A stretch of DNA of 64,000 bases from Cyanidioschyzon merolae (lineage: Eukaryota). The translations under genes were made by a program, and so were the position numbers. Location: NCBI GenBank assembly GCA_000091205.1, contig AP006495.2; one strand, 5' to 3'. Shown piece after piece: positions 1 through 64,000 of this stretch; within the stretch, counting starts at the first letter, position 1, and the number at the start of each line of letters is the position of its first letter. The notes under the pieces are model-generated. The model was not told where the DNA came from, searched no databases, and was given only the letters and a program-made list of their open reading frames with translations.

Positions 1-220
1 GGATGAAGAAATCAAAGAGGCGGATCCTGCGACGCAGGAGGTGCATGAGAAGGGCCTCGTCGTTGACGCGGCGAAGCATGAAGATGAGAAGGAGGCGGAT
101 CCTGCGACACAGGAGGTGCATGACAAGGGCCTCGTCGTTGACGCGGCGAAGCATGAAGATGAGAAGGAGGCGGATCCCGCGACACAGGAGGTGCATGGCA
201 AGGGCCTCGTCGTTGGCACG
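1..220 (+). repeat. 75-bp tandem repeat array, about 3 units, truncated by the window start. In frame it encodes a 25-aa acidic unit [25 protein letters not shown]. It is a near-identical copy of the array at 24516-24815.
   Basis: Direct reading of the sequence: unit 'gaagatgagaaggaggcggatcctgcgacacaggaggtgcatgacaagggcctcgtcgttgacgcggcgaagcat' repeats head-to-tail. The ORF track shows the same 25-aa peptide reiterated. Confidence 0.9.
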
Positions 221-1040
221 GACCCTGGGAATACGAATATCATGACCATTGCAGCACCGAAGCGTGCGGTAGATGGCATTGACGGCAACTTACGTGAGAG
301 CGACTTGCGTCTGTTGAGGTTCTCAAGAACTAGATATTCTCGAGAATCCGGTATAATGAATGCGAGGAAGAAAATTGAGACACGGAATGCAGGAATGAAG
401 GATCACCTGGAAGCTTTGAGCGAGGTGACAAGCCGATGAGCGGACTTTGAAGCTTTTCTGAAATTCATGCAAGTTCGCGTTGCTCATTGGGATGCGCTGT
501 GGAAAGAGTACACCAAGCCCCGGTGGGCTCGATTGCGAATGAATCTACACTGTGGGAAGCGGCGCGCGTTCGCGAACTTTTTCAATCGGCTGAGCGCCCT
601 GAAGGAGAATGAAAGTCAGAGGCTCATAGTAGCTTATTGGGCTGGGCGCTGGATGACCCAAAAAGGAACGACGCCAGCCCCGACGACAAGAACGTACAAG
701 GAGTGCGCACACTGTTTCGTCACGATACCTGTAGATAAGTTCCGAACATCGTATACACGCCACGAGCTGGGGTGTACACTTCAGAGCGTCGAGAAAGGAA
801 AGTGCCAGCGGAGCCCTGGTGATATACAAACGTACGGACCGCTGACCGAAGAGCAAATGGAAAGAAGGGCGAAAGTTCGAGGATTGCTCGCATTAGAAAG
901 TACAACTACGAATGGCGAGAAACGCGTAGCGTTTGTGAATTGAGACTTGAACGCCGCATGCAGTGGAAGGAAATGTGCGGTGATGGAAAGAAGCTCCCAT
1001 CGTGGACAGGAGAGAACTTTGTGGGACACCCTCTCAATGT
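41..1040 (+). pseudogene. Degenerate TnpB/Fanzor-like (OMEGA-type RuvC nuclease) ORF, copy a. It is split over two frames, ORF 41-439 and ORF 467-943, followed by an in-frame TGA at 941-943 that interrupts the RuvC-III motif.
   Basis: RuvC-I-like '[13 protein letters not shown]' at 266-304. TnpB zinc-finger-like 'PAPTTRTYKECAHCF'. 'RVAFVN*DLNAACS' at 926-965 matches the TnpB/Cas12 RuvC-III consensus D-R-D-x-N-A-A-x-N-I except for the stop. The intact version 'NRDLNAVINIRRY' is present in paralog c. Confidence 0.5.
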
Positions 1041-1190
1041 GGAACTATATGAGACAAGATTGAAAGCATTCGTACATGGCCCGCCGAGAAAGCCTCCGAG
1101 GCGTCTGCACATCAGTTGGCATCGTCTTGTCTAGGGCGGGACACTCGCCACTACTGTACCACTGGCAGCAACGTTTTTCTTTTGAAAAGC
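220..1190 (+). mobile_element. Repeat-family copy a (Fanzor/TnpB-like element remnant). It is homologous to 24816-25797; identity is near-perfect up to ~1030 and then falls to roughly 70% before ending in a conserved block 'ggcagcaacgtttttcttttgaaa'.
   Basis: Direct comparison of the two loci in the sequence. Homology stops at ~1190 / ~25797, after which the flanks are unrelated. Confidence 0.55.
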
Positions 1191-1595
1191 GTTTGCTGTC
1201 GGGGCTTCTCAAGGCCGAGCGCCCGGTCAACGTCGCGCTAGGCTGAACTCACTGACCTACGAGAGACGCCTTCCTAGTGTTCGTCTCGGTGCCTGGCGTT
1301 TGCATGGAACTTTCTCGACAGTCTATATCTGTTTCCACACTTTTACGACTGTTTACGTAGCCTTGACTGGTAGGTATCGGTAGCAGACTAAAACGCGGGT
1401 AGACTTTCGGTGACCGAATAGCCAAAGCGAGTCTGTCCTGTGCTAGGACGCTGTTGCTCGGCAGTCTCTACGCGACATAAGCGTCCCACTTGGTGGTCGT
1501 TGCTGCTGTTATTGTCGTGGTGTTGTTCTTGTTGGTGTCGGAGGTGGTAACTGGATCCGTGTCTCAGAACATTCCTGCCTCGCGGGTGCCACGAA

Positions 1596-4370
1596 ATGGC
1601 TTTCGTCAGCACTGTCCATTGCTCGAGGTTTCGCCTCTATGAGACTTGCGGAGCTCAACGCTTGATTGCGTTCTCCGTTCGGTGGCGGTCGTTGAAGCGC
1701 TGTCGCCTGAGACCTGTGTGCGAGTTGTCGAGCGATGGGCAGCTGGAGCCGCGGCGTAATCCGCTGAACAAAGCCGATGATTCGAGCGAAGGACAGGAAC
1801 GCTCTGAATCCGAGCGTTCGCAGTGGACTGAGGAAGCGCGCCGCCAGTGGCCCGAGTACGAGCCGGGCTTTGTGCCACGCTCCCGGAACGACCTGGACGC
1901 AGAAGAATACCCGACGAGCACCCCCGGCGACAGCAGTGGTGGTGCCGGCATCGCTGCGGGCTACGTGACAGGCTCCCGAGAGGTGATCCATGATCCCGTT
2001 GTCGTGTCGCGACGAGAGCTTCTCTACGCTGTGATTAGTATTGCAATAATCGTCACAGGCATTCTGGGGACAGTCTATCGTCGCTCGCTTCGCTGGTTTT
2101 CTCTAGCCGGTGTCTTTGGAAGCCTGCGACGTCGATACCCGCCACCGAACGCAAATCTGCGAGAGTTCATGATGGAGTGTGAAGCCGGCGCTGGACCGGT
2201 AGCACCGGCGCTGCAACACTGTTATTACATTCAGTGGCTGGGGGGTGCCTCCTCAGCACTTGAGGCTGCTCCTGGACATTGCACGGGGAAGAAGCTCCTC
2301 GTGCTGCTGCTTTGGCGAGCCACCGATTCGGGAACCGGGGCTGCCCTGGACGTTCTGGAAAACCTGCGGCCATATATGGACTTTATTGACATTGTCTGCA
2401 TGCACACGCCCAAATTCGATGGCGAACGCCCACCCCGCTTCGTTCAACTCTCTGCCAAGTACCATGAAATGAATTTTCCCTACGGAGCTGATGTCTCGCT
2501 TCGTCTGTGGCGGGATCTCGGAGTAACGGTCTGGCCCACTGCAGTTGTGCTTTCACCGCGTTCCAAACGAGTGTTGTTCGCCTTCGAGGGCTACCGTGCG
2601 CTCCCCCGAATTCTGCTATGTGTTCGCGCTGCTATCGACTTTTACTTTCCCCGGCGCGTGGCAACGCAACCGCCTCCGGAGCCTTCCTTGCGTTCGGAGC
2701 AGCTACCCTCTGGTAAGTCGGCTCGGCTTGGGGCGCACTCTGATGCGTTTCCTATATCCGCAGGTGCTTTGAGCGAGCTGCTGGAGAACAGACGGCGAGC
2801 GCTGGCGTCTGCTGAAGACACCGCTAGTCTCAAGGAGCAACGAAGCTCCACTCGTACTTCGAAGCGCAGTTCACGAAAGCGCGACAAGGCCTCCCCCGAA
2901 TCGCGACTACCAACCCGCTCGCCACTGCCTCCGCAGGACGTTTACGGGCGCCAGATACTCGCTCTCCTGGATACATCTCGCCAAGCGCTCGCTCTGCGGT
3001 TTCCCGGCAAATTAGACGTCCACGCTGAGAGCGATCGTCTGTTTATTGCGGATAGTGGCCACCACCGGATCCTGGTTACCAAACTCTCTGGTGAATTCAT
3101 CGAGCAGATTGGTGGACGAGAGGGTGCCGGCTTTCGAGACGGTACCTTCTCCGAGGCGCTTTTCCAGTACCCCCAGGGCCTAGTCTTTGATCCACTGGGA
3201 AATCGATTGATTGTGGCAGACTCGGGAAACAATGCACTGCGTATTGTCCGTTTCTCGGATGGAACTGTGAGCACCGCATCTGTGGCACCACTTGTCAAGG
3301 AGACCGACGTGCAAGGCGTCATGGAGCGCAGCATATCCATGCAGGACCGCGAATCCGGGCGGCACCGAGCGGCTGTCTCGGCAGCAGCAACAGAGCCACC
3401 TGCAGCGTCCGAAGGAACACCGTTCTGGGCCTGGCAACGACGCTGGTTCAAACCAGAACGAACGCGTCCTGCGGTGCAGCGTCAATACGAGCAGTTGCTC
3501 AGCGTTGCGGACGCCGATGTGCGCTTTGCCGAGGTCAACGACCGCTCCAACAACACGAGCAGCGCTGCCAAATCCAACAGCAAACCAGGAACCACACACC
3601 AAAGAACTGGCATCGCTGCAAATAGCTCGCCGCTCTCGCTAACACCGAGCCCACGCAGTCGTTTCCGACTTCCCTGGGATGTCAAGATGCATGCCGGATC
3701 CGTTTATGTGGCGGTTGCAGGATCGCACCAGATATGGCGTTTGGATTCTACCGGGATCCTCCGAGAATACCGCGGTAGTGGCAAACCAGGCCTCGTGGAT
3801 GATGCCGAGGGCTCCCGGGTTCCGGTGTCGTTTGCGGCGCCTCATGGTGTGTGCGTCCAGGGGACGTGTCTCTATGTCACAGACTCGGACTCGTCTACGG
3901 TTCGCGCCATCGACCTGCGCGCTCAGTGGACACGAACGATTGTAGGCGGCGACGTCTTCTTCCTCGAGAGCCTGTCAACGTTTGGCGACCGAGACGGCTG
4001 GGGCCGCGGCGGGCACCTCCAGTACCCGTGCGGGTGTTGTGCGCTTCCAGATGGTCAGATTCTGCTCGCAGATACGTTGAATCACAAGATCAAGGTATTG
4101 AACCTGGAGCTTCGAGACGTCCGAACGCTGGCTGGGTCCGGAGAGCCTGGGCTCCATGACGGTGCCAGCACACAGGCAGCTTTTTTTGCTCCACAGGGCA
4201 TCGCATACGATCCCACCGTTCGAATGGCGTATGTTGCGGACACGTACAATCACTGCATTCGACAAGTCGACGTTGCCACGGGCACGGTGCGCACGCTCAC
4301 CCTGACTCCTCCGGCGGTTTTGGAAGCGCTCGCTGCGCCCGCTGCGGAAACCTCACCCAACGGTCGATAG
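1596..4370 (+). CDS. NHL-repeat beta-propeller protein with one TM helix and a thioredoxin-like region (NHLRC2 / SOQ1-like architecture), 924 aa.
   Basis: TM helix 'LLYAVISIAIIVTGILGTVY'. A Trx-fold-like stretch 'KKLLVLLLWRATDSGTGAALDVLENL' follows. Six NHL blades are recognisable (e.g. 'LFIADSGHHRILV', 'NRLIVADSGNNALRIV', 'LYVTDSDSSTVRAIDL', 'AYVADTYNHCIRQVDV'). The 924-aa ORF is uninterrupted. Confidence 0.8.
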   Translation: MAFVSTVHCSRFRLYETCGAQRLIAFSVRWRSLKRCRLRPVCELSSDGQLEPRRNPLNKADDSSEGQERSESERSQWTEEARRQWPEYEPGFVPRSRNDLDAEEYPTSTPGDSSGGAGIAAGYVTGSREVIHDPVVVSRRELLYAVISIAIIVTGILGTVYRRSLRWFSLAGVFGSLRRRYPPPNANLREFMMECEAGAGPVAPALQHCYYIQWLGGASSALEAAPGHCTGKKLLVLLLWRATDSGTGAALDVLENLRPYMDFIDIVCMHTPKFDGERPPRFVQLSAKYHEMNFPYGADVSLRLWRDLGVTVWPTAVVLSPRSKRVLFAFEGYRALPRILLCVRAAIDFYFPRRVATQPPPEPSLRSEQLPSGKSARLGAHSDAFPISAGALSELLENRRRALASAEDTASLKEQRSSTRTSKRSSRKRDKASPESRLPTRSPLPPQDVYGRQILALLDTSRQALALRFPGKLDVHAESDRLFIADSGHHRILVTKLSGEFIEQIGGREGAGFRDGTFSEALFQYPQGLVFDPLGNRLIVADSGNNALRIVRFSDGTVSTASVAPLVKETDVQGVMERSISMQDRESGRHRAAVSAAATEPPAASEGTPFWAWQRRWFKPERTRPAVQRQYEQLLSVADADVRFAEVNDRSNNTSSAAKSNSKPGTTHQRTGIAANSSPLSLTPSPRSRFRLPWDVKMHAGSVYVAVAGSHQIWRLDSTGILREYRGSGKPGLVDDAEGSRVPVSFAAPHGVCVQGTCLYVTDSDSSTVRAIDLRAQWTRTIVGGDVFFLESLSTFGDRDGWGRGGHLQYPCGCCALPDGQILLADTLNHKIKVLNLELRDVRTLAGSGEPGLHDGASTQAAFFAPQGIAYDPTVRMAYVADTYNHCIRQVDVATGTVRTLTLTPPAVLEALAAPAAETSPNGR

Positions 4371-5162
4371 CCGCCCAGCATCGGTATTGGTTACGGTGCG
4401 AGGCGTGCAGTGGACGAAGCGTCCACAGGAAGCACGCTGATCGACGCGATTGGTGTCGAATTGCCTCCCTCAAGTCGACATAGAAGCCTCTATGATAAAA
4501 GTCCCAGCAAACTGAGTATTTCGGCTTGGTTACGACGGAAACAGTGGCTCCAGTGCAAATGCAGCATCGATTCCCGCAGCTTGCAGCGGCGACTGCCCGT
4601 GCTATTACCGAAGGGCATGTAGCGCTGGATTCGTGACCGTGCGAGGCATCTTTATACCGCTGTATACCGATGACTTGAGTCGCATCCATATGATCGTTTG
4701 AGGGACACGGATTCAGCCTGTGTTCAGGATGCCAGCTGATAGCTCAGAGACAGGCAGAAACTGCGGGTGCTCCGGCACATGACTTTGACAATTCGCGGCA
4801 AGTAGGCCAGAGTTGACTCCATGGAATCTTGCGTCCGAGCAGCGTCTCGGACGTATCTAGGACTTTAGACAAGCTTTGGAGACGGGTGCATGCACGGCAG
4901 TTTTCGTAGTCTGCATTCCGCGAAGAATATTACACCCTTGGAAAGCTATGTCGCGCGTTGAGCGCTGAACACGCTGTCCCGTTCAGTATCGTCGTGCATT
5001 GCAAGGCGTCACGCTTTCTTTCGCGACGTCCAATCCCAGCATTTCCCTGTTGACGAAACCTAATTTCTTTACTGAACTGGACCAGTAACTCTGGAACCGC
5101 GCCCAGTTCGTCGCTGCAGAACGGGAACGCGCCATCCGGACGCTCCGGTGGCAGCAGGCCGG

Positions 5163-5990
5163 TTACTCCTCGGGTCGATTTCGCACCAGCTTCAGTTCAG
5201 ACTCCATCGCCTCGATTTCATCTCGCGGACCCTTGACGTACAGGATCGCTTTCGAGTCCGACGACACAGGATCGACTCGAAAACGGAACTCCTCCTCCCG
5301 TTGGTTTGTGTTCCAATAGTAGAACCACATCAGCGGCGACAGCAGTATTAGCGCATACCACCAGTCGCTGTTACCAGGAAGCAGAACCTTGGCAGCCAAG
5401 GCGAACCCGTACAACCCGCCTGCTGCGCAGAAAACGAGAAACGCCCCGATCGCGACACTCGGTTGCGTGCGTCCGCGAAAGACGAGTACCCGGGAGGCCT
5501 CTCGCTCGCGCGGCACGTACTTCCGCGCAGTAAGGTAGTCACCTACCAGTTTCTCGATGGTTACAATATCACTCTCCTTTGTGTCAATAAAGGTATAGTT
5601 GGTTTGTTCGATGCGCGGGCGCCCACTCGCTACCATGAACCTGACGAACCCTACCAGCGTCAGCAGGAACGTCAGACCGCCGACGATCCGAGGCGCGGTG
5701 GTGTTCGCCACCTCTGCTGTTGTCGTCACCGATGCATGGGCAACCGCGGGAACGCCCACGCATCCGTATGCAAAGAGCTGTGCCAAGTCGCGCGTGGGTA
5801 GTGGTAGCGCTTGCTCCACACGATTGTGTGAACGCTGCTTCCTGACAAGAGCGGGCGTCTGCTCCGCATGCAATCGGAAGAGGCGGCATCGCTGTTGTTG
5901 TAATCGGTGTACGTGCGTCCCTTGCCACTTTATCGCAGTGAAAGAGCAGAACATTGCACGAGCACTGGCATGAATCCCGTTCGACGCCAT
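5163..5990 (-). CDS. Small two-TM membrane protein. The conserved C-terminal part 'NYTFIDTKESDIVTIEKLVGDYL...PGNSDWWYALILLSPLMWFYYW' possibly belongs to the plastid CCB1/DUF3529 family. The ORF extends to 6362, but the likely start is an internal Met at ~5990 or ~5636.
   Basis: 399-aa ORF on the minus strand. Hydrophobic helices 'IVGGLTFLLTLVGFVRFMV' and 'AIGAFLVFCAAGGLYGFALAA'. The 5' 40 bp of the ORF (6320-6362) lies inside a dispersed repeat, so the longest-ORF start is doubtful. The family assignment is from memory and uncertain. Confidence 0.45.
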   Translation of the reverse strand: MASNGIHASARAMFCSFTAIKWQGTHVHRLQQQRCRLFRLHAEQTPALVRKQRSHNRVEQALPLPTRDLAQLFAYGCVGVPAVAHASVTTTAEVANTTAPRIVGGLTFLLTLVGFVRFMVASGRPRIEQTNYTFIDTKESDIVTIEKLVGDYLTARKYVPREREASRVLVFRGRTQPSVAIGAFLVFCAAGGLYGFALAAKVLLPGNSDWWYALILLSPLMWFYYWNTNQREEEFRFRVDPVSSDSKAILYVKGPRDEIEAMESELKLVRNRPEE

Positions 5991-6319
5991 GACTGAAGCG
6001 ACTCGGAGTACGTTCACGTTCGAACGGGAGTCTTGGGCGAGGCTCCATGCATGCCGCGGCATCTGCAGTGCGAATCGCCGGCGGGCAGCGCGCGGCTGCG
6101 GCTCTGAAGAAGACCCTCGATCGTGGCGTGATCGATGAACATAGGATCCTGAACTACTCGCATTGTTCCAGATTACAAGGCTTTTCTGCGTTTTCTTTCG
6201 ATATACAGCCTGGATATTCCAACTGTGGCTACACGGAGCTTGAACCTTCAGGTGTAGATATAGGATTCCAGGTCTTTTTTTCGGGAGTGACCTTGTCGAC
6301 GTGTTGGTGCTGGGTTTCG

Positions 6320-7010
6320 TCAGATCAACGGAATCAAGATGATTCGCGATACCCTCGAACAAGCTTTCCTATAATAACGGGAATCATAATCCAATGTATA
6401 TGGACATGCCTCCGGTGCTCTGGTCTCCGCACTGCAGCACGCTCGAACCAAGTGCGCTTCAAGTTCTCGATCTCTCCGTTCCAAGCGACGCCAGGGCGCA
6501 GCGATTGACGCCGTCGGATGTACGAAGAAAAATGCTCCATATCGGCAGTTGAAGAATTGCTCACAAGCTTATGAAAAAATTCACTTATCATGCTGCGTCA
6601 GTGAATCGATCCCGTTCGGGAAACGATTTCCTATGCCTTTGCGGCGATCGACGAAACGTACTTCGACGCCTGCATGATACCTGTCACGGGATTTGCTCCC
6701 AAAGGCTCTCGTCTCTTCTGTTTCCATGAGAAAGCGTCTTGGACTCCGACTTGAGTCATCGCAGCGATCGCTTCTTGTGGAGCGTGCGTCACTGTTTTCC
6801 ACGAAGAAAGTGGATTCGTATCGACATTTCTCGACTTGTTCTCCAACCTTGATTCTTCTTTCGGTATCTGTTTCATCTTGGCCAACATCATGTTCCAGAA
6901 ATCATCTATCCGCTGAAAAACCATGAGCTCGTGTGTGCAGCTGACAGAGTACATGGCAAGCGGATCGCCCAAATCAGTACTGTGACCCATTGGTACGGCA
7001 CCTCGGGCAC
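6320..7010. repeat. Solo copy of the ~700-bp 'tail' segment of the dispersed repeat family. It is homologous to 13980-14650 downstream of Fanzor-like copy c.
   Basis: Shared blocks read in both places: 'caagatgattcgcga', 'cttcaRgttYtcgatctctcYgttYcaaggcgac..gcgcagcgattSRYgcc', 'gtcatcgcagcgatYgc', 'atcgcccaRaWcagtactgKtRSSS'. Confidence 0.6.
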
Positions 7011-7061
7011 GTAAGCGGAGGCGGGAATCGGGGAGTCTTCTGTGCCCGCCACGGGCATGCA

Positions 7062-7433
7062 GCGAGCGATGTGGCAAGCGCTCACACGGCATGAGGCAGC
7101 CTCCGGAGGACGTCAAGGCGGACACACAGGAAAGTTCCTGACCACACTCAAGTAGCGAGCGATGTGGCAAGAGCTCACACGGCATGAGGCAGCCTCCGGA
7201 GGACGTCAAGGCGGACACACAGGAAAGTTCCTGACCACACTCAAGTAGCGAGCGATGTGGCAAGAGCTCACACGGCATGAGGCAGCCTCCGGAGGACGTC
7301 AAGGCGGACACACAGGAAAGTTCCTGACCACACTCAAGTAGCGAGCGATGTGGCAAGCACTCACACGGCATGAGGCAGCCTCCGGAGGACGTCAAGGCGG
7401 ACACACAGGAAAGTTCCTGACCACACTCAAGTG
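7062..7433. repeat. 93-bp minisatellite, 4 tandem units.
   Basis: Unit 'gcgagcgatgtggcaagRgctcacacggcatgaggcagcctccggaggacgtcaaggcggacacacaggaaagttcctgaccacactcaagta' begins at 7062, 7155, 7248 and 7341. Units are contiguous with no spacers. Confidence 0.95.
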
Positions 7434-7898
7434 TCATCGCCGCGACAGGCGCACCGAGTGTCCATCCAAAGAAGCTTCAGTGAGCAAGCGCAACGTCGAT
7501 CGCAGCTTCCGCCTTTAGGTAAACAATGCGATAAAAAAGCAGCAGTCGGAAACAACGAGCATCGGCACGCTTTATCTGCTATGAGTGTCTATCGACAGTT
7601 GCTCATAGAGCTGGAGCCCCAGAAGAGACCGACGTTCCTAAAAGTTGGAGATAAGACGCGGGAAACCGTAGCAGTCGAAAAAAAGTTTCGCATACGCAGG
7701 TATTGAGGATAGCAAGAAGATGCCGCAAACACGAGGGCGTGCGTTCGGGTCCGAGGAACCCCCCCCCCCCGGTTCCAAGCCACGGCGCTGTGGATGTTCC
7801 AGGACGCTGCGCGTTGCGAGTCCGCTCTGCGAGCGCGCATTTTCCGTGTCCCAAGTATACAAATTCATATAGTTCTGTCCTGACATGTACTACACGGA

Positions 7899-10523
7899 TT
7901 GGCGCATGTCCTAATTGTACACTATTGGATCGTTGTCTGCCACAGCATGCCGCCACGGCAACGACGTAAGCGCATGTTCCCGGTAGCGCCGATTCGGTGC
8001 CGCAGGTCTGTCTTGGTGCCTGCTGGTGCACTGGTCTCGCAGGCGCTTGTGTCTGCCGACGCGGGCTGCAGGCGACACCTCAACGCCTGGAGAGGCATCG
8101 TTGTAGCGGTGATCAACGACTACTCGTGGCTCGCAATAACGCGCAGCGTGTCCACTCTGGTTCGAATGCAATACCAGTACGACCTGGGGGGTTTCACGCG
8201 AGCGGAGCTGGATGCCTATGTTCGCGACGTGGGGAGGCGGTTCGTTTCTCAAGAGATGCAGCGGAAGCAGGCCAGCGGAAAGCTGGACCCGGCTGCAACG
8301 CCTGAGGATAACTGGTACGCTGACCTCTGGGCCTATCTCGCCGAGAACAATCTTCCGCGGGGAAAGTTACCCACGCTGGGCGGTGCCCCACTCGATCTCT
8401 ACAAACTTTTCGTGCTGATTATCCAGCGGGGCGGCTTGCAGAAGACGATCGACGCACGAGACTTTAAAAACGTTGCCAAGGAGTTGGCGCTACCACCGAC
8501 CTGCACAGCAGCAGCTTTCGCGCTGCGGCAGGCATACGAGCGTTTGGCCTACGTCTACGAACAAAAGTTCCTTTTTAATCGGGAGCCGCATGAAGCGCCG
8601 CCAATCCGCCAAGCAGTCAAGTCGAGTATGAGCTTTGTCCCACGACCCGGTGGCTCGGACGGCGCAACCCCGGAGGACAGTGTCTCTCGAATCGCATTTC
8701 GAGGCTTTGAGGGCGAGCAGGCTACCTCTCGCAGCTTGGTGCGTTTTGGTGGAGACGGACTGGTGTCGGGATCTCACGGAAACGCTACATCTGGTAGTGC
8801 AGCGGGCGCACCGTTGACTGCACCTCCAACGGGACAGCAGCACACCGTACGCGTGTCGAAACAGGTGCTACGAGATGCACTCATGGGCGCCGGGGGCCTC
8901 CTGCTGCCGTTCAGTGGTGTCAGTGTCCCGTACCGTGAACGGATCAAGCAAGAGGTGGCCGCAACCGAGTCGCCAAAGCGGCGACGCTCGGCACTGCGTG
9001 GAAACGGCCGATCCGTGGGGTCGCAACGAGGCCACTGGAAGGAGCGCGCACCGCCCTGGTTGCCATATTTTGCGGAGAATCTGAACAGCGAACGGGAGAA
9101 GCTCGTACTGAGCTTGCAGAGCGGTGTACGCGAGGAAGTTCGGTGGGCGCTGACAACGTTGAACGCGCTCTGCTCAGGAGCACCAGCGGGAACGAGCGTC
9201 TCCATCGGCGGGCGCTCTACATCAGGCCGACTGGAATTACGCTGCGCGCTCTACCCAGGCCTGTTGGACGCCTTAAATGATTTGCTGGACGCATATCTGG
9301 AGGATCTCGAACGAAGGCGGCAGTGGAGTTTGTCGATGCCCCAGGAGCTGCGCGAATGTCGTGGCGCACATCTGGCGGATTTGTCGGCATCGGCGTTGGA
9401 AACTTTGGAGCCAGGTGCCGGCAATAACGAGCGCGCTCTAGACACGCCTGAATCCAGTTTGCAAGGATATCGTGCAGGCCTCATGAACTGTCGCGACACA
9501 ATTGCCAAGGAACGAGCGCAATACAGTCTACTGGTAACCAATGCGCTGCGCAACATGAGCTTTACAACAGGGAATGAGATTGCTTTGGCGACGCATCCAG
9601 CATTGCGCTCGACAACGCTGCGCTTGCTCCGTCATCCGGACACACAGCCAGCATGCGTGGACGACTTGCTAGATATGTGGCTGAACATCGCCTCATCAGT
9701 AACGCTAGTTTCGCGAACCGACTGGGCCAACGCTGCTGGTAGTGGCGTTGCTGACATGAATACACTTCGAACGAATGCCGAGCACGCAGCGTCGGTCATT
9801 GTGAACGGAGTCGATGAAACTAGCAGGCCTGCAGCGCAGGTAGACGCTCCAGCGCCTAGCTCAGGTTGGCGCGAAAGCAATACCGTTCGGAGAGGCCTCG
9901 CGGTCACCGGTGACGCCCACAGCGCGCACTCGTCTCGAGTCGACGCCCTGGACACGATCATCGACTGGCTGGATGCCACACATCCGAATGCTTCTGTGCA
10001 GCGCCTGTGCAAGGCTGCGGAGATTGTGGCCCAGTTTGCGACTCGCTTGGAGAATGAGACAATTATGATTACCCGCTTTCCCGTTCTGCTACCGCGGCTC
10101 GTAGATATGGTTGCACCAGGCACAGGTACCCATCTTGCAAGCGTCCAGCTCAGCATGGCCGCACTGGACGCCCTAGCGAGCCTCTCGGCATTCGAATGGC
10201 AGGCACGCGAGCGTATTGCGCGCACACCGCGCCTGGTGCCTACCCTCGTCAGAGTTGTTGCGGCAGCGGTTGCACAACAAGAACCAGAGCTGCTACATCG
10301 TGCTGGGGTGCCGTCCCCCAGCGAAACATCACCCCGAGTCACTGCAACGATCGGTGCATCGCTATCCGCTCGAGCAGCGCTGGTATTGCTGAATCTGGCA
10401 GAGAACCCTCATAATCGCCGGCTGTTATTGCCCTATGAATTAGTTTTGGTGTATGGGGCCATGACGGACAAGGTCGCAGGCACTGCGCTGGCGTCGGTGC
10501 TTCATGAGCTGGTCGCTGACTAG
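7899..10523 (+). CDS. ARID (AT-rich interaction domain) protein with armadillo/HEAT-like C-terminal region. It is an ARID2/BAF-type chromatin-remodelling accessory subunit, 874 aa.
   Basis: ARID signature 'DNWYADLWAYLAENNLPRGKLPTLGGAPLDLYKLFVLIIQRGGLQKTIDARDFKNVAKELALP'. Long single ORF. Confidence 0.75.
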   Translation: MAHVLIVHYWIVVCHSMPPRQRRKRMFPVAPIRCRRSVLVPAGALVSQALVSADAGCRRHLNAWRGIVVAVINDYSWLAITRSVSTLVRMQYQYDLGGFTRAELDAYVRDVGRRFVSQEMQRKQASGKLDPAATPEDNWYADLWAYLAENNLPRGKLPTLGGAPLDLYKLFVLIIQRGGLQKTIDARDFKNVAKELALPPTCTAAAFALRQAYERLAYVYEQKFLFNREPHEAPPIRQAVKSSMSFVPRPGGSDGATPEDSVSRIAFRGFEGEQATSRSLVRFGGDGLVSGSHGNATSGSAAGAPLTAPPTGQQHTVRVSKQVLRDALMGAGGLLLPFSGVSVPYRERIKQEVAATESPKRRRSALRGNGRSVGSQRGHWKERAPPWLPYFAENLNSEREKLVLSLQSGVREEVRWALTTLNALCSGAPAGTSVSIGGRSTSGRLELRCALYPGLLDALNDLLDAYLEDLERRRQWSLSMPQELRECRGAHLADLSASALETLEPGAGNNERALDTPESSLQGYRAGLMNCRDTIAKERAQYSLLVTNALRNMSFTTGNEIALATHPALRSTTLRLLRHPDTQPACVDDLLDMWLNIASSVTLVSRTDWANAAGSGVADMNTLRTNAEHAASVIVNGVDETSRPAAQVDAPAPSSGWRESNTVRRGLAVTGDAHSAHSSRVDALDTIIDWLDATHPNASVQRLCKAAEIVAQFATRLENETIMITRFPVLLPRLVDMVAPGTGTHLASVQLSMAALDALASLSAFEWQARERIARTPRLVPTLVRVVAAAVAQQEPELLHRAGVPSPSETSPRVTATIGASLSARAALVLLNLAENPHNRRLLLPYELVLVYGAMTDKVAGTALASVLHELVAD

Positions 10524-11415
10524 GACACCCCAATGGCGTCGGTCGAGTCTGCCGTGGCAAAGGCGCCGCTGAAACCCAGTTCACAGAGAGGCACCGTGCG
10601 ATGCGTACGAGGTGTAATGTCTGACATTTCAAACTTCGAAACAGAGCACGCATCGTTCTACGCTATGGGAATGTGCATCTATATGCAGATCATTCACCCG
10701 AACGCTATGTATGGTGCGTTGCGCCCCGGGGAGCGCTTCGAGCGCCAGACTCACGTCCCGAACAGAGCGCAGGTCTCCGGAACGCTGAACAGTACAACGT
10801 ACCCCGGTTACGCGTGCTGGTCGGAAACCCGCGAAGCAGCAGCAGCAGCACCGTTCGCATCCACTGGGCGGAACACAGGCAGCAAACCTGATCGCACAGA
10901 CAAGTCGGCGAGTCGTTCGAGGTCGCCCCTGCACGTAAAGAGCTTCCCAGCGTTGCATGCTCCCCGTCTGTTTACCGCTTCGTGCACGTTATTTCTCGGA
11001 CCGGTCAGCGGTTTTCTAAAGCAGCTGTCGCAACAAAGTGCCAGGAAGACTCGCACAGGGAACCCGAATGCCGTCCGCTGCATCCGACATCCAAAGTGTG
11101 CACTGGCGACGAAGCCCCCGACAAGCGTCCAGCCAGCGCAGTAACCGCTGCGGAGGTCGCCCGCCGGCCCTGCAGGCACGATTGACAAGTCGTGGCTCAC
11201 CAGTCCCGCATCAAAAACCGACACGAAAGCCGAGCACTGAACGCCAGAATGTCCCAGAGCATGGACCCACGTATAGAATCAACTCGCCACCGAATACCTG
11301 CGAATGACAGGCGAAGCTCGCTGCTCGGGTCTGCGACTGCCATTTCGGGGGCGTGCCAGCAGGCGTTCACAGCGCCGGGCCCCGATGCTGGACTTGTCAT
11401 GTTTACCGCACATCC

Positions 11416-12345
11416 TCATGAACGCGTGGATGCGGCTTTGGATTCCATGGAACGTCGCGCTGAGCCGCTCGCTTTTCGAGATGTATGCAACGTGCTGCCG
11501 CGACCTGCCGTGCTTGAAGTCGCCTGGACCGCAACCATGGCGTGCTCGGGGGGTATCGGCTGGGCACCGACCAGATCCGGACCCGCAAAGGCCTCCGCCC
11601 TCTCCACTACCGAGTCGCGTTGGGCGTACAGTCGAGCCTGTTGCATCGATGCTGACAGCGGGTCGACACTCGTGGTCGATGGTCGCTCGCTGGCTCCAGC
11701 ATCACCGCGTCGTCGCGCTTTGACTCGCTCAAACTGCTCCATTTCCGCATCGAGCTGGGTGCGTCGTTCGCCCAGCTGCCAGGCATACGGAAACGGTTGT
11801 GATAGAGATGGATCGACTGGTAGATAATTCCCGTCGTTGTCGATTTCTTCGTAGTTCGTACCTGGTGGCAGGCATGTCGCCACCGCCTCCAAAAGCAACT
11901 GCGCAGTTCTCTCGTGTACGACGGGTTTTGGTGCTTGCTCAGCCACCGAGTCCACAGAGTCCAGACCAAGGTCCGTAAAAATACGAGCACCGGCCTCTAG
12001 ACAGCGCTCAAGCACTGGTAACCGCTCAGGTCTGTGGTTACAGATAAACAGCAGCTGCCACGCGTTCAGATCACCAGACTCGAGAAGCGGTCGCAGACGC
12101 TCCTGTAAGAGCAGCAAATGGTCGACCTGTTGAGCTGCAGGTGAAAAGTACTGCAAGCCGGAGCCAAAGTTCGCTACCGGGATGATCTCCTGGTCACACG
12201 CTCGCGGAACGTACGGTCGCGGCAGCGTTGTGACTCCCTTCACAACAGCGGCTACTCGCTGTGCCTGCTGCTCGTGCAACACTCGTATCATAGCACACAC
12301 CTCGGCGTCGCTCCATACTGCATACCATGGGTCGAGGACGCGCAT
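11416..12345 (-). CDS. Hypothetical protein, 309 aa. A Rossmann-like alpha/beta N-terminal half is followed by a low-complexity C-terminal tail.
   Basis: ORF only; no family recognised ('IPVANFGSGLQYFSPAAQQVDHLLLLQERLRPLLESGDLNAWQLLFICNHRPERLPVLERCLEAGARIF'). Confidence 0.35.
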   Translation of the reverse strand: MRVLDPWYAVWSDAEVCAMIRVLHEQQAQRVAAVVKGVTTLPRPYVPRACDQEIIPVANFGSGLQYFSPAAQQVDHLLLLQERLRPLLESGDLNAWQLLFICNHRPERLPVLERCLEAGARIFTDLGLDSVDSVAEQAPKPVVHERTAQLLLEAVATCLPPGTNYEEIDNDGNYLPVDPSLSQPFPYAWQLGERRTQLDAEMEQFERVKARRRGDAGASERPSTTSVDPLSASMQQARLYAQRDSVVERAEAFAGPDLVGAQPIPPEHAMVAVQATSSTAGRGSTLHTSRKASGSARRSMESKAASTRS

Positions 12346-12599
12346 CCGCTAGTTGCAGCTGTAGCAGCAGCGAATTCTGCAAGAAAAACAGCCTGCTGCG
12401 ACTTGTCGACGCGACGTACAGAGCCGGGCGTGTGGCTAGGGTCTCTCAAGTCGATGGGGTTCCATCCAGGTGCGGTGCATTGCAGCCGATCGACATCACC
12501 ATGCAATGTATTCTCTAGATGGTAGACGAATTGCCTGTAAGATATGTATGCTTTTCTGAATAGTGCACGGAGCACTGCATTTCTCTTTCAGGTCAGACG

Positions 12600-14650
12600 T
12601 AACGCTGTTCTGAGATGGACGAGGAACACCGAACGGAAAAAGGAGATACGTTCAGCGTCAAAAAAGGCGCTCTTGAAGTGAGCTTGCGGTCCATGGTAGA
12701 AAACGACCCAATGAGCAGTTTAGCGAAAGAAAAAGCGACGGTCGTAGCCGCCACGGGCGTCTCTGGCTCTCATCAGCTTGCTCGTATGGTTCCGAACACA
12801 CTCGGATAAAGTCGCAAGAAAGAGTCCGGGTTCACGCACGGCCATCTTGCATCGGAGTCGCAGCTATGACAAACAGTTCCTGGAACGTCGCGACGTGTAT
12901 GGAACACAGCGACATCGGTTTGTCTTTTTCAGTCGATGGGGCTTGCTCCGGACGAAACAGTCAGCGCTTGTTTGGGTATTCGCATAGCGGGGGCCCGTTA
13001 TACGTACGACCGATCTCGAAGAGAACGAGGATATCATTATCAGTTCTGGTTGTAGTGAATACAAGTTGCGGCCTTCGTTTCGCAAGTGGAGGACGCACAC
13101 ACACACACACATACACACATCAATGACTCCGTCAGCGCACTGAAGACCGTGTCCTGACGTCTGGCAACGTCCGTCTATTGGAGAACGTCGAATTTCGCCA
13201 TTCTCCCTACGTTCATGCTTTTGCCGATGCTGTCGGGATAGATCTGCATATCATTTCGCCGCAGGCTCCGTGGTTCAACCCCATCGAATCAGTATTTTTT
13301 ATGGTGAAACGGAATGATCGCTCCACTGGGCGAATAGCGGAAGCGTTCAGCACACGGTGACACACCCGGGCGCACGTCGTCTTTCTTGTGCAAGTCCTTC
13401 TCCAACCGGAAAGGTCGTCACCTAACGACATATACACGTGTATTCCATTTGAAGAAAGGAATATCCAAGGGAAAGGTATGGACGTGCGCGTCGAGGATCC
13501 TGGTGTGCCGTCATCACCAGGTAGAACAACAACCGAAAAACGAAGAAAATCCTCTTCTCGTCGATCATTGAGAGAGCGACGAAGAGCAGCTTACGACGAA
13601 GAAGAGGATGACCAGGAGAGATTGACGACAACAAACGTTTGCTCGACGTAACGATGACGAGACTGTAGTGGCAAAGCGAGCACGAGTTCGAGGACTCGCA
13701 GCAAAAGTGACTTTAGCCATCGTCAATGCACCCAGGGCGTTCGTGAACCGAGACTTGAACGCCGTCATCAATATCAGAAGATATGTGGTACTGAAGACGA
13801 AACCCGCGGAGCTGGCTTGATGTTATTTTATGGGGCAGCATCTCAGGCTCGAATTGTGCCTGGATGAATACTAGAACCGATAGAAGGCAGCCGGTCAAAA
13901 AATAGGCCGGGCGGCGTCTGCGAGTGAGTTTGTATTCACGCTCCATGGTCGTGAATCATTTCTCGTTCCACTGGCTTGTTGTTTTGAAGAATCAAGATGA
14001 TTCGCGACGCCCGCCAAAAAGGTGTATAACGTACCCCAAGTCACGAGCCAACGCTTACGCACGAGCCTCTACGCCTATCCATTCCATACATATGCAGTGG
14101 CCCAGTGATACATGCTTCAGGTTTTCGATCTCTCTGTTTCAAGGCGACTCGTGTGCGCAGCGATTCGTGCCACTGGTCTGAAGAGGAAACATAAAACGCG
14201 ATGCTTCCTTTTGACGACTCGTCCACAGGCAAATGCGGAACGGTCGCTGAACTTGTCAGGCCACGAAGCCGCTTCCGTGCGAAAGACCAATCCTGCTTTC
14301 GTTTCGAGCATAGGCGAAACGGCGCTTGACAACACCATGATAGCTCGCACAGCATAGACCGTGCGACGCCCTCATCTCTTCTGACTGCATGAAACTGGGA
14401 CTTCGACTCGGGCTTTCGTCATCGCAGCGATTGCGCCCAGTAGGGGAAGCGTAGAGAATTCGAGTTTGTTTGACTTTGTCTAGAGCCCGGATTTTCCTTT
14501 CGATCCTTGTTTCAGTATGAATGGGACTGCGCTCCACAAATCCATGATCCATTGGAACAGCATTCGCCTGCGTTTGCAGCGTACATCGTACTCGCTCATG
14601 GAATCGCCCAGAACACGCCAGTACTGGTAGGGTGCGGCATCGAGCGCGAA
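12600..14650 (+). mobile_element. Repeat-family copy c: decayed Fanzor/TnpB-like element with ~400 bp of degenerate N-terminal region, RuvC-I and RuvC-III motifs, plus a ~700-bp tail.
   Basis: The upstream region (12870-13180) is homologous to 35090-35400 of copy d ('ctgacgtctggcRacgtcc..ctattgga', 'cgRtttgtYtttYYcagtcgatgRg'). The tail is homologous to 6320-7010. Confidence 0.5.
13178..13790 (+). pseudogene. Fanzor/TnpB-like RuvC nuclease remnant, copy c. The RuvC-III motif is intact.
   Basis: 'FADAVGIDLHIISPQAPWFNPIESVFFMVKRNDRSTGRIAEA' (RuvC-I 'GIDL' at 13230-13250). '...RARVRGLAAKVTLAIVNAPRAFVNRDLNAVINIRRYVVLKTKP' at 13660-13800, where 'RDLNAVINI' is the D-x-NAA-x-NI RuvC-III motif. The two segments are in different frames and stop-interrupted. 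Confidence 0.55.
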
Positions 14651-16636
14651 ACCAGCAGGAAAACATCTGAGACAGCCTTCTGGTATCGCCAAGAGCATGT
14701 ACCGAGCGATGGAGCAAGTGTTCGCACGCCACAATGCGGCTTTCAGAGGAGCACGAGGCGTCGTTCGGGACGCACCGGAAAACCTGACTACCGGCAAGTG
14801 TACCTGCTTCGAGGGATGCACAGAGGCTGTTCACAGAGAAGATGCGCGTGCCTGGCGAAAGACTTCTAGATTGCAACTCCCACGTCTGCGAGGAATTTTT
14901 CTACGAGTTCTACTGCGGCGGCCTCGAGAATTCAACGCTGCTATGAGCATTCTTCGCCCGTCGACGACGGATCTGGAGGCATACAGCGGAACGGAGTCAT
15001 GAAAACCGGACACACGGGAAAGGCAATGGACGCTGTCGCAGAAAGACCGCGTAAAGGCTGGTACTGAATGGTCGTAAGAAAATATTCAATCCTGTCCGTT
15101 TACGCCCGTATTCGCGGACCTGGTTCATGTGCTTTCGCAATGGGTGTCACGAAGACTCGCCATGTCGTTTCAATCAATTCCTCACGATCAAGTAGGACGG
15201 ATGATCCTCGTCAGATTCTCCAGCTATGCAAGGACCGACGATAACCCTGCCGGTTGGCTCGTGAAATCCACGCCCGTGTCCAGATTCCACAAACACCAGA
15301 CTAGTATATATCAAGACCGATCCGTGAATCATTGGGGGCTCCTGGCCGACACAGAGCGCTCACGAGCCCACTGGATACGGCGGTGCCGACCTCGTTGTGC
15401 GGAAGCACGACCGCGTTCTTCGCCCCGCTACCGAATCCACAGACCTAATCGAATGCAAACGAAATGCTCACGAGCATCCAAATGACTTTTTCGAGTCTTT
15501 GACGGGCGATCGACACGGCTCCTGCTGCGCATCCCGGATCGATGCGGGGAGGTGCTGGGCAGCGAGCCTTGCAAAGGTTCGGGTTACCGGGGCGATAGAC
15601 TGCACCTCTTGCCTAGATGTTGCTGTGTTGCACCGTCTCCAGAACAAAGCTGACCTGCAGCATTGTTTATAATCTATCGATCGCTGGGTCTACCAGTAAC
15701 CCGGTCAGTTTCAAGACGCTCGTAGCGTTTCGCCTTCGACACGAGGCACACAGCCTCGTACGTTGTCGTACGGAAGCGCAGCAGCATCGACTTTCCGCAG
15801 CGACCGCCGACTGCTTTGTACCAGGATGACCACCACAGCTCCATTGCTTCAGCAGAACGCCTCGATAACGAGACTCGACTACTCGATATCGTCTATGGGC
15901 ATGGTGCATCGATTCGATAGCAAGAAAAGTCAGACGTTGGTTGAGATATCGACAGCGTCTGGTGTACCCGTGCATCCGGGTATGGCGTGCCTCGCACCCG
16001 CAGCGTATCATGCAGTACTCGTGCAATGCGTATTCGCTGGCACCTCAGCACTGAACGCGACTACGACACCTTTGCCTCTGCCTGGGGACACCCACGCTCG
16101 CTGATGGTCTAGAGTATAGCGTGAATCCAACCGAGCGCTCAGATTCAAGCGTAACAGCGACAGTGTTTCGGATGCGCTCCGGCGTGCGACGGGATGCACC
16201 GTGCAGGACGCAAGCGCAAGAGAAACGCATCCGTTCGCATGAAGTATCCGTTGGATGGATTGCTGTTCGCATTCATATCTCAATAGATGCATCGACGAAG
16301 GATCTGAGCGTAGTGCACGTTCGACGCGTACGTGCCGAGTCCCCGGGCAACCATGCACATGTTGGAAGAGTCGCTCGGATGCTGGGCAACCGGCACAAGC
16401 GCTGTGCGGCATTCGCTGTTAAGGAAGCGCGCCGTCCCAGCATATCTGCTCGCTGGTAGAGTATCACGCTCGCTAACTGGAAACGATCATGATCGACATA
16501 CCTATTCCGACTACTCGGTTCGCGATACTCTTCGGTATCGAGGCGCGCACGTTGCTTGGCAGAGCGTGCCTCGCGCGACGTCCACGAACGTTGCGTTTAT
16601 CGCGGGTGCTCGTGACGTCTCACTGACCTCGACAGA

Positions 16637-18283
16637 GTGCTGCTTCATTGTGAGCGGAGCGCTCAGGCTTTTCTGCCTTACATGGAGCTTGCCGTTTCCA
16701 GTGTGCATGGCACAGGGGAAGTCGGCCGGCAGCCGACTCCCTGGCGGGCACCTCGTACACACGCCAGCGCTTCGGGACGATCGGCACCAGACGCTGAGCC
16801 GCTGCCGCCTCTGGAACGGATCACCGAAAGAGATGCTCCCGCCACTGGACCAGGTCGAGAGCTCGGGACGAGTTGTTGGAGCGAACCTGGCTATGATGCT
16901 GTCTCTCCGCAACGCCTGGGCCTACCTCGACTGCCACCGCTCAAGGTCGCCTCGGCTTCGCAGTCGACTGTTGAGCAGTCTAGCCATACGCTAGTTGCTG
17001 CTTCCTCTAGGTCAACCCTGGCATATGGTAACGTGTTCCGCCAATCTGTGCACCCAGAGAGGACGTCAACCTGGAGTCGCACGCTTTCCAACGCTCTTGA
17101 GAAGCTGCTCGTTCCGCGGCAGCTGCAGAAGCAGCAGACTAGGACAACTGCACTGGCCGGCTCACTTGTGGGTATGCGTGGCACGCAGCCGGGCAAGATA
17201 GCACTTGCTGATGACTGGGTGCTCTTGGCGATCATCACTGGCGACGATGCGGTCTACTGTTATCGAATCGACCGGGAGCACGATACCTGGACGTGTACCG
17301 CAGTGCTGCGTACGCGCCTCGTGCGCTCCGTCACTTGTCTAGCGTTTCGCCCTTGCATGACACAGAGCTGGATGCTTGCTGCTGGTTGTGAACGTGGTGT
17401 AGCTCTGTGGACTGCTGATGCGCAGTCGGCCGGGGCTGCTGGTCCAGCACCACGCTCGGCAGAGACGGCACCGGCGTCTGTGGCACACGCACCGTTGTAC
17501 GTTTGCTTTCAGTTGTTGGAGACATGGGGGCATCATCATGTTTCCAGTGTCGCTTGGAGTGCAGACGGCCACATGCTCGCTTCGAGTACCTGCTCCGATA
17601 GTGCCGTCCTCGTGTGGCAAGTCGGAGCCGGCTCCTACCAAGCTCTCTATCGTATCCGGGGCGGCGTCGAGCATCTCTGTTGGAGTCCATCACTGGAAGA
17701 TGCCGGTGTCCTTTTGAGTATTGCTCATAGAGGAAGCGTGGTACGGATCTGGAGCACGAACCCGGATGGTGAATGGGTCAGTACCGCGTGGGATCGACCG
17801 CGCCTTGATCCAGATCTTCTGGCATGGCATGTGAAAGTGCAAGTCGGAAGAGACAGCCACAGACGACACTATCTCATCGGTGCGGATTTTACCAAGTCGC
17901 TGCTTTGGTGCTGGACGCTCGAGTTCCAGACGCATGCTTCGCTTCGACCACTTGCTACGTTCAGGATGCCGGGAGAACCACAAAAGCTGGCCTGGGATCC
18001 CACTGGTCAACGGCTTGCAATTAGTTTCAAGGAGCCGCTGCGTTTTCCGGTGCAGTCCAAAACGGGCGACCCTGATGCTGCGGACAGAGCACCTGTTGCG
18101 CTGTACGTCACCGAGATGGAGCCGACGGTACAGGTCAGCCTTACGGGTTTTGTTCGCGCACCTGAGTCGAATGCTCAAGTGATCGATTTGCGATGGCATC
18201 CGCAGGGCCCAAGGCGTGCGCTCGCGCTCCTCGTCATTAGCTGGAGCAATCAGCAGGTCACCTTCTATCCCTATGTTTTATAA
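16637..18283 (+). CDS. WD40-repeat protein, 548 aa. The start codon is uncertain.
   Basis: WD-type blades 'VTCLAFRP..LAAGCERGVALW', 'VSSVAWSADGHMLASSTCSDSAVLVWQV', 'HLCWSPS..LLSIAHRGSVVRIWS', 'QKLAWDPTGQRLAISF'. Confidence 0.65.
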   Translation: MLLHCERSAQAFLPYMELAVSSVHGTGEVGRQPTPWRAPRTHASASGRSAPDAEPLPPLERITERDAPATGPGRELGTSCWSEPGYDAVSPQRLGLPRLPPLKVASASQSTVEQSSHTLVAASSRSTLAYGNVFRQSVHPERTSTWSRTLSNALEKLLVPRQLQKQQTRTTALAGSLVGMRGTQPGKIALADDWVLLAIITGDDAVYCYRIDREHDTWTCTAVLRTRLVRSVTCLAFRPCMTQSWMLAAGCERGVALWTADAQSAGAAGPAPRSAETAPASVAHAPLYVCFQLLETWGHHHVSSVAWSADGHMLASSTCSDSAVLVWQVGAGSYQALYRIRGGVEHLCWSPSLEDAGVLLSIAHRGSVVRIWSTNPDGEWVSTAWDRPRLDPDLLAWHVKVQVGRDSHRRHYLIGADFTKSLLWCWTLEFQTHASLRPLATFRMPGEPQKLAWDPTGQRLAISFKEPLRFPVQSKTGDPDAADRAPVALYVTEMEPTVQVSLTGFVRAPESNAQVIDLRWHPQGPRRALALLVISWSNQQVTFYPYVL

Positions 18284-18994
18284 ATGCATCTAGAGAGTCG
18301 CTCAGTGAAAGATCAGATCGGTTGTATCCTTTGTCGCGAGGTACATCGCTCGGCTGTCGACCTGCACTTCAGTGCAGGGTCCGAGGAAAGCGCCACAGTT
18401 CGGCACTGGCGCGTATGGATGACCCATTCGGCAAGCCTGAATAAAGTATTCCAATAGAGCACCGCGAATGCTTGCCACGTAGCCAAGAACGTTACCAGTG
18501 GTGGTGATCATGGGCCACAAACATCGCACCAACAGGCACAGCGCTTTGCCTGCACGTGGAACAGCGCTACGCTCTCGGCATTCATCATCATCATGATCAT
18601 CAGTAGTAATAGTATTTGTAATATCGAGACACTCGGGTCGCAGATGCAGCTCTGTTTCCTTGGCCGTGCTCTGCGAGCCATTGAAATCGCATCGTCCAAG
18701 TTATGGCTCGCCAATTCCAGCGTTGTGACTGTTCACACACATCCGAACGGCAGCTGCATGTTCAGTGAGCAGCAAGGACGACGGCTGAACGTGCCTTCGC
18801 TGCCCAAGATCCCGATGCCTACAACAATACGAACACCACGGTACCGCTTACGTGCATCGTCTGTCGCGAGGCATTGGCAGATGCTGGGCAGAGCATCGCA
18901 GCATGGTATGAACAGGAAACTTGCGCCCCTGCCGCTTCTCCATCAATGGCGCGAGCCTCAAGGCAGCAACACATGCAATATACAAAACAAATTC

Positions 18995-19918
18995 TCAAGA
19001 CAACACCTGCGCTGACACGCTCTCCATTTGTTGTATGGGGTCGATCTGCTGCACGCCTTGCTCGGTCGTTAGCTCGAATATCTTGTTGCGAGAAGCGTCG
19101 GGATGTAGTGCCGCGAGGACAGCCACCTGAGCGACCTGCAAGCGCGACACAGTCCCCCCGAAGATCGAATCCGCCGGGCGAATCTGCAAGGCATGCGTTT
19201 CACCCCAGTTGTCCGTTGCACGCTCCAGCCCGGCAGGTCGAATAATGGTGAACTGCCGGATACCACCGCTCTCGGTGCCTTCAGGAGAACGCTTTGCTGT
19301 CCGTCGGACCTGATCGATGAGGAAGAGCTCTGCACGCCGCTTCCAGAAAAGAATCCCATATGCCAAGTTCAAAAGAGCTGCAGGCCATCCAAAGCGACCC
19401 GTTCCGAGCGAGGTTACGAGGATGAAGTGGTTGATACCCCGTCCAGCGCTCGCCGCCCGCATGAGCTCCCTATTTCCCTTATAGTCAACTGTATACGGCT
19501 CCAGTGGCGTCAAACGACTCGGGCCGGCAACGTCTATGACAACATCGACGTCGTTCTGACGAAATACCTGTTCGGCTTGAACGGCAGCGGGCTCCGTAAT
19601 ATCGTGTGCCACGAACGCCAGGTCGCCTTGACGCTCGAGGCCTACCTCCCGCAAGTACGCCCGCACTGCGCTTTCCGCCCGTTCGGGATCTCGTCCAGCA
19701 ACCAGTACAGGCACTTGCTGTTCAACGAGGGTGCGGACGACGCGCCTCCCCAAGCGTCCACCGCCGCCGACCACGAGCGTGCGCTTCATCGTTAGCATCC
19801 AAACCGGATTCCCAGAAGCTCTAGGTCGTTCACGCTGTAAGCTCCGCTGTTTCGTTTCCTGCAGGTTCCAGTGGCGTACGCTCTGAGAAAAAGGTGCCAC
19901 GAAGCCCATCGCCGTCAC
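18995..19918 (-). CDS. NAD(P)-binding Rossmann-fold protein of the atypical SDR / NmrA-like family (plastid At2g37660-type), with a ~40-aa N-terminal presequence.
   Basis: 'KRTLVVGGGGRLGRRVVRTLVEQQVPVLVAGRD' (GxxGxxG dinucleotide fold). 'FILVTSLGTGRFGWPAALLNLAYGILFWKRRAE' matches the conserved motif of this family. Confidence 0.7.
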   Translation of the reverse strand: MTAMGFVAPFSQSVRHWNLQETKQRSLQRERPRASGNPVWMLTMKRTLVVGGGGRLGRRVVRTLVEQQVPVLVAGRDPERAESAVRAYLREVGLERQGDLAFVAHDITEPAAVQAEQVFRQNDVDVVIDVAGPSRLTPLEPYTVDYKGNRELMRAASAGRGINHFILVTSLGTGRFGWPAALLNLAYGILFWKRRAELFLIDQVRRTAKRSPEGTESGGIRQFTIIRPAGLERATDNWGETHALQIRPADSIFGGTVSRLQVAQVAVLAALHPDASRNKIFELTTEQGVQQIDPIQQMESVSAQVLS

Positions 19919-21543
19919 CTATCAGTGGTCCAAAAGTCTTGTGCCAGAATATTCACTTTCAGAGGCGGTGAACGGCGCGCTTCTACAATCTCCAGGCTAT
20001 CGATGTGTCGAAGCCCTGTTGGTATGAATGCGAACAGGTCCACGAACTCGGGCGTTCACCGCCATGCTTCGGTCTGTTTCCGACATCAAGAACACCAGCG
20101 TTTGTGTGCTTTATCGGAGACTGGTTCGTGTTCGTCTCCCTTATCAACGGTTTTTACGTGGGTCGGTATCTGATACGCCTGCACTTCAGCGGTCAGCAGT
20201 CGAGGGATGGTGATGGTAGCGTTCCAATCCCGATGACGCTATTTCCAGCTGTTCTCTATGCATTGATCGCATAGGCAAGACGTAGCGGTCAGCGTCTCGC
20301 TTGCCGTGTGCATGTTTTTCAGTGCAGTGCATCGTTGTGTGCCTCACTGCGTTGACACTTGGGTGCTGTCGGGTGTTCCCAGATATTCATTGTGTCGCCG
20401 GCCCCGCGTTGTGCCGCCTTCGCGCAAAACGATGACGCACGCTCGACTAGAACAAGTGATAACACCGATGATGACTCAAGTCTGAGTGCAAGACTGTATC
20501 CGTTGCCAGACGAAGAGTCGAGCGCCTCGGAGTATTCATCACGTGATCGGTATGACGCTGCTGTTGGCGAATGCCGTTTCACCAGTAAACGCAAAGCGCG
20601 AAGTATTTTTCCTTCGAACGCCGGCGATTATTTGCAGCACAAATGTAAGTCAATGACGAGCATGTGCTTGTGATCGTGGCGCCAAATGACGATGTCAAGT
20701 AGATTCACTCGTGCATCCAGCTGAGCTTTTCTGGGTGCACTCACGGTCTGCCTTGGAAAAGAGCACTCGAAGACCCGAAGGATGCAAGCGACGGATAAGC
20801 GTGTAGGCTTGTAGGGAGCTGTTGGACTCGTGATATCGGTTAGTTTACAATCCCGCTTTTCTGAGGTTGCTGCACCTCATCTGAATTCCACTGCCTTCTA
20901 GCGTTCCAGCGGCTGATCATCCAAGCGCCGACTCCGAACGTACGACCGAGCCTCCTAGATCCGCTTTTGCATCCGCACTCCCATATGGATTTGCGTGGAA
21001 TGTCGAGTCTGTATATCTAAAACACCATCCGCAGAAAAAAAGAGAAGAGTCGCCGGACACGAAGAAAGCAAGCAGCGCAGAGTTTTAGCTTCACCTGAAA
21101 TGGGTATCGTGTACCGACGCGAGAGCGGTGCGTCCCGGGTACATCGGCTCAGGGGTATCGCATGCGGCACCGAATGTGTCCAGTACAGCGTACACCGAAG
21201 CGGTGATCGTTTCGTAAACGGAGTTGCCAAGCTCGCCAATATCCATGCAAACCCGCTATAATGAAGCGCTCGCGATATGCATACCACCACCCGAGGCAAC
21301 CAACGATAATGTGGACGCGCGTAGCAGGCTATCGCAACCTGCCGCAGAGCGACAGGGCATCTCGCGTCCCTTACAGCTGCTCATCGTGCTTGCGTTGCAT
21401 CCTGAATCGTTCAGACCGGCAATAACATTGTGGTGGCAGCGTTCAGGCCAACGCGTCACTGCCCCCAGCGCCCTAGTCCACGGCATCCAGCGATTCGCAT
21501 GGTCGAATGATGCGAACATCGAGGCGATGGTTGCAGACGCGCT

Positions 21544-22875
21544 CTACCTCTTCAAAATAAAGGCGCGCAACGCAGGCAAAAACATGGTGACAAAATAATA
21601 CACGAGGGGCGCTGTAAATACAAAACTATCGGTTCGATCGAGAATTCCTCCGTGGCCGGGAAGCGCCCAGCGGAAACGTCCCCCAAACGCTGTTGCAGGC
21701 GAGTCCTTGAATCCTGCGTCACGCTTGAAGAGGGAGGCTGTCAAATCTCCCAGAAGGCCCACGACGCCAATCAGGATTCCGTAGAGGGTGCCGGTGAGCC
21801 ACCAGAGCGGCCATCTCATCAAGAAAGCTCCCAATATCGAAACGAGTGCAGAACAGAGGAAGCCTCCGATGGCGCCTTCGACGGTCTTCTTCGGCGAAAT
21901 GTCGCTGAGTTTGCGGCGCCCGAACGCGCGGCCAATAAACAGCGCACCGATATCACTACTTGCCACTGAGAGCCAGGTCCACCAGGTTAGGGCTGCGCCT
22001 ACGGTCCAGCCTTCCGGTGGTGGCAACCAGCCTGGCCACAGCACATCGGGGAGACGCGATACCACCGCTGGAAAGCGCGTCTGCTCAATGCCACCGAGAG
22101 CTCGCATGCGAACCCAGAAGGTCGGCAGGTATCCAGCGTAAAACATTCCCATGAACGTTGTGCTGATGTCGGCGATCGTAGCGAACTTCTCCCGGCGATG
22201 CAGCAGCATGTAGGTACAGATCAGCGTCGCTGAGACCGGGAACACGGCCTCTGATGCCTGCGGTGCTGCTGCGGCTACCCACAGCGCCAAAATAGACGCC
22301 GCTATCCCAGCGCGTTGTGCCGGTCGGATGCCCTTTGCCCGCACCATGTTATAATACTCAAGTTGACCGAGCACTGCGACAACTGTCAGACCGGCCGTAA
22401 ACACCCAGATACCCGCCAGAATCCAGGTCGTGGCAACCAAACCCATAACAATGCCGGACACCACTCGGACAGCCAGATCACGTGCCGGACGCGTGGTGGC
22501 CACCGCAGCTACCAAGGCTGCACTTCTCGCGTCCGCTGGGCGCTCGGAGGCAACCACTGCGCTCCCTACGCTTTGAGCGCCCGCACCTGCCGCTGCAGCT
22601 GGAGTCGAAGCGGTGTCCGCTCCATCGCTGCTGGCTGGTGTCGCATCCAAGCAGCGCAAACGCGGCACCGCGGAGCAGTCCGCTGACGTCGGTACCCCAG
22701 CAGTGAAGCGCCCTCGAGTCGGCAACGCAGTTCGAGGCAGCGAGACGCCAGCGTCAGAGCGCCTCGCGGTTCGCGGAGGTCGTCGGCACGGTGCTCGTCG
22801 GTGCTGTCGCACGCCTTCCAAGTGGGGTAGCGCTTGCCACCCGTGCACTGTAGACACCCACATATCCTTGGACAA
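21544..22875 (-). CDS. cdsA: Phosphatidate cytidylyltransferase (CDP-diacylglycerol synthase), prokaryotic CdsA type, with a ~130-aa N-terminal extension suggesting organellar targeting.
   Basis: CTP_transf_1 signature 'SDIGALFIGRAFGRRKLSDISPKKTVEGAIGGFLCSALVSILGAF'. Multiple TM helices. The N-terminal region is Ala/Arg/Ser-rich. Confidence 0.8.
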   Translation of the reverse strand: MSKDMWVSTVHGWQALPHLEGVRQHRRAPCRRPPRTARRSDAGVSLPRTALPTRGRFTAGVPTSADCSAVPRLRCLDATPASSDGADTASTPAAAAGAGAQSVGSAVVASERPADARSAALVAAVATTRPARDLAVRVVSGIVMGLVATTWILAGIWVFTAGLTVVAVLGQLEYYNMVRAKGIRPAQRAGIAASILALWVAAAAPQASEAVFPVSATLICTYMLLHRREKFATIADISTTFMGMFYAGYLPTFWVRMRALGGIEQTRFPAVVSRLPDVLWPGWLPPPEGWTVGAALTWWTWLSVASSDIGALFIGRAFGRRKLSDISPKKTVEGAIGGFLCSALVSILGAFLMRWPLWWLTGTLYGILIGVVGLLGDLTASLFKRDAGFKDSPATAFGGRFRWALPGHGGILDRTDSFVFTAPLVYYFVTMFLPALRAFILKR

Positions 22876-23490
22876 GGACGTCGACTAGCGACCGAGGCAC
22901 ACAGACTCCCGGTACAACGCTAGCTCCAGATAATGTATGCCAGATTGCCTTATTGTAATTGACGTCGTCGTCGGTAGCGTTGTGGCTGCTGAAGCCATTT
23001 CTTCGATGAGAAGACGTTTGTATGGATCATGGATTCTAGATTGTGGGGTGGATATTGAAATCAATGCCAGTGCTCAATATGATTCGCTCTTACGCCAAGT
23101 TTCATGGTCTGTTCTCGGATATACTGGTAATTTCGTATGTTCTATCGTGCGCTGAGTACCTGCATTGCTGCATCCGCAATAGAGCCAATGCTGCTAGTGC
23201 GGATGCTGAATGGAGACAGAACGGTTTTGCCATATCCATGGGGGTATCGGATCGAGGAATGCTTCATTGAATACGGAATCGGGATTCGTCAACATTCTGG
23301 AAGCCTGGGAGATGTGCAGTTAGACCTACTGCCTGCAGCAGCGCGAAGCGATATACTAGGAGTGATCAACGACCAGGGTGATGCCCAGTCGCAGCATACC
23401 CGCTCCTAGTCCCAGAATAAAGCGCATTGCGAACGAGTTGCTCAGATCTAACCAAAGTACCTGTCACTGGGGCGGACATGAAGCGCAAGC

Positions 23491-24221
23491 TTGGGAACCT
23501 GTCTTCTTAAACATATCAAGGATCCGTACAGGGAAAAGTTGCGAGAGGCCATTAGGAACCGTGTCGACTCGTACTCCAAGAGTATTCTCAAGGCGTCGTC
23601 AGGACGGATGCATTTGGCGAGGGAGATGTATCGCGATGTGGCGCACATGGAAACGGTCGAGATTCCGGGCGAGTTCGTCAACAAGACGTTTTTTCGATAC
23701 CTGAAGCATGGTACAGCGGGAAGCGCGGAGGGAAAATGAGCGGAATCACGCCCTCCACGAAAAATACCCTTTACAGCATCAACGGTACTCGATACAAGGG
23801 TGACTGGGATATCTACGCATACGGGGCGATGAAGTGCGTCACGAACCTGAAGAATCATTTGACAATGAACGTCGAACGTTTCATGATACGCGCCGTGTTT
23901 GCACTTTACCCGGGCCAGTCTCGCAAAGGGATACGGGCGATTCTCAACGGCATAAGGAACGATCGCAAGCATGAACATGAGATCGAATTCGTCGACGAGA
24001 AGGCGTCAAACCAGAGCACGAATGAGGTCTTTGTCATCCGTGCGGTTATACAAGAGCACCGTGCGGCGCTGGCGCTGGTGAATCCAGCAGAAAAGATATC
24101 ACAGTTGAAAAAAGATAAGGAAAGATCCTATCGCCTTGTCCTGCGCTATTTTCTGTTTCTGGACCGAGAGCTCGAACGCAAGGTGGAAATGAAGAGTGAG
24201 AGAGATGGAAGTCTATCCTAA
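23491..24221 (+). other. Two consecutive ORFs in different frames (82 aa + 161 aa) immediately upstream of repeat copy b. They are of unknown function and may be part of the same element or an unrelated decayed gene.
   Basis: ORF track only ('...LVLRYFLFLDRELERKVEMKSERDGSLS'). Similarity to the region upstream of copy c is weak and unconvincing. Confidence 0.2.
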
Positions 24222-24433
24222 TGGGTAAGCGCTTCAACGTCGTTCCAATGCGCAACATCAAGTCACATTTTGTGAGTATCGACTCTGGCGTCTTTTGCAG
24301 CATCATGAGCGAGATCAGTCCTGAGTTCGATGTTAGCAGAGAGGACTTCACTGGCGAAAACCATGAGACGCACTGAAAGAATATCTTCGATTTCAAAAGT
24401 CTCAAAGTCAGAAAGCGAAATGTATCCACGGGG

Positions 24434-25640
24434 ATGATCGAAACCGATGGAGTAGCTTTGTGTGTACACTATCGGCGGTTGAAGATAAATCGTCCAGTTC
24501 CGCCCTCGGCCGCGCCCGTCACGAAGGATGAAGAAATCAAAGAGGCGGATCCTGCGACGCAGGAGGTGCATGACAAGGGCCTCGTCGTTGACGCGGTGAA
24601 GCATGAAGATGAGAAGGAGGCGGATCCTGCGACACAGGAGGTGCATGACAAGGGCCTCGTCGTTGACGCGGCGAAGCATGAAGATGAGAAGGAGGCGGAT
24701 CCCGCGACACAGGAGGTGCATGACAAGGGCCTCGTCGTTGACGCGGCGAAGCATGAAGATGAGAAGGAGGCGGATCCCGCGACGCAGGAGGTGCATGACA
24801 AGGGCCTCGTCGTTGGCACGGACCCTGAGAATACGAATATCATGACCATCGCAGCACCGAAGCGTGCGGTAGATGGCATTGACGGCAACTTACGTGAGAG
24901 CGACTTGCGTCTGTTGAGGTTCTCAAGAACTAGATATTCTCGAGAATCCGGTATAATGACTGCGAGGAAGAAAATTGAGACACGGAATGCAGGAATGAAG
25001 GATCACCTGGAAGCTTTGAGCGCGCTGACGACCCGATGAGCGGACTTTCAAGCTTTTATGAAATTCATGCAAGTTCGCGTTGCTCATTGGGATGCGCTGT
25101 GGAAAGAGTACACCAAGCCCCGGTGGGCTCGATTGCGAATGAATCTACACTGTGGGAAGCGGCGCGCGTTCGCGAACTTTTTCAATCGGCTGAGCGCCCT
25201 GAAGGGGAATGAAAGTCAGAGGCTCATAGTAGCTTATTGGGCTGGGCGCTGGATGACCCAAAAAGGAACGACGCCAGCCCCGACGACAAGAACGTACAAG
25301 GAGTGCGCACACTGTTTCGTCACGATACCTGTAGATAAGTTCCGAACATGGTATACACGCCACGAGCTGGGGTGTACACTTCAGAGAGTCGAGAAAGAAA
25401 AGTGCCAGCGGAGCCCTGGTGATATACAAACGTACGGAGCGCTGACGGAAGAGCAAATGGAAAGAAGGGCGAAAGTTCGAGGATTGCTCGCATTAGAAAG
25501 TACAACTACGAATGGCGAGAAACGCGTAGCGTTTGTGCATTGAGACTTGAACGCCGCATGCAGTGGAAGGATATGTGCGGTGATGGAAAGAAGCTCCCAT
25601 AGTGGACAGGAGAGAACTTTGTGGGACAATCACTAAAAGT
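24434..25640 (+). pseudogene. Degenerate TnpB/Fanzor-like ORF, copy b. ORF 24434-25039 and ORF 25058-25543 are followed by an in-frame TGA at 25541-25543 inside the RuvC-III motif ('VH*DLNAACS').
   Basis: Same motifs as copy a: '[13 protein letters not shown]' at 24866-24904, 'TRTYKECAHCF', 'RVAFVH*DLNAA'. Confidence 0.5.
24516..24815 (+). repeat. 75-bp tandem repeat array, about 4 units. It is coding-frame compatible and forms the N-terminal part of ORF 24434-25039.
   Basis: Same unit as 1-220. The ORF shows '[19 protein letters not shown][A/V]KHEDE' four times. Confidence 0.9.
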
Positions 25641-25797
25641 TGAACTATATGAGAAAACCATGGAAGCAGGAGTAGATGGCCGCTCCAAAAAGACGTGACA
25701 GAGTTTGCACCTCAGTCAGAGACTTCTTGTCTAGAGCGTATTTCTCGCCACTACTGCGTACTGCTGCCGGCAGCAACGTTTTTCTTTTGAAAGACGT
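24816..25797 (+). mobile_element. Repeat-family copy b body and 3' tail.
   Basis: Homology to 220-1190; the conserved terminal block is 'ggcagcaacgtttttcttttgaaa' at ~25772-25795. Confidence 0.55.
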
Positions 25798-26028
25798 TCG
25801 GTGTTTAGAAATCGCCGGCGCTGGCTCATCGGCTCTCTCCTGTGTCGTCTATTGACGCAAAGATTTGTGTTTTTTGTGCTTCCTAGCTTCGACGCTGAAG
25901 CGTTTGCGGCGTGCTCAGTGAACTTTGTACTCTGTTCACTGATCGGTAATCCGGGACGCGTTATACGACGCGCGCACTTAGCATTTATTGGCTACTTTTC
26001 GAGCTCAATCTTCCAAGCCTAAGTTTCA

Positions 26029-28953
26029 ATGGCACCTGCTCGTGGAGATTCAGAGGCGGCTCCAAGCGCAGACGCACCGACAACGCCCGCTTGCTGGCCC
26101 AGTTCTCGTGTGCGTCAAACATTCATCGATTATTTCATCGACAGGGGACACACTTTCGTAGAGTCGTCACCAGTGGTGCCTTTCGACGACCCGACACTGC
26201 TCTTCACCAACGCTGGTATGAACCAGTTCAAGCCCCTGTTCCTGGGTCGGGTGGATCCGACCTCACCCCTATTCGGCCTGAAACGCGCGTGTAACACCCA
26301 AAAGTGCGTGCGTGCCGGTGGGAAGCACAACGACCTGGACGATGTCGGCCGGGACACCTATCATCACACCTTTTTCGAGATGCTCGGCAACTGGTCGTTC
26401 GGCGACTACTTCAACGCCGAGGCGATCAACTGGGCATGGGACCTACTGACCCGCGTCTACGGACTCGATCCGGACCAGCTCTACGCAACCTACTTTGGTG
26501 GAGACGCTGCGAACCAGTTGCCCGCCGACCTTGATACTCGTGACCAGTGGCTGCGCTACCTGCCACCAGAGCGAGTGCTTCCATTCGGAACCAAGGATAA
26601 TTTTTGGGAAATGGGCGAGACTGGACCCTGTGGTCCCTGTACGGAAATTCACTATGACCGCGTTCGGGGTCGACCCGCGCACCAAGCTGCTGCCCTAGTC
26701 AATGCCGGTCACGAGTCGCTGATCGAGATCTGGAACCTCGTGCTGATCCAGTTCAACCGGGAACCAGACGGACAGTTGCGTCGGTTGCCTGCGCGTCACG
26801 TCGACACCGGCATGGGACTGGAACGTCTCTGCGCAATTCTGCAGGGAAAATCCTCAAACTACGACACCGATATGTTTGCGCCTCTGTTTGCAGCGATTCA
26901 GCGAGAGTCTGGATCGAGTGAAGCGTACGCTGGTCGGCTGGGTGCCACCGACTCTGCACTCACCGACACTGCCTATCGAGTTGTTGCCGATCACATACGC
27001 ACCCTGACGTTTGGCATCGCCGATGGGGCGGTACCCTCGAACGAAGGTCGAGGCTACGTTCTGCGCCGTATCCTGCGCCGCGCTGTGCGCTACGGGCAGC
27101 AGTTTCTGAACGCACCCCGCGGTTTTCTACACCGGCTCGTTCCGGACGTCGCACGGCTCTATCAAACGACGTTCCCTGAGGTGGCTGCAAAGGCTGACTA
27201 CATCGCTGGTGTCATTCAAGAGGAGGAGATGGCATTCAGTATGACGTTGAAACGCGGGTTGGATCGTTTCCACGAGACTGCACGGGCGCTCGTCGCGGCG
27301 GGTGAGCGCGTCTTTCCTGGCAAAGAGGCCTTCTTTCTGTATGACTCGATGGGCTTTCCGCTGGATTTGACCCAAATTCTGGCGAGGGAACGGGGCCTTG
27401 AAGTTGACGTCGAGGCATACGAGTCCGAAATGGCTCGTCAACGCGCGCAGTCGAGTGCTGCTCATCGGAAACGGCTCGGAGCGGCAGAAGCGCTCGTGCT
27501 CGGACCAGAGCCGCTTGCTGTCCTCTCTGAGCAATGGAAGATTTCACCAACAGACGACTCGCACAAGTATCAGTGGTACGAACCGCTCGAATGTACCGTA
27601 TTGGCGATCTACGCTGGCTCCGAGGGATTTTTGCCGGCTGCAGAGACCGGTGACGACGCCTGTGTTGGCGTCATTCTGGATCGAACGCCCTTCTACGCAG
27701 AGGCTGGCGGCCAGGTCGCAGACACCGGCCGTCTGGATGAGCGGTTTCACGTAATCAACGTGCAATCTTTTGGCGGCTATGTCGTCCATATCGGCTACGG
27801 TCGCATCGCAGTCGGTGAGCGAGTGATCGCGCACGTGGACTACGAACGACGGGCGCTGGTGGCGCCGAACCACACCGCTACGCACATCCTGAACTGGGCA
27901 ATATGGCAAGTCCTTGGCCAGCAGTGTGACCAGAAAGGTTCGTTGGTTGATGAACAAAAGCTCCGTTTTGACTTTGCGTACGGCCGTGGGCTCACCGCTG
28001 CCGAGTTAGAGCGCATCGAGCAGTGCTGTCGTGAAGTGATCGCTCGCAATTTCGTGGTCTACACACAGCAGGTCTCTCTGACAACCGCGAAGCAGATACG
28101 ATCGTTGCGCGCGGTATTCGGTGAGACCTACCCCAGTGAGGTTCGTGTCGTATGCATCGGAGCACCGGTGGAGAAAGTGCTTGCGGCTCCTGTGCAATCC
28201 GACTGGGACCAGTATTCGATTGAGTTGTGCGGGGGCACCCATTTACAGCGCACCGGGGAAGCGCACGCCTTCTGTCTCGTGGAAGAGGGCGCGATTGCGA
28301 AAGGCATCCGACGCGTGGTGGCCCGTACCGGGGCCTCAGCGCTCGAGTGCATGGCACTCGCGCGAGGTCTTGCCAGTCGCCTTCCGCCGGTGCCTGTAGG
28401 GTCCGCGGCTGAGAATGGTGCAAGCGGCGCTTCTGTGGATGCTTCCATGCCGCCCGTTGATCTGCTGACGACCTTGGCCGAGTCGCTCAAGGCGATCACC
28501 ATATCGGCGTCGGAGAAGGAGCGCCTTCGACAACGTCTGGACTATTGGGAGCGGATGGCTCGGAAGCAAGCGAAGCAGGTAGCCGCGGCACGCGAGCAGG
28601 CTCTCGTGGATGAGCTCGTACGGCTCGTGAACAATCCGCAGCAGGACGCAGGTTCACCAGTACGGCAGGTTCCCGTTGTTGTGGCTGCGCTTCCTATTGA
28701 CGGTGATCGCCGGATCCTGCAGGGCATGCTTCAGAGCGCCCTCAAACGTCTAGGCAGCGGGGTATGGGCGCTTCTGATTGCATCGCCGGAGCGCAACGAC
28801 GAATGCCTTGTTGGATGTGTCGCCGCGTACGAGGCGCAGCGCGCTGGTCTTGACTGTAGCCGATGGTTGACCGAAACCCTGGCCCCTTGGCATGGACGCG
28901 GTGGTGGCAAACCGGACGCAGCACGCGGCTCCTGTCGATTGCTTTCACCAATC

Positions 28954-28994
<41 letters not shown>

Positions 28995-29214
28995 CGCTGA
29001 TAGGACAGCGTCGATTCGAGAGGGGGATCCTGAACGAAACATCTATTATCTGGACAAAGCACTCATAGCTTTACATGATAGTATATTAACAGACAAAAAG
29101 GAAATTGCAGGGCTTCGACCGCTGCTGGAGCGAGCGGCACGCCTAGCGAATGCCGCGCTAGCGTCTTCCTTCGTTTCGACATCGACGTCGACGAGATCGG
29201 GGTCTGCTGCATAG
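26029..29214 (+). CDS. alaS: Alanyl-tRNA synthetase (class II), 1061 aa, with a polyglutamine insertion near the C-terminus.
   Basis: N-terminus 'SSRVRQTFIDYFIDRGHTFVESSPVVP'. Motifs 'FTNAGMNQFKP', 'NDLDDVGRDTYHHTFFEML'. Editing-domain 'HTATHILNWAI'. Q12 is encoded by (CAG)12 at 28957-28992. Confidence 0.95.
28957..28992 (+). repeat. (CAG)12 coding microsatellite producing Q12 inside alanyl-tRNA synthetase.
   Basis: Read directly from the sequence; the ORF shows 'EQQQQQQQQQQQQD'. Confidence 0.95.
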
Positions 29215-29366
29215 CCGTAAGTGTCGGCACTGGCACAGAGACCGAGTCCGCCTGCCTGCCTGCCTGCCTGCTGGTGCGTGCGCGTAAAAGAGGTTCGTTG
29301 GCTAATAGTCTGTGCTTGTTCGTGCGTGTGCATGCACTTGCACATGCACACACACGCAAACCAGTG

Positions 29367-30173
29367 CACATGACACTGGTACGCAGGGCCTGGGTCCCGC
29401 CACCTCTCAAGCCCGCTGGGGCGCTGCAAAGCCTGTGGCAGGACCTGGAACCCGGTGTGGTCCACCTCTGGCGTTTATGTTGGTCTCGGGTCGATTTGCC
29501 TCTTGACTGGCTAAGCGAGGACGAGCGGGCGTACGCACAACAGTCGCAGTCAGCGCGTCGGCGGCGGGAGTTTTGTACCTGTCGAGCGGCCTGGCGGGCG
29601 GTGCTCGCGCGCTACTACCAGCCGCAGGCGTGCGTACCGCAATCTGTGGCCCTCGCACGCACGGCTACAGGCAAACCCTTCCTCCAGAACGGGTATGTGC
29701 GCTTTAACACGTCCCACACCCGGGACTGGGCCGTGCTGGCGGTCACCGGGCCGACCTCAGCCATCGGTTGCGACGTTGAGCACCTGGACCGTCGAATCCG
29801 CGACCCGCTTGGGCTGGCGCGGCGGCTCGGACTTGACACCTTCCAAGCACCAGCACCAGACACGCTCGCAACGCTCTCACAGCAACTGCTCTTGACCTGG
29901 AGCGAGCGCGAAGCTGTCGCCAAGGCGCTGGACGTGAGCCTCGCTCGGATTCCTGCGACGCCCCAGTGCTCCGTGGTCAGGGTGCCGGTGCTGACGGGCC
30001 AGGTGCTTGCATCGATTGCAGTTGCTCCAGCACAACCCGTGAAGCGCATCGAAGCCTTCGCGCTGGACACGCTCACACCAGCGGCGTGGCGCACCCTGGC
30101 CCATGCACAGCCATCAGGCGCCATGGAGAATGCAACAGCAAGCGAGCAGCAAGCGACCTCACCGCCTCCATAA
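29367..30173 (+). CDS. 4'-phosphopantetheinyl transferase, Sfp/Lys5/AASDHPPT type. The ORF opens at 29274; Met at 29367 is the likely start.
   Basis: Ordered PPTase motifs 'GKPFL', 'FNTSHT', 'IGCDVEHL', 'WSEREAVAKAL'. Confidence 0.7.
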   Translation, partial: HMTLVRRAWVPPPLKPAGALQSLWQDLEPGVVHLWRLCWSRVDLPLDWLSEDERAYAQQSQSARRRREFCTCRAAWRAVLARYYQPQACVPQSVALARTATGKPFLQNGYVRFNTSHTRDWAVLAVTGPTSAIGCDVEHLDRRIRDPLGLARRLGLDTFQAPAPDTLATLSQQLLLTWSEREAVAKALDVSLARIPATPQCSVVRVPVLTGQVLASIAVAPAQPVKRIEAFALDTLTPAAWRTLAHAQPSGAMENATASEQQATSPPP

Positions 30174-30359
30174 CCAAGCGTCAGAAGAAGCAGTTCTAGA
30201 GGCTCTAGCGCCGCTGACGCGACGCGAGTTCACATCCGCGTCGTCGGCTGCACACGCTTGTCATCGTCCACGCGCATCCGTACCTGATCACGTAAACTGC
30301 ACACGAGCGCCGCAACGTCACTTGTGTATCACAAGTTTGTAGCATAGGTTACAATGCGT

Positions 30360-33300
30360 TTACCGTTGACGCTGTGCATCCATGCCGTAGCCTGCGATGC
30401 GCACCCTGATCATTGCAGGCGCTGATGCATCATCATCATCCGAATGCTTCGAATGCTTCGAATGCTTCGAATGTTCCGAGTGCTCATCGATGCTGTCCGT
30501 CTCGATGCGTGTCCCCGCGATGCATGCACGCACGGATGATGACGCATCGGCTCCCTGGCGTTGCCGCGTTGCGTTCACGCGCGCTGCTGTCGATGTGGTG
30601 CGGGCGCTGCGCTCGCTGGTAGCTGTACTTGAAGCAGATACAGTCGTATTATCGTAGGTGTTGTTGTTCGTGTTATCGTCGACGAGTATCGGCCAGTCCG
30701 AGGCAGTGACCGACGCATTCGCTGCTGCTGAGCGACGAGCGGATATGGTTGTGGCGGCGGCGGCGCGTCGACCTGGCGGGCGGCCGCGTCTGCGGCGCAC
30801 GACCTGGACGGCACCCTGTTGATTCAGGTCGCTGGTGTCTACGACCGCTGCCGCTGCTGCTGGTGGTGGTGGTAACTCTGGCGCAGCACTTTCGCGTGCC
30901 GCTACATGGCGACGGCGGTCGCGTGGATGCTCTTGACCCGCTGAGCGACGATGCCATGCGCTTCGATGTGCAGATGCATCCTCTTCGTCGTCGTCGTCGT
31001 CGTCGTTATCGTTATCGTTCTCTGCGAACGAAGTCGAAGTGTCGGGTGTGCTGTCGTCGGGGTTCAGGCCGCGCAGGAGGCGTCGTTTGCGACGCACGGT
31101 CTCCTGATACCGCAGCCGTCTCATCTCTTTGCGGTGACGGCGTTCCCGAATGGCGCTCTCGAAATCGTCTGCAGTCTTGCCACGTTCCAAGAGACGCAGC
31201 CATTCGCCTTCCGTGAGGCCGTCGTCATACAACACTGTGCGGGTTCGTGCAGCGCGTCGACGGCGCGACTCGCGATCGATCGAGGTCGAGTCGTCGGCCT
31301 CGCTGCTGCCACTGCGTCGCCTCCGACCGGTGTCGGTACCGGAGGCGAACCCGTCGGCACCCGAGTCTGTTTGATCTTGATTCTGGCGGACCCAGTCCGG
31401 CAACTCGTTTTCATCCATGAGTAGCGGCGGGTAGAGCTCTGGTTGCGCGCGCCGTTGCACGTCGATTTGCTCGAAGAGTTCTAGTTCGGCCTCGGTGCGC
31501 GCAAGCAACTCGTTCAAGGTCTCGTCGTCGGGAACGTCGGCTGCTGCTTCGTTACCCTCCTGTTGCCGCAGCAGCTCTTCCAACATTGCCCGTCGCTCCT
31601 GGTCGGTTGCTTTCTGGTTAAACTTGCCGGCCTGAATGACCTGACGGTCCATGTTGAGCTTCCGATTGGCCTCGGCGAGGATACGCTCTTCGACCGTATC
31701 CGCGCAGATGAGACGAAACACACGTACCTCGTTGCGCTGCCCGATCCGATGGGCACGGTCTTGGGCTTGCAAGTCGGCCTGCGGATTCCAGTCCGAATCG
31801 AAGAGAATCACCGTGTCTGCGGTCTGCAGGTTCAGGCCAAGACCACCGGCACGCGTCGATAGCATGAAGAGAAAAATATCGTTATCGGGCGCATTGAACA
31901 GCTCCAGCATCTCGTGACGCTCTTCGGCCTTGGTACTGCCGTCCAAGCGCAGGTAACTAAAGTTGCGCAGCTTACAAAAGTCCTCGAGCACGTCCAACAG
32001 GATCGTCATCTGACTGAACAAGAGCACCCGATGTCCTGACTGACGCAGTTTGGGCAGCATACGGTCGAGGAGCTCGAACTTGCCCGATGTGCGCACGATC
32101 CACAGCGGATCCAGGGCGCTGACCTCTTCCCAATCATAGAAGAGGTACGGATGATTGCACACTTTTTTCAACTGCATGACCACATTGTTGAAAAGACGTG
32201 GCTTGCCGCCGGCGTTGAGCACCACCCCGATGTTGCTTTTCGCTTGGCGGTAGAGGATCTTTTGCCAGATAGATAGATCGCAGCGCAGCACGTGTTCGCG
32301 TTTCTCGGGCAACTGATCCTCTACATCCGTTTTGAGACGTCGAAGTAAAAATGGGCGAAGAACGTGATGCAATCGGTTGATAATGAGCAAAACCTCCTCT
32401 TCGGCGAGCTCCGGTTGGTCGCCAGTACCCAGGCTCTGAAACGGCGCACTAAACCAGGACTCGAAGGTATCGACACTATTGAAAATGTTCGGAAGTAGAA
32501 AGTTAAGGAGCGCCCACAGTTCGGTGAGATTGTTCTGGAGCGGTGTGCCGGTCAAGAGAAGTCGATTTCGCGAGCGATACTTGACACCGAGTGTCATCGC
32601 CAAGCGACAATGGGTGTTCTTCATGCGATGACCCTCGTCGACAATAATGTACTTCCAAAAGATCCGCGAGAGCGCTCGCTGGTCCCGTACGCAGTATTCA
32701 TAGGTCGTCAACAGTACGTTGTATTGACCAGAGGCCATCTCGTATTGCTGAATCATGCGACGCGCGCTCTTGTCACCCCGATAGACGACCATTTTCATAT
32801 GGGGTGCCCATGCTCGAAACTCGCGGACCCAGTTGCTGAGTGTGCTGAGCGGGACGACAATGAGATGTGGCCCCTGGACCCCTTTGTACTCCATGAGGTA
32901 CGCCAACAGCGCAATCGTCTGGATCGTCTTGCCTAGACCCATTTCGTCTGCCAAGATGCCATTCAGATTGTTATTGTAGAGGGAAACCATCCACTGCAGA
33001 CCTTCGATCTGGTAGGGTTTGAGTTGGCCTCCACGCAGGGAGCTCGGCTGTTGCTCCACGAGCTCTCCAATGGAGTGGGTCTGCTGGTAGTACTCTTCTC
33101 GTCGCCGCCGCATGGCATCGAGCATATTTTCCGCGGGTGCTTGGGTGTCGTCCTTGTCGTCGACGCCATCATCATCATAGTCGTTGTCGTCGACGCCGTC
33201 ATCGACAGCGGCAGCTGTCGCTTCCGTCGCGTTTCTCATTCGACGCTCTTGTTCGCGCAACTGTTTGCGCTGGGCAGCCTGTGCCTTGCGGGCAGCCTCG

Positions 33301-34733
33301 CGCGCTTTGAGACCCACGAGTCCTTGTGCGTCCACGGCTTCGTTCACTCCGACGACATCTTTCTGTGCCTGCACCTTGGCGGTGATCAACGAAAGATAGT
33401 TCTCCGTCTGGCGAAGCACCTCCATGATGCGACTGTTCTTGGTTGCATCCAGCATGCGCAGGTACGCCTCTTCATCGTTCGCTCGAAGCGCTCGGAGCCG
33501 TTCCTGCTCTTCACGACGAGCTCGACGCTCTTCCTCGCGCATGCGGTCGCGAAAGTGCTTGTGCAGTGCCCTGTTCACGGCTTGACGTTCCTGGTTAATT
33601 TGCGTCCGAGCATCGCGGAAAGACTTGCCGTGCTCGAGAAGGCTCTCGAGGTACCGGGCGTGCCGGGCCCGTCGACGCTCCTCCTGCTCGGCCCGGTGAC
33701 GTTGGTACGCGAGTTTTTCATTCTCGCGTTGCCGCGCAGCTCGTCGACTGGCTGCGACCAGCGCTCCGAATTCCACAGCTTCACTTGTGATGCCGTACTC
33801 TGCCAGTGGATCCCGTCGCTGGCGATAGTAGGCCGCAATCGCCTCGGTTTCGACGGGTGCAACCAACAGGTACATTTCATTCAGCAGCGCTCGCCGAATG
33901 TTTCGCTGGCGATGGTGCAGCTGCAGTGCACGTCGCTCTATCTCCACCTTGATGGTGTCGTGCTCCTCCTCGGTCGCATGCTGCAAAAGCTCGTAGCGCT
34001 CTTGCAGGCGGCGCTCTATGCGCTGTTCCTGCTGCTCGAGCGCGTCGAGCCACTGTTCTATGGCAACGCGTTCGCTTGCTAACCCTGCTGCCAGAGAGCG
34101 CTCCGCGTCAGCGCCGCCATCAATATCCGTGAAGCCTGCAGGGTGCTCAGCGAGCGCCCACGACGGCCACATGAGCTGACCCCGCTCCCCAGCAGCAACG
34201 TCTGGCTGCGCGAGGCACTGGATGAGCGCGCGTTCGACACTGGAACCCCGACCAGCCAAGCGAATAGCTTGCAAGGCTGCGCGAAGCAATCGGTTCTGCC
34301 GCAACGGCAGTAAAAGGTCTTGTTGGGAAGTACCAACGGCCCGGAGGTGGGCAGGCAGCGACCCTGTGTTCGGCACCGGGCTTTTGCGCACCGTTCCAGA
34401 CAGAGCAGTGAAGCCGTTCAGCAGTTCTCGTTCGTTCGTCTCGGTGCCATACGCCTGATTCAACCAGTCATTGGTCTTCAGGTCGTTCAAAAACCGACCA
34501 AAGTCTTCAACACTGCACAACTTGGCCAGTCGCTGGAGCAGTTCCAGCAGCCGCTGGGCAGAAGCCGACTCCGGTGGCTGCCCGCACAAAGCGCTTACCT
34601 GTTGAACAAGCGTCCAAAACTGTTCCTCTGTACCTGACGCAACTCCATCTTGTGGATCCTGCCCGGATACCAGTGCAGTTTGCCCCAAATCGACTTTATC
34701 ATCCGGCCCCACGGTCATCGTTTCCAGCAACAT
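30360..34733 (-). CDS. SWI2/SNF2-family chromatin-remodelling ATPase (Snf2/Brahma/Sth1-like), 1457 aa. It has a poly-Asp tract and a C-terminal (HSK)n repeat.
   Basis: 'LKPYQIEGLQWMVSLYNNNLNGILADEMGLGKTIQTIALLAYLMEYKGVQGPHLIVVPLSTLSNWVREF'. DEGH box 'YIIVDEGHRMKN'. Helicase-C 'LLFSQMTILLDVLEDF...DWNPQADLQAQDRAHRIGQ'. Confidence 0.92.
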   Translation of the reverse strand: MLLETMTVGPDDKVDLGQTALVSGQDPQDGVASGTEEQFWTLVQQVSALCGQPPESASAQRLLELLQRLAKLCSVEDFGRFLNDLKTNDWLNQAYGTETNERELLNGFTALSGTVRKSPVPNTGSLPAHLRAVGTSQQDLLLPLRQNRLLRAALQAIRLAGRGSSVERALIQCLAQPDVAAGERGQLMWPSWALAEHPAGFTDIDGGADAERSLAAGLASERVAIEQWLDALEQQEQRIERRLQERYELLQHATEEEHDTIKVEIERRALQLHHRQRNIRRALLNEMYLLVAPVETEAIAAYYRQRRDPLAEYGITSEAVEFGALVAASRRAARQRENEKLAYQRHRAEQEERRRARHARYLESLLEHGKSFRDARTQINQERQAVNRALHKHFRDRMREEERRARREEQERLRALRANDEEAYLRMLDATKNSRIMEVLRQTENYLSLITAKVQAQKDVVGVNEAVDAQGLVGLKAREAARKAQAAQRKQLREQERRMRNATEATAAAVDDGVDDNDYDDDGVDDKDDTQAPAENMLDAMRRRREEYYQQTHSIGELVEQQPSSLRGGQLKPYQIEGLQWMVSLYNNNLNGILADEMGLGKTIQTIALLAYLMEYKGVQGPHLIVVPLSTLSNWVREFRAWAPHMKMVVYRGDKSARRMIQQYEMASGQYNVLLTTYEYCVRDQRALSRIFWKYIIVDEGHRMKNTHCRLAMTLGVKYRSRNRLLLTGTPLQNNLTELWALLNFLLPNIFNSVDTFESWFSAPFQSLGTGDQPELAEEEVLLIINRLHHVLRPFLLRRLKTDVEDQLPEKREHVLRCDLSIWQKILYRQAKSNIGVVLNAGGKPRLFNNVVMQLKKVCNHPYLFYDWEEVSALDPLWIVRTSGKFELLDRMLPKLRQSGHRVLLFSQMTILLDVLEDFCKLRNFSYLRLDGSTKAEERHEMLELFNAPDNDIFLFMLSTRAGGLGLNLQTADTVILFDSDWNPQADLQAQDRAHRIGQRNEVRVFRLICADTVEERILAEANRKLNMDRQVIQAGKFNQKATDQERRAMLEELLRQQEGNEAAADVPDDETLNELLARTEAELELFEQIDVQRRAQPELYPPLLMDENELPDWVRQNQDQTDSGADGFASGTDTGRRRRSGSSEADDSTSIDRESRRRRAARTRTVLYDDGLTEGEWLRLLERGKTADDFESAIRERRHRKEMRRLRYQETVRRKRRLLRGLNPDDSTPDTSTSFAENDNDNDDDDDDEEDASAHRSAWHRRSAGQEHPRDRRRHVAARESAAPELPPPPAAAAAVVDTSDLNQQGAVQVVRRRRGRPPGRRAAAATTISARRSAAANASVTASDWPILVDDNTNNNTYDNTTVSASSTATSERSARTTSTAARVNATRQRQGADASSSVRACIAGTRIETDSIDEHSEHSKHSKHSKHSDDDDASAPAMIRVRIAGYGMDAQRQR

Positions 34734-35029
34734 ATGCGCAAGGTGATGTCGATTCGTGTCAAACGCTGCGTCCTACGGCAGGGCGCGTGCCGCGCTGTTG
34801 GGCGGGCGATGGCGTTGCTGTGCAAAGGAATTCCTTTACGGCACAAGGGAAACGTGGATGCTGGCGCAGCGCCGTACCCTCGAGTCCGCTTCTTTGATTT
34901 CAACTCAATTTCGTTGCACCCTCGCTGTGGTGTACTAGCAGGCGATCGACCTCAGGATGCAATATACCGGATGGAATGTGGATGAGTTGCCTGTAGGATA
35001 GATTCTTTACTGAAGTGTGCATCGAGGAC

Positions 35030-35930
35030 TGCTTTCATTAATCAGGTCAGACATACCACAGTAATCAGACTTCTACCGAAATGGCAACTCCGGAATTCCG
35101 CGAACGTCGCTATCCAGATAAAGCACATGAACGTCGGTTTGTTTTCCCAGTCGATGAGACTTGCTTCGGACGAAGCGCTCGGAGCGTATATGGGTATGTC
35201 GGAAAGGATGCCCGTTGCACGTCCGAATGAACTCGAAGAGAACGATAGCATGATATATTCTGGGTGCAGGGGATTCATTTTGCGGCCTCAGGTTCGCTGG
35301 TAGTGGAGGCCCATGCAACAGCACCAATCACTTTGTCAAATCATTGCAGACTGGTGCCTGACGTCTGGCGACGTCCCCCTATTGGACGATGTGGTATTTG
35401 ACAATTCCGTTTGCGTTCGAGCTTTTGTGAATTTTATAGATGTCGAGCTGCTTCTCATTCCACAGTAGGTTCCGTGGTTCATCCCCATCGAAGGAGCGTT
35501 TCCTAATCGCCAAACGTAATGATCGCAAAACTGGGCGAATCGCTGAAGCGTCCCCCACACGTTTTTACTCCGAGGGCGCATTTCGTGTTTCTTCCACAAG
35601 TCCTCCTCGCTCCGGGATGGTGTGTACCTAAGAGTAGCAAGAAACGTGTTCATTTTTGAAGAAATACAATACCGAAGGAATGATCTGGGCTGTCCACTGT
35701 AGAAGGTCGAGATGGACCGAGGGCAGCGCATGGCTTCGGCGACAGAAAAATACGGAGCGATGACAGAGCACAAACTGGCATCAAGGTCTCGAGTTCGAGG
35801 ACTCGTTGCATTGGTGAGTCCCACCAGACGCAATAAACGCATGAAATTCATGACCCAACGCTTCAACGCTGCCATCAATACGACGAGATGTGTGGTACCG
35901 AAAAAGAGACCCACGGAGCTGAGGTGATCC
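35030..35930 (+). mobile_element. Repeat-family copy d: decayed Fanzor/TnpB-like element fragment between the SNF2 and starch-synthase genes.
   Basis: '...RFLIAKRNDRKTGRIAEASPTR' parallels 'VFFMVKRNDRSTGRIAEAFSTR' in copy c. ORF 35712-35927 'SRSRVRGLVALVSPTRRNKRMKFMTQRFNAAINTTRCVVPKK' carries a degenerate RuvC-III 'NAAIN' motif at 35861-35890. Upstream DNA is homologous to copy c. Confidence 0.45.
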
Positions 35931-36695
35931 AACTGAGTGGGAGCAGCTCTTCACCGATAGAATCGGCGAAGAGCTTCAACGCAACAGTAAGCGTAAATTA
36001 CCATGCAATCCAATGGAAGGACGTTGCCAGAAGCCGGAAAAAGTCTTCGATCATTCGACGAAATAGATCCTGTTGTATGAGCCTTATCTACGGGCCAGTA
36101 CTGAGGCCGCCAAATGAATCCACTGCAGCTAGATCAGAGGACGAAGAATACCTCGTTCCGATCGAGATCGATCGTCGATACAACGGGCGCCCTGCTCCTC
36201 GAATACCCATCTACAGTCCAACTATTTCGTCCGAGGCAAGCCGCACCAACTGAAGAAGAAAACCAACGTCCCTACACTGTGCACGGATCGCAACTTTCCA
36301 GTAAAGATGTCGTTGCTGTTTCGATGGAAATGGCCGTGATAGAACTAGAGTATTTTTCCGGACCGTATCCCAGTGTTCCCAGGATCACACGAACAAGCAG
36401 TAGAGCAGCAGAGACGCCCCCAGCTGCTACCAGGATCGCTTCTGCTTTCCCGAAACTATTCAACCGTGAACTTTTCTACCATTGATTTGAACCACGCTCT
36501 GACAAAACCAGCTTTTGAAGCGGTAAGCATCCAGCTCCTTCTTTCAGTATTCCTCATCCATCTGAGTACTACGGTACACCTGACGACCCCACGAAGGAAT
36601 GCAGTCCTCCTGGCACGATTCCGGAGAGCATCCATCCTACCGGCGATTTGTCTATAATCCAGAATCCGCATGACATAAGTGATGTCAATCGCCTG

Positions 36696-36728
<33 letters not shown>

Positions 36729-36815
36729 GGTGGAACGCAATTGACATGACAAGCGCCGACGCAGACGCGACGGACGGCAGAGAACGTCTGATGCACCACT
36801 CGTTTCGGTGCCCCG

Positions 36816-39800
36816 GTGGACTGCTCATCGGTGCAACGCTCTTCAAGTTCGTGTTCGTGCGTATCACGAGCACTGGTACACACTCGGGAGGACTGCGTTT
36901 TGTGGAGAGGGCTATCGAAGAGTGTGCGCTCTCGGACACGGGCAATAAGAGCGCTCGGTTGCTGTTCTTCTATTCTGTTGTTGTTGTTGTTGTTGCTATT
37001 GTTGTTGCACCTTGCTTCTGGTGACACACACCGAGTTTTCGCAAAAGGCAACGTAATGCCAGGCAGCACACAGCGTGGTGGTTGGCGGGAACAACGACCA
37101 GCGCTTTCTCGAGGTACGCCGGTGAACCAGCGACGCTGGTCAGCGTGGCTTCCGCGACTCTCCTCATTGGTCGATGAGCAGCCCGTCCAGGACGTGCTGG
37201 ATGAGGTCCAGCAGCTGCTACTCGAACGCAGCACCTGGGTCACCTATGAGGACGGGGCGCGAGGCGGTGCATCCGGGCGCGGTGCAAACAAGCCGCCGGC
37301 GCCTTTTTCGTCTGCTGGCTGGGAACGGCTCCAGACACTCCTCGAAGTTGAAAAGGCCCTGGTTTCGGCACTGGGCCATCACTGCGAAGACGTGCGAGAT
37401 CGCGCCGTCGTCTTGCTCAGTGTGCTGTACGATGGGCACCCGCTGCAACTCGCCGGTGATGCGCTTCCTGTAGCCGTGACTTGTGTCGGAGAACCGGTCA
37501 CAGTTTGCATTCCATTTGCGAGCGAAGCAGATCGCGAGGCCTTCCAACCACAACGTGCCGTGTTGCGTCTGTTTCGGCCCTGGCCAAACAAAAACAAGAA
37601 TGGATATACTCGTGAAGTGCTGAGCAAACAGGCAACGAATAGTCTGCAGCTCGGAGGTAGTCGACCTCCGCGTTCGCCCAGCTCAGATGGCCCGCAACAA
37701 CGAAAACCGTCGTTGGCTACAGAGACAGGCCCGAATGCGACAAGCACGTCGCCTTCACGAGAGCAGACCGCTCAAGACTGGACAAACGCGGAAGAGGAAG
37801 CGGAACAGGAGCTTCCCGTAGGCACACACGCACTCTGGGCCGCTTGTCATGGACACTGGCAAAGCTACCCCATCAGCGTGCAGGGCGAGAGCATCCTCGT
37901 TCATCTGGGCAGTTTCGAGCAGCCGGGCTTTTACGACTGGTACATCGCTCGAGCTTCGGATGGTGTCGCCTCTCCGCTGGTAATCGCTCATCCGGTTGTC
38001 TATGCCGATGTACCGGGTATGGACTTTAGACGCCTGCGCGGCCGCTTCATCGTCCAGCCGAGGGGAGCGCGAGCCCATCGCCTCTATGAGATACCTGTTG
38101 ACCAGGTTGGCGCTCGCTGGGATGCCACCACAGGGGCGCTACTCTCCAGGGGCTCCTTCGATGCGGTGCAGGAGCTTCTGCCCCGTCTGGCAGCGAGCGG
38201 TATCACCGGGATATACGTGAGCGGCTGCCTGGAACGTCGCCTCGATGAGCACGAGCCGACACCGCACACCGTTGTCGATCGAGCGATGCCTGCCACGATC
38301 CTCGGCGGGGTGCACAAGTTCCGTCGAATGTGTGCAGAGGCCCGTCGACATCAACTGGCAACCATCGTGGACTGCTTGGATCGAGTGTCGCTGGCTCGAG
38401 CACACCGCCGCTACCGACGCATCGGCTATGTGCGTATTGTGGATGCGAAACGTCAGGTGCCTGCACTACCTCATCCTGGAACAGACTGTCACGAGGTCCA
38501 ATGGGAGGATACCGCTCTCCTGAACTACCGTCGCCTTGAGAGCTGGTATTCGCTCATTGAGGATATTTCGCAGATGGCGACTGAGCACGGTGCTGGCGGC
38601 GTTCGCCTCGACAATGCGCAGTGCGTTCCCTGTGTACTCGCTCCGGACGTTACCGAACTCGCACGTATCGACAACGACGGGATTGCGCACTATGACGACG
38701 AAGAGAAGGCATTTGGCGACGTGGTGCTGGCGAACGTCGAGGGTGGCTACTGGCGCACAGACGCCGCCATCGACGGCTATCCGAATCCTCTGCTGCTGAA
38801 ACTCACCCGCGAAATGTGGCACTGGAACCCCTCGTTCCTGGTTCTTGGTGAATCTCACTTTCATCGCGAGCGCAACCTCATTGTGAGCGGCCTGATTCCC
38901 CATACGCTGCGGGTGGCAACCATACTGGCCGGTATTTCGGGCAAGTCTCTCCGCCGCGATGGTTCCGTGCGCGCTCTCGGGGAGAACAAGCATCCCACTG
39001 TGGACTTTATCGCGCGTCTCTATCGCAATGATGCACATGCGATTCCCTCGGGGGCAATCATGGTCGGGGGCACCTGCTCCGACACCTCGCCCTACCCGAG
39101 TGTGCTCTATGGACGCCGAGCCTGGACCGCAGTCGATATGCTTTGTTTCCTGCCCGATATCCCGCTCTTACTTCTGGGCGAGGAGGATGGACGCGCCTAC
39201 CGCATCAACATGGCATCCGTCTCCCGAGAAGTAGATCCCGACACCAATCTGGAGCTGGAGGTGCCCAAGTCTCCGCGCCTGGGAGGTCACGGCCTGCCGC
39301 GCGGCTCCAGCGTCGCCTCGGGCATGAGCATGCTGCACCTGCAACAAACCAGTATGGGTGACGTACGGCGCCTGAAGCGCTCCGGCTCCCGCGAGACCGG
39401 TCTAGCGCGTCTGTCGAGTACCAACCTGCTGGGACGCAACACAACGAACCGTCGCGCGGACTCGGGAAGCATGTCGGGTGCGGCTGCTGCCATGGTGCGT
39501 TCGCGCTCCACCGAGGATATGCTGAAACTTTCGATTCGCTCGGTGTCAGCGGAGGATATTCGCCAACTCGATCTGGCCGAAGAGGATATTCGACGCGAGA
39601 TTGGTCCACAAGAGGGCTACGACATTCGCCAGATTCGCGGTCACTATGAGCATCGTCTACGTCTGCGGGCATCCTACGAGGCACTTCGCGAAGGACACAT
39701 GGTAGCACTCGTGGTGCGCGAGCAGGCCAAGTACCAGGTACTGGCCTTTGCTCGCTTCACGAGACAGCAAATCGTGCTACTCTTTATCAATGTTCGCGGT

Positions 39801-42266
39801 GGACACGACGGGGCACCGTTTGCCGTTCCCGTTGACACCATCGTAGATCTGCGACCGCTAGCAGAGGCACTTGTTGCGGCCGCTTTTCGAAATGGATGCA
39901 CGTATTTCGGTCCTTGGGATCGCATCATTGAACTGCGGGATTGTTTCACGGGGGCTCGAGAGCCGTCACGCTATGCGTTCGAAGAGTTTCTCTTTCGCCG
40001 CTTGCAGATCACGTTGAAGCCGCTAGAAACGCGGATCCTGGAACTGTGTCCTAGCTCGGAAGCGGCCGAGTCCAGCACCGATCTGCATCAGCAAACCGTC
40101 CAGCGTCTCGACGAAGACGATGAAATGTTGTTGGACGCCCGTGCCAACTGGCTCGCTGGCTACCTCGCTCGACACTGTTACGACTTGAAGGCTTTTGCCC
40201 GAGCGCTCGGCTTTCTCCAAGGCCTGCTTGCGCCCGGTAAGCAGCAACTGACCGAGGCTCGAGCTCGCCATCTGATGTGTGTCTGCCTGCAGCGAACAGC
40301 GCTGCTCGCCGGTGAGCAAGAGTATCCGCCACACGGTTTCCGTGCTGTCTCCGGCGAGCGTCTGCTTGCTTATCTTATGGTGCTGTCGAGTTGTGGAATT
40401 GATGCACTTCGCACCGTTGCACGACGCATCCTCTCCGGGAATCGAATGGGTCCGATCGTGCTCTTCAGTCCGGAGCTCGGTCGTTTCTCGAGCATCGGAG
40501 GTCTCGGTACCATGGTCGATGAACTCTCCAAAGGTCTCGCTGATCTCGGCCTCGACGTGTACGTCATCTCGCCAGCCTATACCTTCAATCGTCGTGGAGA
40601 GACGCGCTATCTCGAACGGGACGGTATTCGCTGGACCCGCAATATCGATGTGCGTATCGGGAACGTTGGTGTCGCCACGCTGGGCATCTTCGAAGGCATT
40701 GAAAACAGTGTTCGTCTGATTTTCTTTGAAAATCACTCGTACTTCCCGCGAGTCTACCAGGATCTGGGCTCTCAGGCGCGCATGATGGAGATGCTGGTCC
40801 TTGCGAATCGGGGAGTGCTTGAAATATGCTGCCACAAGCAGTTGCGACCCAGCCTCTTGGTGACCAACGATTGGATGGGGGGTCTGGTTCCCGCCTACGG
40901 GCGACTGGGCTATTTTGGTGGCTATTTCGACGACACCTGTTTCTTCCATATTGTGCACAACCTTGGCGATGCAGCCTACGAGGGTCGTCTCTACCCGAGT
41001 CCAGCTGAGGCCGGATTCGAGGCCATTCATCAGCTACCTCGCGACATTGTCATTGATCCTACCTGGAATCGCGTCGTTGTGAACCCCAGTCGTGCCGCCT
41101 TCAAGTGTGCGCACAGCTGGGGCACCGTCTCGCCGAGCTACCTGGAGGAGTTGCTCACGAATCACCCACTGCGTCCCGTGATGCGTCTCTGTCGAGCGCC
41201 ATTCGGGACGTCCAACGGTATTCGTGTGCAGGATCGTTTGGCGTTACTGCGTCGGGTAGCGTCGAGCCACGAGGAGGCCAAGAGCGTTCTCCAGAGCAAA
41301 TACTTTGGAGTGACGGATCCGGGGATTCCGGTGTTTGCATTTGTCGGGCGTCTGACGAGTCAGAAAGGGGTGCACCTGATTCTCTCGGCAACAGATGCAC
41401 TGATGAATCTGGCTGGCCCCAGCAAGTGCCAGATCCTCATAGGCGGCATGGCGAACCGGGCGGATCCGTACGGTGCGGACTGTGCTCGACGCTGCAACGA
41501 GCTCAAGCAACGCTACCGGGGGTATTTTTCTGCTGACCCGGATAACTTTTTCCATGATGGACCGTTGGTCAACTTGGGCGCCGACTTTTGCCTCATGCCC
41601 TCGTTGTTCGAGCCCGGCGGCATTGTACAGCAGGAGTTCTTCGTGGTAGGCACCCCGGTGATCGCGTACCGCACCGGTGGCCTGAAAGACACGGTGATCG
41701 AATGGGATCCGGTGGAGCTCACCGGATCCGGGTTCGTATTCCACGAGTATACGATGGATGATTTTCTGGCTGCTTGCAAACGAGCGCTCCGCGTCTACGC
41801 CAAGCCGGACGAGTACCAGCTTCTGCGGGAGTCGACCCGCGAGTTTGTCATTGATGTTGCCCAGGTTGCCGAGGCGTGGTCGCGGGAATTCCATCGGGTC
41901 AAGAACATCATCCCGTGTCGGGATGATGTGTTGGCTCTGGATCTGGAAGCGGTGGCGAGCGAGCTCTCCAGTGCCGTCAAGGATGGTGTTTGTGTACCAG
42001 CGGTGCCCGTGGATATCGATTGGCCCGATGCATCCGCTTCCAGTGTCTCTGTGAAGGGTTCCTTTGATGGCTGGAGTCGTGAATGGCCCCTGCGTCGTGA
42101 CTCAGGCAAAGCAAACGCATGGGAGCGCACGTTCTGGCTACCACCGGGTACCTACGAGATCAAGTACCGCGTGGACGGCGAGTGGCTTGTTCACCCGCAC
42201 AAACCAGTAACGAATACGAGCGGGCTCTTGAATAACCTGCTGGAGGTGCCTCGACAGACCCCATAA
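36816..42266 (+). CDS. Giant multi-domain alpha-glucan synthase. An N-terminal GH13-like (alpha-amylase family, probably degenerate) domain precedes a GT5 starch/glycogen synthase catalytic domain and a C-terminal CBM48 (AMPK-beta-type glycogen-binding) module. Length is 1816 aa; an alternative start is the Met at 37056.
   Basis: GT5 N-terminus 'IVLFSPELGRFSSIGGLGTMVDELSKGLADLGLDVYVISP'. GT5 C-terminal 'FCLMPSLFEPGGIVQQEFFVVGTPVIAYRTGGLKDTVIEW'. GH13 region II-like 'GGVRLDNAQCVP' and region III-like 'LVLGESHF'. CBM48 'VSVKGSFDGWSREWPLRRD...WERTFWLPPGTYEIKYRVDGEWLVHPHKP'. (TTG)n and (GCT)n microsatellites at 36697-37009 lie inside the first 200 bp of the ORF. Confidence 0.85.
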   Translation: MDCSSVQRSSSSCSCVSRALVHTREDCVLWRGLSKSVRSRTRAIRALGCCSSILLLLLLLLLLLHLASGDTHRVFAKGNVMPGSTQRGGWREQRPALSRGTPVNQRRWSAWLPRLSSLVDEQPVQDVLDEVQQLLLERSTWVTYEDGARGGASGRGANKPPAPFSSAGWERLQTLLEVEKALVSALGHHCEDVRDRAVVLLSVLYDGHPLQLAGDALPVAVTCVGEPVTVCIPFASEADREAFQPQRAVLRLFRPWPNKNKNGYTREVLSKQATNSLQLGGSRPPRSPSSDGPQQRKPSLATETGPNATSTSPSREQTAQDWTNAEEEAEQELPVGTHALWAACHGHWQSYPISVQGESILVHLGSFEQPGFYDWYIARASDGVASPLVIAHPVVYADVPGMDFRRLRGRFIVQPRGARAHRLYEIPVDQVGARWDATTGALLSRGSFDAVQELLPRLAASGITGIYVSGCLERRLDEHEPTPHTVVDRAMPATILGGVHKFRRMCAEARRHQLATIVDCLDRVSLARAHRRYRRIGYVRIVDAKRQVPALPHPGTDCHEVQWEDTALLNYRRLESWYSLIEDISQMATEHGAGGVRLDNAQCVPCVLAPDVTELARIDNDGIAHYDDEEKAFGDVVLANVEGGYWRTDAAIDGYPNPLLLKLTREMWHWNPSFLVLGESHFHRERNLIVSGLIPHTLRVATILAGISGKSLRRDGSVRALGENKHPTVDFIARLYRNDAHAIPSGAIMVGGTCSDTSPYPSVLYGRRAWTAVDMLCFLPDIPLLLLGEEDGRAYRINMASVSREVDPDTNLELEVPKSPRLGGHGLPRGSSVASGMSMLHLQQTSMGDVRRLKRSGSRETGLARLSSTNLLGRNTTNRRADSGSMSGAAAAMVRSRSTEDMLKLSIRSVSAEDIRQLDLAEEDIRREIGPQEGYDIRQIRGHYEHRLRLRASYEALREGHMVALVVREQAKYQVLAFARFTRQQIVLLFINVRGGHDGAPFAVPVDTIVDLRPLAEALVAAAFRNGCTYFGPWDRIIELRDCFTGAREPSRYAFEEFLFRRLQITLKPLETRILELCPSSEAAESSTDLHQQTVQRLDEDDEMLLDARANWLAGYLARHCYDLKAFARALGFLQGLLAPGKQQLTEARARHLMCVCLQRTALLAGEQEYPPHGFRAVSGERLLAYLMVLSSCGIDALRTVARRILSGNRMGPIVLFSPELGRFSSIGGLGTMVDELSKGLADLGLDVYVISPAYTFNRRGETRYLERDGIRWTRNIDVRIGNVGVATLGIFEGIENSVRLIFFENHSYFPRVYQDLGSQARMMEMLVLANRGVLEICCHKQLRPSLLVTNDWMGGLVPAYGRLGYFGGYFDDTCFFHIVHNLGDAAYEGRLYPSPAEAGFEAIHQLPRDIVIDPTWNRVVVNPSRAAFKCAHSWGTVSPSYLEELLTNHPLRPVMRLCRAPFGTSNGIRVQDRLALLRRVASSHEEAKSVLQSKYFGVTDPGIPVFAFVGRLTSQKGVHLILSATDALMNLAGPSKCQILIGGMANRADPYGADCARRCNELKQRYRGYFSADPDNFFHDGPLVNLGADFCLMPSLFEPGGIVQQEFFVVGTPVIAYRTGGLKDTVIEWDPVELTGSGFVFHEYTMDDFLAACKRALRVYAKPDEYQLLRESTREFVIDVAQVAEAWSREFHRVKNIIPCRDDVLALDLEAVASELSSAVKDGVCVPAVPVDIDWPDASASSVSVKGSFDGWSREWPLRRDSGKANAWERTFWLPPGTYEIKYRVDGEWLVHPHKPVTNTSGLLNNLLEVPRQTP

Positions 42267-44243
42267 GGTGTCACGCTTAACGCTAGCGGAAACGCGGCAA
42301 GTTGGAGGTTTCGTTCGGGAGGCTTTTTGCCTGCGGGATACGTGCATTGCGCATGCTAGAAACAGGGTCTTGAGGGCGCGAGAGCGCGCTGCACTGTAGA
42401 CGCGTTTGCGCTCCCAGGTCGTGGCTTCGAAGGCGTGCATGGCCCCCTGCGGGCGACTTTACGCATGGACCAGTGCTGGTGACGGTGGTGATGGTTGCGT
42501 GCAGGCAGCCGCTCTGGAGAGTGTCCCCAATGCGTAGCTAGGGCAGCGGTTTTCGTCGATATCTTGAACTGCATCCCGCTGGTGTCGCTGCTGCTGGTAA
42601 TGCGCTCGGGGACGACACGCGAGGTCATGTCGCGTGCCTCCTCGGCAGCGGTTGGTGCAGTCTCTACGCGCGCTGTTCCCGCTCCCGAATGACCTCGTCT
42701 AACGACAATGGCTCTGGTGCCTGAGCCCTGCCTCGACGCCGCAGCATCAATGACGCAACGCAGCGGGGCGTTGTTGGTATTGCGCTGCACGCGGTTGCAG
42801 CTTGACGGCAGCGATCGCTTTTCGACTCAGCGTATCATGTTGTAAACGCATGCAGGAGTGGAGGTAGAGCGCAAGCGACAAACGCAGCGCATCGAGAGAT
42901 GTATGGCATCGGTACTTGGCAGGTCGGGTACACCATAGAACGAGCAGCGTGGAACGGGGCTGTTGAACTCGGGCGTGTCCAGGAAATTTTGGATGTCTTT
43001 TACACTGTCGTGAACAGCATCCGAGGTGTGCTGGTGCTCTCCGACTGCTTCGTTTTCCTTTTTGTTACGAACGGCTTCGTATTCGCCCATCTGTTCATTC
43101 CCCTGCGAACTCCGTTACCAAAAGTCGAAGGGTAATGATGGACGCGCAAGTGCCGAAGTCGCTGCTTCCGCGTCATGTTCATGATGATGCATTTTAGGCA
43201 TAGGCGGTCGTTGCGATGGACAACGTTGTTTGTGTACAGCCTGGGTTCGCGGTTCAAAGCGTTGATCCTTGGCTTGCGTCACATGTGCCGATAAGTGCTC
43301 ATCGAATCTCATTCGTACGCTGTCAAGTGACCTACGAACGCCTGGTTCATCGCTCAGTACGTCCTGTTGACGCATCCAGAAGGCTGCCGTCGATGCACGT
43401 CTCCGATTCCGCGTCTAGTGCGGCATCCCAGGATCACAGGCCTGCTCTAGGAGATGCTGTCTGCTGTACGCGCAAGTATACGCTTCCCATTCGATAGAGG
43501 ATTTGTGGAATGCGAACTTGTCCACCACCGCGAAACATGTACTGGGAGTAGAATCCAGTCTGCAGATCAGGTCGTGAAATATCGGTCGTTTTCCGCTCCC
43601 TCGTTACCAAACGTAGATGCACGCGCAGCGGGCATTCACGACTTTGATGACTCAAGTCCGATTCCAGGACTTTTTTTGCTTGCAAACGGAAGAGAAGGGA
43701 CCCTCTGGGCTCGTATCCCATGAGACGGTTCTTGCTTCCGTGGAATGCCGTTTTGTCAATGTCAACAAAGAGGGGCGATTCCGTCTTTCGTACGCAATCG
43801 ATGATTCACCATGACATGTCCGGGAAACGCTTGCGATGGACCTGTGCAATAGGCGACAAGTGATGATGTCGATTATTTTTTCGCGTCTGTCCTTGAAGCT
43901 ACGTACCCATCCGTCAGCGCTTATTACTCCGCTTCGATCCTTGATACAGAAACTCGATGAAAAAAATCGATACGCAAAGAAAAACAGTGATCCATTCAGT
44001 GTCCCATATTTTATTCGACCGCACCTGAACGTACCGATTCACATCGATGAAGACGCTAGTACTAGCTGCCGTAGCAGCCTCCCATCGCTCGAAGAGCACC
44101 GACGCTGCGCAACTGGAACTCGACCCAGCGACCTGTTGCGTTCGGTACACGAGTTCGACGCGCCACCAGACACGGCAAGCGTCATCTATCACAGGACGGC
44201 GTTCGCACGTTGTCGCATATGCAACGCTGCCCCGATAACCGTC

Positions 44244-46202
44244 TCAGGTGGCGTTTGCGAGACTTGCCGCTCCCGCGACCCGTTCGTAGAGCCGTCCGAG
44301 ACGCAGAACACCGACGTCATCACCGAAACGGCCAATGAGCTGCATGCCGGTTGGCAGACGAGCGCTGGGATTCGCTGGTAGCGTCAACGCTGGCAGACCA
44401 GCGAGGCTGGCGGGTACCGTCAGGACGTCTTCAGCGTAGAGGTCGATGCCGGCTTTCGCGCCCAGCGCAAACGCCCCGGTAGGCGATACCGGGCTCAGCA
44501 AAAAGTCGCAGTGCTGAAAAGCGCGCCAAAAGTCATCGGTAACAAGCCGTCGAACCTGCATGGCTCGTCGATAATAGGCATCCACATAGCCGGCGGAGAG
44601 CGCAAAGGTGCCCAGCATGATGCGTCGCTTCACTTCGGGGCCAAAGCCCCGAGTCCGTACACGACGTGTCATCTCTGCCGCTGTACGAGCGCCATCTTGC
44701 CGGACGCCGTATCGAACACCATCGTAGCGAGCGAGGTTTGCACTGGCCTCGCTTGAAGCCAGGATGTAGTATGCCGCACATGCTGCCTGGAAGCTGGGCA
44801 TCGACACCGGCACCACGGAAGCACCAAGCGACGAAAATGTTGCGATGGCCTCCTGGAGAGCCAGGCGCGCCTCCGATGCTAGTTGCGGCATCTCGAGCGC
44901 TTCCGTCCAGACGCCAAGGCGAATGTTTGCAAGCGGCTTGCGCTCTTCGACGAGTGCCTCTTCGATATCCGGGAGCGCGTCCAGGGATATTCCGGTATCC
45001 GCGAGTGTAGTGAGGTCATGCGGATCGGGGCCAGCGATCACCGCCAGGCAGCGCGTGATGTCCTCCACCGAGCGTCCTATAGGTCCCACCGTGTCCAGCG
45101 ACGACGCGTAGGCAATGAGTCCATAGCGGGAGACCCGGCCGTAGCTCGGCTTAAGGCCGACCACACCGCAGAATGCTGCTGGCTGGCGAATAGAGCCGCC
45201 AGTATCCGAACCGAGTGACAGCAGCGCCGAGCTCGCTGCCACAGAAGCTGCACTGCCACCAGACGAGCCACCTGGGACCCGGGTGAGGTCTCGAGGATTG
45301 CGCACCACCCCAAACGCACAGTTTTCCGAGCTACTCCCCATGCCGAACTCGTCTAATGCCGTCTTCCCAAGAATAATCGCACCTTGTTCTCGTAAGCGTC
45401 GGACGCACGTCGCGTCTTCCGCAGGTTGGTAGTTCTCCAGCAGAAGCGATCCAGCGGTCGTCGGTAGCGCCCTGGTCAACAGGTTATCCTTGATGGAGAT
45501 AGGAACACCAGCGACGAGTCCGAGTGCTTCGCCGCGTTCACGCTTTTGATCAATCAGGGCAGCCTGCTCTCGTGCGAACTGTTCATCTACATTGATGTAA
45601 GCGTGGATATGAGGTTCGGTCTCTTGCAGTCGTTGGAGATAGCGCTCGACTACTTGCATTGCCGTCCAGGTGCCGGTCTGGACCTTTTCAACGATCTCGC
45701 TGGCGCTCGCCTGCAGGATAGGATCCGGGCCCAGTGCCGGTACACTTGCTGCTCGCGTCGCCCGCAACTTTGAGGACGAAGACTCACCAAGGCAGACGAT
45801 CCTTGATGCAAAGTGGGCCGCTGCAGGTTTCGGACCTATCCACCACCGGTTTCGACTCACGGGTAGCTGCCGCGTCCTCGTACGCTGACGATACTGCGCA
45901 GTACCGCAAGAATCAGTCCAGCTTGAAAACTTCGGAGCGAAATCGCTTGGTGCAAGTTGCTTCTCGACTCGATGCACCCGCCGCCGCTGCCACTGCCTCA
46001 CACCGATGCAGAGAGCGGAAACTTTTCGCATCCCCGTGAGTGCCTCGGTCACTCGTGGGTAGCGGCAGCTCCAGCACTGTGCTTGCGGTCGCTGCAACAG
46101 AACTGAGTGCACCTCCGAGGCGACATAGCCCTGGACTGGACTAGTCCTGCTGAAGAAAAGTCGACTGTTGACAGTCGTTGGCCGTGAAGTGAGACACGAC
46201 AT
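44244..46202 (-). CDS. gatA: Glutamyl-tRNA(Gln) amidotransferase subunit A (amidase signature family) with a ~150-aa N-terminal presequence, probably organellar.
   Basis: 'GVPISIKDNL', 'GGSSGGSAASVAASSALLSLGSDTGGSIRQPAAFCGVVGLKPSYGRVSRYGLIAYASSLDTVGPI'. Confidence 0.85.
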   Translation of the reverse strand: MSCLTSRPTTVNSRLFFSRTSPVQGYVASEVHSVLLQRPQAQCWSCRYPRVTEALTGMRKVSALCIGVRQWQRRRVHRVEKQLAPSDFAPKFSSWTDSCGTAQYRQRTRTRQLPVSRNRWWIGPKPAAAHFASRIVCLGESSSSKLRATRAASVPALGPDPILQASASEIVEKVQTGTWTAMQVVERYLQRLQETEPHIHAYINVDEQFAREQAALIDQKRERGEALGLVAGVPISIKDNLLTRALPTTAGSLLLENYQPAEDATCVRRLREQGAIILGKTALDEFGMGSSSENCAFGVVRNPRDLTRVPGGSSGGSAASVAASSALLSLGSDTGGSIRQPAAFCGVVGLKPSYGRVSRYGLIAYASSLDTVGPIGRSVEDITRCLAVIAGPDPHDLTTLADTGISLDALPDIEEALVEERKPLANIRLGVWTEALEMPQLASEARLALQEAIATFSSLGASVVPVSMPSFQAACAAYYILASSEASANLARYDGVRYGVRQDGARTAAEMTRRVRTRGFGPEVKRRIMLGTFALSAGYVDAYYRRAMQVRRLVTDDFWRAFQHCDFLLSPVSPTGAFALGAKAGIDLYAEDVLTVPASLAGLPALTLPANPSARLPTGMQLIGRFGDDVGVLRLGRLYERVAGAASLANAT

Positions 46203-47442
46203 TCCCGAAACTCGTTACAGGCTCTGCGACAAAACACTGCAGCGACACCAAAGTGCAAAAGAGCGCGGTTCCGACCGCGGGCTTCGGCGACCGTTGACCA
46301 GCCAGCTACCAGCAACAAGCACCTGTGCTAGCACAGCTGTAACCCTCAACCAGGTCGTCGACGCACCTATACGATAAGGGGCTTTGTTCTGCGCACGAAG
46401 CCAGAATCCACGGCTCGCTCTCGTCGACGTCGTTCGTTCGACGCAGATGAGATCGAAGCGAAGTTGTCGGTAAAGTCATTGCTGCAGGGCTTGCTTGCCT
46501 TCGATCATGCCGATCCGTCGAGAAACGGTACAGAGAGCCATAATGGATATCAGGGGATGTGTGATTCCACGACAGCGCTCCACAGATATCTTCCTGTCAT
46601 GCGATATCCCTGGATTCGGGTAGATCATCGGGGGCTCTTATGCTTCTTGGATTCGCTGGAAATTCGAGTCGTGCGAATCTGTGATCGTCTGTGAACGACA
46701 CGCGAACATCACGCCAGGTGTCTATGGACGACGCACCGGCATTTCTGGAATGCTGAAAGACGGTGCATCCGTGGCAAGCTCCAGGCGTGAATCCAAGCGC
46801 TAGCTCCGGGTCACCGATGCTTTTTCTTGTCATCGCGGGTGGTCAGCGTTTCAGCGCAATGCGTAGTGCACTGAGTATTGGATGAATTCCTCGACGGTAT
46901 GCTCGACAAGAAGCCGATGGTCGCTGTGGAAGCACGACATATTTCCGGGTGTTGATCGAGGCATTCAGGTACAGGTGCCGAAACGATAACAGGCTTGCGA
47001 TGCCACCAGCATCGCAAGCCTATCACCGCCAATTGGTTACTCGATTTGACTGTCGCTCAGCTTACCGTATACCACGTGGTGCATCCAGCACTGTTTCACT
47101 GTATGCTTCTCTAACGCTTTCAGTGGGTGCCAGCACTCCTAATTCGTGAATGTTGTCGAGCAGTCATCAACGGGTATCGTGCAGTGTCGATGCCTATGCT
47201 CGGTGAACACGCGCGCTGCGAAGAAGCTGTGGTGCCGTCCCTGCGCGCTACCGAACGCCCAGTGCCATTGGCTGGCAACAAACCTCGTGACTTGTCTGTG
47301 CTTTGCTTTTTCAACGCGTTGCATATGACGGTGATTGCGCGCGTCTTGCCTTCGTACTACCGAAACCAGTGGAGATCCGAGCTCTGTCTCGTGTGCGCTT
47401 GATATTGATCGTTCGCAGCAGCCGTTTGGGTGCGTATTTGCG

Positions 47443-47832
47443 TTACGAATGAGTCGTCCAATGCATCCTCCTCTGTACGAGACGGTGCTCAGCGCGCTCG
47501 ATTAGGGTCATGTTGCGGTCTGTGCAGTCGTTCGAATGTCTCCTGATGTCTGCAATGCTCCACTCGCGATGAAACCGAGCTCCGAAAAACTCAGCAGCCC
47601 TTTCTGATTTTCGTTTGAGGTCTTTGGCTCCAGCTCTGACGCCAATCATCCGGGGATGCACGGTCATCACAACGCCCTTGAATTCATCTTCCATGAACGT
47701 CTGAACATGGGTGCCGTTGCTCGACTCAAATCTAGGCTTCACAAAGTGTGTGCAGATGGGTATGCCGCCGACCTCCATTGATGCTGCGAATGGCTTTCCA
47801 TTCCCTCGCTGGAAACGACGAACATGAACCAA
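47443..47832 (-). pseudogene. Possible relic of a retroviral-type (rve) integrase core, with catalytic residues mutated.
   Basis: 'QRGNGKPFAASMEVGGIPICTHFVKPRFESSNGTHVQTF' resembles the rve stretch 'sDNGkEF..f...gI.h..s.PysPqsNG.vER', but with D->G and E->Q. It lies in a 5-kb ORF-poor region. Confidence 0.2.
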
Positions 47833-50800
47833 GCACCTCCAATGCCCGTGGCAAACCTATTCAAATGCTTCATACTTGCTCGTTGACGTCAGCCGTAGCT
47901 CGCGGAGAAGCGCCACACCGAACAGATGCGTTTGTCGTGACATGCGCGGCATGTATTCGATACATGGGCAGTGCAGGGAATACCCGCTGGAGGAGGCTAG
48001 GGCGCTCGTTTACAGCGAGGAAATTCGCCATATGCATCGGACGGCTCTGTTCCGGGAAACGTAGTAGTTGCGCATGATGCGAGGAAGGCAGGCTTCCTGT
48101 CCCAAGCATCCCGGCTAGATGACCGCTGTCGGGCCGATGCTGAGAGCAGCACGTTGCCCTTGAAGGATGGCAGGGAGCTCTGGCTCGCGTTGCGACATAT
48201 CCGCAGAACTCGCAACCAACTCGAGCTCTTCTGCCTCCATCCGGCTCATCAGTTGCTTCCACTAGCACCAGGAGGATCCGTTCCATCCGTCATTATCGAT
48301 CTGGGCCAGTAAGGTGACTATACAACGCCCACAAGCTGTGCTTCTTGAAGTGCTCGACACGAACCCGCATGTGAATTTGGCTGTTGCGATTAGTTCGACG
48401 CTTTCTGAGACCAGCGCTGTAGATGCTCTGGTCGCCCCAGTCCAGCTGCGACGTGTCCAGGTACTCTCCGAAGCGCGTTGTGAACTCACTGATCCTACAA
48501 CCAGACCCTATGTCATATTCTCTATCCGGTGTATCGGAGTTGTTGTCGCACGAAGGTTTGATCCATCAATTCCTGATGAATGTTGATAGCTGGCAGCCCT
48601 GCGTCCCGGACTCGTATGAACAGCTGCTCGTCGAGGTACGGCAAGTCGGGTAATACTAGGTGAGCATTCCCAAAGCCAGAAGATAAGCGAAGTTGAATGG
48701 CGTCACGGATAGTTTTTGGATATGAAGCATATGCGCATCTGTCGAATGAATGCTTGTACATAAAAATTCCATTGGACATTGCAGAAGACGTCATGGACGG
48801 GATGGGTCCAAATCCCGGGGCCTCACACGAAAAGCAGCACAACGCCGATACCCGCTACGTGCTCTTTGGCAGCATATTTGTGACGAGGAGCGACATTGTC
48901 TCGGAGGCAGACCAGGGAATGCAGGAAGCCGAAGCCGCTAGTTGCGTTGACGATGCATGAGGTGTTTCATGATCCTTTCCGTATGGAGCATTGTTACCGA
49001 CTGCATGATTGCGTCTCCACTAGGGGTGAAGTTGTTGTGAGGATCGCTTCTCGCTTCGCTACGAGCAGTAGGCTGCCGCTCTGTAAGCACCCATGGACAG
49101 GTCGATCACTCCTCCCGAGTAGCGGTTCATAGCGCGAGACGAGCACCTGTTCCTCATGGGATGCGCAATCCTCTTTCAGGGCGAACCCGATAAAGTCTTG
49201 TCTAAAAAAGAATGGGACGGTCTCCCGTAGACAGGCGCGATTTTTTCGTTGCCCATCCGTGCCGCTTCATCCCCGTTCATATGCACCGTGCGAAAAACGT
49301 CACATACTGTGGTATCTCATGGAGTATCGCCCAGAGAGCATTCGGATTGCAACGGAATAACAAGAAAACAGCCTAGTAGATGGTGTCGGATTGGTTCTTT
49401 TCGGGTGCACGACGCTCGGAATGAAGGATACGAGAACGATCGGTCATCCAAGTGCTGAATTTTGAACGAGCGACCTGGACAAGCGAGGTGTTCTCTTCGC
49501 AGGCGAGCGGCGACAGCATTACGTATTTGCACAGCGCCTTCGTCAATGAAGAGAGGACATACCTTCTGCCAGATACCTGAGAAAAAAATCAAACATAAGC
49601 AAAAGAGCTTCCCATTAAAGATAGGCGGGAATGCGCTTCGATCTCTGCGGTTCGACCGGTCGATGCTTCATCTTCAAAATTACGAGATAAAAGAGCACAG
49701 CTAAGGTAGGCATAGGCCTGCAGCACCTAAGGGAGCGAAATGTTTCGCCTCTATAGAGTCTATATAGATATCTACCGACGCACAGGCGCATCCTAGTCGT
49801 TTTTGACCGGCACCTGTTATCGGTGTCAGTTGCTCTCCCAGCACACTTCGAGACCGAGAGGCTGCCGCATAGAGTTGTATCGCGTCAGCCCCTCGGGTCT
49901 CGTCTTCAACAACGCACATCGTCTGATCTGGATAGCAGCACTGAAGTCTCGGCTCACGGAAACCATGCGTTTAGTTGCCTCTGTTTGAACTCACAAGTGC
50001 CAGGCGTCCTCGAACGAGCGCCCTCTGTGTCACCACAGTCTCGTAATCATCCCGTCAGGCAAACACGTTTTCTCGTCTATCTCCAATCGACATCTTCTTC
50101 TTCTTCGTTGCTTGCTCTTCTGCGCCTGATTGTCGCCGAGAAGGAGATCTTCCACGTTCTTTCCTGGCAGCCGGCGAAACGGGGCCTCCAGGATCCGCCA
50201 CGCTCACTTCCATCACTTTATTTTGTTTTGAATATGAACCCGATGTCGAACGCGTCTGCCTTGAACCGCGAAGCATGACTTGAATACACGAGTGTGAAGG
50301 CTGAAGCACAGCCGACTTGCCGGACGATACGTTGCAATGACTTTAACGCAAATACAGCTCGGACGTCAGAGGAACCCGCTCATCATCATCGTGATCGCGT
50401 TTCTCCTCAACGGCGAGATACGCATCGCATCCCATGCCTGCCAGATTTGGAGGTGCGCGTATCGACCCCGCTATATAGAAAAAAGAACACAAACGAACAT
50501 CTAACTAGCAACGAGATAACGATTTCTTTCCACCGCTACGATCAAAGTCAAACAGAGGAAACGTTTTCCGTATTGTCGAAAGTTTACCTTCCAGACGAAA
50601 GGTCCCGCAAGCCGGACGAGTCGATCGGGCTCTCGCGCCATATTCCTCCGTAGGGGCGGGTGCTGTAATGAGACCTGAGCAACTCGTCGGCAACGCAGTT
50701 TATTCTGGGACTCGGAGCGGGTAGCCTGCGTCTGCGCGTCGCCCTGGTCGCAGTGGACTCCTAGCAGCTCGCTTCCCGCTGTCGCAGGCAGTGGATCTGT

Positions 50801-51243
50801 CAGCACATCTTCCATGCTTCCAGAATGCTGATGAATCTCGATTCCGTATTCACTGAATCATGCCGCAAGCGGACGCCCTCAGTAGTATCCCAAAGCGGCG
50901 CTGTCTCTGTGCTCCATCCGCACCATCTGTAGCGGTGCTATTGCGGGTGCTTACCGCGGGTACTAGATGCTCGACAGAACGTACGAAACTACAAGTACGT
51001 ACAGCAGAATGCATACGTAATGGGACTTGAAGAAAGGATCCAGCATCATGGACGTTTTGTCGATTACCAATACCCATCCCACAGTCGGGGATCCGCGGTC
51101 CATCGAGACGTACTGCCGAATCGCACCAATCAGCGCAATGATCTCCTTGACGCCCGGTATTCGAGCTCCTTCTCTACGATCAGGAAACGTACGCTTGCAG
51201 CGCTGCGTTGCGGTAGGCAGTAGAAGCACGGAGCTCGTTACAA

Positions 51244-53226
51244 GTGGCTTTGTCTGGTGCACCAATGGTACCTGGTGTTGCGTTTTTGGCGTGCCCGGTG
51301 CCGCTCCGATGGCAGGTGACGCATCCAGCGTCCGACGGTACCGCGGCACCTCGTCGGCTGCAGCAGTCACGTCGTTGGGCGGCGCTGTGGCAGCCTCGCG
51401 GAACGCGCACTTGGCTTCAGTGCTCGTCTGCCTCTCTCGACAACTCGAACTTGGGACGGACTGAGCGGTTACGGGGCTCAGTGACGCTGTCCAGTCTGGG
51501 TGATGACTGGGTTGAGGCGTTCACGCGGGCGGTGAACGCACTGCTCGAAAACCCGGAGAGCGACGTACCGAAACAGTTGCTCGAGTCGTTACTGGCTCCA
51601 GATGCCAGATGGAGTGGAGACCTGATTGAACGCGCTACAACGCGGGCGTCCATTATCGACAAACTGGAACGGGCTGTTCACTTCTGGGAGTGCGCTGGCT
51701 GGTACATCCCGCCGAACGGTGTACGGTATCGGACAACGGCGGCGGAGCGCACCACTGCTTCCACCTCCGCGACTATCCACGTGGATATAGAGTTTATGGT
51801 GTCAGGACTGTGGCCTTTACCGTGGCGGCCACGCGTCGCCAGTGCTGGCACCTTATCCGTGGAACTCGAGCTCACAGGTGATGTATCCAGGAGCAGGTTG
51901 CGGGCACGGAATATCAAAGACAGACTCGAACAGGCAACACTGCCGGTTCTCACGCAACTTGTACCGAGTTTGTCAGACTTTGCCGCTGTGTACGTTGCAC
52001 CAATGCCGGAGAACGATGCGGTTTTCCGTCGACGTGCCAGTCAGAGCACTCTGCTGGACGCTTCTGCACAGCGGCCGTCAGCGCTTAAGCGCAGTCCTGA
52101 GTACATCGACGGCAGCCACGAGCAACAACCAAGTGAAACCGCTGCCGCATCGCCACCTGCGACACAAGCAGAGCGTCAGCGCGCGAATACCCTGCCCACT
52201 GGACCTGAGAGCGTAAGCCGCGGTGGTTTTCGTTTACCGCCACGATGCTATCGCGAGCCTCCGTATCGACCGTATGTTGAGTGCTTCCTTCTGCCGGGAA
52301 TGACGCGCCCCGCCTCGATAAAGTCAGCGTCGGGGTCGATGTTTCCTGTATTGCCCGCATTCGTTTTTAACTTTAGTCGATTTCGGAACCGTCTGGTGCT
52401 GGATCCTCAACAGTTCGCCTTTGTAACACCTGTTCAGGTGCGACGCTGGCTCCTCGACGAACTCGACCAGAACGTTGGCGCTCTTCTGGATAGAGCCGAC
52501 TCGGTGCCTGCGCCCCGAGAGGAGCTATATCTTCCCGAAGCGTTCGATGTCTTCGATACTGAGGATCTTTTCGACGAGATTCAAAGTCAGATCGCGAGTT
52601 GGTCGTCTCCTGTTGACGATCATGACGCATCGGTGCTGCAATGGCGCATCCCTGTTCCGATTCGTTTTGGACGAGGAAGGCGGGTTGTTGTTGCACCGCA
52701 CCCGTATGCGGATGCGCTGGGACGGGGTGAAACCCCGTCGGACGAAAACCTGAATGGTGCCCCAACGGGTGCTCAACAGTTTTCCTCTGCAGCGCTTCCA
52801 CGCTCCGTTTTTCGGATTCCGAGCGCAGTCTCTCCGGTTACGGTGGAGCGCTTAGAGCGCACGGGCGCTCCGCCGCTGCCTTCGATATCCGCCAACGGCC
52901 GCGTGCTTGTGCGTTATGCGCTCAGCGAAGGCACGGGGTGTGTATTCTTCGCTCGTCGGTTTCGGGGTATGCTCACACCGGGACGTCTCGCTCGGCTCCG
53001 CTACGACCTGCTGATGGATTTGCGTCTTGCTGGTCGCGTGCCGGCTGGTTGGCTACCCCACGAGTCCCGATGGCGACTTTCTTGTTATGATTGCTCGGTT
53101 GGATTCGATGAAAACGCGGAGATCTCCGTTGCTGTTTACCGCTCGAGTCGCCCGCTGTTTTGTATCTTTGAACTAGCACTTGAGGTGCCGCGGGCTTTCT
53201 CACAGGCAGATACGGCAGCATCGTAA
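51244..53226 (+). CDS. Hypothetical protein, 660 aa, no recognised domain. The N-terminus is presequence-like.
   Basis: Long uninterrupted ORF in a genome where long ORFs correspond to genes. No motif recognised. Confidence 0.4.
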   Translation: MALSGAPMVPGVAFLACPVPLRWQVTHPASDGTAAPRRLQQSRRWAALWQPRGTRTWLQCSSASLDNSNLGRTERLRGSVTLSSLGDDWVEAFTRAVNALLENPESDVPKQLLESLLAPDARWSGDLIERATTRASIIDKLERAVHFWECAGWYIPPNGVRYRTTAAERTTASTSATIHVDIEFMVSGLWPLPWRPRVASAGTLSVELELTGDVSRSRLRARNIKDRLEQATLPVLTQLVPSLSDFAAVYVAPMPENDAVFRRRASQSTLLDASAQRPSALKRSPEYIDGSHEQQPSETAAASPPATQAERQRANTLPTGPESVSRGGFRLPPRCYREPPYRPYVECFLLPGMTRPASIKSASGSMFPVLPAFVFNFSRFRNRLVLDPQQFAFVTPVQVRRWLLDELDQNVGALLDRADSVPAPREELYLPEAFDVFDTEDLFDEIQSQIASWSSPVDDHDASVLQWRIPVPIRFGRGRRVVVAPHPYADALGRGETPSDENLNGAPTGAQQFSSAALPRSVFRIPSAVSPVTVERLERTGAPPLPSISANGRVLVRYALSEGTGCVFFARRFRGMLTPGRLARLRYDLLMDLRLAGRVPAGWLPHESRWRLSCYDCSVGFDENAEISVAVYRSSRPLFCIFELALEVPRAFSQADTAAS

Positions 53227-53957
53227 GTTCGTGAAGGCTTTCGATGCGAGCGATTTCGCTTGTTCCACGTATCGACAGTTGTGTTTCAGTTCCCGAGCGT
53301 AGATACCGGATACCATGCGAGGACGTGTCGCGACATGGAGTCCAGCCTCGCTCGCGGGTAACTTGTGCGTTGCACCTGGATGAGCAGACATCGGACTCGA
53401 GCCGAGCTCGAGTTGCCAGCAGTGCCAGAGATGCCCCATCCAGTACGTACGTGTGGTCTGTGTGCTGCAGCTGTCGACGTCAAGTCGCTTCGGTCAGTCG
53501 ACTTTGCATGTCCATTACGTGACCATGAGGTAAGTTCTTGTAGCGGCCTCGCGGGGGCGGTGCAGCTTCTCGTTCTCATTGTTGTTTCGTGCGCAATGGC
53601 TAGCATTTTGAGTCTGTTGGCGCCATGCGCTGACCCCAGAAGCGACGATGCTCTGGATATCGCAACCGCTGCTCTAGGTGTCCGAAAACATGGCCAAATC
53701 AAAACGAACCGAGCGTGGTGGCATAGTCGCTGCAGCATCCTGCTTTTTCACACATGTCTGGAGTACTGCGGTGCGTTGACGCTTTGCTCTGCTACCTTGT
53801 TGACAACTGCCTATGCTTATTCACATGAATATGCGTAAGAGAGTCCGCACTGCGGTTGTCTTGCCGCGAAAGAGGCGTCTTCGTGCCCGCAGTTGTGCGG
53901 CGTGCATCCTGTCAGTGCACTCTGCTCGTTCCCGGGGTCCATCGAAGAGCAAGAGCC

Positions 53958-54343
53958 TCATTCGCGCCACTGGGCACCACACTCCAAACACCGATAAAAC
54001 GTGGTCATAGGCTCGTCTGCACTGCGTGTTTGCAACTGGTAAAAGCTGGCCTTTCGTGCGCTACAGCGCTCGCAACGAACCTGGCTTGTTTCTTGACCAG
54101 CTGACTCTGCACCGAGCACCACAAGCTCCTCTGGTTGCTGTAGGGTCTGCGACACTCCCGCTCGGACTTGGTTTCTGTCTCGGGCGGTCCAGGGATGGAG
54201 CGGCTCTGTCCAAGTGGTGTTCGGCGGTGGCGTGTAGCAGTACCCGCAGCGTCGACAGAGCAGACAGGTCAGCACCTGATCAACGCGCCGCTGATGCTGC
54301 ACTGTACGCACTCTTTCATAGCAAACTGGACAGTAGAGCATCA
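53958..54343 (-). CDS. RNA polymerase Zn-ribbon subunit of the TFIIS/RPC11/RPA12 family, ~127 aa. It is embedded at the 3' end of a longer 288-aa ORF (53958-54824), and the start is uncertain.
   Basis: N-terminal ribbon 'LYCPVCYERV...TCLLCRRCGY'. C-terminal TFIIS-type ribbon 'CERCSARKASFYQLQTRSADEPMTTFYRCLECGAQWRE', with the acidic hairpin 'RSADE' typical of the cleavage-competent RPA12/RPC11/TFIIS members. Confidence 0.7.
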
Positions 54344-57300
54344 GGTCTTCGCATACGGTGGGAGCGGTCGGCGTGTTCCCGCCCTCAGCGACGCTGAACT
54401 CCAGTCTGAACGAGAACGAGTTGCGGGCAATGTGCTTGCCGCGTTCGCTGCTGGGCATGCCACCGACTAGTGTGTCAGGTGGATATGGAGCATTGGAGTG
54501 CTCGCTCGTTCTCTCTATCTGTCTGTCTATCTCTGTGCTCTTGCTTTGCTGTTTTATACGAACTGGTTTGGGTGGACAACTTCGACATTCAAAGCACGGC
54601 AATGAGGCGTTACGGATGCATACGAGTTTAGAAGATGCTCGGTTGCCTTTTCGAGGCCAAGTCGACGCTTTACCGCTGGCGTCTGAGACGGCATCGCGAT
54701 CAAGCGGATACGCAACACACTCGGGCAGGTTCGGTGGTAACGGAAGCGATGGCGTTATCCAATGCATACGTAGGAGCCTGTCATGCTCTCCTTTACTTCC
54801 GAGTCGCGTGGTCAATGCATGCATTGTTCCATTCCTCGCTTTTTCTGTTTCGAGTTCTCACCCGTGGGCGCAGCGATTCGTAATGCTAGATGAAAGAGCG
54901 GAAAACGCAATGATTTCTCGTGATGAGCTCTTCGGAAGCTCATGCCGAATCTTGCCTGACCTTCGCATGTCCAGGAGTCGATGCCGTTCGAAAGACAGAT
55001 TCTGCGTTGTTTGTGATCATCGAGAAGTCTGCATTTTACTGAAGCAATGTATCGTTCACGAAATGTAGTCCCAGCGGCTCGCATCTCTTCGGTTTCCACG
55101 GGGATCGGTTTTGGACTCGCACCAGCGCTATGGTAGTAACCACTTCGCGTGGAGCGTGTTTCATCGCTTCGCACGAAGGCAGCGCAGCTGTATCAAAGCT
55201 TCCCTGTTTGTTCTCTAGCTTGGAATGGCTTGACGGTTCTTGTATCGCGATGACGAAAGTAGCGTTGCAAAAATCCTCTGTCGAGTAGAACAGCGTGCGC
55301 TTCCGCGTATGACAGACAGCGTACTCGTCGAGTGGTCTACCCCAATGAGCCTGTGGATGTAGGATGAGGGACAGGGCGCAGAAATGGAGGACGCTTACGA
55401 AGGGCGTCCTTTTTACCCGTTGAGGGTATTTTTCGAGCGCTGGAGGAAGCGCTCATACGTCGCAGGTCAAGGCTTGGTGAATCTGAGGTAGACATATGGG
55501 AACACCCGTCCACAATCAAGTGCCAGCGCTGGTAAGTGCACACCTCGGTTGTATACATAGAGGATGGAAATGGCAGGGGAAGCGTGGATCGAAAGCACGA
55601 ACTGTGCGACAAATGCGTCGACAGCAGCCAGAAGCGGTGCAACCTAGAGATTCCATGCTGCCACCAGCATCGCTCGGCTGCTGGCGACGGAGCAAGAGGG
55701 AAACCAGGGACCCGCGCACTTCATGCGGGGCGACAAGCGGCAGCGAGAGGAAGCACTCGGAGGAATCGTGCGAAAACGCTAGTGTTCATAACGCTATGAA
55801 GAGACTCAAACTTTAGTGTACACGAATGCGCTAGGGTACCTGTCCCATTTGGTGCTGATATGGGTCTCTAGGCACAGGAGACTTCCCGAGCTCCATGTCC
55901 TGAGCGCGCACCTGTCTGTCCGGGAGACAAACGGAAGTGCATTGACATCTCCTGTCGGTTGCAAGGACAAGTGTATATGGAGACAATGACTAGTTGGCAG
56001 GGGATTTGCAAGTCGCAGCTATCGCCGCGTTCACGCGGAACGCGCTAGCTTCATCCAAGCACTTGGCCCTGCGCGGTGTCCAAGACACCTGCTTGTTTCC
56101 GCCTTCGACGACGCCTGATCTCCGACGCATCATAATGACGATGAGTATGCTTTGTGGTTGCTATACATCCTTTAGAGTTGTGCTGCGGAAAACGGAATAT
56201 CTATCATGAGTTTGTCTGTGAACCGTGTTTGTTGGCAGTTCATTGTGCTGGCGCGATCACCATGGCCCTCTAGTGTTTACGCCATCATCCACGACACTGG
56301 ACCTACTGCATTTCTCCGCTCTGTCAGCGGTGACACTGGGACGCGCTGCGTATGACGAACGCGGCGTACTTCTGTTCATGATTCCGGGGTGGAAGCGGCC
56401 GTTGCCGTCCTGAGTGCTGCGAATGGATTGAAAGTTCCGCTTTCGGAATCGAGGAGTCGTCTGCTTGACACGCTGGGGAGAAAATGCAAAGACTTTTACT
56501 TTTGCTGAAACAGCCTTGATTTCTGGCACGATTGGGATCTGCAGCAACGACAACTGCACGATTATTGGTGATCCTGGTCCAACATGAGTGTCCGGTACTT
56601 GGTCGAAGGTAGCGCGAATTCACCATCCCGACTTGCTGTGATAGACGTGACTTTTCTAGGTTTTCTGGAATACACCAGGACGCTGGCTTCCATGCCTGGA
56701 TAAAGCGAGTTTCGAAGGCGCTCATAGCAAGATGCCCCGTCCATGTCTACATACACCAACGTTCGTACTTCAGGAGCCAACGATGCTCATCCGATTTTAC
56801 CCAGTCCATATCTTACGCTCATCGTGCAGCAATGGATGACGGATATTCACGGCTACCGGTGAAATGTGCAACGATCCGCTCCGGGACACTCAATGCAGCG
56901 CGAGCGTACCGTGTTTCTGACCCGGTAAGCAGCGCATCACAAGTGCGCTCGGTAATTGATGGTTCAGCTTCAAATACAAGCGCGCGTGCATCTTTCGCAG
57001 TGCACGAAAGTTGTCGCTCTCTGCGTTGCATCTTCCGGCAATGATGGCTCTGTCTGGGCAGCACGAGTATATCTGTGCGCTATTTTTGAGCTTGGATGGC
57101 ATTTAGCACCCCTTTTGAGCATACCCTTGCGTCCTATCCACTTGATGTAGACCAAGTATGCATGAGCAAGATCGCGAGTGCCGCCTAACATCCACTTCAC
57201 GTCGTGTTCGTAGCTTCTTCTGTTGCTTATCTCCGCGTGGCTATTCTAGGTCTATGGGAAAGAACAAATTTGCGCGTAGCACTTGGAGCCTCCAGCGCAC

Positions 57301-57953
57301 GCATTCGATCTTTCCCAATGCCGCAGACGTCGGCTTCGACGTACGGCAAGGTATTTTTTTGGCGGGCACTGAACGAGGTAGTTGCATATGGTTCATATCT
57401 ATAAATAACTGTACATATGCATCCCCTGGCGCGAAAATCTCTTTCTCGCCTTCTTCCCCCAGGAATACATGCCCGTCACCAGCCGCTGGTTACCAAGATC
57501 AGCGCCGTTCGATCACCCCCAAGTACCGAGAACCATAGAGTTTAGCCCAGGATCCATGACAAGTTCAAACACAGTCTCTGACTCTTTCATACCTACCAGG
57601 CATCTTTCTTGAGTCCCTCTACCATGATATCATTTCCAAATATCTAAAGGACCAAATACGTCCATAAGCACCATCCCATCATTTCTATGCATCTCAGAAA
57701 TCAAGCACCAGTACGTGAACGTACGATCCGATGAGCATTTTCGCGCCTTCTTTCAAACGTGTTGGCGCCTCCCGCGCATCCATCCTGCAGAGCGCTGCGG
57801 CGCCTCGCGCGAAAGCCAACTGCCCTGGCGCCAATCGACGGACGCAGACCGCCGCTGGCGCTGTGCAAGAGCTCTCGAGCAACAACAAGGTACGCGCTTG
57901 AACATTGTCGAAGTGGACTTCCCAGCAGAGAGAGCCGAAGATTTGAACCAGCA

Positions 57954-60389
57954 ATGGAGCGGTGTGTAGTGAAACGTGATGGTCGTCGACAGCCGGTAAA
58001 GTTTGACAAAATCACTGCGCGAATCAAAAAGCTGGCCTACGGTTTGGACCCGCTCGTGGACGTCACCGAGGTTGCGCAGAAGGTGTGCGCTGGTGTATAC
58101 GACGGGGTGCATACCTCGGAGCTTGATGAGTTAGCTGCTGAAACTGCAGCGTACATGAGCACACGGCATCATGACTATTCGATTTTAGCTGCGCGGATCG
58201 CGGTAAGCAACTTGCACAAGAACACCGAAAAGTCATTCAGTGCGGTGATGGAACGCCTATATGCCTACAGGTCTCCGAAAACGAACGATCCAGCGCCGCT
58301 GATTGCGAGCGACGTCATTGAAATAGTGCGCCGCCACGCCGAAACGATAGATGGCGCTATCATCTACGACCGCGATTTCTCTTACGACTACTTTGGGTTC
58401 AAAACTTTGGAGCGCTCGTATCTGTTACGAATCGACGGCAAGGTGGTCGAGCGTCCCCAGCAAATGCTGATGCGCGTGGCGATTGGCATCCACAAGGAGG
58501 ACCTAGATGCCGCACTAGAAACCTATGACTATATGAGTCAAAAGTACTTTACGCATGCGAGTCCGACGCTCTTCAATGCCGGCACACCGCGCCCACAGCT
58601 CAGTTCGTGTTTCCTCCTGAGCATGACGGAGGACTCCATCGAGGGAATCTATGACACACTGAAGCGCTGCGCAGTGATTAGCAAGAGCGCGGGCGGTATC
58701 GGTCTGGCGATCCACAACATTCGAGCAACGAAATCTTACATTCGCGGAACGAACGGATCGAGCAACGGTATCGTGCCGATGCTTCGTGTCTTCAATGACA
58801 CAGCCCGCTATGTGGATCAGGGGGGTGGGAAACGCAAGGGCGCCTTTGCTGTATACCTGGAGCCATGGCATGCTGATATCTTTGAGTGGCTTGATCTGAA
58901 GAAGAACCACGGCAAAGAGGAAGCACGTGCACGAGATCTCTTCTATGCACTTTGGACGCCGGATCTATTCATGCGGCGAGTGGAGGCCAACGAACAGTGG
59001 TCCCTTTTCTGTCCGAATGAGGCGCCTGGTCTTGCGGATGTCTGGGGCGATGCGTTCGACGAACTCTATCAGCGCTACGAGGCTGAAGGCAGGGCACGAG
59101 AGGTGATCCCTGCGCGAAAGCTCTGGTTCTCGATTCTCGAGTCGCAGATTGAGACAGGCACGCCCTACATGCTCTACAAGGATCATTGCAACCGGAAAAG
59201 TAATCAGCAGAATCTAGGCACGATCCGCTGCTCCAATCTCTGCACCGAGATCGTAGAGTACACTGCACCAGACGAGGTTGCGGTGTGCAACCTCGCGAGT
59301 ATCGCTCTGAACAAGTTTGTGGTGCCAGGAGACCGTGAGCGCGGAACTTGTCCCGTATTTAACTTCGACGAGCTCGCCTTTGTGACTCGCATGGTTACCA
59401 AAAACCTGAACAAGATTATCGATGTGAACTTTTACCCCATTCCCGAGGCACAGAACTCGAATCTGCGTCACCGCCCGATTGGCATTGGTGTCCAAGGACT
59501 CGCTGATGCCTTCATCCTCATGCGGATGCCATTTGAAAGCGATGAGGCTCGTGCGCTGAACCAGGAAATCTTCGAGTGTATCTACTACAACGCATTGCAA
59601 GCGTCGATCGAGCTTGCGGAGCGCGACGGACCGTATGCCTCTTTCGAGGGCTCACCAGCGGCACGAGGACAGCTTCAGTTTGATCTTTGGAACGTGAAAC
59701 CGACTTCATCTCGTTGGGATTGGGATGCGCTTAAAGAGCGTATCACTCTTCACGGACTGCGTAATTCGCTACTGGTTGCCCCGATGCCGACTGCGTCCAC
59801 CTCGCAGATCCTGGGCAACAACGAATGTTTCGAGCCGTATACCTCGAATCTGTACACCAGGCGCGTGCTCGCTGGAGAGTTCACCGTCGTGAATCAACAT
59901 CTTGTCCGTGACCTGCAGGAGCTCGGCCTCTGGAACCCGCTCGTGAAGAACAAGATCATCGCCCACGGTGGCTCGATCCAGCAAATCCCTGAGATCCCCC
60001 AAGACATACGAGACCTCTATAAGACCGTCTGGGAGGTCAGCCAACGGCGCCTACTCGACCTGGCTGCTGATCGCGGTGCCTTCATCGACCAGAGCCAGTC
60101 CCTGAACGTTTACATCGCGCAACCAACGATCGGCAAGTTGAGCTCGATGCATTTCCACGGTTGGCGTCTTGGCCTCAAAACCGGTATGTATTACCTCCGG
60201 ACGCGACCAGCAGCTGATGCTATCAAGTTCACGCTCGATCAGCGTATTCTCAAGGAAGAGAACCACACCGCTGTCAATGGATCGCAACTGCCGTGCAATC
60301 TCACGCCGCGTACCAGCGCAGCTGAGCAGTTCGCTGCACTCGCCTGCTCCCTAGATAAGAAGGATGACTGCATCGCGTGCGGAAGCTGA
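57954..60389 (+). CDS. RNR1: Ribonucleoside-diphosphate reductase large subunit (class I, R1), ~811 aa. The ORF opens at 57759; the conserved N-terminus starts at Met 57954.
   Basis: ATP-cone '[27 protein letters not shown]'. '[20 protein letters not shown]', '[27 protein letters not shown]', '[21 protein letters not shown]'. C-terminal 'CIACGS' tail. Confidence 0.95.
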
Positions 60390-60639
60390 GCTGTTACCGA
60401 TGATCGACTCTAAACCGTCTCAAATTATCCCATGATCGACTAGGTATGTACCAGAGCGTCTTGACGAATACCTCTTGTCGTGTTGAGGCACTGATCAACG
60501 AGCTTTCTCGTGCCTGCTGAGCTGCAGGTGCAGCGGCACTGGATTATCCACTGGGCGTGTCGTGCGTACCGTGTGTGTCGAGTCTGGTGGCGGCAACACG
60601 TGCGCTGCGTACGTCTTGCCGCGGAAGTGACGAAATGCC

Positions 60640-61175
60640 AAGGTAGTGAGAAACGTAATCCCTGATAGCAAAATGTATATCTTCGTATTCAATACATGAA
60701 CGCCTCTGATTCCCTTTGGAGAGAAGGACTATGCGAAGGCACTGAGAAACCTAATCCCTGATAGCATCATGTATATCTTCGTATTCAATACATGAACGCC
60801 TCTGATTCCCTTTGGAGAGAAGGACTATGCGAAGGCACTGAGAAACCTAATCCCTGATAGCATCATGTATATCTTCGTATTCAATACATGAACGCCTCTG
60901 ATTCCCTTTGGAGAGAAGGACTATGCAGGCACTGAGAAACGTAATCCCTGATAGCATCATGTATATCTTCGTATTCAATACGTGAACGCCTCTGATTCCC
61001 TTTGGAGAGAAGGACTATGCGAAGGCACTGAGAAACCTAATCCCTGATAGCATCATGTATATCTTCGTATTCAATACATGAACGCCTCTGATTCCCTTTG
61101 GAGAGAAGGACTATGCAGGCACTGAGAAACGTAATCCCTGATAGCATCATGTATATCTTCGTATTCAATACATGA
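60640..61175. repeat. AT-richer ~96-bp satellite, about 5.5 tandem units (94-96 bp each), between RNR1 and the next gene.
   Basis: Unit 'tgagaaacStaatccctgatagcaWMatgtatatcttcgtattcaatacRtgaacgcctctgattccctttggagagaaggactatgc(gaa)ggcac' starts at 60647, 60743, 60839, 60933 and onward. Confidence 0.95.
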
Positions 61176-61247
61176 AACAATGCCGTCTCACACCCGAAAT
61201 CAATTCCGACCGCCTGGCTGCAGCTTGGCCTCGGACCGGGTCAGGAG

Positions 61248-62078
61248 GTGCTGGTGCCTCACGCCCTGAGCATGTCAGGCGCTGCTCAGAAAACCAAGTC
61301 AAAGCACGCAACGTTTACAGAGTGCCTGCAACGGGAAGCGGAACGCGTGCAGCGACGAGAGCCGGCAGCGCTCGCGACCTGGCTTGCGGAACTTGCCGCT
61401 GCGAGCGACGACGCACAACAATCCGAAGAACTAGTTACGGAATGGCACAAGTTTTTCCAAGACTTTGTTGCACGCCAGCAGTTTCGTGTCTTTGTGACCG
61501 GTGATCAGGTGCCAGACCAGGGCGGTCGAGCAATCGCGCTCGCAGTTCGGCACAGCATCCGTCGTTCGGTGGAAACGGAGACAAAGCCAGAGGTTGCACG
61601 GATGACTACCGGAGCTTGCGTTACCGGGGCAGATGCTGCCCAGAAACTGCTCCCGGGGCTGTTACGACCAGACGTGCTTGTCTTGGCACCGGCAGCGGAG
61701 CGGGTGTGTCGGGCAGCGGCTGCAGTGGGAGCGCTTTCGCGCTTCCGCCGCTCCCGTTGGACTTGTTTGAAAGTGATCGCTCGTCACGAGCGACTAGAAG
61801 TTAGCATAGAACGCTGTAAGGCCTTGGCAAGAACACAAGAACGCCATAGGAACGGTGTCATCGTGCTGGGAACGCCTCATCGTATCAGCGAGTTGATGCA
61901 GCGTCAAGTACTTGGCGCACCGCGGAAAGCACTAGTACTCGATATGAGCCTTGACGTGAAATGCCGCCGTTTGTTGCGTATGCCTGGTGTACAGCAAGCT
62001 GCCCTGCATTGTCTGCGGATGATTGCAAAAGATCTTGCAGGTGATCATAGCCTTCCGGAGCTCGTCTTCTACGCCTAG
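61248..62078 (+). CDS. Hypothetical protein, 276 aa. It possibly has a helicase-like (RecA-fold) domain of the CMS1 type.
   Basis: ORF with 'RPDVLVLAPAAERVCRAA...NGVIVLGTPHRISELMQRQVL...ALVLDMSLDVKCRRLL', reminiscent of DEAD-box motif Ib/II-like strands. Assignment is weak. Confidence 0.35.
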   Translation: MLVPHALSMSGAAQKTKSKHATFTECLQREAERVQRREPAALATWLAELAAASDDAQQSEELVTEWHKFFQDFVARQQFRVFVTGDQVPDQGGRAIALAVRHSIRRSVETETKPEVARMTTGACVTGADAAQKLLPGLLRPDVLVLAPAAERVCRAAAAVGALSRFRRSRWTCLKVIARHERLEVSIERCKALARTQERHRNGVIVLGTPHRISELMQRQVLGAPRKALVLDMSLDVKCRRLLRMPGVQQAALHCLRMIAKDLAGDHSLPELVFYA

Positions 62079-62602
62079 ACGGTAACGATGGCCGGTTGCT
62101 GGCACCCAGCTCGCGTGCGGACTTGCGTGTACGCCTCAGTCCGACGAGATATCCCCTACGAGAAATGAGAATCCGAAAAAACTACGGCGGATTTCTGTTG
62201 ACTGATCCTCGGTACACATCGTGAGCGATTTCCGGTTCCAAGCGGTTGAGAGCATCACCGCTGGCCTCGATGCAGCGCTGCAGGTGACTGCGTTTTCACA
62301 GCGCCCTGCTGCGGTTGTAAATACTGGCCATTCACATAACAGAGCCGAGCGACTGGCAATGTTTGGTGCCTGGGAAACGACCATTGGCGGGCGTAGGGCA
62401 TCCCGGCCGGTTTGCTATCCAGAGATGACGTTGCCGAAGAGAAACGTACGCTTTATGGCCAATGGAGACGTCCAGCGCATCGCTCGAGATCGTTGGCACC
62501 CAAGAAGGTAGCCAGCCAGCCAGCCAGCCAGCCAGCCAATCATTACTTGAGGCGTTGCAGAGCGCACACCGATGATGAAGCTCTGGTGCCGCTGTCACCT
62601 GC

Positions 62603-64000
62603 TCATTGTCTCGTGCGACGTCGCTTGCGCTCCTTTGATGATGGATCCGGCGCTAAAGCCCCTGCATTAGGCTCCTTGTCGGGTGCATCAGTAGCACCAT
62701 TCGGTGCCTGATCGGGAGCATGTCCTCGACCAGCGTCCGATCGACGGCGTAGCGAACGTGTATGCTGCTTCGGGATGTCGTACTCCGTCGAGTCGCTCGC
62801 ACCAGCCGAGGATGTATCCTGAACAGCGCAGGACCCGGATTCCAAGTCCTTGCGTGCGCGTCGTCTATCGTCACGAGGTGCACGCTCCTTGTCGACACTG
62901 CGTTCAGGCTTCACGTGCCCGCGTGATGCATTCTTCTCTTCAGGATCGCGTGAACGTTGCTGCGCCCTCCGTTGAACAGACTTCACGGGCGCTTGTGGCG
63001 CGGGCGCAGCTACATCGCTGTTTTCGCAGACCCTTGACAGCCAGTCGAATCGTTGCCTCAGTTCCGTATCCTGATCGTAGGGTCCAAACTGCCGCAAGCG
63101 CTGCAAGATGGCAAACTCCAGCTCGTGCTCTGTCGTCTGTGCCAGAATCCGACGAAAATGATATAAAAGATCATGAAAATAAAGCAAAGGTACTTGCTCC
63201 TCGCATACAAGCAGCGCACCAATTCGTTGCGCGGGTTTTGGATCGCCCAGTAGAAGATGGGCCAGCGCTAGTCGAGCTCGAAGTCGTAATGGTAAAACAT
63301 CCGCTGGGTCCGTGATTCCATTGGAACAGGTCATTCGTGATTGCTCCTTCTCGTCTGCAGTGGCAGGAGCGTTTCCATCCTTGCCTGCTGGCAGCGACTT
63401 GGTCCCAGAGACAGTCAACGTCGATTCACGAGATCGCCTTCGAGCAATGCGGACGGCGGTGAGCATTAGCGTTAGATAGTTCATGGTAGCAGCGACCTCG
63501 GCGGCCTTTCCCTGGAGCAACTGGGCATCCGCCAAGGCCTCTTGAGCTCGCACATGTGCGAGCAGAGGTCTCTGTGATCTACGTTCTGGTTCCACGAGTC
63601 CGTACCGAGTTCGAGCTGAGTCTCTGAGTCCAGTCGCACTTCGAGGTCCGCTGTAGAGTGGTGGCAACCCCGTAAGCGCCTGCTCGAAACCAGTTCCGAC
63701 GGCCAATGCAGAGGTGTTCGAGGATCCCGCCCGAACGCGCTCTCGACGACGCATATCATCCAACCATTTGGTCAAGAGTGTCTCCGCAGTCGCTGCCTCG
63801 CCGCGTTCCAGATACAGACGTGCCAGGTTGACGACGGCATCCTCGTCAGCGGGTTCCATGCGCAGCAACTGCTCGAAGCCAGCTGCTGCCCGCTTCTCAT
63901 CGCCTATCTGCAGGAATAGGTAGGTACGTTCACGCAGCGCTTCCTCATCATGGCCGCGTGTGGCGCTCAGCGCTTTCGTCAAGCAGTGAATCGCTTGTCG
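62603..64000 (-). CDS. TPR-repeat protein with a basic C-terminal tail. It is partial: the 5' end lies beyond the window edge.
   Basis: TPR-like helices 'AAGFEQLLRMEPADEDAVVNLARLYLERGEAATAETLL'. The ORF is still open at position 64000. The C-terminal 'KERKRRRTRQ' is nuclear-localisation-like. Confidence 0.55.
   Translation of the reverse strand, partial: RQAIHCLTKALSATRGHDEEALRERTYLFLQIGDEKRAAAGFEQLLRMEPADEDAVVNLARLYLERGEAATAETLLTKWLDDMRRRERVRAGSSNTSALAVGTGFEQALTGLPPLYSGPRSATGLRDSARTRYGLVEPERRSQRPLLAHVRAQEALADAQLLQGKAAEVAATMNYLTLMLTAVRIARRRSRESTLTVSGTKSLPAGKDGNAPATADEKEQSRMTCSNGITDPADVLPLRLRARLALAHLLLGDPKPAQRIGALLVCEEQVPLLYFHDLLYHFRRILAQTTEHELEFAILQRLRQFGPYDQDTELRQRFDWLSRVCENSDVAAPAPQAPVKSVQRRAQQRSRDPEEKNASRGHVKPERSVDKERAPRDDRRRARKDLESGSCAVQDTSSAGASDSTEYDIPKQHTRSLRRRSDAGRGHAPDQAPNGATDAPDKEPNAGALAPDPSSKERKRRRTRQ

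Follow-up and report, generated by a model that had tools for sequence, protein, structure and literature searches.

The window analysed here is a stretch of 64,000 nucleotides from Cyanidioschyzon merolae, and its ORF at 1596–4370 is protein XP_005537164.1 of strain 10D, with identity over all 924 amino acids. Exact-protein look-ups with six ORFs of the window gave no recorded match. Two degenerate copies of a Fanzor1 element, here called A and B, lie in the window, with copy B sitting 22 kb downstream of copy A in the same orientation. The modules of the two copies, together with an older relic of the same family, are as follows.

1–1199, + strand: copy A, the 3′-terminal 1.2 kb of a CMe-1A-like, degenerate Fanzor1 element (by tblastn), cut on the left by the window edge and with its right end at 1199.
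1–1028, + strand: young core segment of A, ~98% identical to B 24526–25628.
17–215, + strand: 75-bp tandem array in A (TRF), 2.7 units, encoding a 25-aa repeat just upstream of RuvC-I.
221–223, + strand: RuvC-I Asp codon, GAC in GTDPGNT, kept.
1029–1199, + strand: A-type tail, the 3′ terminal module, holding about the last 45 ancestral codons and the right end; 66–71% identical to B 25629–25804.
13626–13960, + strand: older 3′ relic of the Fanzor1 family, with CGA GAC intact at 13749–13754.
23002–25804, + strand: copy B, complete but internally deleted and degenerate, with its left end at 23002 (from an alignment of ~30 copies) and its right end at 25804.
23002–23337, + strand: left-end-proximal segment of B, 336 bp, ~65–70% identical to the metagenomic copy L031inv.
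23484–23497, + strand: internal deletion junction of B, where ~560 bp of the N-terminal coding part were lost; common to L031inv.
25629–25804, + strand: B-type tail, 176 bp, a 3′ module that appears to have been replaced; its nearest sampled relatives, L074 and L035, are just 79–81% identical.

The TnpB/Fanzor-like gene in both copies was recognized by three-frame translation and by tblastn with the intact homologs P0001 and P0007. The stitched pseudoprotein, used as a query, found 70 proteins, nearly all metagenomic and most of them 52–78% identical, and the homolog consensus carries GADPGNTN (RuvC-I), VDEFRTS (RuvC-II), and NRDFNAAIN (RuvC-III), with the catalytic D, E, and D present. When searched against the PDB with hmmsearch, a profile of the homologs matched SpuFz1 (8GKH) at E = 6.9e-6 over ~370 residues; this match needed distant homologs in the alignment, and the same search with close homologs alone gave no match. 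Foldseek placed SpuFz, PpFz, and GtFz at ranks 1–7 (E 1e-8 to 1e-4), followed by Cas12o/Cas12f, for an AlphaFold model of low confidence (pLDDT 54). Pfam returned no match for the stitched pseudoprotein or its close homologs, and PF07282, the Zn-ribbon/TNB domain expected between RuvC-II and RuvC-III, was matched by the distant homolog P0069 alone, with E = 1.8e-5 and under the gathering score.

One Fanzor1 family, CMe-1A, is listed for C. merolae; it has ~150 copies at ~80% identity to the consensus, is ~3 kb long, lacks TIRs, has TSDs recorded as undetermined, and shares its 5′ 635 bp with the short element TE-N2_CMe (Bao & Jurka 2013, Mob DNA 4:12; PMC3627910). We found at least 219 related stretches in metagenomes, and for the element ends the comparison set consisted of 80 related loci found in the metagenomes of Cyanidioschyzon-like populations. 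Copies designated L below come from these related populations and not from 10D. Complete copies of the family measure 2.6–3.5 kb with a median pairwise identity of 83%; TSDs were looked for at the junctions and found at none of eight complete copies, where TIRs were also absent. As length, identity, and the lack of TIRs and TSDs all agree with CMe-1A, copies A and B are members of this already described family, matched by description, in this very genome.

Identity break and shared lesions

Pairwise alignment pairs A 1–16 with B 24526–24541, and ~98% identity runs from there to 1028 in A and 25628 in B. The first-pass annotation had described this near-identity as extending over 1–1030 and 24516–25630, which is correct in substance, with the start in B misplaced by ~10 bp. 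It had also described the 75-bp array as common to both copies. An array is indeed present in each, but that of B (24542–24815) comprises 3.7 units by TRF, one 75-bp unit more than in A, and the number of units also differs among homologs. Downstream of the array, A 222–1028 and B 24822–25628 differ at 18 of 807 columns (97.8% identity).

The reported sharp fall to about 70% near the 3′ end was recovered, at ~66–70% from 1029/25629 to 1199/25804. The break is abrupt: the last common stretch is the 17-mer GAGAACTTTGTGGGACA (A 1012–1028), and the first mismatch follows directly at 1029/25629. Between A 1029–1199 and B 25629–25804 there are 55 differences in 176 columns (~69%), made up of 42 in 122 columns over A 1029–1150 (66%) and 13 in 54, with indels, from there to A 1199/B 25804. 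Divergence is thus not uniform along the alignment, with 18/807 in the core against 55/176 in the tail (Fisher p = 1e-29), and the stop codons of the two copies coincide. The ancestral C-terminal codons of the tail read ...ENFVG/QPLKVELYE...RRLHLGWRRFV followed by a stop, with the slash marking the break. Several predicted proteins of the family end in ...ENF(I/F)G, and we considered whether the break is a structural boundary of the ORF; this was rejected, as in L005 the next codon has simply changed from CAA to TAA.

Within the core, A and B share five lesions.

437–439, + strand: in-frame TGA where the family has GGA (46 of 62 copies), the Gly of SRGADF, by a G→T transversion; B 25037–25039; also in L031 and L030.
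638–640, + strand: TGG (Trp) for the family Gly (GGA/GGG) in VVAYGAGRW; also in L031.
737–739, + strand: AAG (Lys) for the RuvC-II Glu of VDEFRTS, which is GAG in 55 of 62 copies; also in L031.
941–943, + strand: in-frame TGA for CGA, the Arg of RuvC-III NRDFNAAIN; B 25541–25543; also in L031.
993–994, + strand: 1-bp deletion relative to the family consensus, a frameshift (tblastn frame 2 to frame 1); B 25593/25594; also in L031.

The same TGA does lie inside the RuvC-III motif of both copies, as had been noted, and CGA can be taken as the ancestral codon for the Arg of NRDxNAA: it occupies the site in 39 of 62 copies and is kept in the relic at 13749–13751. This relic, which reads CGA GAC, is probably the “paralog c” that the first-pass annotation had cited for its CGA. 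The relic at 35.8 kb was rejected for that role, since it reads CAA CGC at the site. Two shared frameshifts had been claimed as well; the shared range instead contains a single frameshift, the 1-bp deletion, together with two in-frame stops. A TGA at the 941 site also occurs in L074 and L015a, and we take these to be independent changes.

In both A and B, the catalytic Asp of RuvC-I is kept (221–223), the Glu of RuvC-II has become Lys (737–739), and the Arg of RuvC-III has become a stop (941–943) beside a kept Asp codon (944–946). With the RuvC motifs altered by E→K and Arg→stop, both copies are dead Fanzor1 members. All five lesions recur in L031, a third copy, which lies at a different locus. 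As the inactivating lesions are common to A, B, and L031, the template from which they derive was already dead, and the earlier proposal that the copies spread after inactivation is borne out. The 437 stop recurs in L030, a copy at 17% divergence, which also has a frameshift no more than 3 nt away from the shared site; this suggests that inactivation of the lineage may go far back.

The CGA→TGA change at 941 had been read as the classic signature of methyl-CpG deamination. It is a C→T change at a CpG, the sole CpG transition among the shared lesions, the others being two G→T transversions and one non-CpG G→A. CpG is not depleted, with an observed/expected ratio of 1.16 in the window and 1.14–1.25 in the copies. 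Across the family, CpG sites show only 1.4 times as many transitions per site-copy as non-CpG C/G sites (0.084 vs 0.061), and differences between the A and B cores comprise 4 transitions and 13 transversions. When published bisulfite data for C. merolae were re-analyzed, nuclear 5mC did not exceed the organelle background (10.1101/2022.10.24.513474). The deamination reading is not sustained by these observations, and CGA→TGA is simply a one-step path from Arg to a stop. This corrects a tempting inference of methyl-CpG decay in an alga with no detectable nuclear 5mC.

Discordant ancestry and the history of copy B

As paralogs of a single element, copies A and B look young, and the relationships of the segments on the two sides of the break are discordant. 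Over 851–1028, A matches B at 98%, and L030 comes closest to the pair from outside, at 83%. Over 1029–1150, A remains 82% identical to L030, while B falls to 61.5% and finds its nearest relative in L074, at 81%. As L030 is collinear with A across the break and not with B, the tail of B is the one that was replaced; the assignment of B as the recombinant rests on this collinearity and on two-of-three parsimony. L031 agrees, joining the core to an A-type tail (98%) at another locus. Compared with each other, the A and B tails are 66–71% identical, and each is 76–82% identical to dozens of other family copies. Since each tail resembles unrelated members more closely than it resembles the other, the two have different ancestries, and a raised local rate does not account for them. 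The break is, as the first-pass annotation had put forward as one option, a recombination or gene-conversion boundary rather than a product of simple transposition.

Other members of the family show comparable patterns. Among six paralog pairs at different loci with a body identity of ≥90%, five have a far lower tail identity, with breakpoints that vary. Over 644–1028, A, B, and L031 form a trichotomy, 1–2% apart, and L031 has a dense patch of divergence from both A and B at A 493–643. The five pairs and the L031 patch together argue for frequent ectopic recombination in the family, and the terminal mosaicism of the pairs points to pervasive ectopic gene conversion. In C. merolae, gene replacement by homologous recombination is routine and uses arms of 0.5 kb (methods, 10.1101/2022.10.24.513474), and frequent ectopic recombination fits an organism in which genes can be replaced through such short homology arms.

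The left part of copy B was compared with L031inv, an additional copy that lies in inverted orientation where the contig carrying L031 ends. The two are 98% identical over 23338–23770, deletion junction included, and ~68% identical, with indels, over 23002–23337, where both are clearly the left end of the family. A left-hand identity break in B therefore lies at 23337/23338, as seen against this one metagenome relative. Here the altered partner could be either B or L031inv.

In our preferred reading, to which we assign a probability of roughly 0.8, both copies have a core from a dead template, and the 1028/1029 break marks where a tract of ectopic gene conversion, formed between divergent members of the family, ends. 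The ~2.3-kb core of A and B would derive from a single dead template with two stops, a frameshift, and the RuvC-II Glu→Lys change, and A would retain the tail native to this core lineage. In B, the core (23338–25628) is joined on its 3′ side to a 176-bp module of a different, older lineage and on its left to a 336-bp left-end segment, also of a different lineage. An older element resident at the B locus would have had its interior overwritten by sequence from a donor resembling A or L031, and its own termini would have stayed in place. One internal conversion tract accounts for both breaks in B, which makes this the most economical history. Moreover, because the divergent tract of B reaches unique flank, unlike a classical internal patch, we prefer conversion of the core into an old resident over conversion of the tail. 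The comparisons directly show the mosaic structure, the lesions in common, the limits of the element, and its place in the family, and from them we infer both the direction of the event and conversion as its mechanism.

Alternatively, a dead copy could recently have been transposed in trans to give B, with the 3′ and 5′ ends replaced later or by template switching between paralogs, for example through synthesis-dependent repair finishing on another family member. A and L031 are 95–98% identical up to 1199, beyond which their flanks diverge; sharing core, tail, and right end at different loci, they indicate that a dead copy moved with its own terminus. The break also falls immediately after a 17-mer that is strongly conserved in the family and would make a plausible switch point, and the hairpin classes at the right end (described below) are shuffled relative to the tail lineages. 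Against this, a separate event would be required at each end of B, which is less parsimonious than one conversion tract, and neither terminus has a donor among the sampled copies; for the tail of B, the other relics in the window likewise supply none, and the best match is 81%, a point that also weighs on the preferred reading. We regard this course of events as unlikely.

The remaining explanations fare worse. Divergence of the 3′ end in place, under relaxed or diversifying constraint, would agree with a tail that is less conserved than the body throughout the family (median pairwise identity 75% vs 83%), and a different constraint on this end had been suggested at first. It would need a ~14-fold step in local rate at one nucleotide (55/176 vs 18/807), and it conflicts with a tail of A that is 98% identical to that of L031 and with each tail having its closer relatives in other lineages rather than in its partner. 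Tail types common to other lineages speak for ancestry rather than rate, and we give this explanation hardly any credence.

An assembly chimera, in which a collapsed, A-like core was wrongly linked to the B tail, is similarly very improbable. In sister strains, the metagenome contigs invariably break off inside these repeats, and one of them, L092, looks chimeric at the element end. The 10D reference, however, is a finished genome, and at 7 sites the B core alone departs from a state common to A, L031, and the consensus. The terminal ~80 bp of B, with B-specific indels, recur beside the AlaRS gene in three sister-strain assemblies (L081–L083), whose cover stops short of 25628/25629, and contigs L085–L088, spanning 875–1595, reproduce the core-to-tail junction of A and its flank. 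The same mosaic pattern is also present in other copy pairs. The AlaRS gene near copy B has its best named relatives in Cyanidiococcus and Cyanidium.

A segmental (chromosomal) duplication of a block holding the element, as the first-pass annotation had termed the pair, would suit two copies in the same orientation, 22 kb apart and ~98% identical, but we dismiss it because their homology ends at the right terminus of the family (A 1199/B 25804), with 26 of 38 columns differing in the unrelated downstream flanks and no further similarity between the flanks of A and B in a self-BLAST of the window.

Element ends and comparison with known systems

Alignment of the related loci defined both ends of the element. 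The left end begins T(T/C)CGATGACAAAACGTTT, corresponding to B 23002, and is preceded by a T-rich flank on its 5′ side. The right end lies 6 nt past a subterminal hairpin, at A 1199 and B 25804.

1170–1193, + strand: subterminal 10-bp hairpin of the right end, class 1, AACGTTTTTC-TTTT-GAAAAGCGTT (ViennaRNA); in B at 25775–25798.

Two sequence classes of this hairpin were observed, AACGTTTTTC/GAAA.ACGTT and GCGTCGTTCGA/TCGAACGGCGT, each with a stem of ~10 bp. In ViennaRNA folds of 46 copies, the median MFE was -9.9 kcal/mol and the median z was -3.4, and compensatory double changes occur, e.g., in L055. For the tail as a whole, RNAalifold on 46 tails gave no global consensus fold and just one 5-bp helix, the inner helices proposed by hand (AGAC/GTCT and GGCG/CGCC) show only sporadic compensation, and Rfam has no match. 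L092, in which an unrelated gene is fused to the final 56 bp of the element, was considered as an empty site of copy A and rejected, as the join is within a few bases of the starts of four other contigs and looks like an assembly break or chimera.

In characterized Fanzors, the ωRNA comes from the right-end region and may overlap the C-terminal codons, by 17 aa in GtFz1 (PMC10432273, PMC10530073). By analogy, the swapped tail module may hold an ωRNA scaffold. One could go further and suppose that the terminal modules, namely the left-end segment and the right-end tail with its hairpin, are exchanged between CMe-1A copies as functional units, that dead copies such as A and B persist by supplying cis-acting ends or guide RNAs to a few intact Fanzor1 proteins of the genome, and that Fanzor-induced breaks with ectopic repair would generate mosaics of young core and old termini; we consider this proposal rather improbable.

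Relative to CMe-1A, the likeness is complete at the level of the family, in a comparison made with the published description. The genome is the same, as are the Fanzor1 (TnpB-like) protein, the length of ~3 kb, the many copies at ~80%, and the lack of TIRs and TSDs, and a non-coding 5′ region of ~0.6–1 kb also recurs in deletion derivatives (compare TE-N2_CMe). To this family we add the exact left and right ends, a right-end hairpin in two classes, the T-rich 5′ flank, and mosaic copies. The ends, hairpin classes, and flank should aid the design of experiments on the movement of this unclassified Fanzor1 transposon and the location of its ωRNA. Though the finding is of limited weight, it bears on the dating or counting of Fanzor1 element activity in C. 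merolae: high identity between CMe-1A copies does not date transposition, as recombination can homogenize cores and leave termini with older histories.

The characterized Fanzor1 proteins (SpuFz1, GtFz1, and PpFz; Saito et al. 2023, PMC10432273; 8GKH, 9CER, and 9CF0) share with this family the order of RuvC-I, -II, and -III, similarity of profile and fold, and a gene on the 3′ side of the transposon. In contrast to these, A and B are pseudogenes, the family has no obvious CxxC...CxxC zinc ribbon, and only the subterminal hairpin is well supported here, from sequence alone.

Similarities also extend to bacteria. IS200/IS605-type TnpB elements have a subterminal hairpin, no TIRs or TSDs, a short sequence bias directly 5′ of the left end, and a TnpB-family gene at the 3′ side. 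All of these recur in the C. merolae elements. Unlike them, the CMe-1A family encodes neither a Y1 TnpA nor any other transposase, and its host is eukaryotic. We treat this resemblance as only a lead.

Finally, ectopic gene conversion among dispersed repeats is familiar from, e.g., yeast Ty and primate Alu/L1. As in those systems, we observed abrupt shifts in identity, discordant ancestry of adjacent segments, flanks that are not exchanged, and inactivating mutations that would have been copied between loci. Copy B differs in having diverged termini around a homogenized interior, and tracts that reach the edge of an element look identical to terminal replacement. The tail swap of B is ordinary behavior for a repeat family and not the mark of a new kind of element.

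Substitutions and recombinant patches in the Fanzor1 copies

The two related Fanzor1 copies of the window, A (degenerate, CMe-1A-like) and B, were compared across the core preceding their drop in identity (A 229-1028 versus B 24829-25628). This comparison yielded 17 differences, comprising 4 transitions and 13 transversions, the latter being six C↔G, six A↔C, and one A↔T. The substitution spectrum is unusual, albeit in a small sample (n = 17).

The codon at which the A/B break starts coincides with a CAA to TAA change in the related metagenome locus L005 (around position 3028). In the predicted protein from this locus, P0001, the chain stops after ...ENFIG, since the codon that follows has mutated from CAA to TAA. 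P0002, P0003, and P0005 share this terminal residue, with the CAA to TAA change itself read at L005. A further metagenome locus, L031 (Ga0078972_1002060), carries approximately 22 substitutions relative to A and B within 150 bp, at the equivalent of window 493-643, and is 98-99% identical to both outside this region. This region represents another recombinant patch.

In metagenome contig L092, a Saf4/Yju2-like gene (1-960) is joined to sequence equivalent to window 1144 onward, which makes up the 3′-terminal 56 bp of copy A. The junction lies within a few bases of the start points of four other contigs. Rather than representing an empty site, L092 was probably assembled chimerically at a k-mer shared between repeats.

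Element ends

Among approximately 46 copies, the subterminal hairpin of the right end (RE) fell into two sequence classes, both of which retain a stem of ~10 bp. Which class a copy carries is shuffled with respect to the lineage of its neighbouring tail.

1170-1193, RE subterminal hairpin of copy A
25775-25798, RE subterminal hairpin of copy B
22991-23001, example of the 5′ flank of the left end (LE)

The four bases directly 5′ of the LE were T-rich (46 of 72 bases across 18 distinct sites, where the window is ~22% T), which may reflect a target or TAM-like preference. Compared in direct orientation, the LE motif GACAAAACGTTT is similar to that of the RE, GACAACGTTTTT, and neither target-site duplications nor terminal inverted repeats were present at the element ends examined.

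Further relics within the window

At least three additional relics of the same Fanzor1 element were found within the 64 kb.

13626-13960, plus strand, Fanzor1 element relic
35670-35951, plus strand, Fanzor1 element relic
49773-50196 with 50157-51123, minus strand, Fanzor1 element relic

Separately, a tandem array at 7061-7432 (93-bp unit, 4.0 copies, 98% identity) overlaps a minus-strand ORF (6631-7437).

In the minus-strand relic (49773-51123), an intact-looking left-end region of ~1 kb is fused directly to a 3′ fragment, and the relic is therefore an internal-deletion derivative, reminiscent of the short C. merolae element TE-N2_CMe.

Follow-up and report, generated by a model that had tools for sequence, protein, structure and literature searches.

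A two-hairpin module at the 3′ terminus of the CMe-1A Fanzor1 transposons of Cyanidioschyzon merolae, a candidate omegaRNA scaffold

Two decayed CMe-1A elements in the window

The window (the whole 64,000-nucleotide stretch of Cyanidioschyzon merolae contig AP006495.2 that was analysed) carries two decayed copies, A and B, of CMe-1A, the Fanzor1 transposon family described in this red alga by Bao and Jurka (2013, Mob DNA 4:12; PMC3627910). The family comprises ~150 copies, each ~80% identical to a 3169-bp Repbase consensus that begins CGATGAC and encodes the 734-aa Fanzor1 protein CMe-1; it lacks terminal inverted repeats, has neither a defined target-site duplication nor a known transposase, and is unclassified (PMC3627910). 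Copies A and B lie on the same (plus) strand. Copy A (1 to 1134) is the 3′ part of a pseudogene, truncated by the window start and terminating in the ancestral stop codon TAG at 1132 to 1134, or at ~1200 with the 3′ module described below; in blastn, 142 to 1191 aligns with consensus 2117 to 3169 at 84.4% identity over 1053 bp. Copy B (23004 to 25805), a pseudogene with stops and frameshifts, is 5′-complete relative to the published consensus: 23004 to 23494 matches consensus 1 to 494 at 75.7%, and 23498 to 25796 matches consensus 1075 to 3169 at 83.8% and 84.4%, consensus 495 to 1074 having been lost in an internal deletion together with the start codon, the ATG at 906. Similarity along the consensus is thus at the ~80% level typical of the family, and both copies align through its last base, 3169 (window 1191 and 25796).

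Both copies are dead relics, that is, pseudogenes of a family that has the nuclease motif. They have in common two in-frame TGA codons, a -1 frameshift near 990, and replacement of the RuvC-II Glu by Lys (VDKFRT); translation yields a TnpB/Fanzor-like frame with GTDPGNTN, VD(K)FRTS, and N*DLNAA, in which the Arg of RD has become a TGA stop, and the C4 zinc finger is degenerate (HH..C..C). Neither the Fanzor1 protein motif defined in PMC3627910, D-X(125-275)-[TS][TS]-..zinc finger..-RD, nor the RuvC Asp-Glu-Asp set is intact in the window copies.

Three further remnants were found by blastn with the consensus: two old Fanzor C-terminal relics on the plus strand, copy c at 13685 to 13930 (consensus 2849 to 3093, 67% identity) and copy d at 35680 to 35922 (consensus 2737 to 2982, 71.5%), and a solo copy of the CMe-1A 5′ region on the minus strand at 50155-51111. 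The window is otherwise eukaryotic in style, with 56% G+C, long ORFs without introns, and no tRNA genes. AlaRS, encoded at 26029-29214, shares 99% identity with a JGI hot-spring metagenome protein, 74% with Cyanidiococcus yangmingshanensis, and 60% with Cyanidium caldarium, which places the host among the Cyanidiophyceae red algae.

A search of predicted proteins with the conceptual protein returned 53 close homologues at 53-74% identity, all of them metagenomic, and the D...E...RD motifs are present in the family consensus and in the homologues as GADPGNTN, VDEFRTS, and NRDFNAA. Direct sequence and profile searches of Pfam, NCBIfam, and PDB with the conceptual protein gave no match, and an AlphaFold2 model of homologue P0010, built on an 18-sequence alignment, had a pLDDT of 39.7 and was unusable for fold comparison. 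P0054, a distant homologue (E = 1.3e-19 against the query), has a C-terminus that matches the TnpB TNB region, with E = 2.9e-6 to NF040570 (guided_TnpB) and E = 1.8e-5 to PF07282, the latter at 25.2 bits and so below the 26.3 cut-off. Our probable assignment of the protein to Fanzor1 is based on the motifs, the published description (PMC3627910), and the indirect homology chain through P0054.

Scanning metagenomes with the C-terminal protein alignment gave 388 relatives, of which 80 loci were kept, representing 60 non-redundant 3′ ends. Intact frames are rare, with at least 400 open codons upstream of the stop in 4 of the 60 copies; a near-intact copy does exist, with 739 open codons, in the metagenome locus L033, contig Ga0080006_1163603.

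The shared block is the right end of the element

A sequence-only reading of the window had drawn attention to a block with which both young copies end and after which their homology was said to stop, and both observations stand. The same ~70-nt block occupies 1131-1200 in copy A and 25731-25805 in copy B. Within the window, the pattern TCTTGTCTAGNGCGN5CTCGCCACTACTG matches only at 1125-1156 and 25725-25756, and GCAGCAACGTTTTTCTTTTGAAA only at 1165-1187 and 25770-25792; 100 shuffles gave 0 matches to either pattern. Pairwise BLAST similarity ends at 1199/25804, column identity across the family drops to the background of 0.30 from ~1196, and past the module each copy has a flank unrelated to those of the others. 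In supplementary file 2 of PMC3627910, the CMe-1A consensus terminates ...GTCTAGGGCG..GCCACTACTGTAC..GGCAGCGTTTTTCTTTTGAAAGGCG, and its 3′ end, as ...GTCTAGGGCGCGTTTGCCGCCACTACTGTACACCGCTGGCGGCAGCGTTTTTCTTTTGAAAGGCG / ...CGTTTTGTCTAGGGCGCGTTTGCCGCCACTACTGTACACCGCTGGCGGCAGCGTTTTTCTTTTGAAAGGCG, contains the block. We conclude that the block is the 3′ terminus, or right end, of a CMe-1A-family Fanzor1 transposon.

The window copies resemble the published family in being the same element with the same Fanzor1 protein, old, mostly decayed, and without terminal inverted repeats. They differ from the published consensus in that conserved sequence runs ~5-15 nt beyond the consensus end, as TTYGNTG... 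and, in one sub-family, up to ...CCAGGGGT; the consensus thus breaks off within a hairpin structure. The paper describes no RNA or hairpin at the 3′ end. No empty site was found by which to fix the exact ends: the same insertion lies upstream of AlaRS in 5 of 5 orthologous metagenome contigs (L083-L087).

The first part of the block (tcttgtctag) is the last codons and the ancestral TAG stop (1132-1134 and 25732-25734) of a frame ending ...ENFVG..LHISWHRLV*. The stop is retained at that site in 39 of the 60 copies; in some relatives (P0005, P0050, and P0043) it is replaced by CAG or CAA, and gene callers read through the block. Over 51 non-redundant family copies, column identity is 0.74-0.89 in the coding sequence, 0.71-0.77 at 1121-1165, and 0.55-0.61 in the hairpin that contains the T-run. 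Family-wide, conservation of the block does not exceed that of the preceding gene, and the contrast between a diverged segment and a conserved end is specific to the A/B pair.

A mosaic pair upstream of the block

For that pair, the ~30% divergence noticed before the conserved end is real. Copies A and B are 96-100% identical over 222-1021; identity then falls to 72% (1022-1071), 60% (1072-1121), and 70% (1122-1166) before rising to 85% (1167-1200). The diverged segment (1022 to 1124, plus strand) corresponds to the last ~35 codons of the ancestral Fanzor frame, is free of indels, stays in frame, and keeps the family consensus residues. In that frame the C-terminus reads ENFVGHPLNVELYETRLKAFVHGPPRKPPRRLHISWHRLV* in copy A and ENFVGQSLKVELYEKTMEAGVDGRSKKT*QSLHLSQRLLV* in copy B, and both versions recur in relatives, ...VVHGPP in P0017 and ...GGRSKK in most others; each 3′ segment is ~75-82% identical to metagenome relatives, the ordinary family distance.

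The A/B pair is thus a mosaic with a sharp breakpoint near 1025, and this accounts for the divergence upstream of the block: a tract of ~800 bp or more upstream of the breakpoint was recently homogenised or co-duplicated, and the last ~175 bp of A and B derives from two old family lineages. We found no support for an omegaRNA scaffold that reaches back into the diverged 150 bp at the 3′ end of the ORF. Folding detected no excess RNA structure in the last 91 nt of the ORF (z = +0.84 and +1.2), and we reject the diverged ~100 bp, which is in-frame coding sequence, as part of a structured RNA.

Two hairpins follow the coding sequence

The block itself folds into two hairpins on the sense (plus) strand. 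The first, SL1 (1132 to 1153), has up to 9 bp in both the MFE and the centroid structures, UAG-GGCGGG / ACA / CUCGCC-(A)-CUA, and its 5′ arm begins with the stop codon. Separated from it in copy A by a 5-nt linker is SL2 (1159 to 1204), a long imperfect hairpin recognised by predicted folding and by a covariance-model match. The SL2 apex of copy A (1172-1191) is CGUUUUUC-UUUU-GAAAAGCG; the basal part of SL2, 1159-1171 with 1192-1204, is a predicted pairing. A T5-C-T4 run on the plus strand (1174 to 1183) belongs to this hairpin, the T5C (1174-1179) forming the apical 5′ arm and the T4 (1180-1183) the loop. Copy A 1131-1209 folds on the plus strand at -37.9 kcal/mol (z = -6.18), which none of 200 dinucleotide shuffles equalled, and the opposite strand of the same segment has z = -2.7.

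Copy B has kept less. Its 3′ module (25731 to 25805, plus strand) includes the TAG stop (25732-25734), an SL1 that has degraded, and an insertion of 5 nt; the apical hairpin at 25777-25796, CGUUUUUC-UUUU-GAAAGACG, is intact. Folding of both ends, as the sequence-only reading had proposed, gave a strong fold in copy A and z = -0.95 in copy B (25731-25812), where the apical hairpin alone survives. A covariance model of SL1 and SL2, described below, matches only copy A (1131-1200, 88.6 bits) and copy B (71 bits) in the window, and no match was found at copy d or, at E<=10, at copy c. SL1 and the apical hairpin are well supported by conservation, energy, and strand bias.

The module across the family

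Folded copy by copy, most of the 60 non-redundant 3′ ends show the same plan of SL1 followed by a long SL2. The covariance model, built from 12 copies of the variant I type defined below, matches 71 of 81 related loci, always directly 3′ of the Fanzor C-terminus, so that the block is indeed found in other family members, as the earlier proposal called for. Secondary structure, SL1 together with at least one further stem, is thus conserved across members of the family.

A recognisable 20-nt apex core is present in 36 of the 60 ends, in two forms. Variant I (19 copies) reads CGTTTTTC-TTTT-GAAAGGCG, and variant II (17 copies) reads CGTCGTTCGA-CTT-TCGAACGGCG, a different and perfect 10-bp palindrome without the T-run. 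The two variant consensuses differ at 12 of 34 positions and yet both fold, at -11.0 and -18.9 kcal/mol. Introducing 12 random substitutions preserved a fold of -11 or better in 2.5% of trials and reached -18.9 in 0 of 5000; with substitutions confined to the same positions, -18.9 was reached in 0.56%. The sense fold is more stable than the antisense fold in 31 of the 36 copies (Wilcoxon p = 2e-6), a bias that fits the many U:G pairs, for example those of GAAAGGCG, GAAAAGCG, and GAAAGACG opposite UUUUU. At the T-run columns, U:A or U:G pairs occur in 13-15 of 15 variant I copies; U:G wobbles are found in 10-13 of 15.

Pairing and covariation were assessed separately. For SL1, examined in 53 copies, the share of paired cells is 81% and drops to 36-67% once the partners are slid, and the same 53 copies show no covariation beyond shuffles. 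At the apex, 90% of cells are paired in variant I and 93% in variant II, against 24-56% with partners slid; variant I shows no covariation, and variant II a single compensatory pair, G:C to U:A, in 3 sequences, the observed value being reached by 17 of 500 shuffles. RNAalifold run on a plain MAFFT alignment of variants I and II gave no usable consensus structure, the apical hairpins of the two being in different registers. An alignment fitted to the model contains 78 double-sided changes where 30 are expected, a count that 0 of 500 shuffles reach; this alignment is, however, fitted to the structure, and the 78 changes stem in large part from the one split that separates variant I from variant II.

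The basal stem of SL2 fails alignment-free partner-swap tests (p ~0.05 over all copies, 0.3-0.9 within variants), and we make no claim for it. Single cases of complementarity between GUACACNN and the NNGUG past the published end are striking: L012_4223, with 11 of 12 complementary positions; L056, with CACGC/GCGUG; and L047, with CACGG/CCGUG. Compensatory change, which the sequence-only reading had named as a check on the structure, is therefore weak within sub-families and unsupported by partner swaps in the basal stem, but an apical hairpin is retained across the 12 changes that separate the variants.

A probable omegaRNA scaffold

We think it probable that the 3′ module encoded the scaffold of a Fanzor1 omegaRNA and that it also marks the right end of the transposon. 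The position is that expected of such an RNA: the module lies on the sense strand, starts at the stop codon at 1132, and ends with the family homology at ~1196-1204. By analogy with characterised systems, we infer that a module of ~70-75 nt, beginning at the nuclease stop codon and forming SL1 and SL2 on the sense strand, would have been transcribed in the sense direction and bound by the Fanzor protein, and that the RNA would have extended 3′ into the flanking DNA, which would supply the guide. The part of the earlier proposal that placed an omegaRNA scaffold end at the right end of the element is thus consistent with the position, the two-hairpin sense fold, and the 71 of 81 loci, but compensatory change is weak and the basal stem fails the partner-swap tests. 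Perfect palindromes, moreover, can arise by templated mutation rather than by selection, and this weighs against the omegaRNA reading. The literature we searched yielded no description of an RNA of the C. merolae Fanzor.

The closest parallel is SpuFz1, the Fanzor1 of Spizellomyces punctatus (Saito et al. 2023), in which a ~75-nt scaffold lies after the stop codon and before the right inverted repeat and transcripts run 14-15 nt into the variable flank, which is the guide (PMC10432273); cryo-EM of the SpuFz1 and PpFz1 omegaRNAs revealed a 7-bp SL1 followed by a single SL2 (PMC11423790). CMe-1A presents the same succession of stop codon, ~75-nt two-stem scaffold, transposon end, and variable flank. 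The likeness is one of layout, and there are several differences: i) SL1 overlaps the stop codon in CMe-1A; ii) SpuFz1 has 30-nt inverted repeats and 'ghost' copies that carry the RNA, and CMe-1A has no inverted repeats; and iii) the SpuFz1 RNA has been seen by small-RNA-seq and cryo-EM, whereas that of CMe-1A is a prediction.

Conserved, structured 3′ fRNAs have also been described for Fanzors that include CrFNuc of Chlamydomonas reinhardtii, which is borne on Helitron2 elements (Jiang et al. 2023, PMC10530073). CrFNuc is likewise an algal Fanzor1 in which a structured 3′ UTR region yields the guide RNA, within a transposon with terminal hairpins; unlike the unclassified CMe-1A, which has no CTRR/TC termini, the CrFNuc elements have recognisable Helitron2 ends and short target-site duplications.

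A further comparison is with bacteria, and it concerns the dual role that we propose for the right end of CMe-1A. In IS200/IS605 elements such as ISDra2, the right end is at once the transposon end, with a sub-terminal hairpin, and the template for the scaffold of the TnpB reRNA (omegaRNA), the guide being drawn from the 3′ flank. There is extensive overlap between the bacterial scaffold and the 3′ end of tnpB, whereas the last ~90 nt of the CMe-1A ORF have no excess structure, and CMe-1A has no TnpA partner.

Alternative explanations

The main rival is a purely DNA-level transposon end, a cis hairpin read on one DNA strand by some transposase and having no RNA role; we consider this unlikely. 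Sub-terminal hairpins of this sort are found in IS200/IS605 elements, and Helitrons have a 3′ hairpin. The hairpin of CMe-1A lies 5-15 nt from the end of homology, its strand bias would suit a single-stranded-DNA transposition signal equally as well as an RNA, and exchange of one palindrome for another would be tolerable in a DNA signal read by shape. An element without terminal inverted repeats, target-site duplication, or known transposase (PMC3627910) must, in addition, have its ends recognised somehow, and the Fanzor1 genes of Chlamydomonas sit in Helitron2 elements with terminal hairpins.

Against a DNA-level end, a G:T pair holds DNA together only weakly, yet the hairpin has many wobbles (the U:G pairs in 10-13 of 15 variant I copies), and we know of no HUH or Y1 gene in the CMe-1A family. 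Helitron or Helitron2 ends are not indicated: a hairpin is present, but no CTRR occurs in the last conserved ~20 nt (copies: GCGTTTGCTGTCGGGG; GACGTTCGGTGTTTAG), the consensus begins CGATGAC, without a 5′ TC, and the terminal inverted repeats, asymmetric in Helitron2, are absent (PMC3627910). IS200/IS605-type ends are not indicated either, there being no TnpA, and no matching hairpin was found at the left end; when the DNA upstream of the left end was compared with the right end, 16 of 17 copies showed no significant similarity. We had considered that the ~30 nt upstream of the left end might be a direct repeat of the SL2 5′ arm, as if elements had inserted into older SL2 loops or had paired ends like those of IS605, and rejected this because z exceeds 2 in only 1 of the 17. 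By eye alone, a short hairpin is possible at the left end. Finally, the right end doubles, to our knowledge, as the omegaRNA template in all characterised TnpB and Fanzor elements, so that a DNA-level end signal would not exclude an omegaRNA.

The presence of two alternative perfect palindromes at the same site in two sub-families suggests a variation on this theme, namely that the terminal hairpin was selected for its shape and not its sequence, serving both as a cis signal for single-strand mobilisation (HUH-like or RNA-guided) and as the last stem of the omegaRNA. This is a speculation that we hold to be distinctly unlikely; were it true, CMe-1A would be a eukaryotic counterpart of the IS200/IS605 logic and offer a route to understanding how 'orphan' Fanzor1 elements move.

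Two minor rivals dispense with the guide RNA altogether. The module could be a 3′ UTR element of the Fanzor mRNA, acting in stability, 3′-end formation, or the context of translation termination, as might fit a structured, sense-strand feature that starts exactly at the stop codon, includes it in SL1, and has kept it in 39 of 60 copies. The structure, however, reaches the very end of the mobile element, where homology stops, and for a UTR the element would have to contain a poly(A) region further downstream; Fanzor genes are not known to have 3′ UTR hairpins of this class, as they are to have 3′ guide RNAs, and we regard this explanation as improbable. It is more improbable still that the block has no function and that the similarity of A and B is residual family identity in two decaying pseudogenes. 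Both copies are indeed dead, and the 70-85% identity that they share in the block falls inside the family range, with conservation not above that of the coding sequence, but an absence of function would leave unexplained i) the strong, strand-biased fold; ii) the retention of the hairpin through 12 substitutions; and iii) the occurrence of the module at 71 of 81 loci, its end coinciding exactly with that of the homology.

That the T5-T4 run is the Pol III terminator of a small gene at the element end, as the sequence-only reading had also entertained, can hardly be right: sense-strand runs of at least 4 T do occur at 1174-1183 and 25779-25788, but the run makes up the 5′ arm and loop of a hairpin that is conserved and lies inside the element, 17 of 36 relatives carry CGTTCGACTTTCGAACG in its place with no run longer than TTT, and a transcript that stopped there, upstream of the guide start, would carry no guide. 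Nor was any gene of Pol III type detected, the window having no tRNA and no Rfam family at the gathering threshold, and Rfam at E<=10 over 1000-1300 returning nothing meaningful.

Significance

The CMe-1A family, and the rule that Fanzor and TnpB guide RNAs lie at the 3′ end of the element, are already published; our finding mainly explains a sequence and reveals no new system. Within the window, what remains of the module is a relic that accompanies two dead genes. What is new, and modest, is i) a candidate omegaRNA scaffold for the CMe-1A Fanzor1 family of red algae, made up of two hairpins in ~70-75 nt; ii) evidence that the published consensus stops inside that structure; and iii) a pair of alternative apical hairpins, which could help to show what is read by the nuclease or by the transposition machinery. 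The module is also a starting point for reconstituting a compact RNA-guided nuclease, possibly a heat-tolerant one. The hosts of the family are thermoacidophilic Cyanidiophyceae, and a few near-intact copies are present in hot-spring metagenomes.

Insertion upstream of AlaRS and the standing of the family

A copy of CMe-1A, the Fanzor1 transposon family of C. merolae, lies about 225 bp 5′ of the start codon of the host alanyl-tRNA synthetase gene AlaRS (window 25690-26030). The same insertion is present in five metagenome contigs (L083-L087) at 93-99% identity, and as it is common to all of them it looks fixed in that population; three of the five contigs break within the 3′ module of the element, so the repeat is itself a cause of assembly fragmentation. 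The two CMe-1A pseudogene relics of the window, copies A and B, retain ~84% DNA identity to the C. merolae consensus, whereas the AlaRS protein (26029-29214) reaches at most 74% identity to named species, and 71% to a cluster with an NCBI source. Either the host is nearer to C. merolae than the names indicate, or conservation of CMe-1A exceeds that of a housekeeping gene, perhaps as a result of transfer between Cyanidiales.

Only 4 of 60 family copies have an open frame of at least 400 codons. Judged by its sequence, one metagenome copy (L033, Ga0080006_1163603, ending near 3047-3115) is a candidate for a still-functional Fanzor1 locus: its open frame runs for 739 codons, carries the DPG, DEFR, and RDF motifs, and has CAA at the aligned stop position, and its terminal hairpin is variant II, the alternative apical palindrome that lacks a T-run.

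Repeats within and outside the Fanzor frame

A 75-bp (25-aa) tandem repeat lies within the Fanzor reading frame of copy A (3-221) and copy B (24522-24821), immediately N-terminal to the RuvC-I motif GxDPGNTN. Copy A, which is cut by the window start, has at least 3 units and copy B has 4; metagenome homologues carry anywhere from about 1 to 6. Two other tandem arrays, with 6 copies of a 96-bp unit (60545-61212) and 4 copies of a 93-bp unit (7049-7513), bear no relation to the Fanzor element.

The 5′ region and left end of the element

The CMe-1A 5′ region is found in copy B (23004-23494) and also alone, on the minus strand at 50155-51111, where it matches consensus positions 11-964 at 78%. This solo copy corresponds to TE-N2_CMe, a separate element which has in common with CMe-1A the latter's 5′ 635 bp (PMC3627910), implying that the 5′ part of CMe-1A is able to spread independently of both the Fanzor gene and the 3′ module.

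A short candidate left-end hairpin, CGTTTT...AAAACG, can be proposed at ~22990-23040 and at 5′ ends in L002-L068; its loop may contain CGATGAC, with which the published consensus begins. Seemingly compensatory variants of the stem (TCTT/AAGA, TTCT/AGAA, ATTTTG/CGAAAT) were also seen, as was apparent conservation of some 15-20 nt 5′ of the published start (G.GNTGATTTYTYTC); all these sequences are T and A runs of low complexity.

Transposase neighbours of the older relics

In both old relics, copies c and d, a DDE_3 (Tc1/mariner/IS630-type) transposase relic stands ahead of the Fanzor C-terminal relic: at ~13175-13930 for copy c (PF13358, E = 3.3e-5), and at ~35380-35922 for copy d, whose transposase relic was recognised by eye only. 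The two-hairpin SL1/SL2 module, the candidate omegaRNA scaffold at the CMe-1A 3′ end, is absent from both relics. Together with their transposase relics, copies c and d may represent an older Mariner-plus-Fanzor1 element of the type described by Bao & Jurka.

Follow-up and report, generated by a model that had tools for sequence, protein, structure and literature searches.

The biochemistry and the structures of Fanzor have been in print since 2023; in TnpB elements, the guide RNA is believed to be encoded where the gene ends, on its 3′ side. Fanzor1 elements of Cyanidioschyzon merolae had already been catalogued in 2013 by Bao and Jurka (Mob DNA 4:12; PMC3627910); they reported some 150 copies of their CMe-1A element, with about 80% identity between each copy and the consensus, and gave its class as "unknown", with no mention of any transposase. 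The same study described mariner/Tc1–Fanzor1 composites, namely PUl-1 and PUl-2 of Pythium ultimum and PGv-1 of Phaeocystis globosa virus (Fig. 3 of PMC3627910), and named a [TS][TS]-x-x-C4 zinc finger as a conserved Fanzor feature. In the rearranged RuvC-II site of these nucleases, Gly or Pro occupies the position of the canonical Glu, and an alternative conserved Glu lies tens of residues downstream (PMC10530073).

We have analyzed a 64,000-nt stretch of C. merolae contig AP006495.2 (hereafter the window). The reference sequences, the 3169-bp consensus of CMe-1A and its 734-aa protein CMe-1, come from the PMC3627910 supplements. A preliminary description of the window had joined five loci (a to e) into one decayed TnpB/Fanzor-type family, with positions 12600–14650 as the flagged region. 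What remains in this region is very probably an old copy, now dead, of a C. merolae DNA transposon of composite make-up, in which a DDE_3 transposase gene precedes an internally deleted Fanzor1 gene. The relics that had been flagged are real; they are dead and have been published before. What is new is the DDE_3–Fanzor1 arrangement, a small addition.

Composite structure of locus c

The features are collected in Table 1. The 5′ and 3′ limits of locus c were set by multi-copy alignments; the locus is collinear at 65–70% with at least eight copies on Cyanidioschyzon-like metagenome contigs and with locus d, and a c-type family consensus was rebuilt from the copies. The first gene is a transposase pseudogene, and PF13358 (DDE_3; cut-off 28.6 bits) matches the translation of locus c with E 9.7e-8 (32.4 bits) and that of the c-type consensus with E 5.8e-17 (62.3 bits). 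The acidic triad of the consensus is in the motifs VDETCF, LLLDNVVFHHS and NPIEGVF; in locus c the first two acidic residues have been mutated (SVDGAC, LLENVEF), the NPIE motif is found at 13274–13297, and frameshifts, stops and a (CA)n microsatellite (13096–13120) interrupt the gene. The "GIDL" of locus c (13229–13255), formerly read as RuvC-I, lies inside this above-cut-off DDE_3 remnant.

Table 1. Positions of Fanzor1-related and neighboring features in the window
Feature	Position	Strand	Basis
Copy a: CMe-1A 3′ part, truncated by window start	1..1193	+	84.4% to consensus 2117–3169
Copy a RuvC-I, VVGTDPGNTN	209–238	+	motif location
Copy a alternative-Glu site, VDKF	within 728–748	+	alignment and motif location
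Copy a RuvC-III with in-frame stop, VN*DLNAACS	935–964	+	motif location
Locus c: decayed c-type copy of about 1.5 kb, DDE_3 gene then internally deleted Fanzor1 gene	12448..13973	+	multi-copy homology
Locus c DDE_3 (IS630/Tc1-mariner type) transposase pseudogene	12615..13360	+	Pfam PF13358
Locus c Fanzor1 ORF start remnant, MDVRVEDPGVPSSPG... (compare CMe-1 MEKEVEDPGGPVSPA...), up to deletion junction	13478..13650	+	alignment
Locus c Fanzor1 C-terminal tail (CMe-1 residues ~640–706), premature TGA at end	13659..13856	+	tblastn, hmmsearch, blastn
Locus c RuvC-III motif, VNRDLNAVINIRRY	13743–13784	+	motif location
Fragment of unrelated dispersed repeat 3′ of locus c, same family as locus e (6300–7080)	14114..14434	+	collinear matches
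Copy b: CMe-1A element reaching both consensus ends	23004..25798	+	blastn and base-level alignment
Copy b RuvC-I	24809–24838	+	motif location
Copy b VDKF site	within 25328–25348	+	motif location
Copy b RuvC-III, VH*DLNAACS	25535–25564	+	motif location
Locus d1: c-type copy	34938..35960	+	homology to locus c and CMe-1
Locus d1 DDE_3 remnant	35096–35562	+	homology
Locus d1 Fanzor1 tail, QRFNAAINTTRC at 35856–35891	35670–35951	+	homology
Locus d2: 5′ part of second c-type copy, inverted, tail-to-tail with d1	36104..36696	−	c 12482–13074 = 36696–36104 at 66%
Relic g: very old Fanzor1 pseudogene, near full length, overlooked earlier	46894..48493	−	hmmsearch
Relic f, overlooked earlier	49800..51111	−	blastn, hmmsearch

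The second gene consists of the start and the tail of a Fanzor1 gene, so that loci c and d hold a DDE_3 remnant followed by these two pieces instead of the ordered RuvC architecture previously assigned to them. The c-type consensus matches CMe-1A solely at 869–969 and 2840–3084, at 79% and with nothing between, and the first of these matches (c-type consensus 979–1085) reaches 79.6%. In hmmsearch, two family profiles recovered the tail of locus c (E 1e-12 and 2e-8), whose RuvC-III motif reads NRDLNAVINIRRY, and blastn aligned it to CMe-1A 2849–3093 (67%). Loci c and d are about 70% identical (12912–13415 with 35131–35621; 13683–13814 with 35790–35921), and a tblastn search that used the transposase of the c-type as query also found d2 (E 2e-26).

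That the RuvC-III-like motifs of c and d arose by chance in decayed noncoding DNA, with a and b as the sole real relics, could be argued from the shortness of the tails (65–95 codons), from the lost catalytic Asp of the d motif QRFNAAINTTRC (QRFNAA) and from the lack of a Pfam match to the tails. Against it, tblastn with CMe-1 finds the tails with E 1e-21 (d) and 5e-11 (c, 49% identity), their DNA is 67–72% similar to the CMe-1A consensus across about 245 nt, and the c-type consensus translates to ...RARVRGILALVSSTSGNKRMEFVNRDFNAAINIRRCVVLKTRPAELTRSNFVGQPL..., which is almost the CMe-1 sequence; we therefore give the chance origin practically no probability. The RuvC-III-type motifs of a, b, c and d are indeed present where they had been placed, and they align to NRDFNAAINIRRC of CMe-1.

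The architecture of locus c recurs collinearly in metagenome copies (L058, L064, L019, L074/L078, L080, L054/L056 and L018), and the junction region is collinear across locus c, L058, L064, L054/L056, L018 and relic f. This recurrence bears on whether locus c is an accidental nest, in which an independent DDE_3 (mariner-like) transposon came to lie beside or inside an old Fanzor1 element and the two were never one mobile unit. No TIRs surround the c-type unit, relics of several transposable element families are clustered in the window, and locus d, where two c-type pieces lie tail-to-tail, indicates that rearrangements do happen here. However, the DDE_3 gene, the Fanzor1 start, the junction and the tail recur with the same order and spacing in c, in d1 and in at least eight copies on different metagenome contigs, and these copies have the same 5′ and 3′ limits, while a nest formed by chance would not have been copied whole with common ends. 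We consider the nest quite improbable and prefer a composite element.

Such a composite resembles PUl-1, PUl-2 and PGv-1, where a Tc1/mariner DDE transposase likewise lies upstream and Fanzor1 downstream on one strand. It differs from them in the internal deletion of the Fanzor1 gene in c and d. PUl-1 has 24-bp TIRs and TA duplications; around c and d only short TIR pairs of chance quality were detected, and no 3′ end among the multiple copies compared carries the c-type 5′ end in reverse complement. TA lies directly at the 5′ end in about five of eight copies, and at the 3′ end the figure is about three of eight, which is suggestive of a TA target duplication. DDE_3 may have mobilized the c-type unit, although no TIRs were found and a TA duplication is only suggested.

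Copies a and b and the CMe-1A family

We assign copies a and b to CMe-1A, a published and younger family with a full Fanzor1 ORF and no DDE_3 gene. Homology to the consensus covers 1–494 and 1075–3169, with both termini, in copy b and 2117–3169 in copy a; over the ORF and the 3′ end, both are about 84% identical to it in nucleotides, in keeping with the figure of about 80% reported for the family, and they are 73–79% identical to CMe-1 in amino acids. In blastn, copy b matches consensus 1–494 at 76% and both 1075–2196 and 2117–3169 at 84%; it extends well beyond the 24434–25797 previously given. The one internal gap in this otherwise end-to-end match is a deletion of consensus 495–1071, because of which copy b has no ATG, and an identical deletion is found in metagenome copies. 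Base-level alignment of copy b also revealed three in-frame stops and several frameshifts, and TRF a tandem repeat (75 bp x 3.7 copies) at 24542–24815.

DNA identity between the two copies is 93% (a 1–1191, b 24603–25804). We have rejected a segmental duplication as the origin of this likeness, which stops within about 8 bp of the element 3′ end. Two premature stops, a 1-nt deletion and a Lys in place of the alternative catalytic Glu are common to both, and a and b accordingly descend from a source element that was already defective. Their youth had been taken as a sign of an active family, which is a weak argument when both were copied from a dead source.

Loci c and d belong to a different and older family, whose Fanzor1 gene is reduced to about 55 codons at its beginning and ~100 at its end. 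Because their matches to CMe-1A are limited to 869–969 and ~2737–3093 (67–79%), we regard them as relatives of CMe-1A and not as members. The Fanzor1 tails in loci c and d and in relic f come from the same gene lineage as CMe-1A (67–72% nt), but where CMe-1A has its 5′ 868 bp, c and d have the DDE_3 remnant, and most of their Fanzor1 ORF is deleted. We also considered whether the 868 bp might be a decayed DDE_3 gene and rejected this, as no similarity was found. The proposed kinship of the five loci therefore stands for the pairs a/b and c/d and fails for the five as one family, since a/b and c/d overlap just in the last 65–95 Fanzor1 codons, at about 50% amino acid identity.

Locus e, formerly described as a solo tail of the family at 6320–7010, is a separate dispersed repeat. 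It matches the fragment 3′ of locus c (6456–6506 with 14114–14165; 6705–6771 with 14368–14434) and gives about 30 further matches to metagenome loci, and blastn found no match between this repeat, at either place, and the CMe-1A consensus. The 14114–14434 fragment falls within the flagged region and yet lies outside the Fanzor1 element.

Assignment of the lineage to Fanzor1

Judged from their sequences, a and b are decayed Fanzor1 genes, Fanzor1 being a eukaryotic TnpB homologue; the Fanzor-type identity given in the preliminary description has thus been borne out, first of all by near-identity to CMe-1A. In hhalign, the CMe-1 family matches chlorophyte and oomycete Fanzor1 with a probability of 99.3% (E 7e-21), and the GxDPG, AYGxG, VDEFRTS and NRDxNAAxN motifs all line up. 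A profile of 79 diverse relatives finds the Fanzor1 structures 9CF0 (E 3e-22), 8GKH (2e-14) and 9CER (2e-6) in PDB; these matches needed distant relatives from a search of 1.84 billion proteins, and neither phmmer with copy b nor a profile of 25 close relatives found anything in PDB. For the AlphaFold2 model of the family member P0012 (pLDDT 84.7, pTM 0.80), Foldseek places SpuFz 9CEY (E 2e-13) and 8GKH (6e-12) first, followed by PpFz, GtFz, Cas12 and TnpB; each of the top seven PDB matches is a Fanzor1 structure, with E from 2e-13 to 4e-9 and TM at most 0.63. The fold predicted is therefore that of the solved Fanzor1 proteins SpuFz1 (8GKH, 9CEU–9CEZ), PpFz1 (9CF0–9CF3) and GtFz1 (9CER–9CET), with TM 0.61–0.63 to SpuFz, although sequence identity to CMe-1 is just 13–17%.

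The solved proteins and CMe-1 have in common GxDPG, Gly at the RuvC-II Glu position, the alternative Glu in (V/I)DE(F/Y)(R/K)TS, and NRDxxA. The RuvC-I Asp lies in VVGADPGNTN of the CMe-1 consensus, and D314 is invariant in the 79-sequence alignment; RuvC-I is present in a and b and absent from c, d and f, in which that part of the gene is deleted. The "GIDG" of a and b (272–292, 24872–24892) had been taken for RuvC-I, which actually lies 15 residues earlier. RuvC-II, rearranged in the way described in PMC10530073, reads AYGAGRW...(~33 aa)...VDEFRTS, with G453 and E486 invariant in alignment A3, and in a and b the alternative Glu has become Lys. RuvC-III (RDxNAAxN) is near the C-terminus, a stop replacing its Arg in a and b.

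As for the C4 zinc finger, the TS pair is there (RTSYTHHELGC), and the CxxC...CxxC cysteines are missing from both the CMe-1 consensus and the consensus of the 79 relatives. The "TYKECAHCF" formerly read as a zinc-finger remnant aligns with the helix ahead of the VDEFRTS strand and is no zinc finger. SpuFz and PpFz keep the Cys pairs, in contrast to the CMe-1 clade; Volvox VCa-1 of the published set likewise has no zinc-finger cysteines, and the missing finger looks like a clade trait rather than a ground for exclusion.

The Pfam search that had been proposed as a refutation check (OrfB_IS605, OrfB_Zn_ribbon), together with TnpB and Cas12 models, gave no match for frame-corrected b, c and d or even for near-intact relatives, the sole match being DDE_3 on locus c. 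Since the test is too insensitive for near-intact relatives, the missing OrfB match is no refutation. The relatives bear the precomputed label PF26935 (DUF8286).

CMe-1 and TnpB (e.g., ISDra2 TnpB, 8H1J) have a homologous RuvC nuclease core, and the P0012 model has a partial Foldseek match to 8H1J (E 0.013, 275 columns). Fanzor and TnpB being homologous, one could take the family for a prokaryotic TnpB (IS200/IS605 or IS607) present through contamination or recent horizontal transfer. This is hardly credible, because eukaryotic Fanzor1 gives the best structure and profile matches by many orders of magnitude, the named relatives are the green algae Tetrabaena and Haematococcus, and the long Fanzor1 N-terminal region is present. 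CMe-1, at 734 aa against ~400 aa, is about twice as long as TnpB, and it is nuclear and eukaryotic, with no adjoining TnpA (Y1 or serine) and no OrfB match. The copies, moreover, sit on a single chromosome among exact C. merolae nuclear genes, four window ORFs being exact matches to the C. merolae 10D proteins BAM81128, BAM81137, BAM81139 and BAM81141.

Relics f and g and the 3′ region

In relic f, the CMe-1A 5′ region (consensus 11–964 at 50155–51111, blastn 78%) runs directly into a Fanzor1 start and tail with the internal deletion seen in locus c (c 13536–13901 = 50161–49800 at 69%). Its RuvC-III motif, SRDFSAAIQIRRC, is at 49916–49954, and hmmsearch with family profiles gave E 1.5e-11. Relic g is an ancient pseudogene collinear with the family profile, at A3 positions 114–158, 196–407 (E 1e-9) and 573–597 and at A1 positions 415–521. 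On the same strand upstream of g, a candidate DDE_3 trace (48766–48933) is kept as tentative because it has just a tblastn match (E 0.002) and no Pfam match; with it, relic g probably has the same DDE_3-then-Fanzor1 order. Relics of transposable elements from several families crowd into this window.

The true CMe-1A 3′ end in most copies is ...GAAAGGCGTT, 2 bases past the published consensus. Two sequence variants of a terminal hairpin occur there, and this end also allows a long-range helix to be drawn. RNAalifold on this end gave no consensus structure and no pairs, and for 45 proposed pairs, 80.7% of cells pair as against 80.1% in shuffles, with a covariation score matched by 43 of 500 shuffles. 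Because RNAalifold gave no pairs and the consensus-built structure did not beat the shuffles, we claim no omega RNA. Rfam and tRNA scans over the whole window gave no match.

Proposed history and implications

In the original element, as the alignments document, a Fanzor1 gene stood downstream of a DDE_3 gene and on its strand. In the lineage leading to locus c, an internal deletion took out Fanzor1 codons ~56–638, leaving the gene start, the last ~100 codons and the element 3′ end, and the shortened element then spread, the junction being common to c, d1/d2 and several metagenome copies. From what is known of the two protein families, the DDE_3 enzyme would have moved the live element by cut-and-paste, and Fanzor1 would have acted as a DNA endonuclease guided by an RNA that the 3′ end of its own gene encoded; RNA-guided cleavage by a live Fanzor1 is thus a prediction from the families. 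All Fanzor1-related copies in the window are now pseudogenes, with stops and frameshifts catalogued among them, and no nuclease or transposase can be produced from them.

The last ~100 Fanzor1 codons with the 3′ end form the sole module common to full-length CMe-1A, c-type elements and the chimeric relic f. This module might have been retained as a guide-RNA gene and cis-acting right end, the c-type elements being nuclease-less mariner-like carriers that use the CMe-1A Fanzor1 in trans, and the clade might be a Fanzor1 lineage of a thermoacidophilic alga that naturally does without the zinc finger; we offer this as a speculation that is unlikely to hold.

Taken alone, the finding carries little weight, and we draw only modest points from it. 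Pfam OrfB models overlook the CMe-1 clade entirely, and scans relying on them would wrongly discard true Fanzor relics. The clade, including its green-algal relatives, has no canonical zinc finger and is still predicted to have the Fanzor1 fold. Finally, the C. merolae Fanzor1 lineage, whose class was "unknown", is now physically linked to DDE_3, as in the oomycete and algal-virus elements.

Repeat families of the window

Self-comparison of the window separated three kinds of repeats, rather than the single family of five loci (a to e) proposed in the preliminary description. Loci a (1-1191) and b (24603-25804) are 93% identical. Locus c resembles d at about 70% (12912-13415 with 35131-35621; 13683-13814 with 35790-35921), and c 12482-13074 has a further homologous counterpart, in inverted orientation, in d2. 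Between locus e (6320-7010) and the DNA flanking c on its 3' side, similarity is confined to short segments, 6456-6506 matching 14114-14165 and 6705-6771 matching 14368-14434. Repeats of this last kind gave about 30 matches at 65-73% identity in fetched metagenome loci, and no relationship to the consensus of the Fanzor1 element described below was found; by sequence comparison e is assigned to a separate dispersed repeat (e-type) outside the Fanzor families. Relics derived from Fanzor1 number at least six in the window and fall into three ages; two of them (f and g) are additional to the loci listed previously.

The window has long, mostly unbroken ORFs and a G+C content of about 55%. Four ORFs are identical over their full length to Cyanidioschyzon merolae strain 10D proteins (BAM81128; BAM81137, a BRAHMA-type SNF2 ATPase; BAM81139, GatA; BAM81141, an RNA polymerase III subunit), which are encoded together on a single record of 866,983 bp, so the eukaryotic nuclear genome in question is that of this red alga. 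Tandem repeats were also observed: a minus-strand ORF (6631-7437) encodes the same 31-aa block several times over, through four near-identical copies (98%) of a 93-bp unit, and a 96-bp unit recurs 5.7 times (96% matches) in the spacer that separates the ribonucleotide reductase ORF from the one next to it. A self-match between CAG/CAA (poly-Gln) coding repeats of two unrelated genes was rejected as a repeat family, being low-complexity similarity.

Features located in the window
Feature	Coordinates	Strand	Remark
Copy b	23004-25798		real extent
RuvC-I in a	209-238		VVGTDP(G/E)NTN
RuvC-I in b	24809-24838		VVGTDP(G/E)NTN
3' end of a	1170-1193		end also in loci L003-L083
3' end of b	25775-25798		end also in loci L003-L083
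75-bp tandem repeat	17-215; 24542-24815		within Fanzor1 ORF
c-type limits in c	~12448 to ~13973		
(CA)n run	13096-13120		interrupts transposase of c
d1	34938-35960	+	c-type piece
d2	36104-36696	-	c-type piece
Relic f	49800-51111	-	chimeric
Relic g	46894-48493	-	very old, near-full-length Fanzor1 pseudogene
DDE_3-like trace	48766-48933	-	upstream of g
e-type repeat	6300-7080		locus e
e-type repeat	14114-14434		inside interval first given for c
e-type repeat	20418-20527	-	
e-type repeat	43646-43760	-	
e-type repeat	55056-55178		
93-bp tandem unit	7061-7432		
96-bp tandem unit	60635-61176		
Poly-Gln repeats	28930-28989; 36693-36749		low complexity

Copies of a published Fanzor1 family

Fanzor proteins were defined by Bao and Jurka (2013), who described one Fanzor1 family in C. 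merolae, CMe-1A, with a consensus of about 3 kb and some 150 copies, individually at around 80% identity to it, without TIRs and of unknown class (PMC3627910). We aligned its consensus (3169 bp) and its protein CMe-1 (734 aa), both from the supplements of that paper, to the window. The match to copy b takes in both ends of the consensus (1-494 at 76% and 1075-3169 at 84%), which sets the real extent of b, and a, truncated by the window start, corresponds to 2117-3169 at 84%; the two copies can thus be assigned to this published family. The frame-corrected b translation, used as a query against protein sequences, retrieved more than 200 close relatives at 60-75% identity, all metagenomic, whose sole Pfam annotation is DUF8286; none of the 120 hits listed of 206 was in the annotated C. 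merolae proteome. The CMe-1-like proteins P0001-P0120 carry no precomputed annotation other than DUF8286 (PF26935), a new Pfam family whose hits in loci L001-L003 are flagged weak; the domain seems to belong to a Fanzor1 protein.

The earlier proposal of a decayed Fanzor-type nuclease is upheld by profile-profile comparison, by profile matches to solved structures and by a predicted structure. Pfam OrfB_IS605 and OrfB_Zn_ribbon, the check first suggested, gave no match even with near-intact relatives, and single-sequence and shallow-profile searches of PDB matched nothing. The CMe-1 family profile aligned with six Fanzor1 proteins of green algae and an oomycete (probability 99.3%, E 7e-21), with TDGV, GxDPG, AYGxG, VDEFRTS and NRDxNAAxN in register. 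An exhaustive HMM search gave 1452 cluster representatives, and a profile of 79 of them matches the solved Fanzor1 proteins of Parasitella (9CF0, E 3e-22), Spizellomyces (8GKH, E 2e-14) and Guillardia (9CER, E 2e-6). An AlphaFold2 model of the family member P0012 (pLDDT 84.7, pTM 0.80) has Fanzor1 structures as all of its top seven PDB matches (TM up to 0.63, E down to 2e-13), with Cas12 and TnpB far behind. Profiles and model together identify the CMe-1 family as Fanzor1.

Like other Fanzors, CMe-1 has a rearranged RuvC catalytic pattern (PMC10530073): GADPG and NRDFNAA each supply an Asp, the canonical RuvC-II position is occupied by Gly (AYGAG), and VDEFRTS provides the alternative Glu. D314, G453 and E486 are invariant in all 79 relatives, and D555 is kept in at least 90% (alignment A3). 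The C4 zinc finger (CxxC...CxxC) is a classical Fanzor feature, whereas it was found neither in the CMe-1 consensus (TSYTHHELGC..., without a second CxxC) nor in the consensus of the wider clade of 79 relatives, for which a Fanzor1 fold is predicted. The two database-named relatives come from the green algae Tetrabaena and Haematococcus and are hypothetical proteins; in A3 the zinc-finger-less clade takes in proteins of T. socialis and H. lacustris. Directly ahead of RuvC-I, the ORF contains a 75-bp (25-aa) tandem repeat, in the segment predicted to be disordered in the model (P0012 residues 259-288). Its unit number varies: a has at least 2.7, b 3.7, metagenome copies (L005, L010, L002) three to five, and the published consensus a single one.

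Several motif readings have to be changed. The RuvC-III-like peptides are present where first reported; the 'GIDG' taken as RuvC-I of a and b lies 15 residues downstream of the true motif, and 'TYKECAHCF', read as a zinc-finger remnant, aligns with the helix ahead of the VDEFRTS strand.

A composite transposase and Fanzor1 element

The 'GIDL' of c, also read as RuvC-I, lies in a DDE_3 transposase region: its surroundings read ...HAFADAVGIDLHIISPQAPWFNPIESVFFMVKR, the C-terminal signature of IS630/Tc1-mariner transposases, and Pfam DDE_3 matches c itself above the curated cut-off (E 1e-7). Comparison of c with the 80 metagenome loci retrieved by the Fanzor profile placed it in a repeat family (c-type) some 1.5 kb long, with at least eight collinear copies 65-70% identical to c and common 5' and 3' limits; beyond the 3' limit, the interval first given for c is not Fanzor-related and holds an e-type fragment. 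A majority consensus of 11 copies restored much coding sequence. It encodes a transposase, ...FSVDETCF...LLLDNVVFHHS...PPYAPWFNPIEGVFS... (DDE_3, E 6e-17, 62 bits), followed by ...AAAAAATAAAAAATCCAAGGGAAAGGTATGGACATGCAAGTCGAGGATCCTGGAGGGCCG..., the promoter-proximal stretch and beginning of the Fanzor1 ORF (MDMQVEDPGGPSSPG, against MEKEVEDPGGPVSPA in CMe-1). About 55 codons after this start it passes straight into ...RARVRGILALVSSTSGNKRMEFVNRDFNAAINIRRCVVLKTRPAELTRSNFVGQPL..., the last ~100 Fanzor1 residues. Against CMe-1A DNA, the consensus matches 869-969 at 80% and 2840-3084 at 79%; between these blocks a short, weak match (983-1007) is all that remains, and its first ~970 bp are unrelated to the CMe-1A 5' region. 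From this structure c is identified as a decayed internal-deletion derivative of a composite element, a DDE_3 transposase gene followed by a Fanzor1 gene, the same order that Bao and Jurka drew for PUl-1 and PGv-1.

The deletion junction is common to c, L058, L064, L054/L056, L018 and relic f, so the deletion arose a single time and the shortened unit multiplied afterwards. Locus d consists of two c-type pieces placed tail-to-tail. In f, the CMe-1A 5' region (consensus 11-964, 78%) is fused directly to the deleted start-plus-tail with the junction of c. Relic g is a Fanzor1 pseudogene of much greater age whose segments align in order to the family profile (central block E 1e-9); upstream of it is a faint DDE_3-like trace (tblastn E 0.002), on which Pfam gave no match, and g may represent the ancestral full-length composite.

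Decay and activity

Every copy in the window is a pseudogene. In c, stops and frameshifts disrupt both the transposase and the Fanzor1 frame. Copies a and b have in common two premature stops (TSR*ADF, and TGA in place of the NRD Arg) and the loss of one nucleotide near consensus position 2963; both also read Tyr-Trp for Tyr-Gly and have Lys in place of the alternative catalytic Glu (VDKF). These common disabling changes indicate a progenitor that was already defective, and they weaken the suggestion that young copies attest recent activity; any mobilisation of a and b, if it occurred at all, would have been in trans. Their similarity stops within about 8 bp of the element 3' end, and a segmental duplication was rejected on this ground. 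Copy b also misses consensus 495-1071, including the ATG, as do metagenome copies L006, L007, L032 and L058. The longest open frame among environmental relatives (L005, 772 codons) spans residues 133-731 of CMe-1 and retains the full D-E-D set, so related populations do hold near-intact copies.

The 3' end

In most copies CMe-1A ends with ...GAAAGGCGTT, two bases past the published consensus. Two variants of a terminal hairpin, CGTTTTTC-TTTT-GAAAGGCG and CGTCGTTCGA-CTT-TCGAACGGCG, both pair, and a long-range helix of CAGTAGT.GGTG with CGCCACTACTG can be drawn. Tests of this folding gave it no statistical support. RNAalifold found no consensus structure in a 42-sequence alignment. Pairing in the consensus-derived structure (80.7%) was not above that in controls (80.1%), its covariation score was reached in 43 of 500 shuffles, and Rfam gave no match. 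By analogy with known Fanzor and TnpB systems, an omega-type RNA would be expected at this position.

Implications

The assignment to Fanzor made at the outset was right, while several particulars were wrong, and the C. merolae family itself has been known since 2013 (PMC3627910). Minor additions are the tie of the CMe-1 lineage to a DDE_3 transposase, a clade without the zinc finger, 2 bp at the CMe-1A 3' end, and relics f and g. Behind the homology, domain identity and relic architectures documented here, all in pseudogene copies, the families point to a live ancestor that would have moved through DDE_3 cut-and-paste, its Fanzor1 probably acting as an RNA-guided endonuclease with a guide encoded 3'. 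The Fanzor1 tail is kept in every derivative (CMe-1A, c-type and f), so the 3' module could, speculatively, be a cis-required end or a guide-RNA cassette.

Follow-up and report, generated by a model that had tools for sequence, protein, structure and literature searches.

The window analyzed here, a 64,000-nt stretch of DNA from Cyanidioschyzon merolae (contig AP006495.2), harbors copies of CMe-1A, the one Fanzor1 (eukaryotic TnpB-like) family described from this organism (Bao and Jurka, 2013, Mob DNA 4:12; PMC3627910). CMe-1A is an old, high-copy, non-autonomous transposon family with no transposase associated. Its ~150 copies each share ~80% identity with a consensus of 3169 bp, the encoded protein has 734 aa, and both TIRs and a recognisable target-site duplication are lacking (PMC3627910). 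The CMe-1A sequence in Additional file 2 of that paper served as the reference consensus for blastn and global alignment. Copy 2 aligned over 2560 nt, at 83.9% identity, from consensus position 1 (window position 23004) to consensus position 3169 (window position 25796), and copy 1, which is cut at the window start, matched consensus positions 2117–3169 at 84%. With 84% nucleotide identity over the 3169-bp consensus and both termini present, the element bearing the array is, judged by its sequence, the already described CMe-1A family. DNA conservation was also seen to run on past the stop as far as the end of the element. The third copy, at 49856–51111, has lost the array region by deletion. 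The earlier note had proposed a comparison with two paralogs (c and d) lacking the array; the array is indeed absent from them, but the comparison is uninformative, since the sequences at 13685–13930, 35680–35922 and 49856–51111 lost the whole region by deletion or truncation. An alanyl-tRNA synthetase encoded at 26029–29214, on the 3′ side of copy 2, shares 74% identity with its Cyanidiococcus yangmingshanensis counterpart and 60% with the Cyanidium caldarium enzyme, which marks the host as a Cyanidioschyzon-type (cyanidiophycean) red alga. The features of the window are listed in Table 1.

Table 1. Features of the CMe-1A copies in the window (coordinates refer to the 64,000-nt stretch).
Feature	Position	Strand	Basis or remark
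CMe-1A copy 2, both consensus termini	23004..25796	+	blastn and global alignment to consensus, 83.9%
CMe-1A copy 1, 3′ part, cut at window start	1..1191	+	84% to consensus, 93% to copy 2
CMe-1A third copy, internally deleted (consensus 11–964 joined to 2840–3011)	49856..51111	-	consensus match
Tandem array of copy 2, four 75-bp units in the phase [A/T]K(H/D)...(D/G)(A/T)	24521..24820	+	TRF and consensus alignment
Tandem array of copy 1, three units	1..220	+	TRF and self-alignment
IETDGVA strand (Fanzor1 'TTDG' motif), closing the WED-type region upstream of the linker; preceded by the internal Met at 24434	24437..24457	+	
True RuvC-I, G-T-D-P-E-N-T-N, catalytic Asp at 24821–24823	24815..24838	+	consensus and homolog alignment
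RuvC-II, degraded, VDKFRT vs consensus VDEFRT	25331..25348	+	catalytic Glu is Lys in both copies
RuvC-III, degraded, (stop)DLNAAC vs consensus RDFNAAI	25541..25561	+	TGA replaces the Arg codon in both copies (941–943 in copy 1)
In-frame TGA of copy 2 (Trp in consensus)	24374..24376	+	consensus alignment
In-frame TGA ending ORF 24434–25039 (Gly in consensus, ...TSRGADF...); copy 1 equivalent at 434–436	25037..25039	+	

Joining of the reading frames gave a conceptual protein of ~715 aa for the window nuclease. BLASTP of this repaired protein against the published CMe-1 protein showed two collinear blocks (71% identity over 374 aa and 73% over 309 aa), which are separated solely by the extra repeat units. 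A search of 5.8 billion proteins identified 45 relatives of the conceptual protein; 43 of them were 52–79% identical to the query, all but one of these 43 (42) being from JGI metagenomes, and the other two were distant, with 34% and 28% identity. The contig of the best relative contains eukaryotic neighbours, including a GRAM/VASt protein. The only precomputed label for the protein was DUF8286, which is weak, and a Pfam scan of the homolog P0001 and of the repaired window protein returned no family.

The array is located ~370–470 residues into the conceptual protein, between the IETDGVA strand and RuvC-I. RuvC-I adjoins the array directly, and the last unit provides the strand before the catalytic Asp. 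In copy 2, RuvC-I has Glu in place of Gly; copy 1 has kept GTDPGNTN (215–238), the homologs read VVGADPGNTN, and an h-G-x-D-P-G motif is found at the same place in other Fanzor1 proteins. RuvC-II is followed by a further change of TS to TW in copy 2 (VDKFRTW), as compared with VDKFRTS in copy 1 and VDEFRTS in the consensus and homologs. The RuvC-III Asp is retained in the window copies, the homologs reading NRDFNAAINI. The Fanzor/TnpB superfamily motif has been formulated as D-X(125,275)-[TS][TS]-X-X-[C4 Zn finger]-X(5,50)-RD (PMC3627910). The window copies possess the RuvC-I Asp of this superfamily but lack the RuvC-II Glu/[TS][TS] feature and the terminal RD. Since the RuvC-II feature lost in the window is kept in the consensus and homologs, the window copies are decayed members of the superfamily. 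The zinc-finger region of the family reads ..TSYTHHELGCTLQRVEMEKCQRS.. and has no CxxC pairs; its arrangement is HH..C...C and not a clear C4.

The order of landmarks is the same as that of SpuFz1 and Fanzor1 in general, i.e., REC/WED, '..TTDG..', a variable linker, h-G-x-D-P-G, ..DEF/YRTS.. and ..RD.NA..N (PDB 8GKH; Saito et al., 2023, PMC10432273). SpuFz1 (8GKH) was the sole PDB chain matched by the CMe-1 family profile, weakly (E 8.9) and collinearly around the TTDG strand; phmmer of P0001 against PDB gave no match. Alignment with the Fanzor1 MDe-1 by hhalign (E 6e-4, probability 28%, 83 columns) covered the WED-type segment alone, which was weakly aligned. Family-specific insertions and flexible loops have been described for Fanzors. 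In the other Fanzors compared, the linker at this site consists of 30–100 aa of unique or low-complexity sequence, and none of them has a tandem repeat. AlphaFold2 modeling of P0001 from a shallow alignment of 45 sequences was poor (mean pLDDT 40.3), and in this same model the linker (residues 368–478) appeared as coil with pLDDT ~25. The linker is probably disordered, with which the model is compatible without being probative.

Tandem Repeats Finder (TRF) identified a 75-bp period at 24542–24815 (3.7 copies, 97% matches, zero indels, score 513) and a second array of the same 75-bp unit at 17–215 (2.7 copies). When phased on the published consensus, in which the unit corresponds to nt 2121–2195 and is present once, copy 2 contained exactly four 25-codon units at 24521–24820. 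This is the same 300 bp that the earlier note had given as 24516–24815, in a phase starting 5 nt earlier, and its array is thereby borne out. Global alignment of copy 2 with the one-unit consensus placed an excess of exactly 225 nt (three extra units) at 24520–24744. The array is translated in frame as 25-aa repeats by ORF 24434–25039, in agreement with the earlier claim of a 25-codon unit lying in frame with that ORF. Each unit comprises 8 acidic (D/E) and 3 basic (K) residues, with a net charge of ~-5. The units stand head to tail, exceed the 10-bp lower bound on unit length of a coding minisatellite and are identical far above chance by TRF; they also vary in number as whole units, as in a VNTR, with 3 vs 4 in the window and 1–7 in related loci. 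The published CMe-1A consensus, with its one unit, differs from the window copies, which carry three and four units, are pseudogenes and in one case have a 580-nt 5′ deletion.

Self-comparison of the window showed 93% identity between 1–1199 and 24603–25804. The earlier note had counted about three units remaining at the first locus before truncation at the window start, against four at the second. The difference is real and not an effect of truncation, since window position 1 pairs with 24526, upstream of the start of the TRF array, and the window edge removes no more than two codons from the beginning of unit 1 in copy 1. The last unit of copy 1 resembles a hybrid of units 3 and 4 of copy 2, which points to slippage or unequal exchange as the probable source of the one-unit difference between the copies. 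The SNP patterns of the two window arrays are distinct. These arrays are also the most homogeneous of all loci, with a within-locus divergence of 0.05–0.08 (minimum 0.027), and the derived 'HDKGL' is common to every unit of both. The unusual likeness of the window units and the presence of 'HDKGL' in all of them suggest that the array was re-expanded or homogenised recently in this lineage.

The two copies in the window are both dead pseudogenes. Copy 2 has lost ~580 nt (consensus 474–1074), including the ATG at consensus position 906, and carries frameshifts at ~23717, ~23767, ~24187 and ~25588 together with in-frame TGAs at 24374, 25037 and 25541. Copy 1 shares two of these TGAs (the equivalents of 25037 and 25541) as well as the -1 frameshift and the E→K change. 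Owing to the shared stops, frameshift and catalytic E→K change, the array is translated here into nothing functional. The 3′ flanks of copies 1 and 2 diverge right after the consensus end; with lesions in common but differing 3′ flanks, the copies are separate insertions from a master that was defective already, in line with a non-autonomous family. Substitutions in the window copies show an ordinary spectrum (Ts/Tv 1.2–1.3), with no RIP-like or strong CpG-decay bias.

Other accounts of the lesions were considered. A segmental duplication as the origin of copies 1 and 2 was rejected, at least for the 3′ side, on the divergence of the flanks after the consensus end. A variant genetic code with TGA as a sense codon was rejected as the TGAs are accompanied by missense changes of catalytic residues (in both copies for RuvC-II) and, in copy 2, by frameshifts and a 5′ deletion; moreover, the three TGA sites correspond to Trp, Gly and Arg in the consensus, so that no single reassignment fits. 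An intron spanning the stop at 25037 was also rejected, since the interval in copy 2 contains no GT and the protein homology runs through uninterrupted.

The number of units across the family was evaluated in JGI metagenome contigs, which yielded 413 relatives; 80 of these loci were examined, and 58 loci had both flanking motifs. The distance from TDGV to DPGNTN fell into classes of 57+25n aa, or of 53+25n aa where a 4-aa upstream deletion was present, and the resulting unit numbers (Table 2) come from metagenomic loci that are partly redundant assemblies of one element (49 unique linkers among 62 entries). In most loci the mean unit divergence was the same within as between loci (0.219 vs 0.218), and the nearest relative of a unit was a unit in another locus for 109 of the 119, usually one of the same index. 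As units are closest to same-index units elsewhere, the multi-unit array appears to be old and positionally orthologous across copies. The longest open frames (L001 and L003) extend over 778–819 codons and contain four units and all three catalytic motifs, with the canonical start out of frame. None of the loci examined combined an intact consensus ATG with a multi-unit array in one copy. L073 has a 655-codon open frame with a single unit.

Table 2. Unit number in loci with both flanking motifs.
Units	Loci by linker length	Loci, regular lengths only
1	5	5
2	12	12
~3	14	12
~4	14	13
~5	8	7
6	3	3
~7	2	excluded

Selection on the units was compared with that on the flanking codons (Table 3). The units showed pN/pS values of 0.90–1.01, with codon-bootstrap intervals that include 1, and the downstream codons of the same loci showed 0.25; these values come from ungapped, 3′-anchored units of transposon copies that, once inserted, are subject to neutral decay as well, for which the flanks of the same copies control in part. 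A third-position excess was seen over 100 downstream codons, and none was seen in the units. Purifying selection acted on the nuclease domain at a time when the gene already bore the array, and the array sequence itself is essentially unconstrained. With the nearest relative lying in another locus for 109 of 119 units, the array-bearing genes can be taken to have diversified under selection on the nuclease. Some unit columns are well conserved (Q14, V16 and V23) and the acidic composition is kept; weak selection on unit composition or on a short strand is conceivable.

Table 3. pN/pS of units and flanking codons.
Codons compared	pN/pS	Bootstrap interval	Remark
All pairs among 124 unique units	0.90		flat diversity across codon positions, 0.233/0.189/0.230
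Non-last units	0.91	0.64–1.26	
Last unit	1.01	0.64–1.73	
50 codons downstream, same loci	0.25	0.18–0.35	
22 codons upstream	0.50		
Downstream codons where a locus has ≥3 units	0.23		
Downstream codons where a locus has ≥4 units	0.21		

Coding minisatellites or VNTRs in protein linkers and transposable elements are composed of head-to-tail units with a length that is a multiple of three, and they vary by whole units; local homogenisation and neutral amino acid evolution in a compositionally biased segment are likewise typical of them. The array is very likely a neutrally drifting coding minisatellite (VNTR) of this kind in an unconstrained linker of the CMe-1A Fanzor1 gene, found here in two dead copies. 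A difference from typical coding VNTRs is that each internal unit carries a 'decoy' ..DNDLVVDA.. strand, i.e., a copy of the strand that precedes the RuvC catalytic residue. Of the two origins offered by the earlier note, a minisatellite expanded inside the coding region was essentially right, as the array is in frame and its copy number differs between loci. The acquisition of a repetitive acidic domain does not hold, as the unit duplicates the element's own linker, which occurs once in the CMe-1 consensus.

The proposed course of events would begin with a tandem duplication, long ago in the family, of a 75-bp piece (consensus 2121–2195) comprising the acidic linker and the strand leading into the RuvC-I Asp. 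Microhomology at the 75-nt offset in the one-unit consensus is merely 2+2 nt and gives no clue to this first duplication. Whole units would since have been gained and lost, presumably through replication slippage or unequal exchange. A unit of 25 codons keeps the frame at every change in copy number, and 1–7 units would be tolerated because the amino acid sequence of the linker is under essentially no selection. In the window, with its two insertions from a defective master, the recent re-expansion or homogenisation would have been followed by a one-unit change between the copies.

A different interpretation would be that the repeat is a functional acidic module, i.e., a tunable, disordered spacer or a nucleic-acid mimic maintained by selection between the WED and RuvC parts of an active Fanzor1, in which the number of units modulates activity, guide-RNA loading or localisation. 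The net charge of each unit, the occurrence of 3–5 units in the longest open frames, and the old, orthologous arrays in genes in which the RuvC codons show pN/pS of 0.21–0.23 (loci with at least 3–4 units) are in its favor. However, a selected module is difficult to reconcile with units that evolve at a pN/pS of ~0.9–1.0 with no third-position excess, with the occurrence of all numbers from 1 to 7, including a single unit in the published consensus and in the 655-codon frame of L073, and with the death of both window copies; hence, this interpretation is considered improbable. At the RNA level, the fold of the array was no better than that of shuffled sequence (z 0.20), and a comparison of the window with Rfam yielded no match.

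The earlier note had treated ORF 24434–25039 as a nuclease ORF with the array as its N-terminus and 'AVDGIDGNL' as RuvC-I. The ORF does belong to a TnpB/Fanzor-type RuvC nuclease gene, it is ATG-initiated, and its 201 codons are in frame with the array, as would be expected of a live gene starting at 24434 with the repeat as an N-terminal domain. However, its ATG is an internal Met of the 734-aa consensus protein, which places the array in the middle of the protein, and three-frame translation showed that coding homology reaches, in other frames, ~940 nt farther upstream than 24434 and that it also runs on past the TGA at 25037. The true RuvC-I is the GxDPGNTN-type motif, GTDPENTN in copy 2; AVDGIDGNL is situated beyond it, on the downstream side, and nothing equivalent is present in distant relatives. 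With the catalytic Glu and the RD mutated as well, there is no live ORF in either pseudogene copy, and a live nuclease of this form is scarcely credible.

The preferred reading, a coding VNTR of the CMe-1A gene, is in agreement with the confinement of the array to this gene family. By blastn of the unit, each of the related loci (503 kb in all) had a single array region and the 64-kb window had two sites, with nothing outside the CMe-1A gene in either. When the 100-aa array was searched by phmmer in a library of 1.84 billion representative proteins, 26 matches reached E<=0.001, 17 of which were inspected. Fourteen of these, at 55–96% identity, were all family members, 12 with flanking Fanzor motifs such as VVGADPGNTN and 2 as 48-aa array-only fragments. 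The remaining three (P0177, P0183 and P0184), of low identity, were unrelated repeat proteins, so that their similarity is compositional. The search for an array independent of the element, which the earlier note had suggested, therefore found none in the related loci, in the rest of the window or among the high-identity protein matches inspected. For an independent non-coding satellite or assembly artefact falling within the ORF by chance, one might cite the several reading frames that stay open through the array on either strand, a frequent property of simple repeats. Such an origin is extremely unlikely given that the unit is a piece of the element's own linker, that it occurs with diverged units at the same site in 81 loci from several metagenomes and nowhere else in the 503 kb and the 64-kb window, that all high-identity matches in the 1.84-billion-protein library are of the same family, and that the two window copies carry distinct SNPs. 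One of the two 48-aa array-only fragments bears the HDKGLVV signature of the window.

The phrase 'tandem repeat' is absent from the main text of PMC3627910, and repeats within Fanzor proteins did not appear as a topic in the titles and abstracts of the ten best-ranked among 20 papers mentioning Fanzor together with tandem repeats. As far as could be found, the array has apparently not been described before, though it is a common kind of feature. The one-unit published CMe-1A consensus under-represents the repeat-bearing majority of copies. For annotation, the present assignment keeps a decayed transposon fragment from being named a novel repeat-bearing nuclease.

Judged from the sequences compared, the segment upstream of the RuvC-I Asp took 25–150 extra residues in lineages in which the nuclease domain was under purifying selection, which hints at an insertion-permissive site. 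It is a long shot that the junction before the RuvC-I Asp in CMe-1-type Fanzor1 proteins is a permissive insertion site at which active nucleases carry up to ~150 extra acidic residues, with the repeat number acting as a tunable spacer or an autoinhibitory mimic; if true, a natural domain-insertion site would already be mapped for the engineering of Fanzor/TnpB/Cas12-type editors. The unit count, together with the SNPs of the units, may serve as a marker of CMe-1A subfamilies.

Among the examined members of CMe-1A, the Fanzor1 transposon family of C. merolae, the most intact were found on metagenome contigs. The loci L001 and L003 each retained 778-819 open codons with all three RuvC motifs and four diverged units of the 25-codon repeat that precedes RuvC-I. 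Both are candidates for tests of a Fanzor1 carrying the array. In neither is the consensus ATG in frame, the earliest in-frame methionine being that of ..YDEMVVK...

Beyond the Fanzor1 stop codon, the DNA was observed to remain conserved among CMe-1A copies up to the 3' end of the element. The terminal sequence ...GCAGCGTTTTTCTTTTGAAAGGCG is retained in both array-bearing copies of the window, and the database "proteins" P0005 and P0006 read across this conserved end. The scaffold of a Fanzor guide RNA (ωRNA/fRNA) would be predicted to lie in this stretch.

Features of the window and of related metagenome loci
Feature	Position	Strand	Remarks
Most intact CMe-1A members seen	L001 6001-8259; L003 3001-5256		JGI metagenome contigs
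CMe-1A conserved 3' end	25544-25796; 944-1191		consensus 3111-3169
Third CMe-1A copy, large internal deletion	49856-51111	-	consensus 11-964 joined to 2840-3011
Highly degenerate Fanzor1 C-terminal-region remnants	13685-13930; 35680-35922		67-72% to consensus 2737-3093
Short dispersed repeat, ~67-115 nt	6705-6771; 14368-14434; 55077-55143; also 43646-43760; 20418-20527		66-76% identity
93-bp (31-codon) tandem array	7061-7432		4.0 copies, 98% identity
96-bp tandem array	60635-61176		5.7 copies, 96% identity; alternative score 190-bp period x 2.8
Alanyl-tRNA synthetase gene	26029-29214		single uninterrupted ORF, 1061 aa

The third, internally deleted CMe-1A copy matched 23122-23449 as an inverted repeat (74%). 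CMe-1A has a portion in common with a separate element, TE-N2_CMe (Bao and Jurka, 2013; PMC3627910), and this shared portion falls inside the 5' 964 nt of the third copy. Both C-terminal-region remnants are enclosed by a longer dispersed repeat pair (12482-13814 and 34938-36696; 66-71% alike, order partly inverted), which may represent an older or different Fanzor-bearing element. The short dispersed repeat, located at several intergenic sites, possibly represents a small non-autonomous element; alternatively, these sites may have a regulatory or terminator region in common.

Two other tandem arrays were present in the window. The 93-bp array has a single open frame, on the minus strand, within ORF 6631-7437 (-, 268 aa), and may be another coding repeat. 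The 96-bp array is a non-coding minisatellite, as all six of its frames are interrupted by stop codons and it lies between ORFs 57759-60389 and 61248-62078.

The alanyl-tRNA synthetase carries near its C-terminus a poly-Gln tract encoded by (CAG)12 at 28955-28992. The closest protein in the database, at 99% identity, measures 1056 aa as against 1061 aa in the window, which points to possible length differences between strains in this tract or in a segment close to it.

What the first reader, a model, noticed from the sequence alone, without database searches (positions are those of the whole stretch)
36816..42266. Unusual GH13-like + GT5 + CBM48 fusion alpha-glucan synthase
A single 1,800-aa ORF joins three parts: a degenerate alpha-amylase-family domain, a complete bacterial/plant-type starch(glycogen) synthase domain, and an AMPK-beta-type glycogen-binding module. 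This is not the domain order of plant SSI-IV or of GT3 glycogen synthases. It would fit a cytosolic (floridean-type) starch synthase. The GH13 part may be a non-catalytic glucan-binding or branching-related module.
Basis: partly seen in the sequence, partly recalled or inferred. Interest (0 to 1): 0.6.

Follow-up and report, generated by a model that had tools for sequence, protein, structure and literature searches.

The report
Known red-algal floridean starch synthase gene
This ORF is the already-known single starch synthase gene (CMM317C) of the hot-spring red alga Cyanidioschyzon merolae; its three-part build (an amylase-like module with a damaged active site, the sugar-adding enzyme and a starch-binding tail) is real, but it is the normal build for this enzyme class in many eukaryotes.

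Summary
One uninterrupted frame runs from 36816 to 42266 (+). The only ATG near its start is at 37056, so the protein is probably 1,736 aa. Published qPCR primers for C. merolae CMM317C match inside it, so this is the alga's annotated starch synthase.

- **GT5 and CBM48:** both pass Pfam cut-offs, and their catalytic and sugar-contact residues are intact.
- **GH13 active site:** it is degenerate. Arg517, Asp519 and Glu599 are kept. The third catalytic Asp aligns to Thr677, and the signature histidines are gone.
- **Distribution:** the same GH13-like + GT5 (± CBM48) build occurs in Galdieria, Gracilaria, Rhodosorus, a gregarine and a dictyostelid. It is therefore typical of the eukaryotic UDP-glucose GT5 glucan synthase, not unusual.

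Two side leads emerged. Two bacterial homologues share the GH13–GT5 build and keep canonical GH13 motifs. Red algae also share a Ser/Arg-rich loop with kinase-like motifs.

Verdict: already known gene. The N-terminal module is under-described in the literature I could search. Moderate-to-low interest.

The parts
37056..42266 (+). Most likely CDS of starch synthase CMM317C (1,736 aa plus TAA). The mechanical ORF starts upstream at a GTG at 36816.
   Evidence: ORF. Codon 81 is the only ATG in the first 200 codons. Primer matches. Orthologues begin aligning at 'RRWSAWLP' just downstream.
37131..37433 (+). N-terminal helical region (res 26-126) with the conserved motif 'ALGHHxxxVRDRAVVLLxVLYDGH'. 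It looks HEAT-like; its role is unknown.
   Evidence: AF2 helices 26-35, 42-61, 86-105 and 111-126. E99 and H108 are invariant. Only a sub-threshold Pfam HEAT hint, in orthologue P0016 (E 0.23).
37470..38057 (+). Beta-sandwich in front of the barrel (res 139-334, 'GFYDW' and 'RGRFIVQP' motifs). A Cyanidiales-specific disordered insertion interrupts it at res 175-255 (37578-37820).
   Evidence: AF2 strands and the alignment. Searched on its own it gives only generic Ig-like matches, none at E<=0.001, so no specific CBM family is assigned.
38082..39695 (+). GH13-like (beta/alpha)8 barrel with a domain-B-like loop (res 343-880). Signature residues:
- Region I: D439, with R443-V444 in place of Asn-His.
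- Region II: G-V-R517-L-D519-N-A-Q522.
- Region III: G598-E599.
- Region IV: S675-D676-T677, on MalZ S-H447-D448.
- Region VII: 'FLPDIPLLLLGEEDG'.
   Evidence: The barrel is the second most conserved part of the protein: 47-49% identity to mesophilic red algae, against 52-60% for GT5.
39270..39539 (+). Disordered Ser/Arg-rich insertion (res 739-828) inside the GH13-like module, after barrel strand beta8. At its C-terminal end (res 813-836, 39492-39563) sits the conserved twin motif 'MVRSRS818TEDM ... SIRSVS831AED'. These are candidate basophilic-kinase (AMPK/SnRK1-like) phosphosites.
   Evidence: pLDDT below 50 over 739-828. Composition S16, R13 of 90 residues. The motif is conserved across the rhodophyte clade while the flanks are not. 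The insertion is absent from bacterial homologue P0093. Phosphorylation is inferred, not shown.
39696..40052 (+). GH13 domain-C-like all-beta domain (res 881-999).
   Evidence: AF2 strands 881-999. The profile matches the start of domain C in maltogenic amylase and MalZ. Sub-threshold Malt_amylase_C hints appear in relatives.
40065..40433 (+). Helical linker region (res 1004-1126) between the GH13-like module and GT5.
   Evidence: AF2 helices 1004-1024, 1032-1039, 1044-1058, 1067-1081, 1100-1110 and 1116-1126. It is conserved in relatives, including P0093.
40455..41858 (+). GT5 (GT-B fold) glucan synthase catalytic domain (res 1134-1601). D1272, H1301, R1432, K1437 and E1519 are intact. 'KTGGL' reads 'SIGGL' (S1146).
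   Evidence: Pfam PF08323 and PF00534. TIGR02095. PDB GT5 hits. Residue mapping onto E. coli GlgA.
42003..42254 (+). C-terminal CBM48 of the AMPK-beta, SEX4 and Sip2 type (res 1650-1733).
   Evidence: PF16561 at 9.5e-17. The AMPK beta2 CBM scores 4.1e-10, with the Trp, Lys, Trp and Asn positions conserved in the printed alignment.

Best explanation
This is CMM317C, the single soluble starch synthase of Cyanidioschyzon merolae. It belongs to the eukaryotic GT5 family of UDP-glucose:alpha-1,4-glucan 4-alpha-glucosyltransferases, which make cytosolic floridean starch or glycogen.

**Shown here**
- The C-terminal half is an intact GT-B/GT5 catalytic domain. By family function it adds glucose to non-reducing ends of alpha-1,4 chains.
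- It is followed by a CBM48 with intact sugar-contact residues.
- The N-terminal 1,000 residues form a GH13 (alpha-amylase family) fold: a beta-sandwich, a (beta/alpha)8 barrel and a domain C.
- The GH13 catalytic machinery is incomplete. Arg, the nucleophile Asp and the acid/base Glu are kept. The transition-state Asp position is Thr, and the region I and II histidines are lost.

**Inferred**
- The GH13-like module no longer works as a hydrolase. It serves as a glucan-binding platform that holds or selects acceptor chains for the attached synthase.
- The CBM48 keeps the enzyme on the growing granule.
- Together these would let one enzyme elongate all chain classes, which fits the 'Swiss-knife' description in PMC6086201.
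- The conserved 'MVRSRSxxDM / SIRSVSxxD' motifs lie in a disordered loop of the module and are probably regulatory phosphosites.
- Use of UDP-glucose is taken from the literature on the family, not tested on this protein.
For: **Identity**
- The CMM317C primers match inside the ORF.
- The closest relatives are Cyanidiales proteins at 63-100% identity, then other red-algal 'starch synthase' proteins.
- The window is a run of uninterrupted housekeeping ORFs, as expected for the nearly intron-free C. merolae genome.

**GT5**
- Pfam and NCBIfam hits.
- Catalytic residues are invariant in all 11 family members compared.
- E-values to plant SSI, SSIV, GBSS and bacterial GlgA are all near 1e-15. This fits a separate eukaryotic GT5 clade, as stated in PMC6086201.

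**CBM48:**

**GH13 fold:**

**Degeneracy of the GH13 active site**
- Residue patterns.
- Across 150 family representatives: the region-I His position is V or I in 109 of 117; the Arg is present in 44 of 119; the nucleophile Asp in 73 of 119; the third-Asp column is Asp in only 4 of 87.

**The module is under selection**
- Barrel identity to mesophilic red algae is 47-49%, second only to GT5.
- The family has 710 representative clusters.

**Function of the class**
- Deleting the T. gondii SS gene was used to show that SS is critical for amylopectin synthesis (PMC8205521). Its membership of this family was not tested here. That apicomplexans have the family is shown by the gregarine P0047.
- C. 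merolae studies treat CMM317C as the SS gene (PMC9424615).

**Soluble protein:** no transmembrane-like segments.
Against: - No biochemical data on this protein were accessible. Donor specificity and the role of the N-terminal module are inferred.
- Red-algal copies keep Arg517, Asp519 and Glu599 almost invariantly (15 of 17). Cyanidiales also carry Asp676 next to the missing Asp position.
- The AF2 loop 675-679 has pLDDT below 50. A shifted register that restores a full triad in this species cannot be excluded, so residual transglycosylase chemistry remains possible.
- The preceding beta-sandwich could not be assigned to any CBM family.
- No phosphoproteome evidence was found for S818 or S831.
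Confidence: 0.75

Rival explanations
1. The enzyme is bifunctional. The GH13-like module is still an active transglycosylase (a 4-alpha-glucanotransferase or a chain-joining or branching-type activity) that remodels the chains made by the attached GT5 domain. This is analogous to the model for fungal Ags1.
For: - Arg517, Asp519 and Glu599 are conserved in red algae, and the barrel is highly conserved.
- Cyanidiales have Asp676 adjacent to the expected third-Asp position, in a low-confidence loop.
- Fungal GH13 domains that lack the catalytic His are proposed to be transglycosylases (PMC12305055).
- Bacterial homologues P0093, P0126 and P0138 carry canonical region II and IV motifs (P0093 also region III) in front of GT5. 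The ancestral enzyme was therefore plausibly bifunctional.
Against: - The best alignment puts Thr677 (Leu in most red algae) at the transition-state Asp position. That column is Asp in only 4 of 87 relatives.
- The region I His is never present, and the region II His is Gln in this clade.
- C. merolae encodes separate branching and debranching enzymes, CMH144C, CMI294C and CMS197C (PMC9424615).
Confidence: 0.15
2. The N-terminal region (HEAT-like helices, beta-sandwich, pseudo-GH13) is mainly a protein-interaction and regulatory scaffold. It would bind glycogenin, branching enzyme or isoamylase, or receive kinase input through the Ser/Arg loop, rather than bind glucan.
For: - The HEAT-like helices and the helical linker are conserved.
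- A kinase-like twin motif is conserved in a disordered loop.
- Starch accumulation in C. merolae is regulated post-transcriptionally and through phosphorylation of glycogenin and GWD (PMC8232737; PMC11986951).
Against: - No interaction data exist.
- The residues that stay conserved (Arg, Asp and Glu at the barrel's catalytic face, and the region VII motif) are those that contact sugar in GH13 enzymes. That fits glucan binding better.
- This rival is not exclusive of the main explanation.
Confidence: 0.09
3. The long ORF is an artefact: two genes (a GH13 gene and a GT5 gene) joined by an assembly or frame-preserving error.
For: None was found. The only weak hint is that Pfam does not call the GH13 part in this copy.
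Against: - The same collinear architecture occurs in many independent genomes and transcriptomes: Cyanidiococcus, Galdieria, Gracilaria, MMETSP transcripts, Gregarina, Acytostelium and two bacterial contigs.
- A near-identical copy exists in a JGI metagenome (P0001).
- GC3 is uniform.
- The linker region itself is conserved.
Confidence: 0.01

Closest known systems
Eukaryotic GT5 UDP-glucose glycogen/starch synthase (the red-algal and glaucophyte 'Swiss-knife' enzyme; Galdieria 'starch synthase' XP_005707965)
   Same: This is the same family and, within red algae, the same gene. It shares full-length collinearity, the GT5 catalytic residues and the C-terminal CBM48. It is a single-copy soluble synthase for cytosolic starch.
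   Different: Nothing essential differs. Cyanidiales add an 80-residue disordered insertion in the beta-sandwich and have 'TCSDTS' where other red algae have 'TCTHLS' in region IV. The literature I could search describes the family only by its GT5 domain. I found no description of the GH13-like module.
Fungal alpha-1,3-glucan synthase Ags1/Mok1 (GH13 + GT5 + membrane domain)
   Same: It has the same N-to-C order, GH13 then GT5, in one polypeptide. Its GH13 part also lacks typical hydrolase residues (PMC12305055).
   Different: In Ags1 the GH13 domain is extracellular, and a membrane channel is part of the model. Its proposed product is alpha-1,3-glucan built on an alpha-1,4 primer. The protein here has no transmembrane segment, ends in a CBM48 and makes alpha-1,4 storage glucan. 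Whether the two fusions share an origin was not testable, because no Ags1 sequence was available.
Bacterial GlgA and plant starch synthases SSI-SSIV and GBSS (GT5, ADP-glucose)
   Same: They share the GT-B fold, Pfam PF08323 and PF00534, and identical catalytic Asp, His, Arg, Lys and Glu.
   Different: Identity to E. coli GlgA is only about 27%. The Lys of KTGGL is Ser, and the adenine-stacking Tyr355 is not conserved. The enzyme is no closer to SSIII/IV than to the other classes. By established knowledge, plant SSIII carries N-terminal CBM53 repeats and SSIV coiled coils, not a GH13 module.
GH13 enzymes with an N-domain, barrel and C-domain (TVAII, neopullulanase, MalZ, GlgE, TreS)
   Different: The third catalytic Asp and the signature histidines are missing. 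A roughly 55-residue insertion follows beta4, and a 90-residue disordered insertion follows beta8. No GH13 subfamily is favoured.
Non-catalytic GH13 family members (plant ISA2; rBAT/SLC3A1)
   Different: Those are separate polypeptides that pair with another subunit. Here the pseudo-GH13 is fused in cis to a synthase.
AMPK beta, SEX4 and Sip2 type CBM48
   Same: PF16561 hit, 98-aa module, carbohydrate-contact residues conserved.
   Different: It is attached to a glucan synthase rather than to a kinase scaffold or a phosphatase.

Membership tests
GT5 glycogen/starch synthase (CAZy GT5) | [quoted passage not shown] | tested here: met
   116.6 bits against 22.7, and 50.2 bits against 26.4. TIGR02095 scores 158.6 bits, which is below its subfamily cut-off of 328. 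This is a divergent member.
GT5 glycogen/starch synthase (CAZy GT5) | Catalytic residues equivalent to E. coli GlgA D137, H161, R300, K305 and E377 | tested here: met
   D1272, H1301, R1432, K1437 and E1519 are invariant in all 11 family sequences aligned.
GT5 glycogen/starch synthase (CAZy GT5) | N-terminal K-T-G-G-L motif with the Lys, as in ADP-glucose enzymes | tested here: not met
   The motif reads S1146-I-G-G-L, and the position is Ser or Thr in the red-algal clade. This fits a different donor, but it is only a correlation.
Eukaryotic GT5 UDP-glucose glucan synthase (floridean starch synthase) | Orthology to named red-algal starch synthases, and identity with CMM317C | tested here: met
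   Primer matches. Full-length collinear alignment with the Cyanidiococcus, Gracilaria and Rhodosorus proteins. The Galdieria starch synthase P0022 matches the N-terminal profile end to end.
Eukaryotic GT5 UDP-glucose glucan synthase (floridean starch synthase) | Preference for UDP-glucose as donor | not testable with these tools
   Stated for the family in PMC6086201. It needs an enzyme assay.
GH13 (alpha-amylase family) | Pfam Alpha-amylase (PF00128) match | tested here: inconclusive
   There is no hit for this protein. Orthologues P0015, P0005 and P0016 pass the gathering score at the equivalent position (30.1 and 23.6 bits against 22). Bacterial relative P0093 scores 63.6 bits.
GH13 (alpha-amylase family) | (beta/alpha)8 barrel with a domain B loop after beta3, followed by an all-beta domain C | tested here: met
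GH13 (alpha-amylase family) | The four invariant residues: Arg and the nucleophile Asp (region II), the acid/base Glu (region III) and the transition-state Asp (region IV) | tested here: not met
   R517, D519 and E599 are present. The region IV Asp position aligns to T677, and only the neighbouring D676 is acidic. That column is Asp in 4 of 87 relatives. Caveat: this loop has low model confidence.
GH13 (alpha-amylase family) | Conserved histidines of regions I, II and IV | tested here: not met
   Region I has R443-V444 in place of Asn-His. The region II His is Q522. The region IV His is D676 here, but His in most other red algae.
CBM48 (AMPK-beta type) | PF16561 match and conserved carbohydrate-contact Trp, Lys, Trp and Asn | tested here: met
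   61.4 bits against 26.8. The alignment to AMPK beta2 CBM shows 'DGW', 'IKYRVDGEW' and 'LNN' on 'NNW', 'YKFFVDGQW' and 'INN'.
Fungal Ags1-type alpha-glucan synthase | GH13 then GT5 in one chain, plus a multi-pass membrane domain | tested here: not met
   The domain order matches, but there is no transmembrane-like segment. The maximum KD(19) is 1.61, in beta-strand segments. The C-terminus is a CBM48.

The most novel reading that the evidence does not exclude
The N-terminal module is the remnant of an ancestral bifunctional GH13-GT5 enzyme. That enzyme still exists in bacteria with canonical GH13 catalytic motifs.

**Evidence for bacterial relatives**
- P0093 lies in a neighbourhood with SmpB, an Era-type GTPase and a MiaB-like radical-SAM gene.
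- P0126 lies in a neighbourhood with MerR, SpoIIE and OmpA genes.
- P0093 is collinear over its full length with eukaryotic members at 26-31% identity.

**What would follow**
- The GT5 glucan synthase regarded as being of eukaryotic ancestry would have multi-domain prokaryotic relatives.
- In red algae the GH13 half would have become a pseudo-enzyme: a phospho-regulated glucan-handling platform. That could explain how one synthase replaces the five plant isoforms.
- A bolder sub-reading is that in Cyanidiales (R517, D519, E599, D676) it still has cryptic transglycosylase activity.
Probability: 0.3. Interest if true: 0.6.

Novelty: already known. Interest (0 to 1): 0.33.

Why it matters
The gene itself is a known, annotated enzyme, so finding it adds nothing new.

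What is under-explored is that about 60% of the protein is not the synthase. That part is a conserved, strongly constrained GH13 pseudo-enzyme, flanked by a HEAT-like region and a helical linker. It also carries a conserved kinase-like motif pair in a disordered loop.

Red algae make semi-crystalline starch with a single soluble synthase, where plants need five. A built-in glucan-handling module is a concrete, testable explanation for that. C. merolae can be genetically engineered: knockout and overexpression strains are reported in PMC11986951 and PMC8232737.

The bacterial homologues with canonical GH13 catalytic motifs give a handle on two questions. One is what the ancestral enzyme did. 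The other is where the eukaryotic GT5 synthase came from. The fungal Ags1 fusion may also be related, but that remains untested.

Tried and rejected
**Searches that gave nothing**
- Pfam on the N-terminal 755 aa alone gave no family. phmmer of that stretch against the PDB gave 0 hits even at E<=10. Only profiles and fold comparison reveal GH13.
- The word-indexed homologue searches with the N-terminal region or its alignment returned only 5 proteins each. The exhaustive representative search was needed.
- The afdb50 fold library was not available.
- The beta-sandwich modelled alone (res 86-345) gave only generic Ig-like Foldseek hits, none at E<=0.001. A CBM34 or CBM48-like assignment for it was dropped.
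- The supplements of PMC11986951 do not mention CMM317C, so there is no phosphosite evidence.
- The Ball 2011 review is not held. Red-algal, Toxoplasma and general starch-evolution papers do not describe the N-terminal module.

**Readings considered and rejected**
- The low-confidence part of the hhalign alignment to MalZ placed MalZ region II on 'GYWRTD' (res 564-569). I rejected this for two reasons. The AF2 strand order puts 'GVRLD' at the end of beta4, after domain B and helix alpha3. The alignments to GlgX and GlgB put their region II on 'GVRLD'.
- A specific affiliation of the GT5 domain with SSIII/IV was rejected. E-values to SSI, SSIV, GBSS and bacterial GlgA are all about 1e-15, and PMC6086201 describes a separate eukaryotic GT5 clade.
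- An Ags1-like membrane enzyme was rejected because there are no transmembrane segments.
- A fusion artefact was rejected (see the rival explanations).

**Placing the bacterium that encodes P0093 failed**
- The alignment had no stretch conserved enough to search with.
- A single-protein scan found no relative.
- A neighbouring radical-SAM (MiaB-like) gene matched only at 27-28% identity.
Full report
**What is in the sequence.** The window is eukaryotic. The only ATG in the first 200 codons is codon 81, and the nearest in-frame upstream stop is at 36789. The real CDS is therefore most likely 37056..42266, giving 1,736 aa. I use that numbering below; add 80 for ORF numbering. GC3 is even along the ORF, 0.57-0.71. 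The long antisense ORFs listed inside it were not examined and are probably chance ORFs.

**Which organism and gene.** The closest proteins are a near-identical JGI metagenome protein, Cyanidiococcus yangmingshanensis (80%), another Cyanidiales protein named 'glycogen synthase' (79%) and further red-algal proteins. A paper on C. merolae isoamylases gives qPCR primers for 'SS (CMM317C)' (PMC9424615). The forward primer matches the window at 38420-38439 with no mismatch. The reverse primer matches at 38515-38534 with one mismatch. Both lie inside the ORF, and neither is expected by chance. The ORF is therefore CMM317C, the starch synthase gene of C. merolae 10D or a very close strain. The rest of the window fits this. 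It is a row of uninterrupted housekeeping ORFs: alanyl-tRNA synthetase, an SNF2 ATPase, the ribonucleotide reductase large subunit, TFIIS, aladin, CCB1 and others. No tRNA genes were found.

**The GT5 and CBM48 parts.**
- Pfam gives Glyco_transf_5 (1.9e-33), Glycos_transf_1 (2.8e-13) and AMPK1_CBM (9.5e-17), all above their curated cut-offs.
- NCBIfam glgA models match end to end but below their equivalog cut-offs. This is a divergent GT5.
- Aligned with E. coli GlgA, the catalytic D137, H161, R300, K305 and E377 correspond to D1272, H1301, R1432, K1437 and E1519. They are invariant in all family members compared.
- The Lys of 'KTGGL' is Ser, and the adenine-stacking Tyr355 is not conserved.
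- E-values to solved plant SSI, SSIV, GBSS and bacterial GlgA are all about 1e-15. The domain is not specifically SSIII/IV-like.
- This agrees with PMC6086201. That paper describes a GT5 UDP-glucose transferase 'of eukaryotic ancestry' in red algae, glaucophytes and many heterotrophs. It places this enzyme as far from bacterial GT5 enzymes as those are from GT3, and calls it a single 'Swiss-knife' enzyme sufficient for starch synthesis.
- The C-terminal module aligns with the AMPK beta2 CBM at 4.1e-10, with the carbohydrate-contact Trp, Lys, Trp and Asn conserved. It also matches SEX4 and Sip2.

**The GH13 part: real, but only visible with profiles and folds.** Pfam does not report Alpha-amylase for this protein. 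Only faint NCBIfam hints exist. A single-sequence search of the PDB finds nothing. The following evidence establishes the assignment:
- The region is conserved along its whole length in all relatives.
- Orthologues at 44-47% identity pass the PF00128 gathering score at the equivalent place: 30.1 bits for P0015, 23.6 bits for P0005 and P0016, cut-off 22.
- A profile of nine family members hits 91 PDB sequences at E<=10, and the 60 listed are all GH13 or alpha-amylase-family enzymes. The matches fall in three collinear places: strands beta1-beta3, the beta8 motif 'FLPDIPLLLLGEE', and the start of domain C.
- hhalign against E. coli MalZ gives 85-87% probability.
- The AlphaFold model of residues 1-1130 (17-sequence alignment, pTM 0.71) shows eight alternating strands and helices. 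Domain B sits after beta3, and an all-beta domain spans 881-999.
- Foldseek gives 647 PDB matches at E<=0.001. The top 50 are all GH13: TVAII, GlgE, neopullulanase, cyclomaltodextrinase and TreS, with best E 5.6e-18.

**State of the GH13 active site.**
- Region I keeps the Asp (D439) but has Arg-Val where GH13 has Asn-His.
- Region II is G-V-R517-L-D519-N-A-Q, so the invariant Arg and the nucleophile Asp are present. The downstream His is Gln.
- Region III keeps G598-E599, the acid/base.
- Region IV: the alignment to MalZ puts S675-D676-T677 on S-H447-D448, anchored on both sides ('...SPYPSVLYGRR' on '...TARFKTLLGRD'). The transition-state Asp position is therefore Thr here and Leu in most red algae. 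The preceding His is Asp in Cyanidiales and His elsewhere.
- Loop 675-679 is poorly modelled, so a register shift that would use D676 cannot be excluded for Cyanidiales.
- Over 150 representatives of the wider family the machinery is clearly not maintained. The region I His position is V or I in 109 of 117. The Arg is present in 44 of 119, the nucleophile Asp in 73 of 119, the Glu in 84 of 114, and the third-Asp column is Asp in 4 of 87.
- The barrel is nevertheless the second most conserved part of the protein: 47-49% identity to mesophilic red algae, against 52-60% for GT5 and 37-42% for the CBM48. It is a constrained pseudo-enzyme, not decaying sequence.

**Other anatomy.**
- In front of the barrel lie a helical region with the invariant 'ALGH...VRDRAV..L.VLYDGH' motif and a beta-sandwich with 'GFYDW' and 'RGRFIVQP'.
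- Modelled and searched on its own, the sandwich matches only generic Ig-like folds. I do not assign it to a CBM family.
- A 90-residue Ser/Arg-rich disordered loop (res 739-828) is inserted after barrel strand beta8.
- At its end, the twin motif 'MVRSRS818TEDM...SIRSVS831AED' is conserved throughout the rhodophyte clade, while the rest of the loop is not.
- The first motif fits the AMPK/SnRK1 consensus: hydrophobic at -5, basic at -3, hydrophobic at +4. That consensus is from my own knowledge. Phosphorylation is an inference, and I found no phosphosite data.
- A helical linker (res 1004-1126) joins the module to GT5.
- There are no transmembrane-like segments.

**How widespread the build is.**
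- An exhaustive profile search finds 710 representative clusters with this N-terminal module, 121 of them at E<=1e-30. Many are 1,400-2,500 aa long.
- Named or placeable members are Galdieria sulphuraria and G. partita 'starch synthase', Gracilaria domingensis 'Starch synthase', Rhodosorus marinus, MMETSP transcripts, a Gregarina species and the dictyostelid Acytostelium subglobosum.
- Nearly all the long members scanned have GT5 behind the module. Many also carry the CBM48, including the gregarine. The dictyostelid and some others lack it.
- The 'unusual' fusion is therefore the standard architecture of this enzyme class.
- Functional support for apicomplexan starch synthases comes from Toxoplasma. 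Deleting its 330-kDa SS gene was used to show that SS is critical for amylopectin synthesis (PMC8205521). I did not test whether that protein belongs to this family.

**A side finding: bacterial relatives.**
- P0093 (1,299 aa) is encoded on a 135-kb NCBI contig. Its neighbours are tightly packed SmpB, an Era-type GTPase, MiaB-like radical-SAM and M48 peptidase genes. Its GC content is similar to its flanks.
- It has the HEAT-like motif, the sandwich, a bona fide PF00128 hit (63.6 bits) with canonical 'GFRIDVAHA', 'IGES' and 'IGNHDE', then the linker and GT5 (160.9 bits). It has no Ser/Arg loop and no CBM48.
- It is collinear over about 1,300 residues with eukaryotic members at 26-31% identity.
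- Its GT5 half is closer to the eukaryotic family (172-213 bits) than to E. coli GlgA (134 bits), yet it keeps 'SKRGGLADV'.
- A second member, P0126, also has canonical 'GIRFDSAHA' and 'GNHDE'. It sits among MerR, SpoIIE, OmpA and response-regulator genes.
- A 2024 review of prokaryotic alpha-glucan enzymes lists TreS-Mak and GlgB-MalQ fusions, but no GH13-GT5 fusion in the part of the text held.
- I could not place the bacteria taxonomically.

**Interpretation.**
- Shown: the identity of the gene, an intact GT5 domain, an intact CBM48, a GH13 fold with an incomplete catalytic set, and strong conservation of that module.
- Inferred: the module binds and positions alpha-glucan chains for the attached synthase rather than cutting them. 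The CBM48 tethers the enzyme to the granule. The conserved loop motifs are regulatory phosphosites. The donor is UDP-glucose, from the literature on the family.
- Main rival: the module retains transglycosylase chemistry, as is proposed for the His-poor GH13 domain of fungal Ags1 (PMC12305055). The conserved Arg, Asp and Glu, and Asp676 in Cyanidiales, keep this open. The family-wide loss of the third Asp argues against it.

**Novelty and score.** The gene and the enzyme class are known, so novelty is 'already known'. The N-terminal pseudo-GH13 module, its loop motifs and the bacterial homologues with canonical GH13 motifs are not discussed in the literature I could search. They are reasonable leads but not a discovery of a new kind of system. 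Interest 0.33.

Noticed in passing
L003:3001-6900 (NCBI GCA_054042725.1, contig JBPKUO010000021.1) and L006:6001-10890 (Logan SRR28369932_416686): Two bacterial contigs encode full-length collinear relatives of the eukaryotic synthase (P0093, P0126). Both have a HEAT-like N-terminus, a GH13 module with canonical catalytic motifs and a GT5 domain, but no CBM48. The neighbours are clearly bacterial (SmpB, an Era-type GTPase and a MiaB-like gene; MerR, SpoIIE and OmpA genes). The organisms could not be placed.
   Followed up: partly
window 39492-39563 (res 813-836): The twin motif 'MVRSRSTEDM ... SIRSVSAED' sits in an otherwise variable disordered loop and is conserved across red algae. It resembles AMPK/SnRK1-type phosphorylation sites. 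No phosphoproteome support was found.
   Followed up: partly
window 36693-36727 and 36976-37007: Trinucleotide repeats (CTG)12 and (TGT)~11 lie just upstream of the likely ATG at 37056. They account for the poly-Leu stretch in the mechanical ORF and the poly-Gln and poly-Asn stretches in the antisense ORF.
   Followed up: no
window 38515-38534: The published CMM317C reverse primer differs from the window at one base (GCGAAGG... against GCGACGG...). This is either a strain or assembly difference or a typo in the paper.
   Followed up: no
P0017 (labelled 'MAG: Acidobacteriaceae bacterium', 2.7-kb contig): This 'alpha-amylase family protein, partial' is a fragment of the same N-terminal architecture and ends in 'NKLGPIA', the start of the GT5 domain. 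Its closest relatives in my set are eukaryote-like, so the contig may be mis-binned.
   Followed up: partly
P0161 (4,169 aa) and P0156 (1,641 aa), representative-library proteins: Odd architectures contain this module. P0161 combines methyltransferase, Alpha-amylase, the GH13-like module, GT5, HD_assoc and ATP-grasp. P0156 combines fucose pyrophosphorylase with Alpha-amylase. They may be gene-model fusions or real multi-enzymes.
   Followed up: no
P0039 (Acytostelium subglobosum, 2,136 aa): The dictyostelid member has 'GVDGVRIDSGHT', 'FLAEVYW' and an 'NFDNHDTEF' motif. It may therefore retain a complete GH13 catalytic set. The hmmalign register for region IV was uncertain.
   Followed up: partly
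P0012 (EukProt ctg_101.g44, 1,402 aa): The N-terminus matches the family, and the sequence then turns into Ala/Arg/Gly-rich text. It looks like a frameshifted gene model of a GC-rich orthologue.
   Followed up: no
window 51244-53226 (+), 6631-7437 (-), 11416-12345 (-): Three sizeable ORFs (660, 268 and 309 aa) have no Pfam match at E<=0.001.
   Followed up: no
window 37578-37820 (res 175-255): An 80-residue disordered, Ser/Pro/Thr-rich insertion splits the N-terminal beta-sandwich. It is present only in the Cyanidiales sequences.
   Followed up: no
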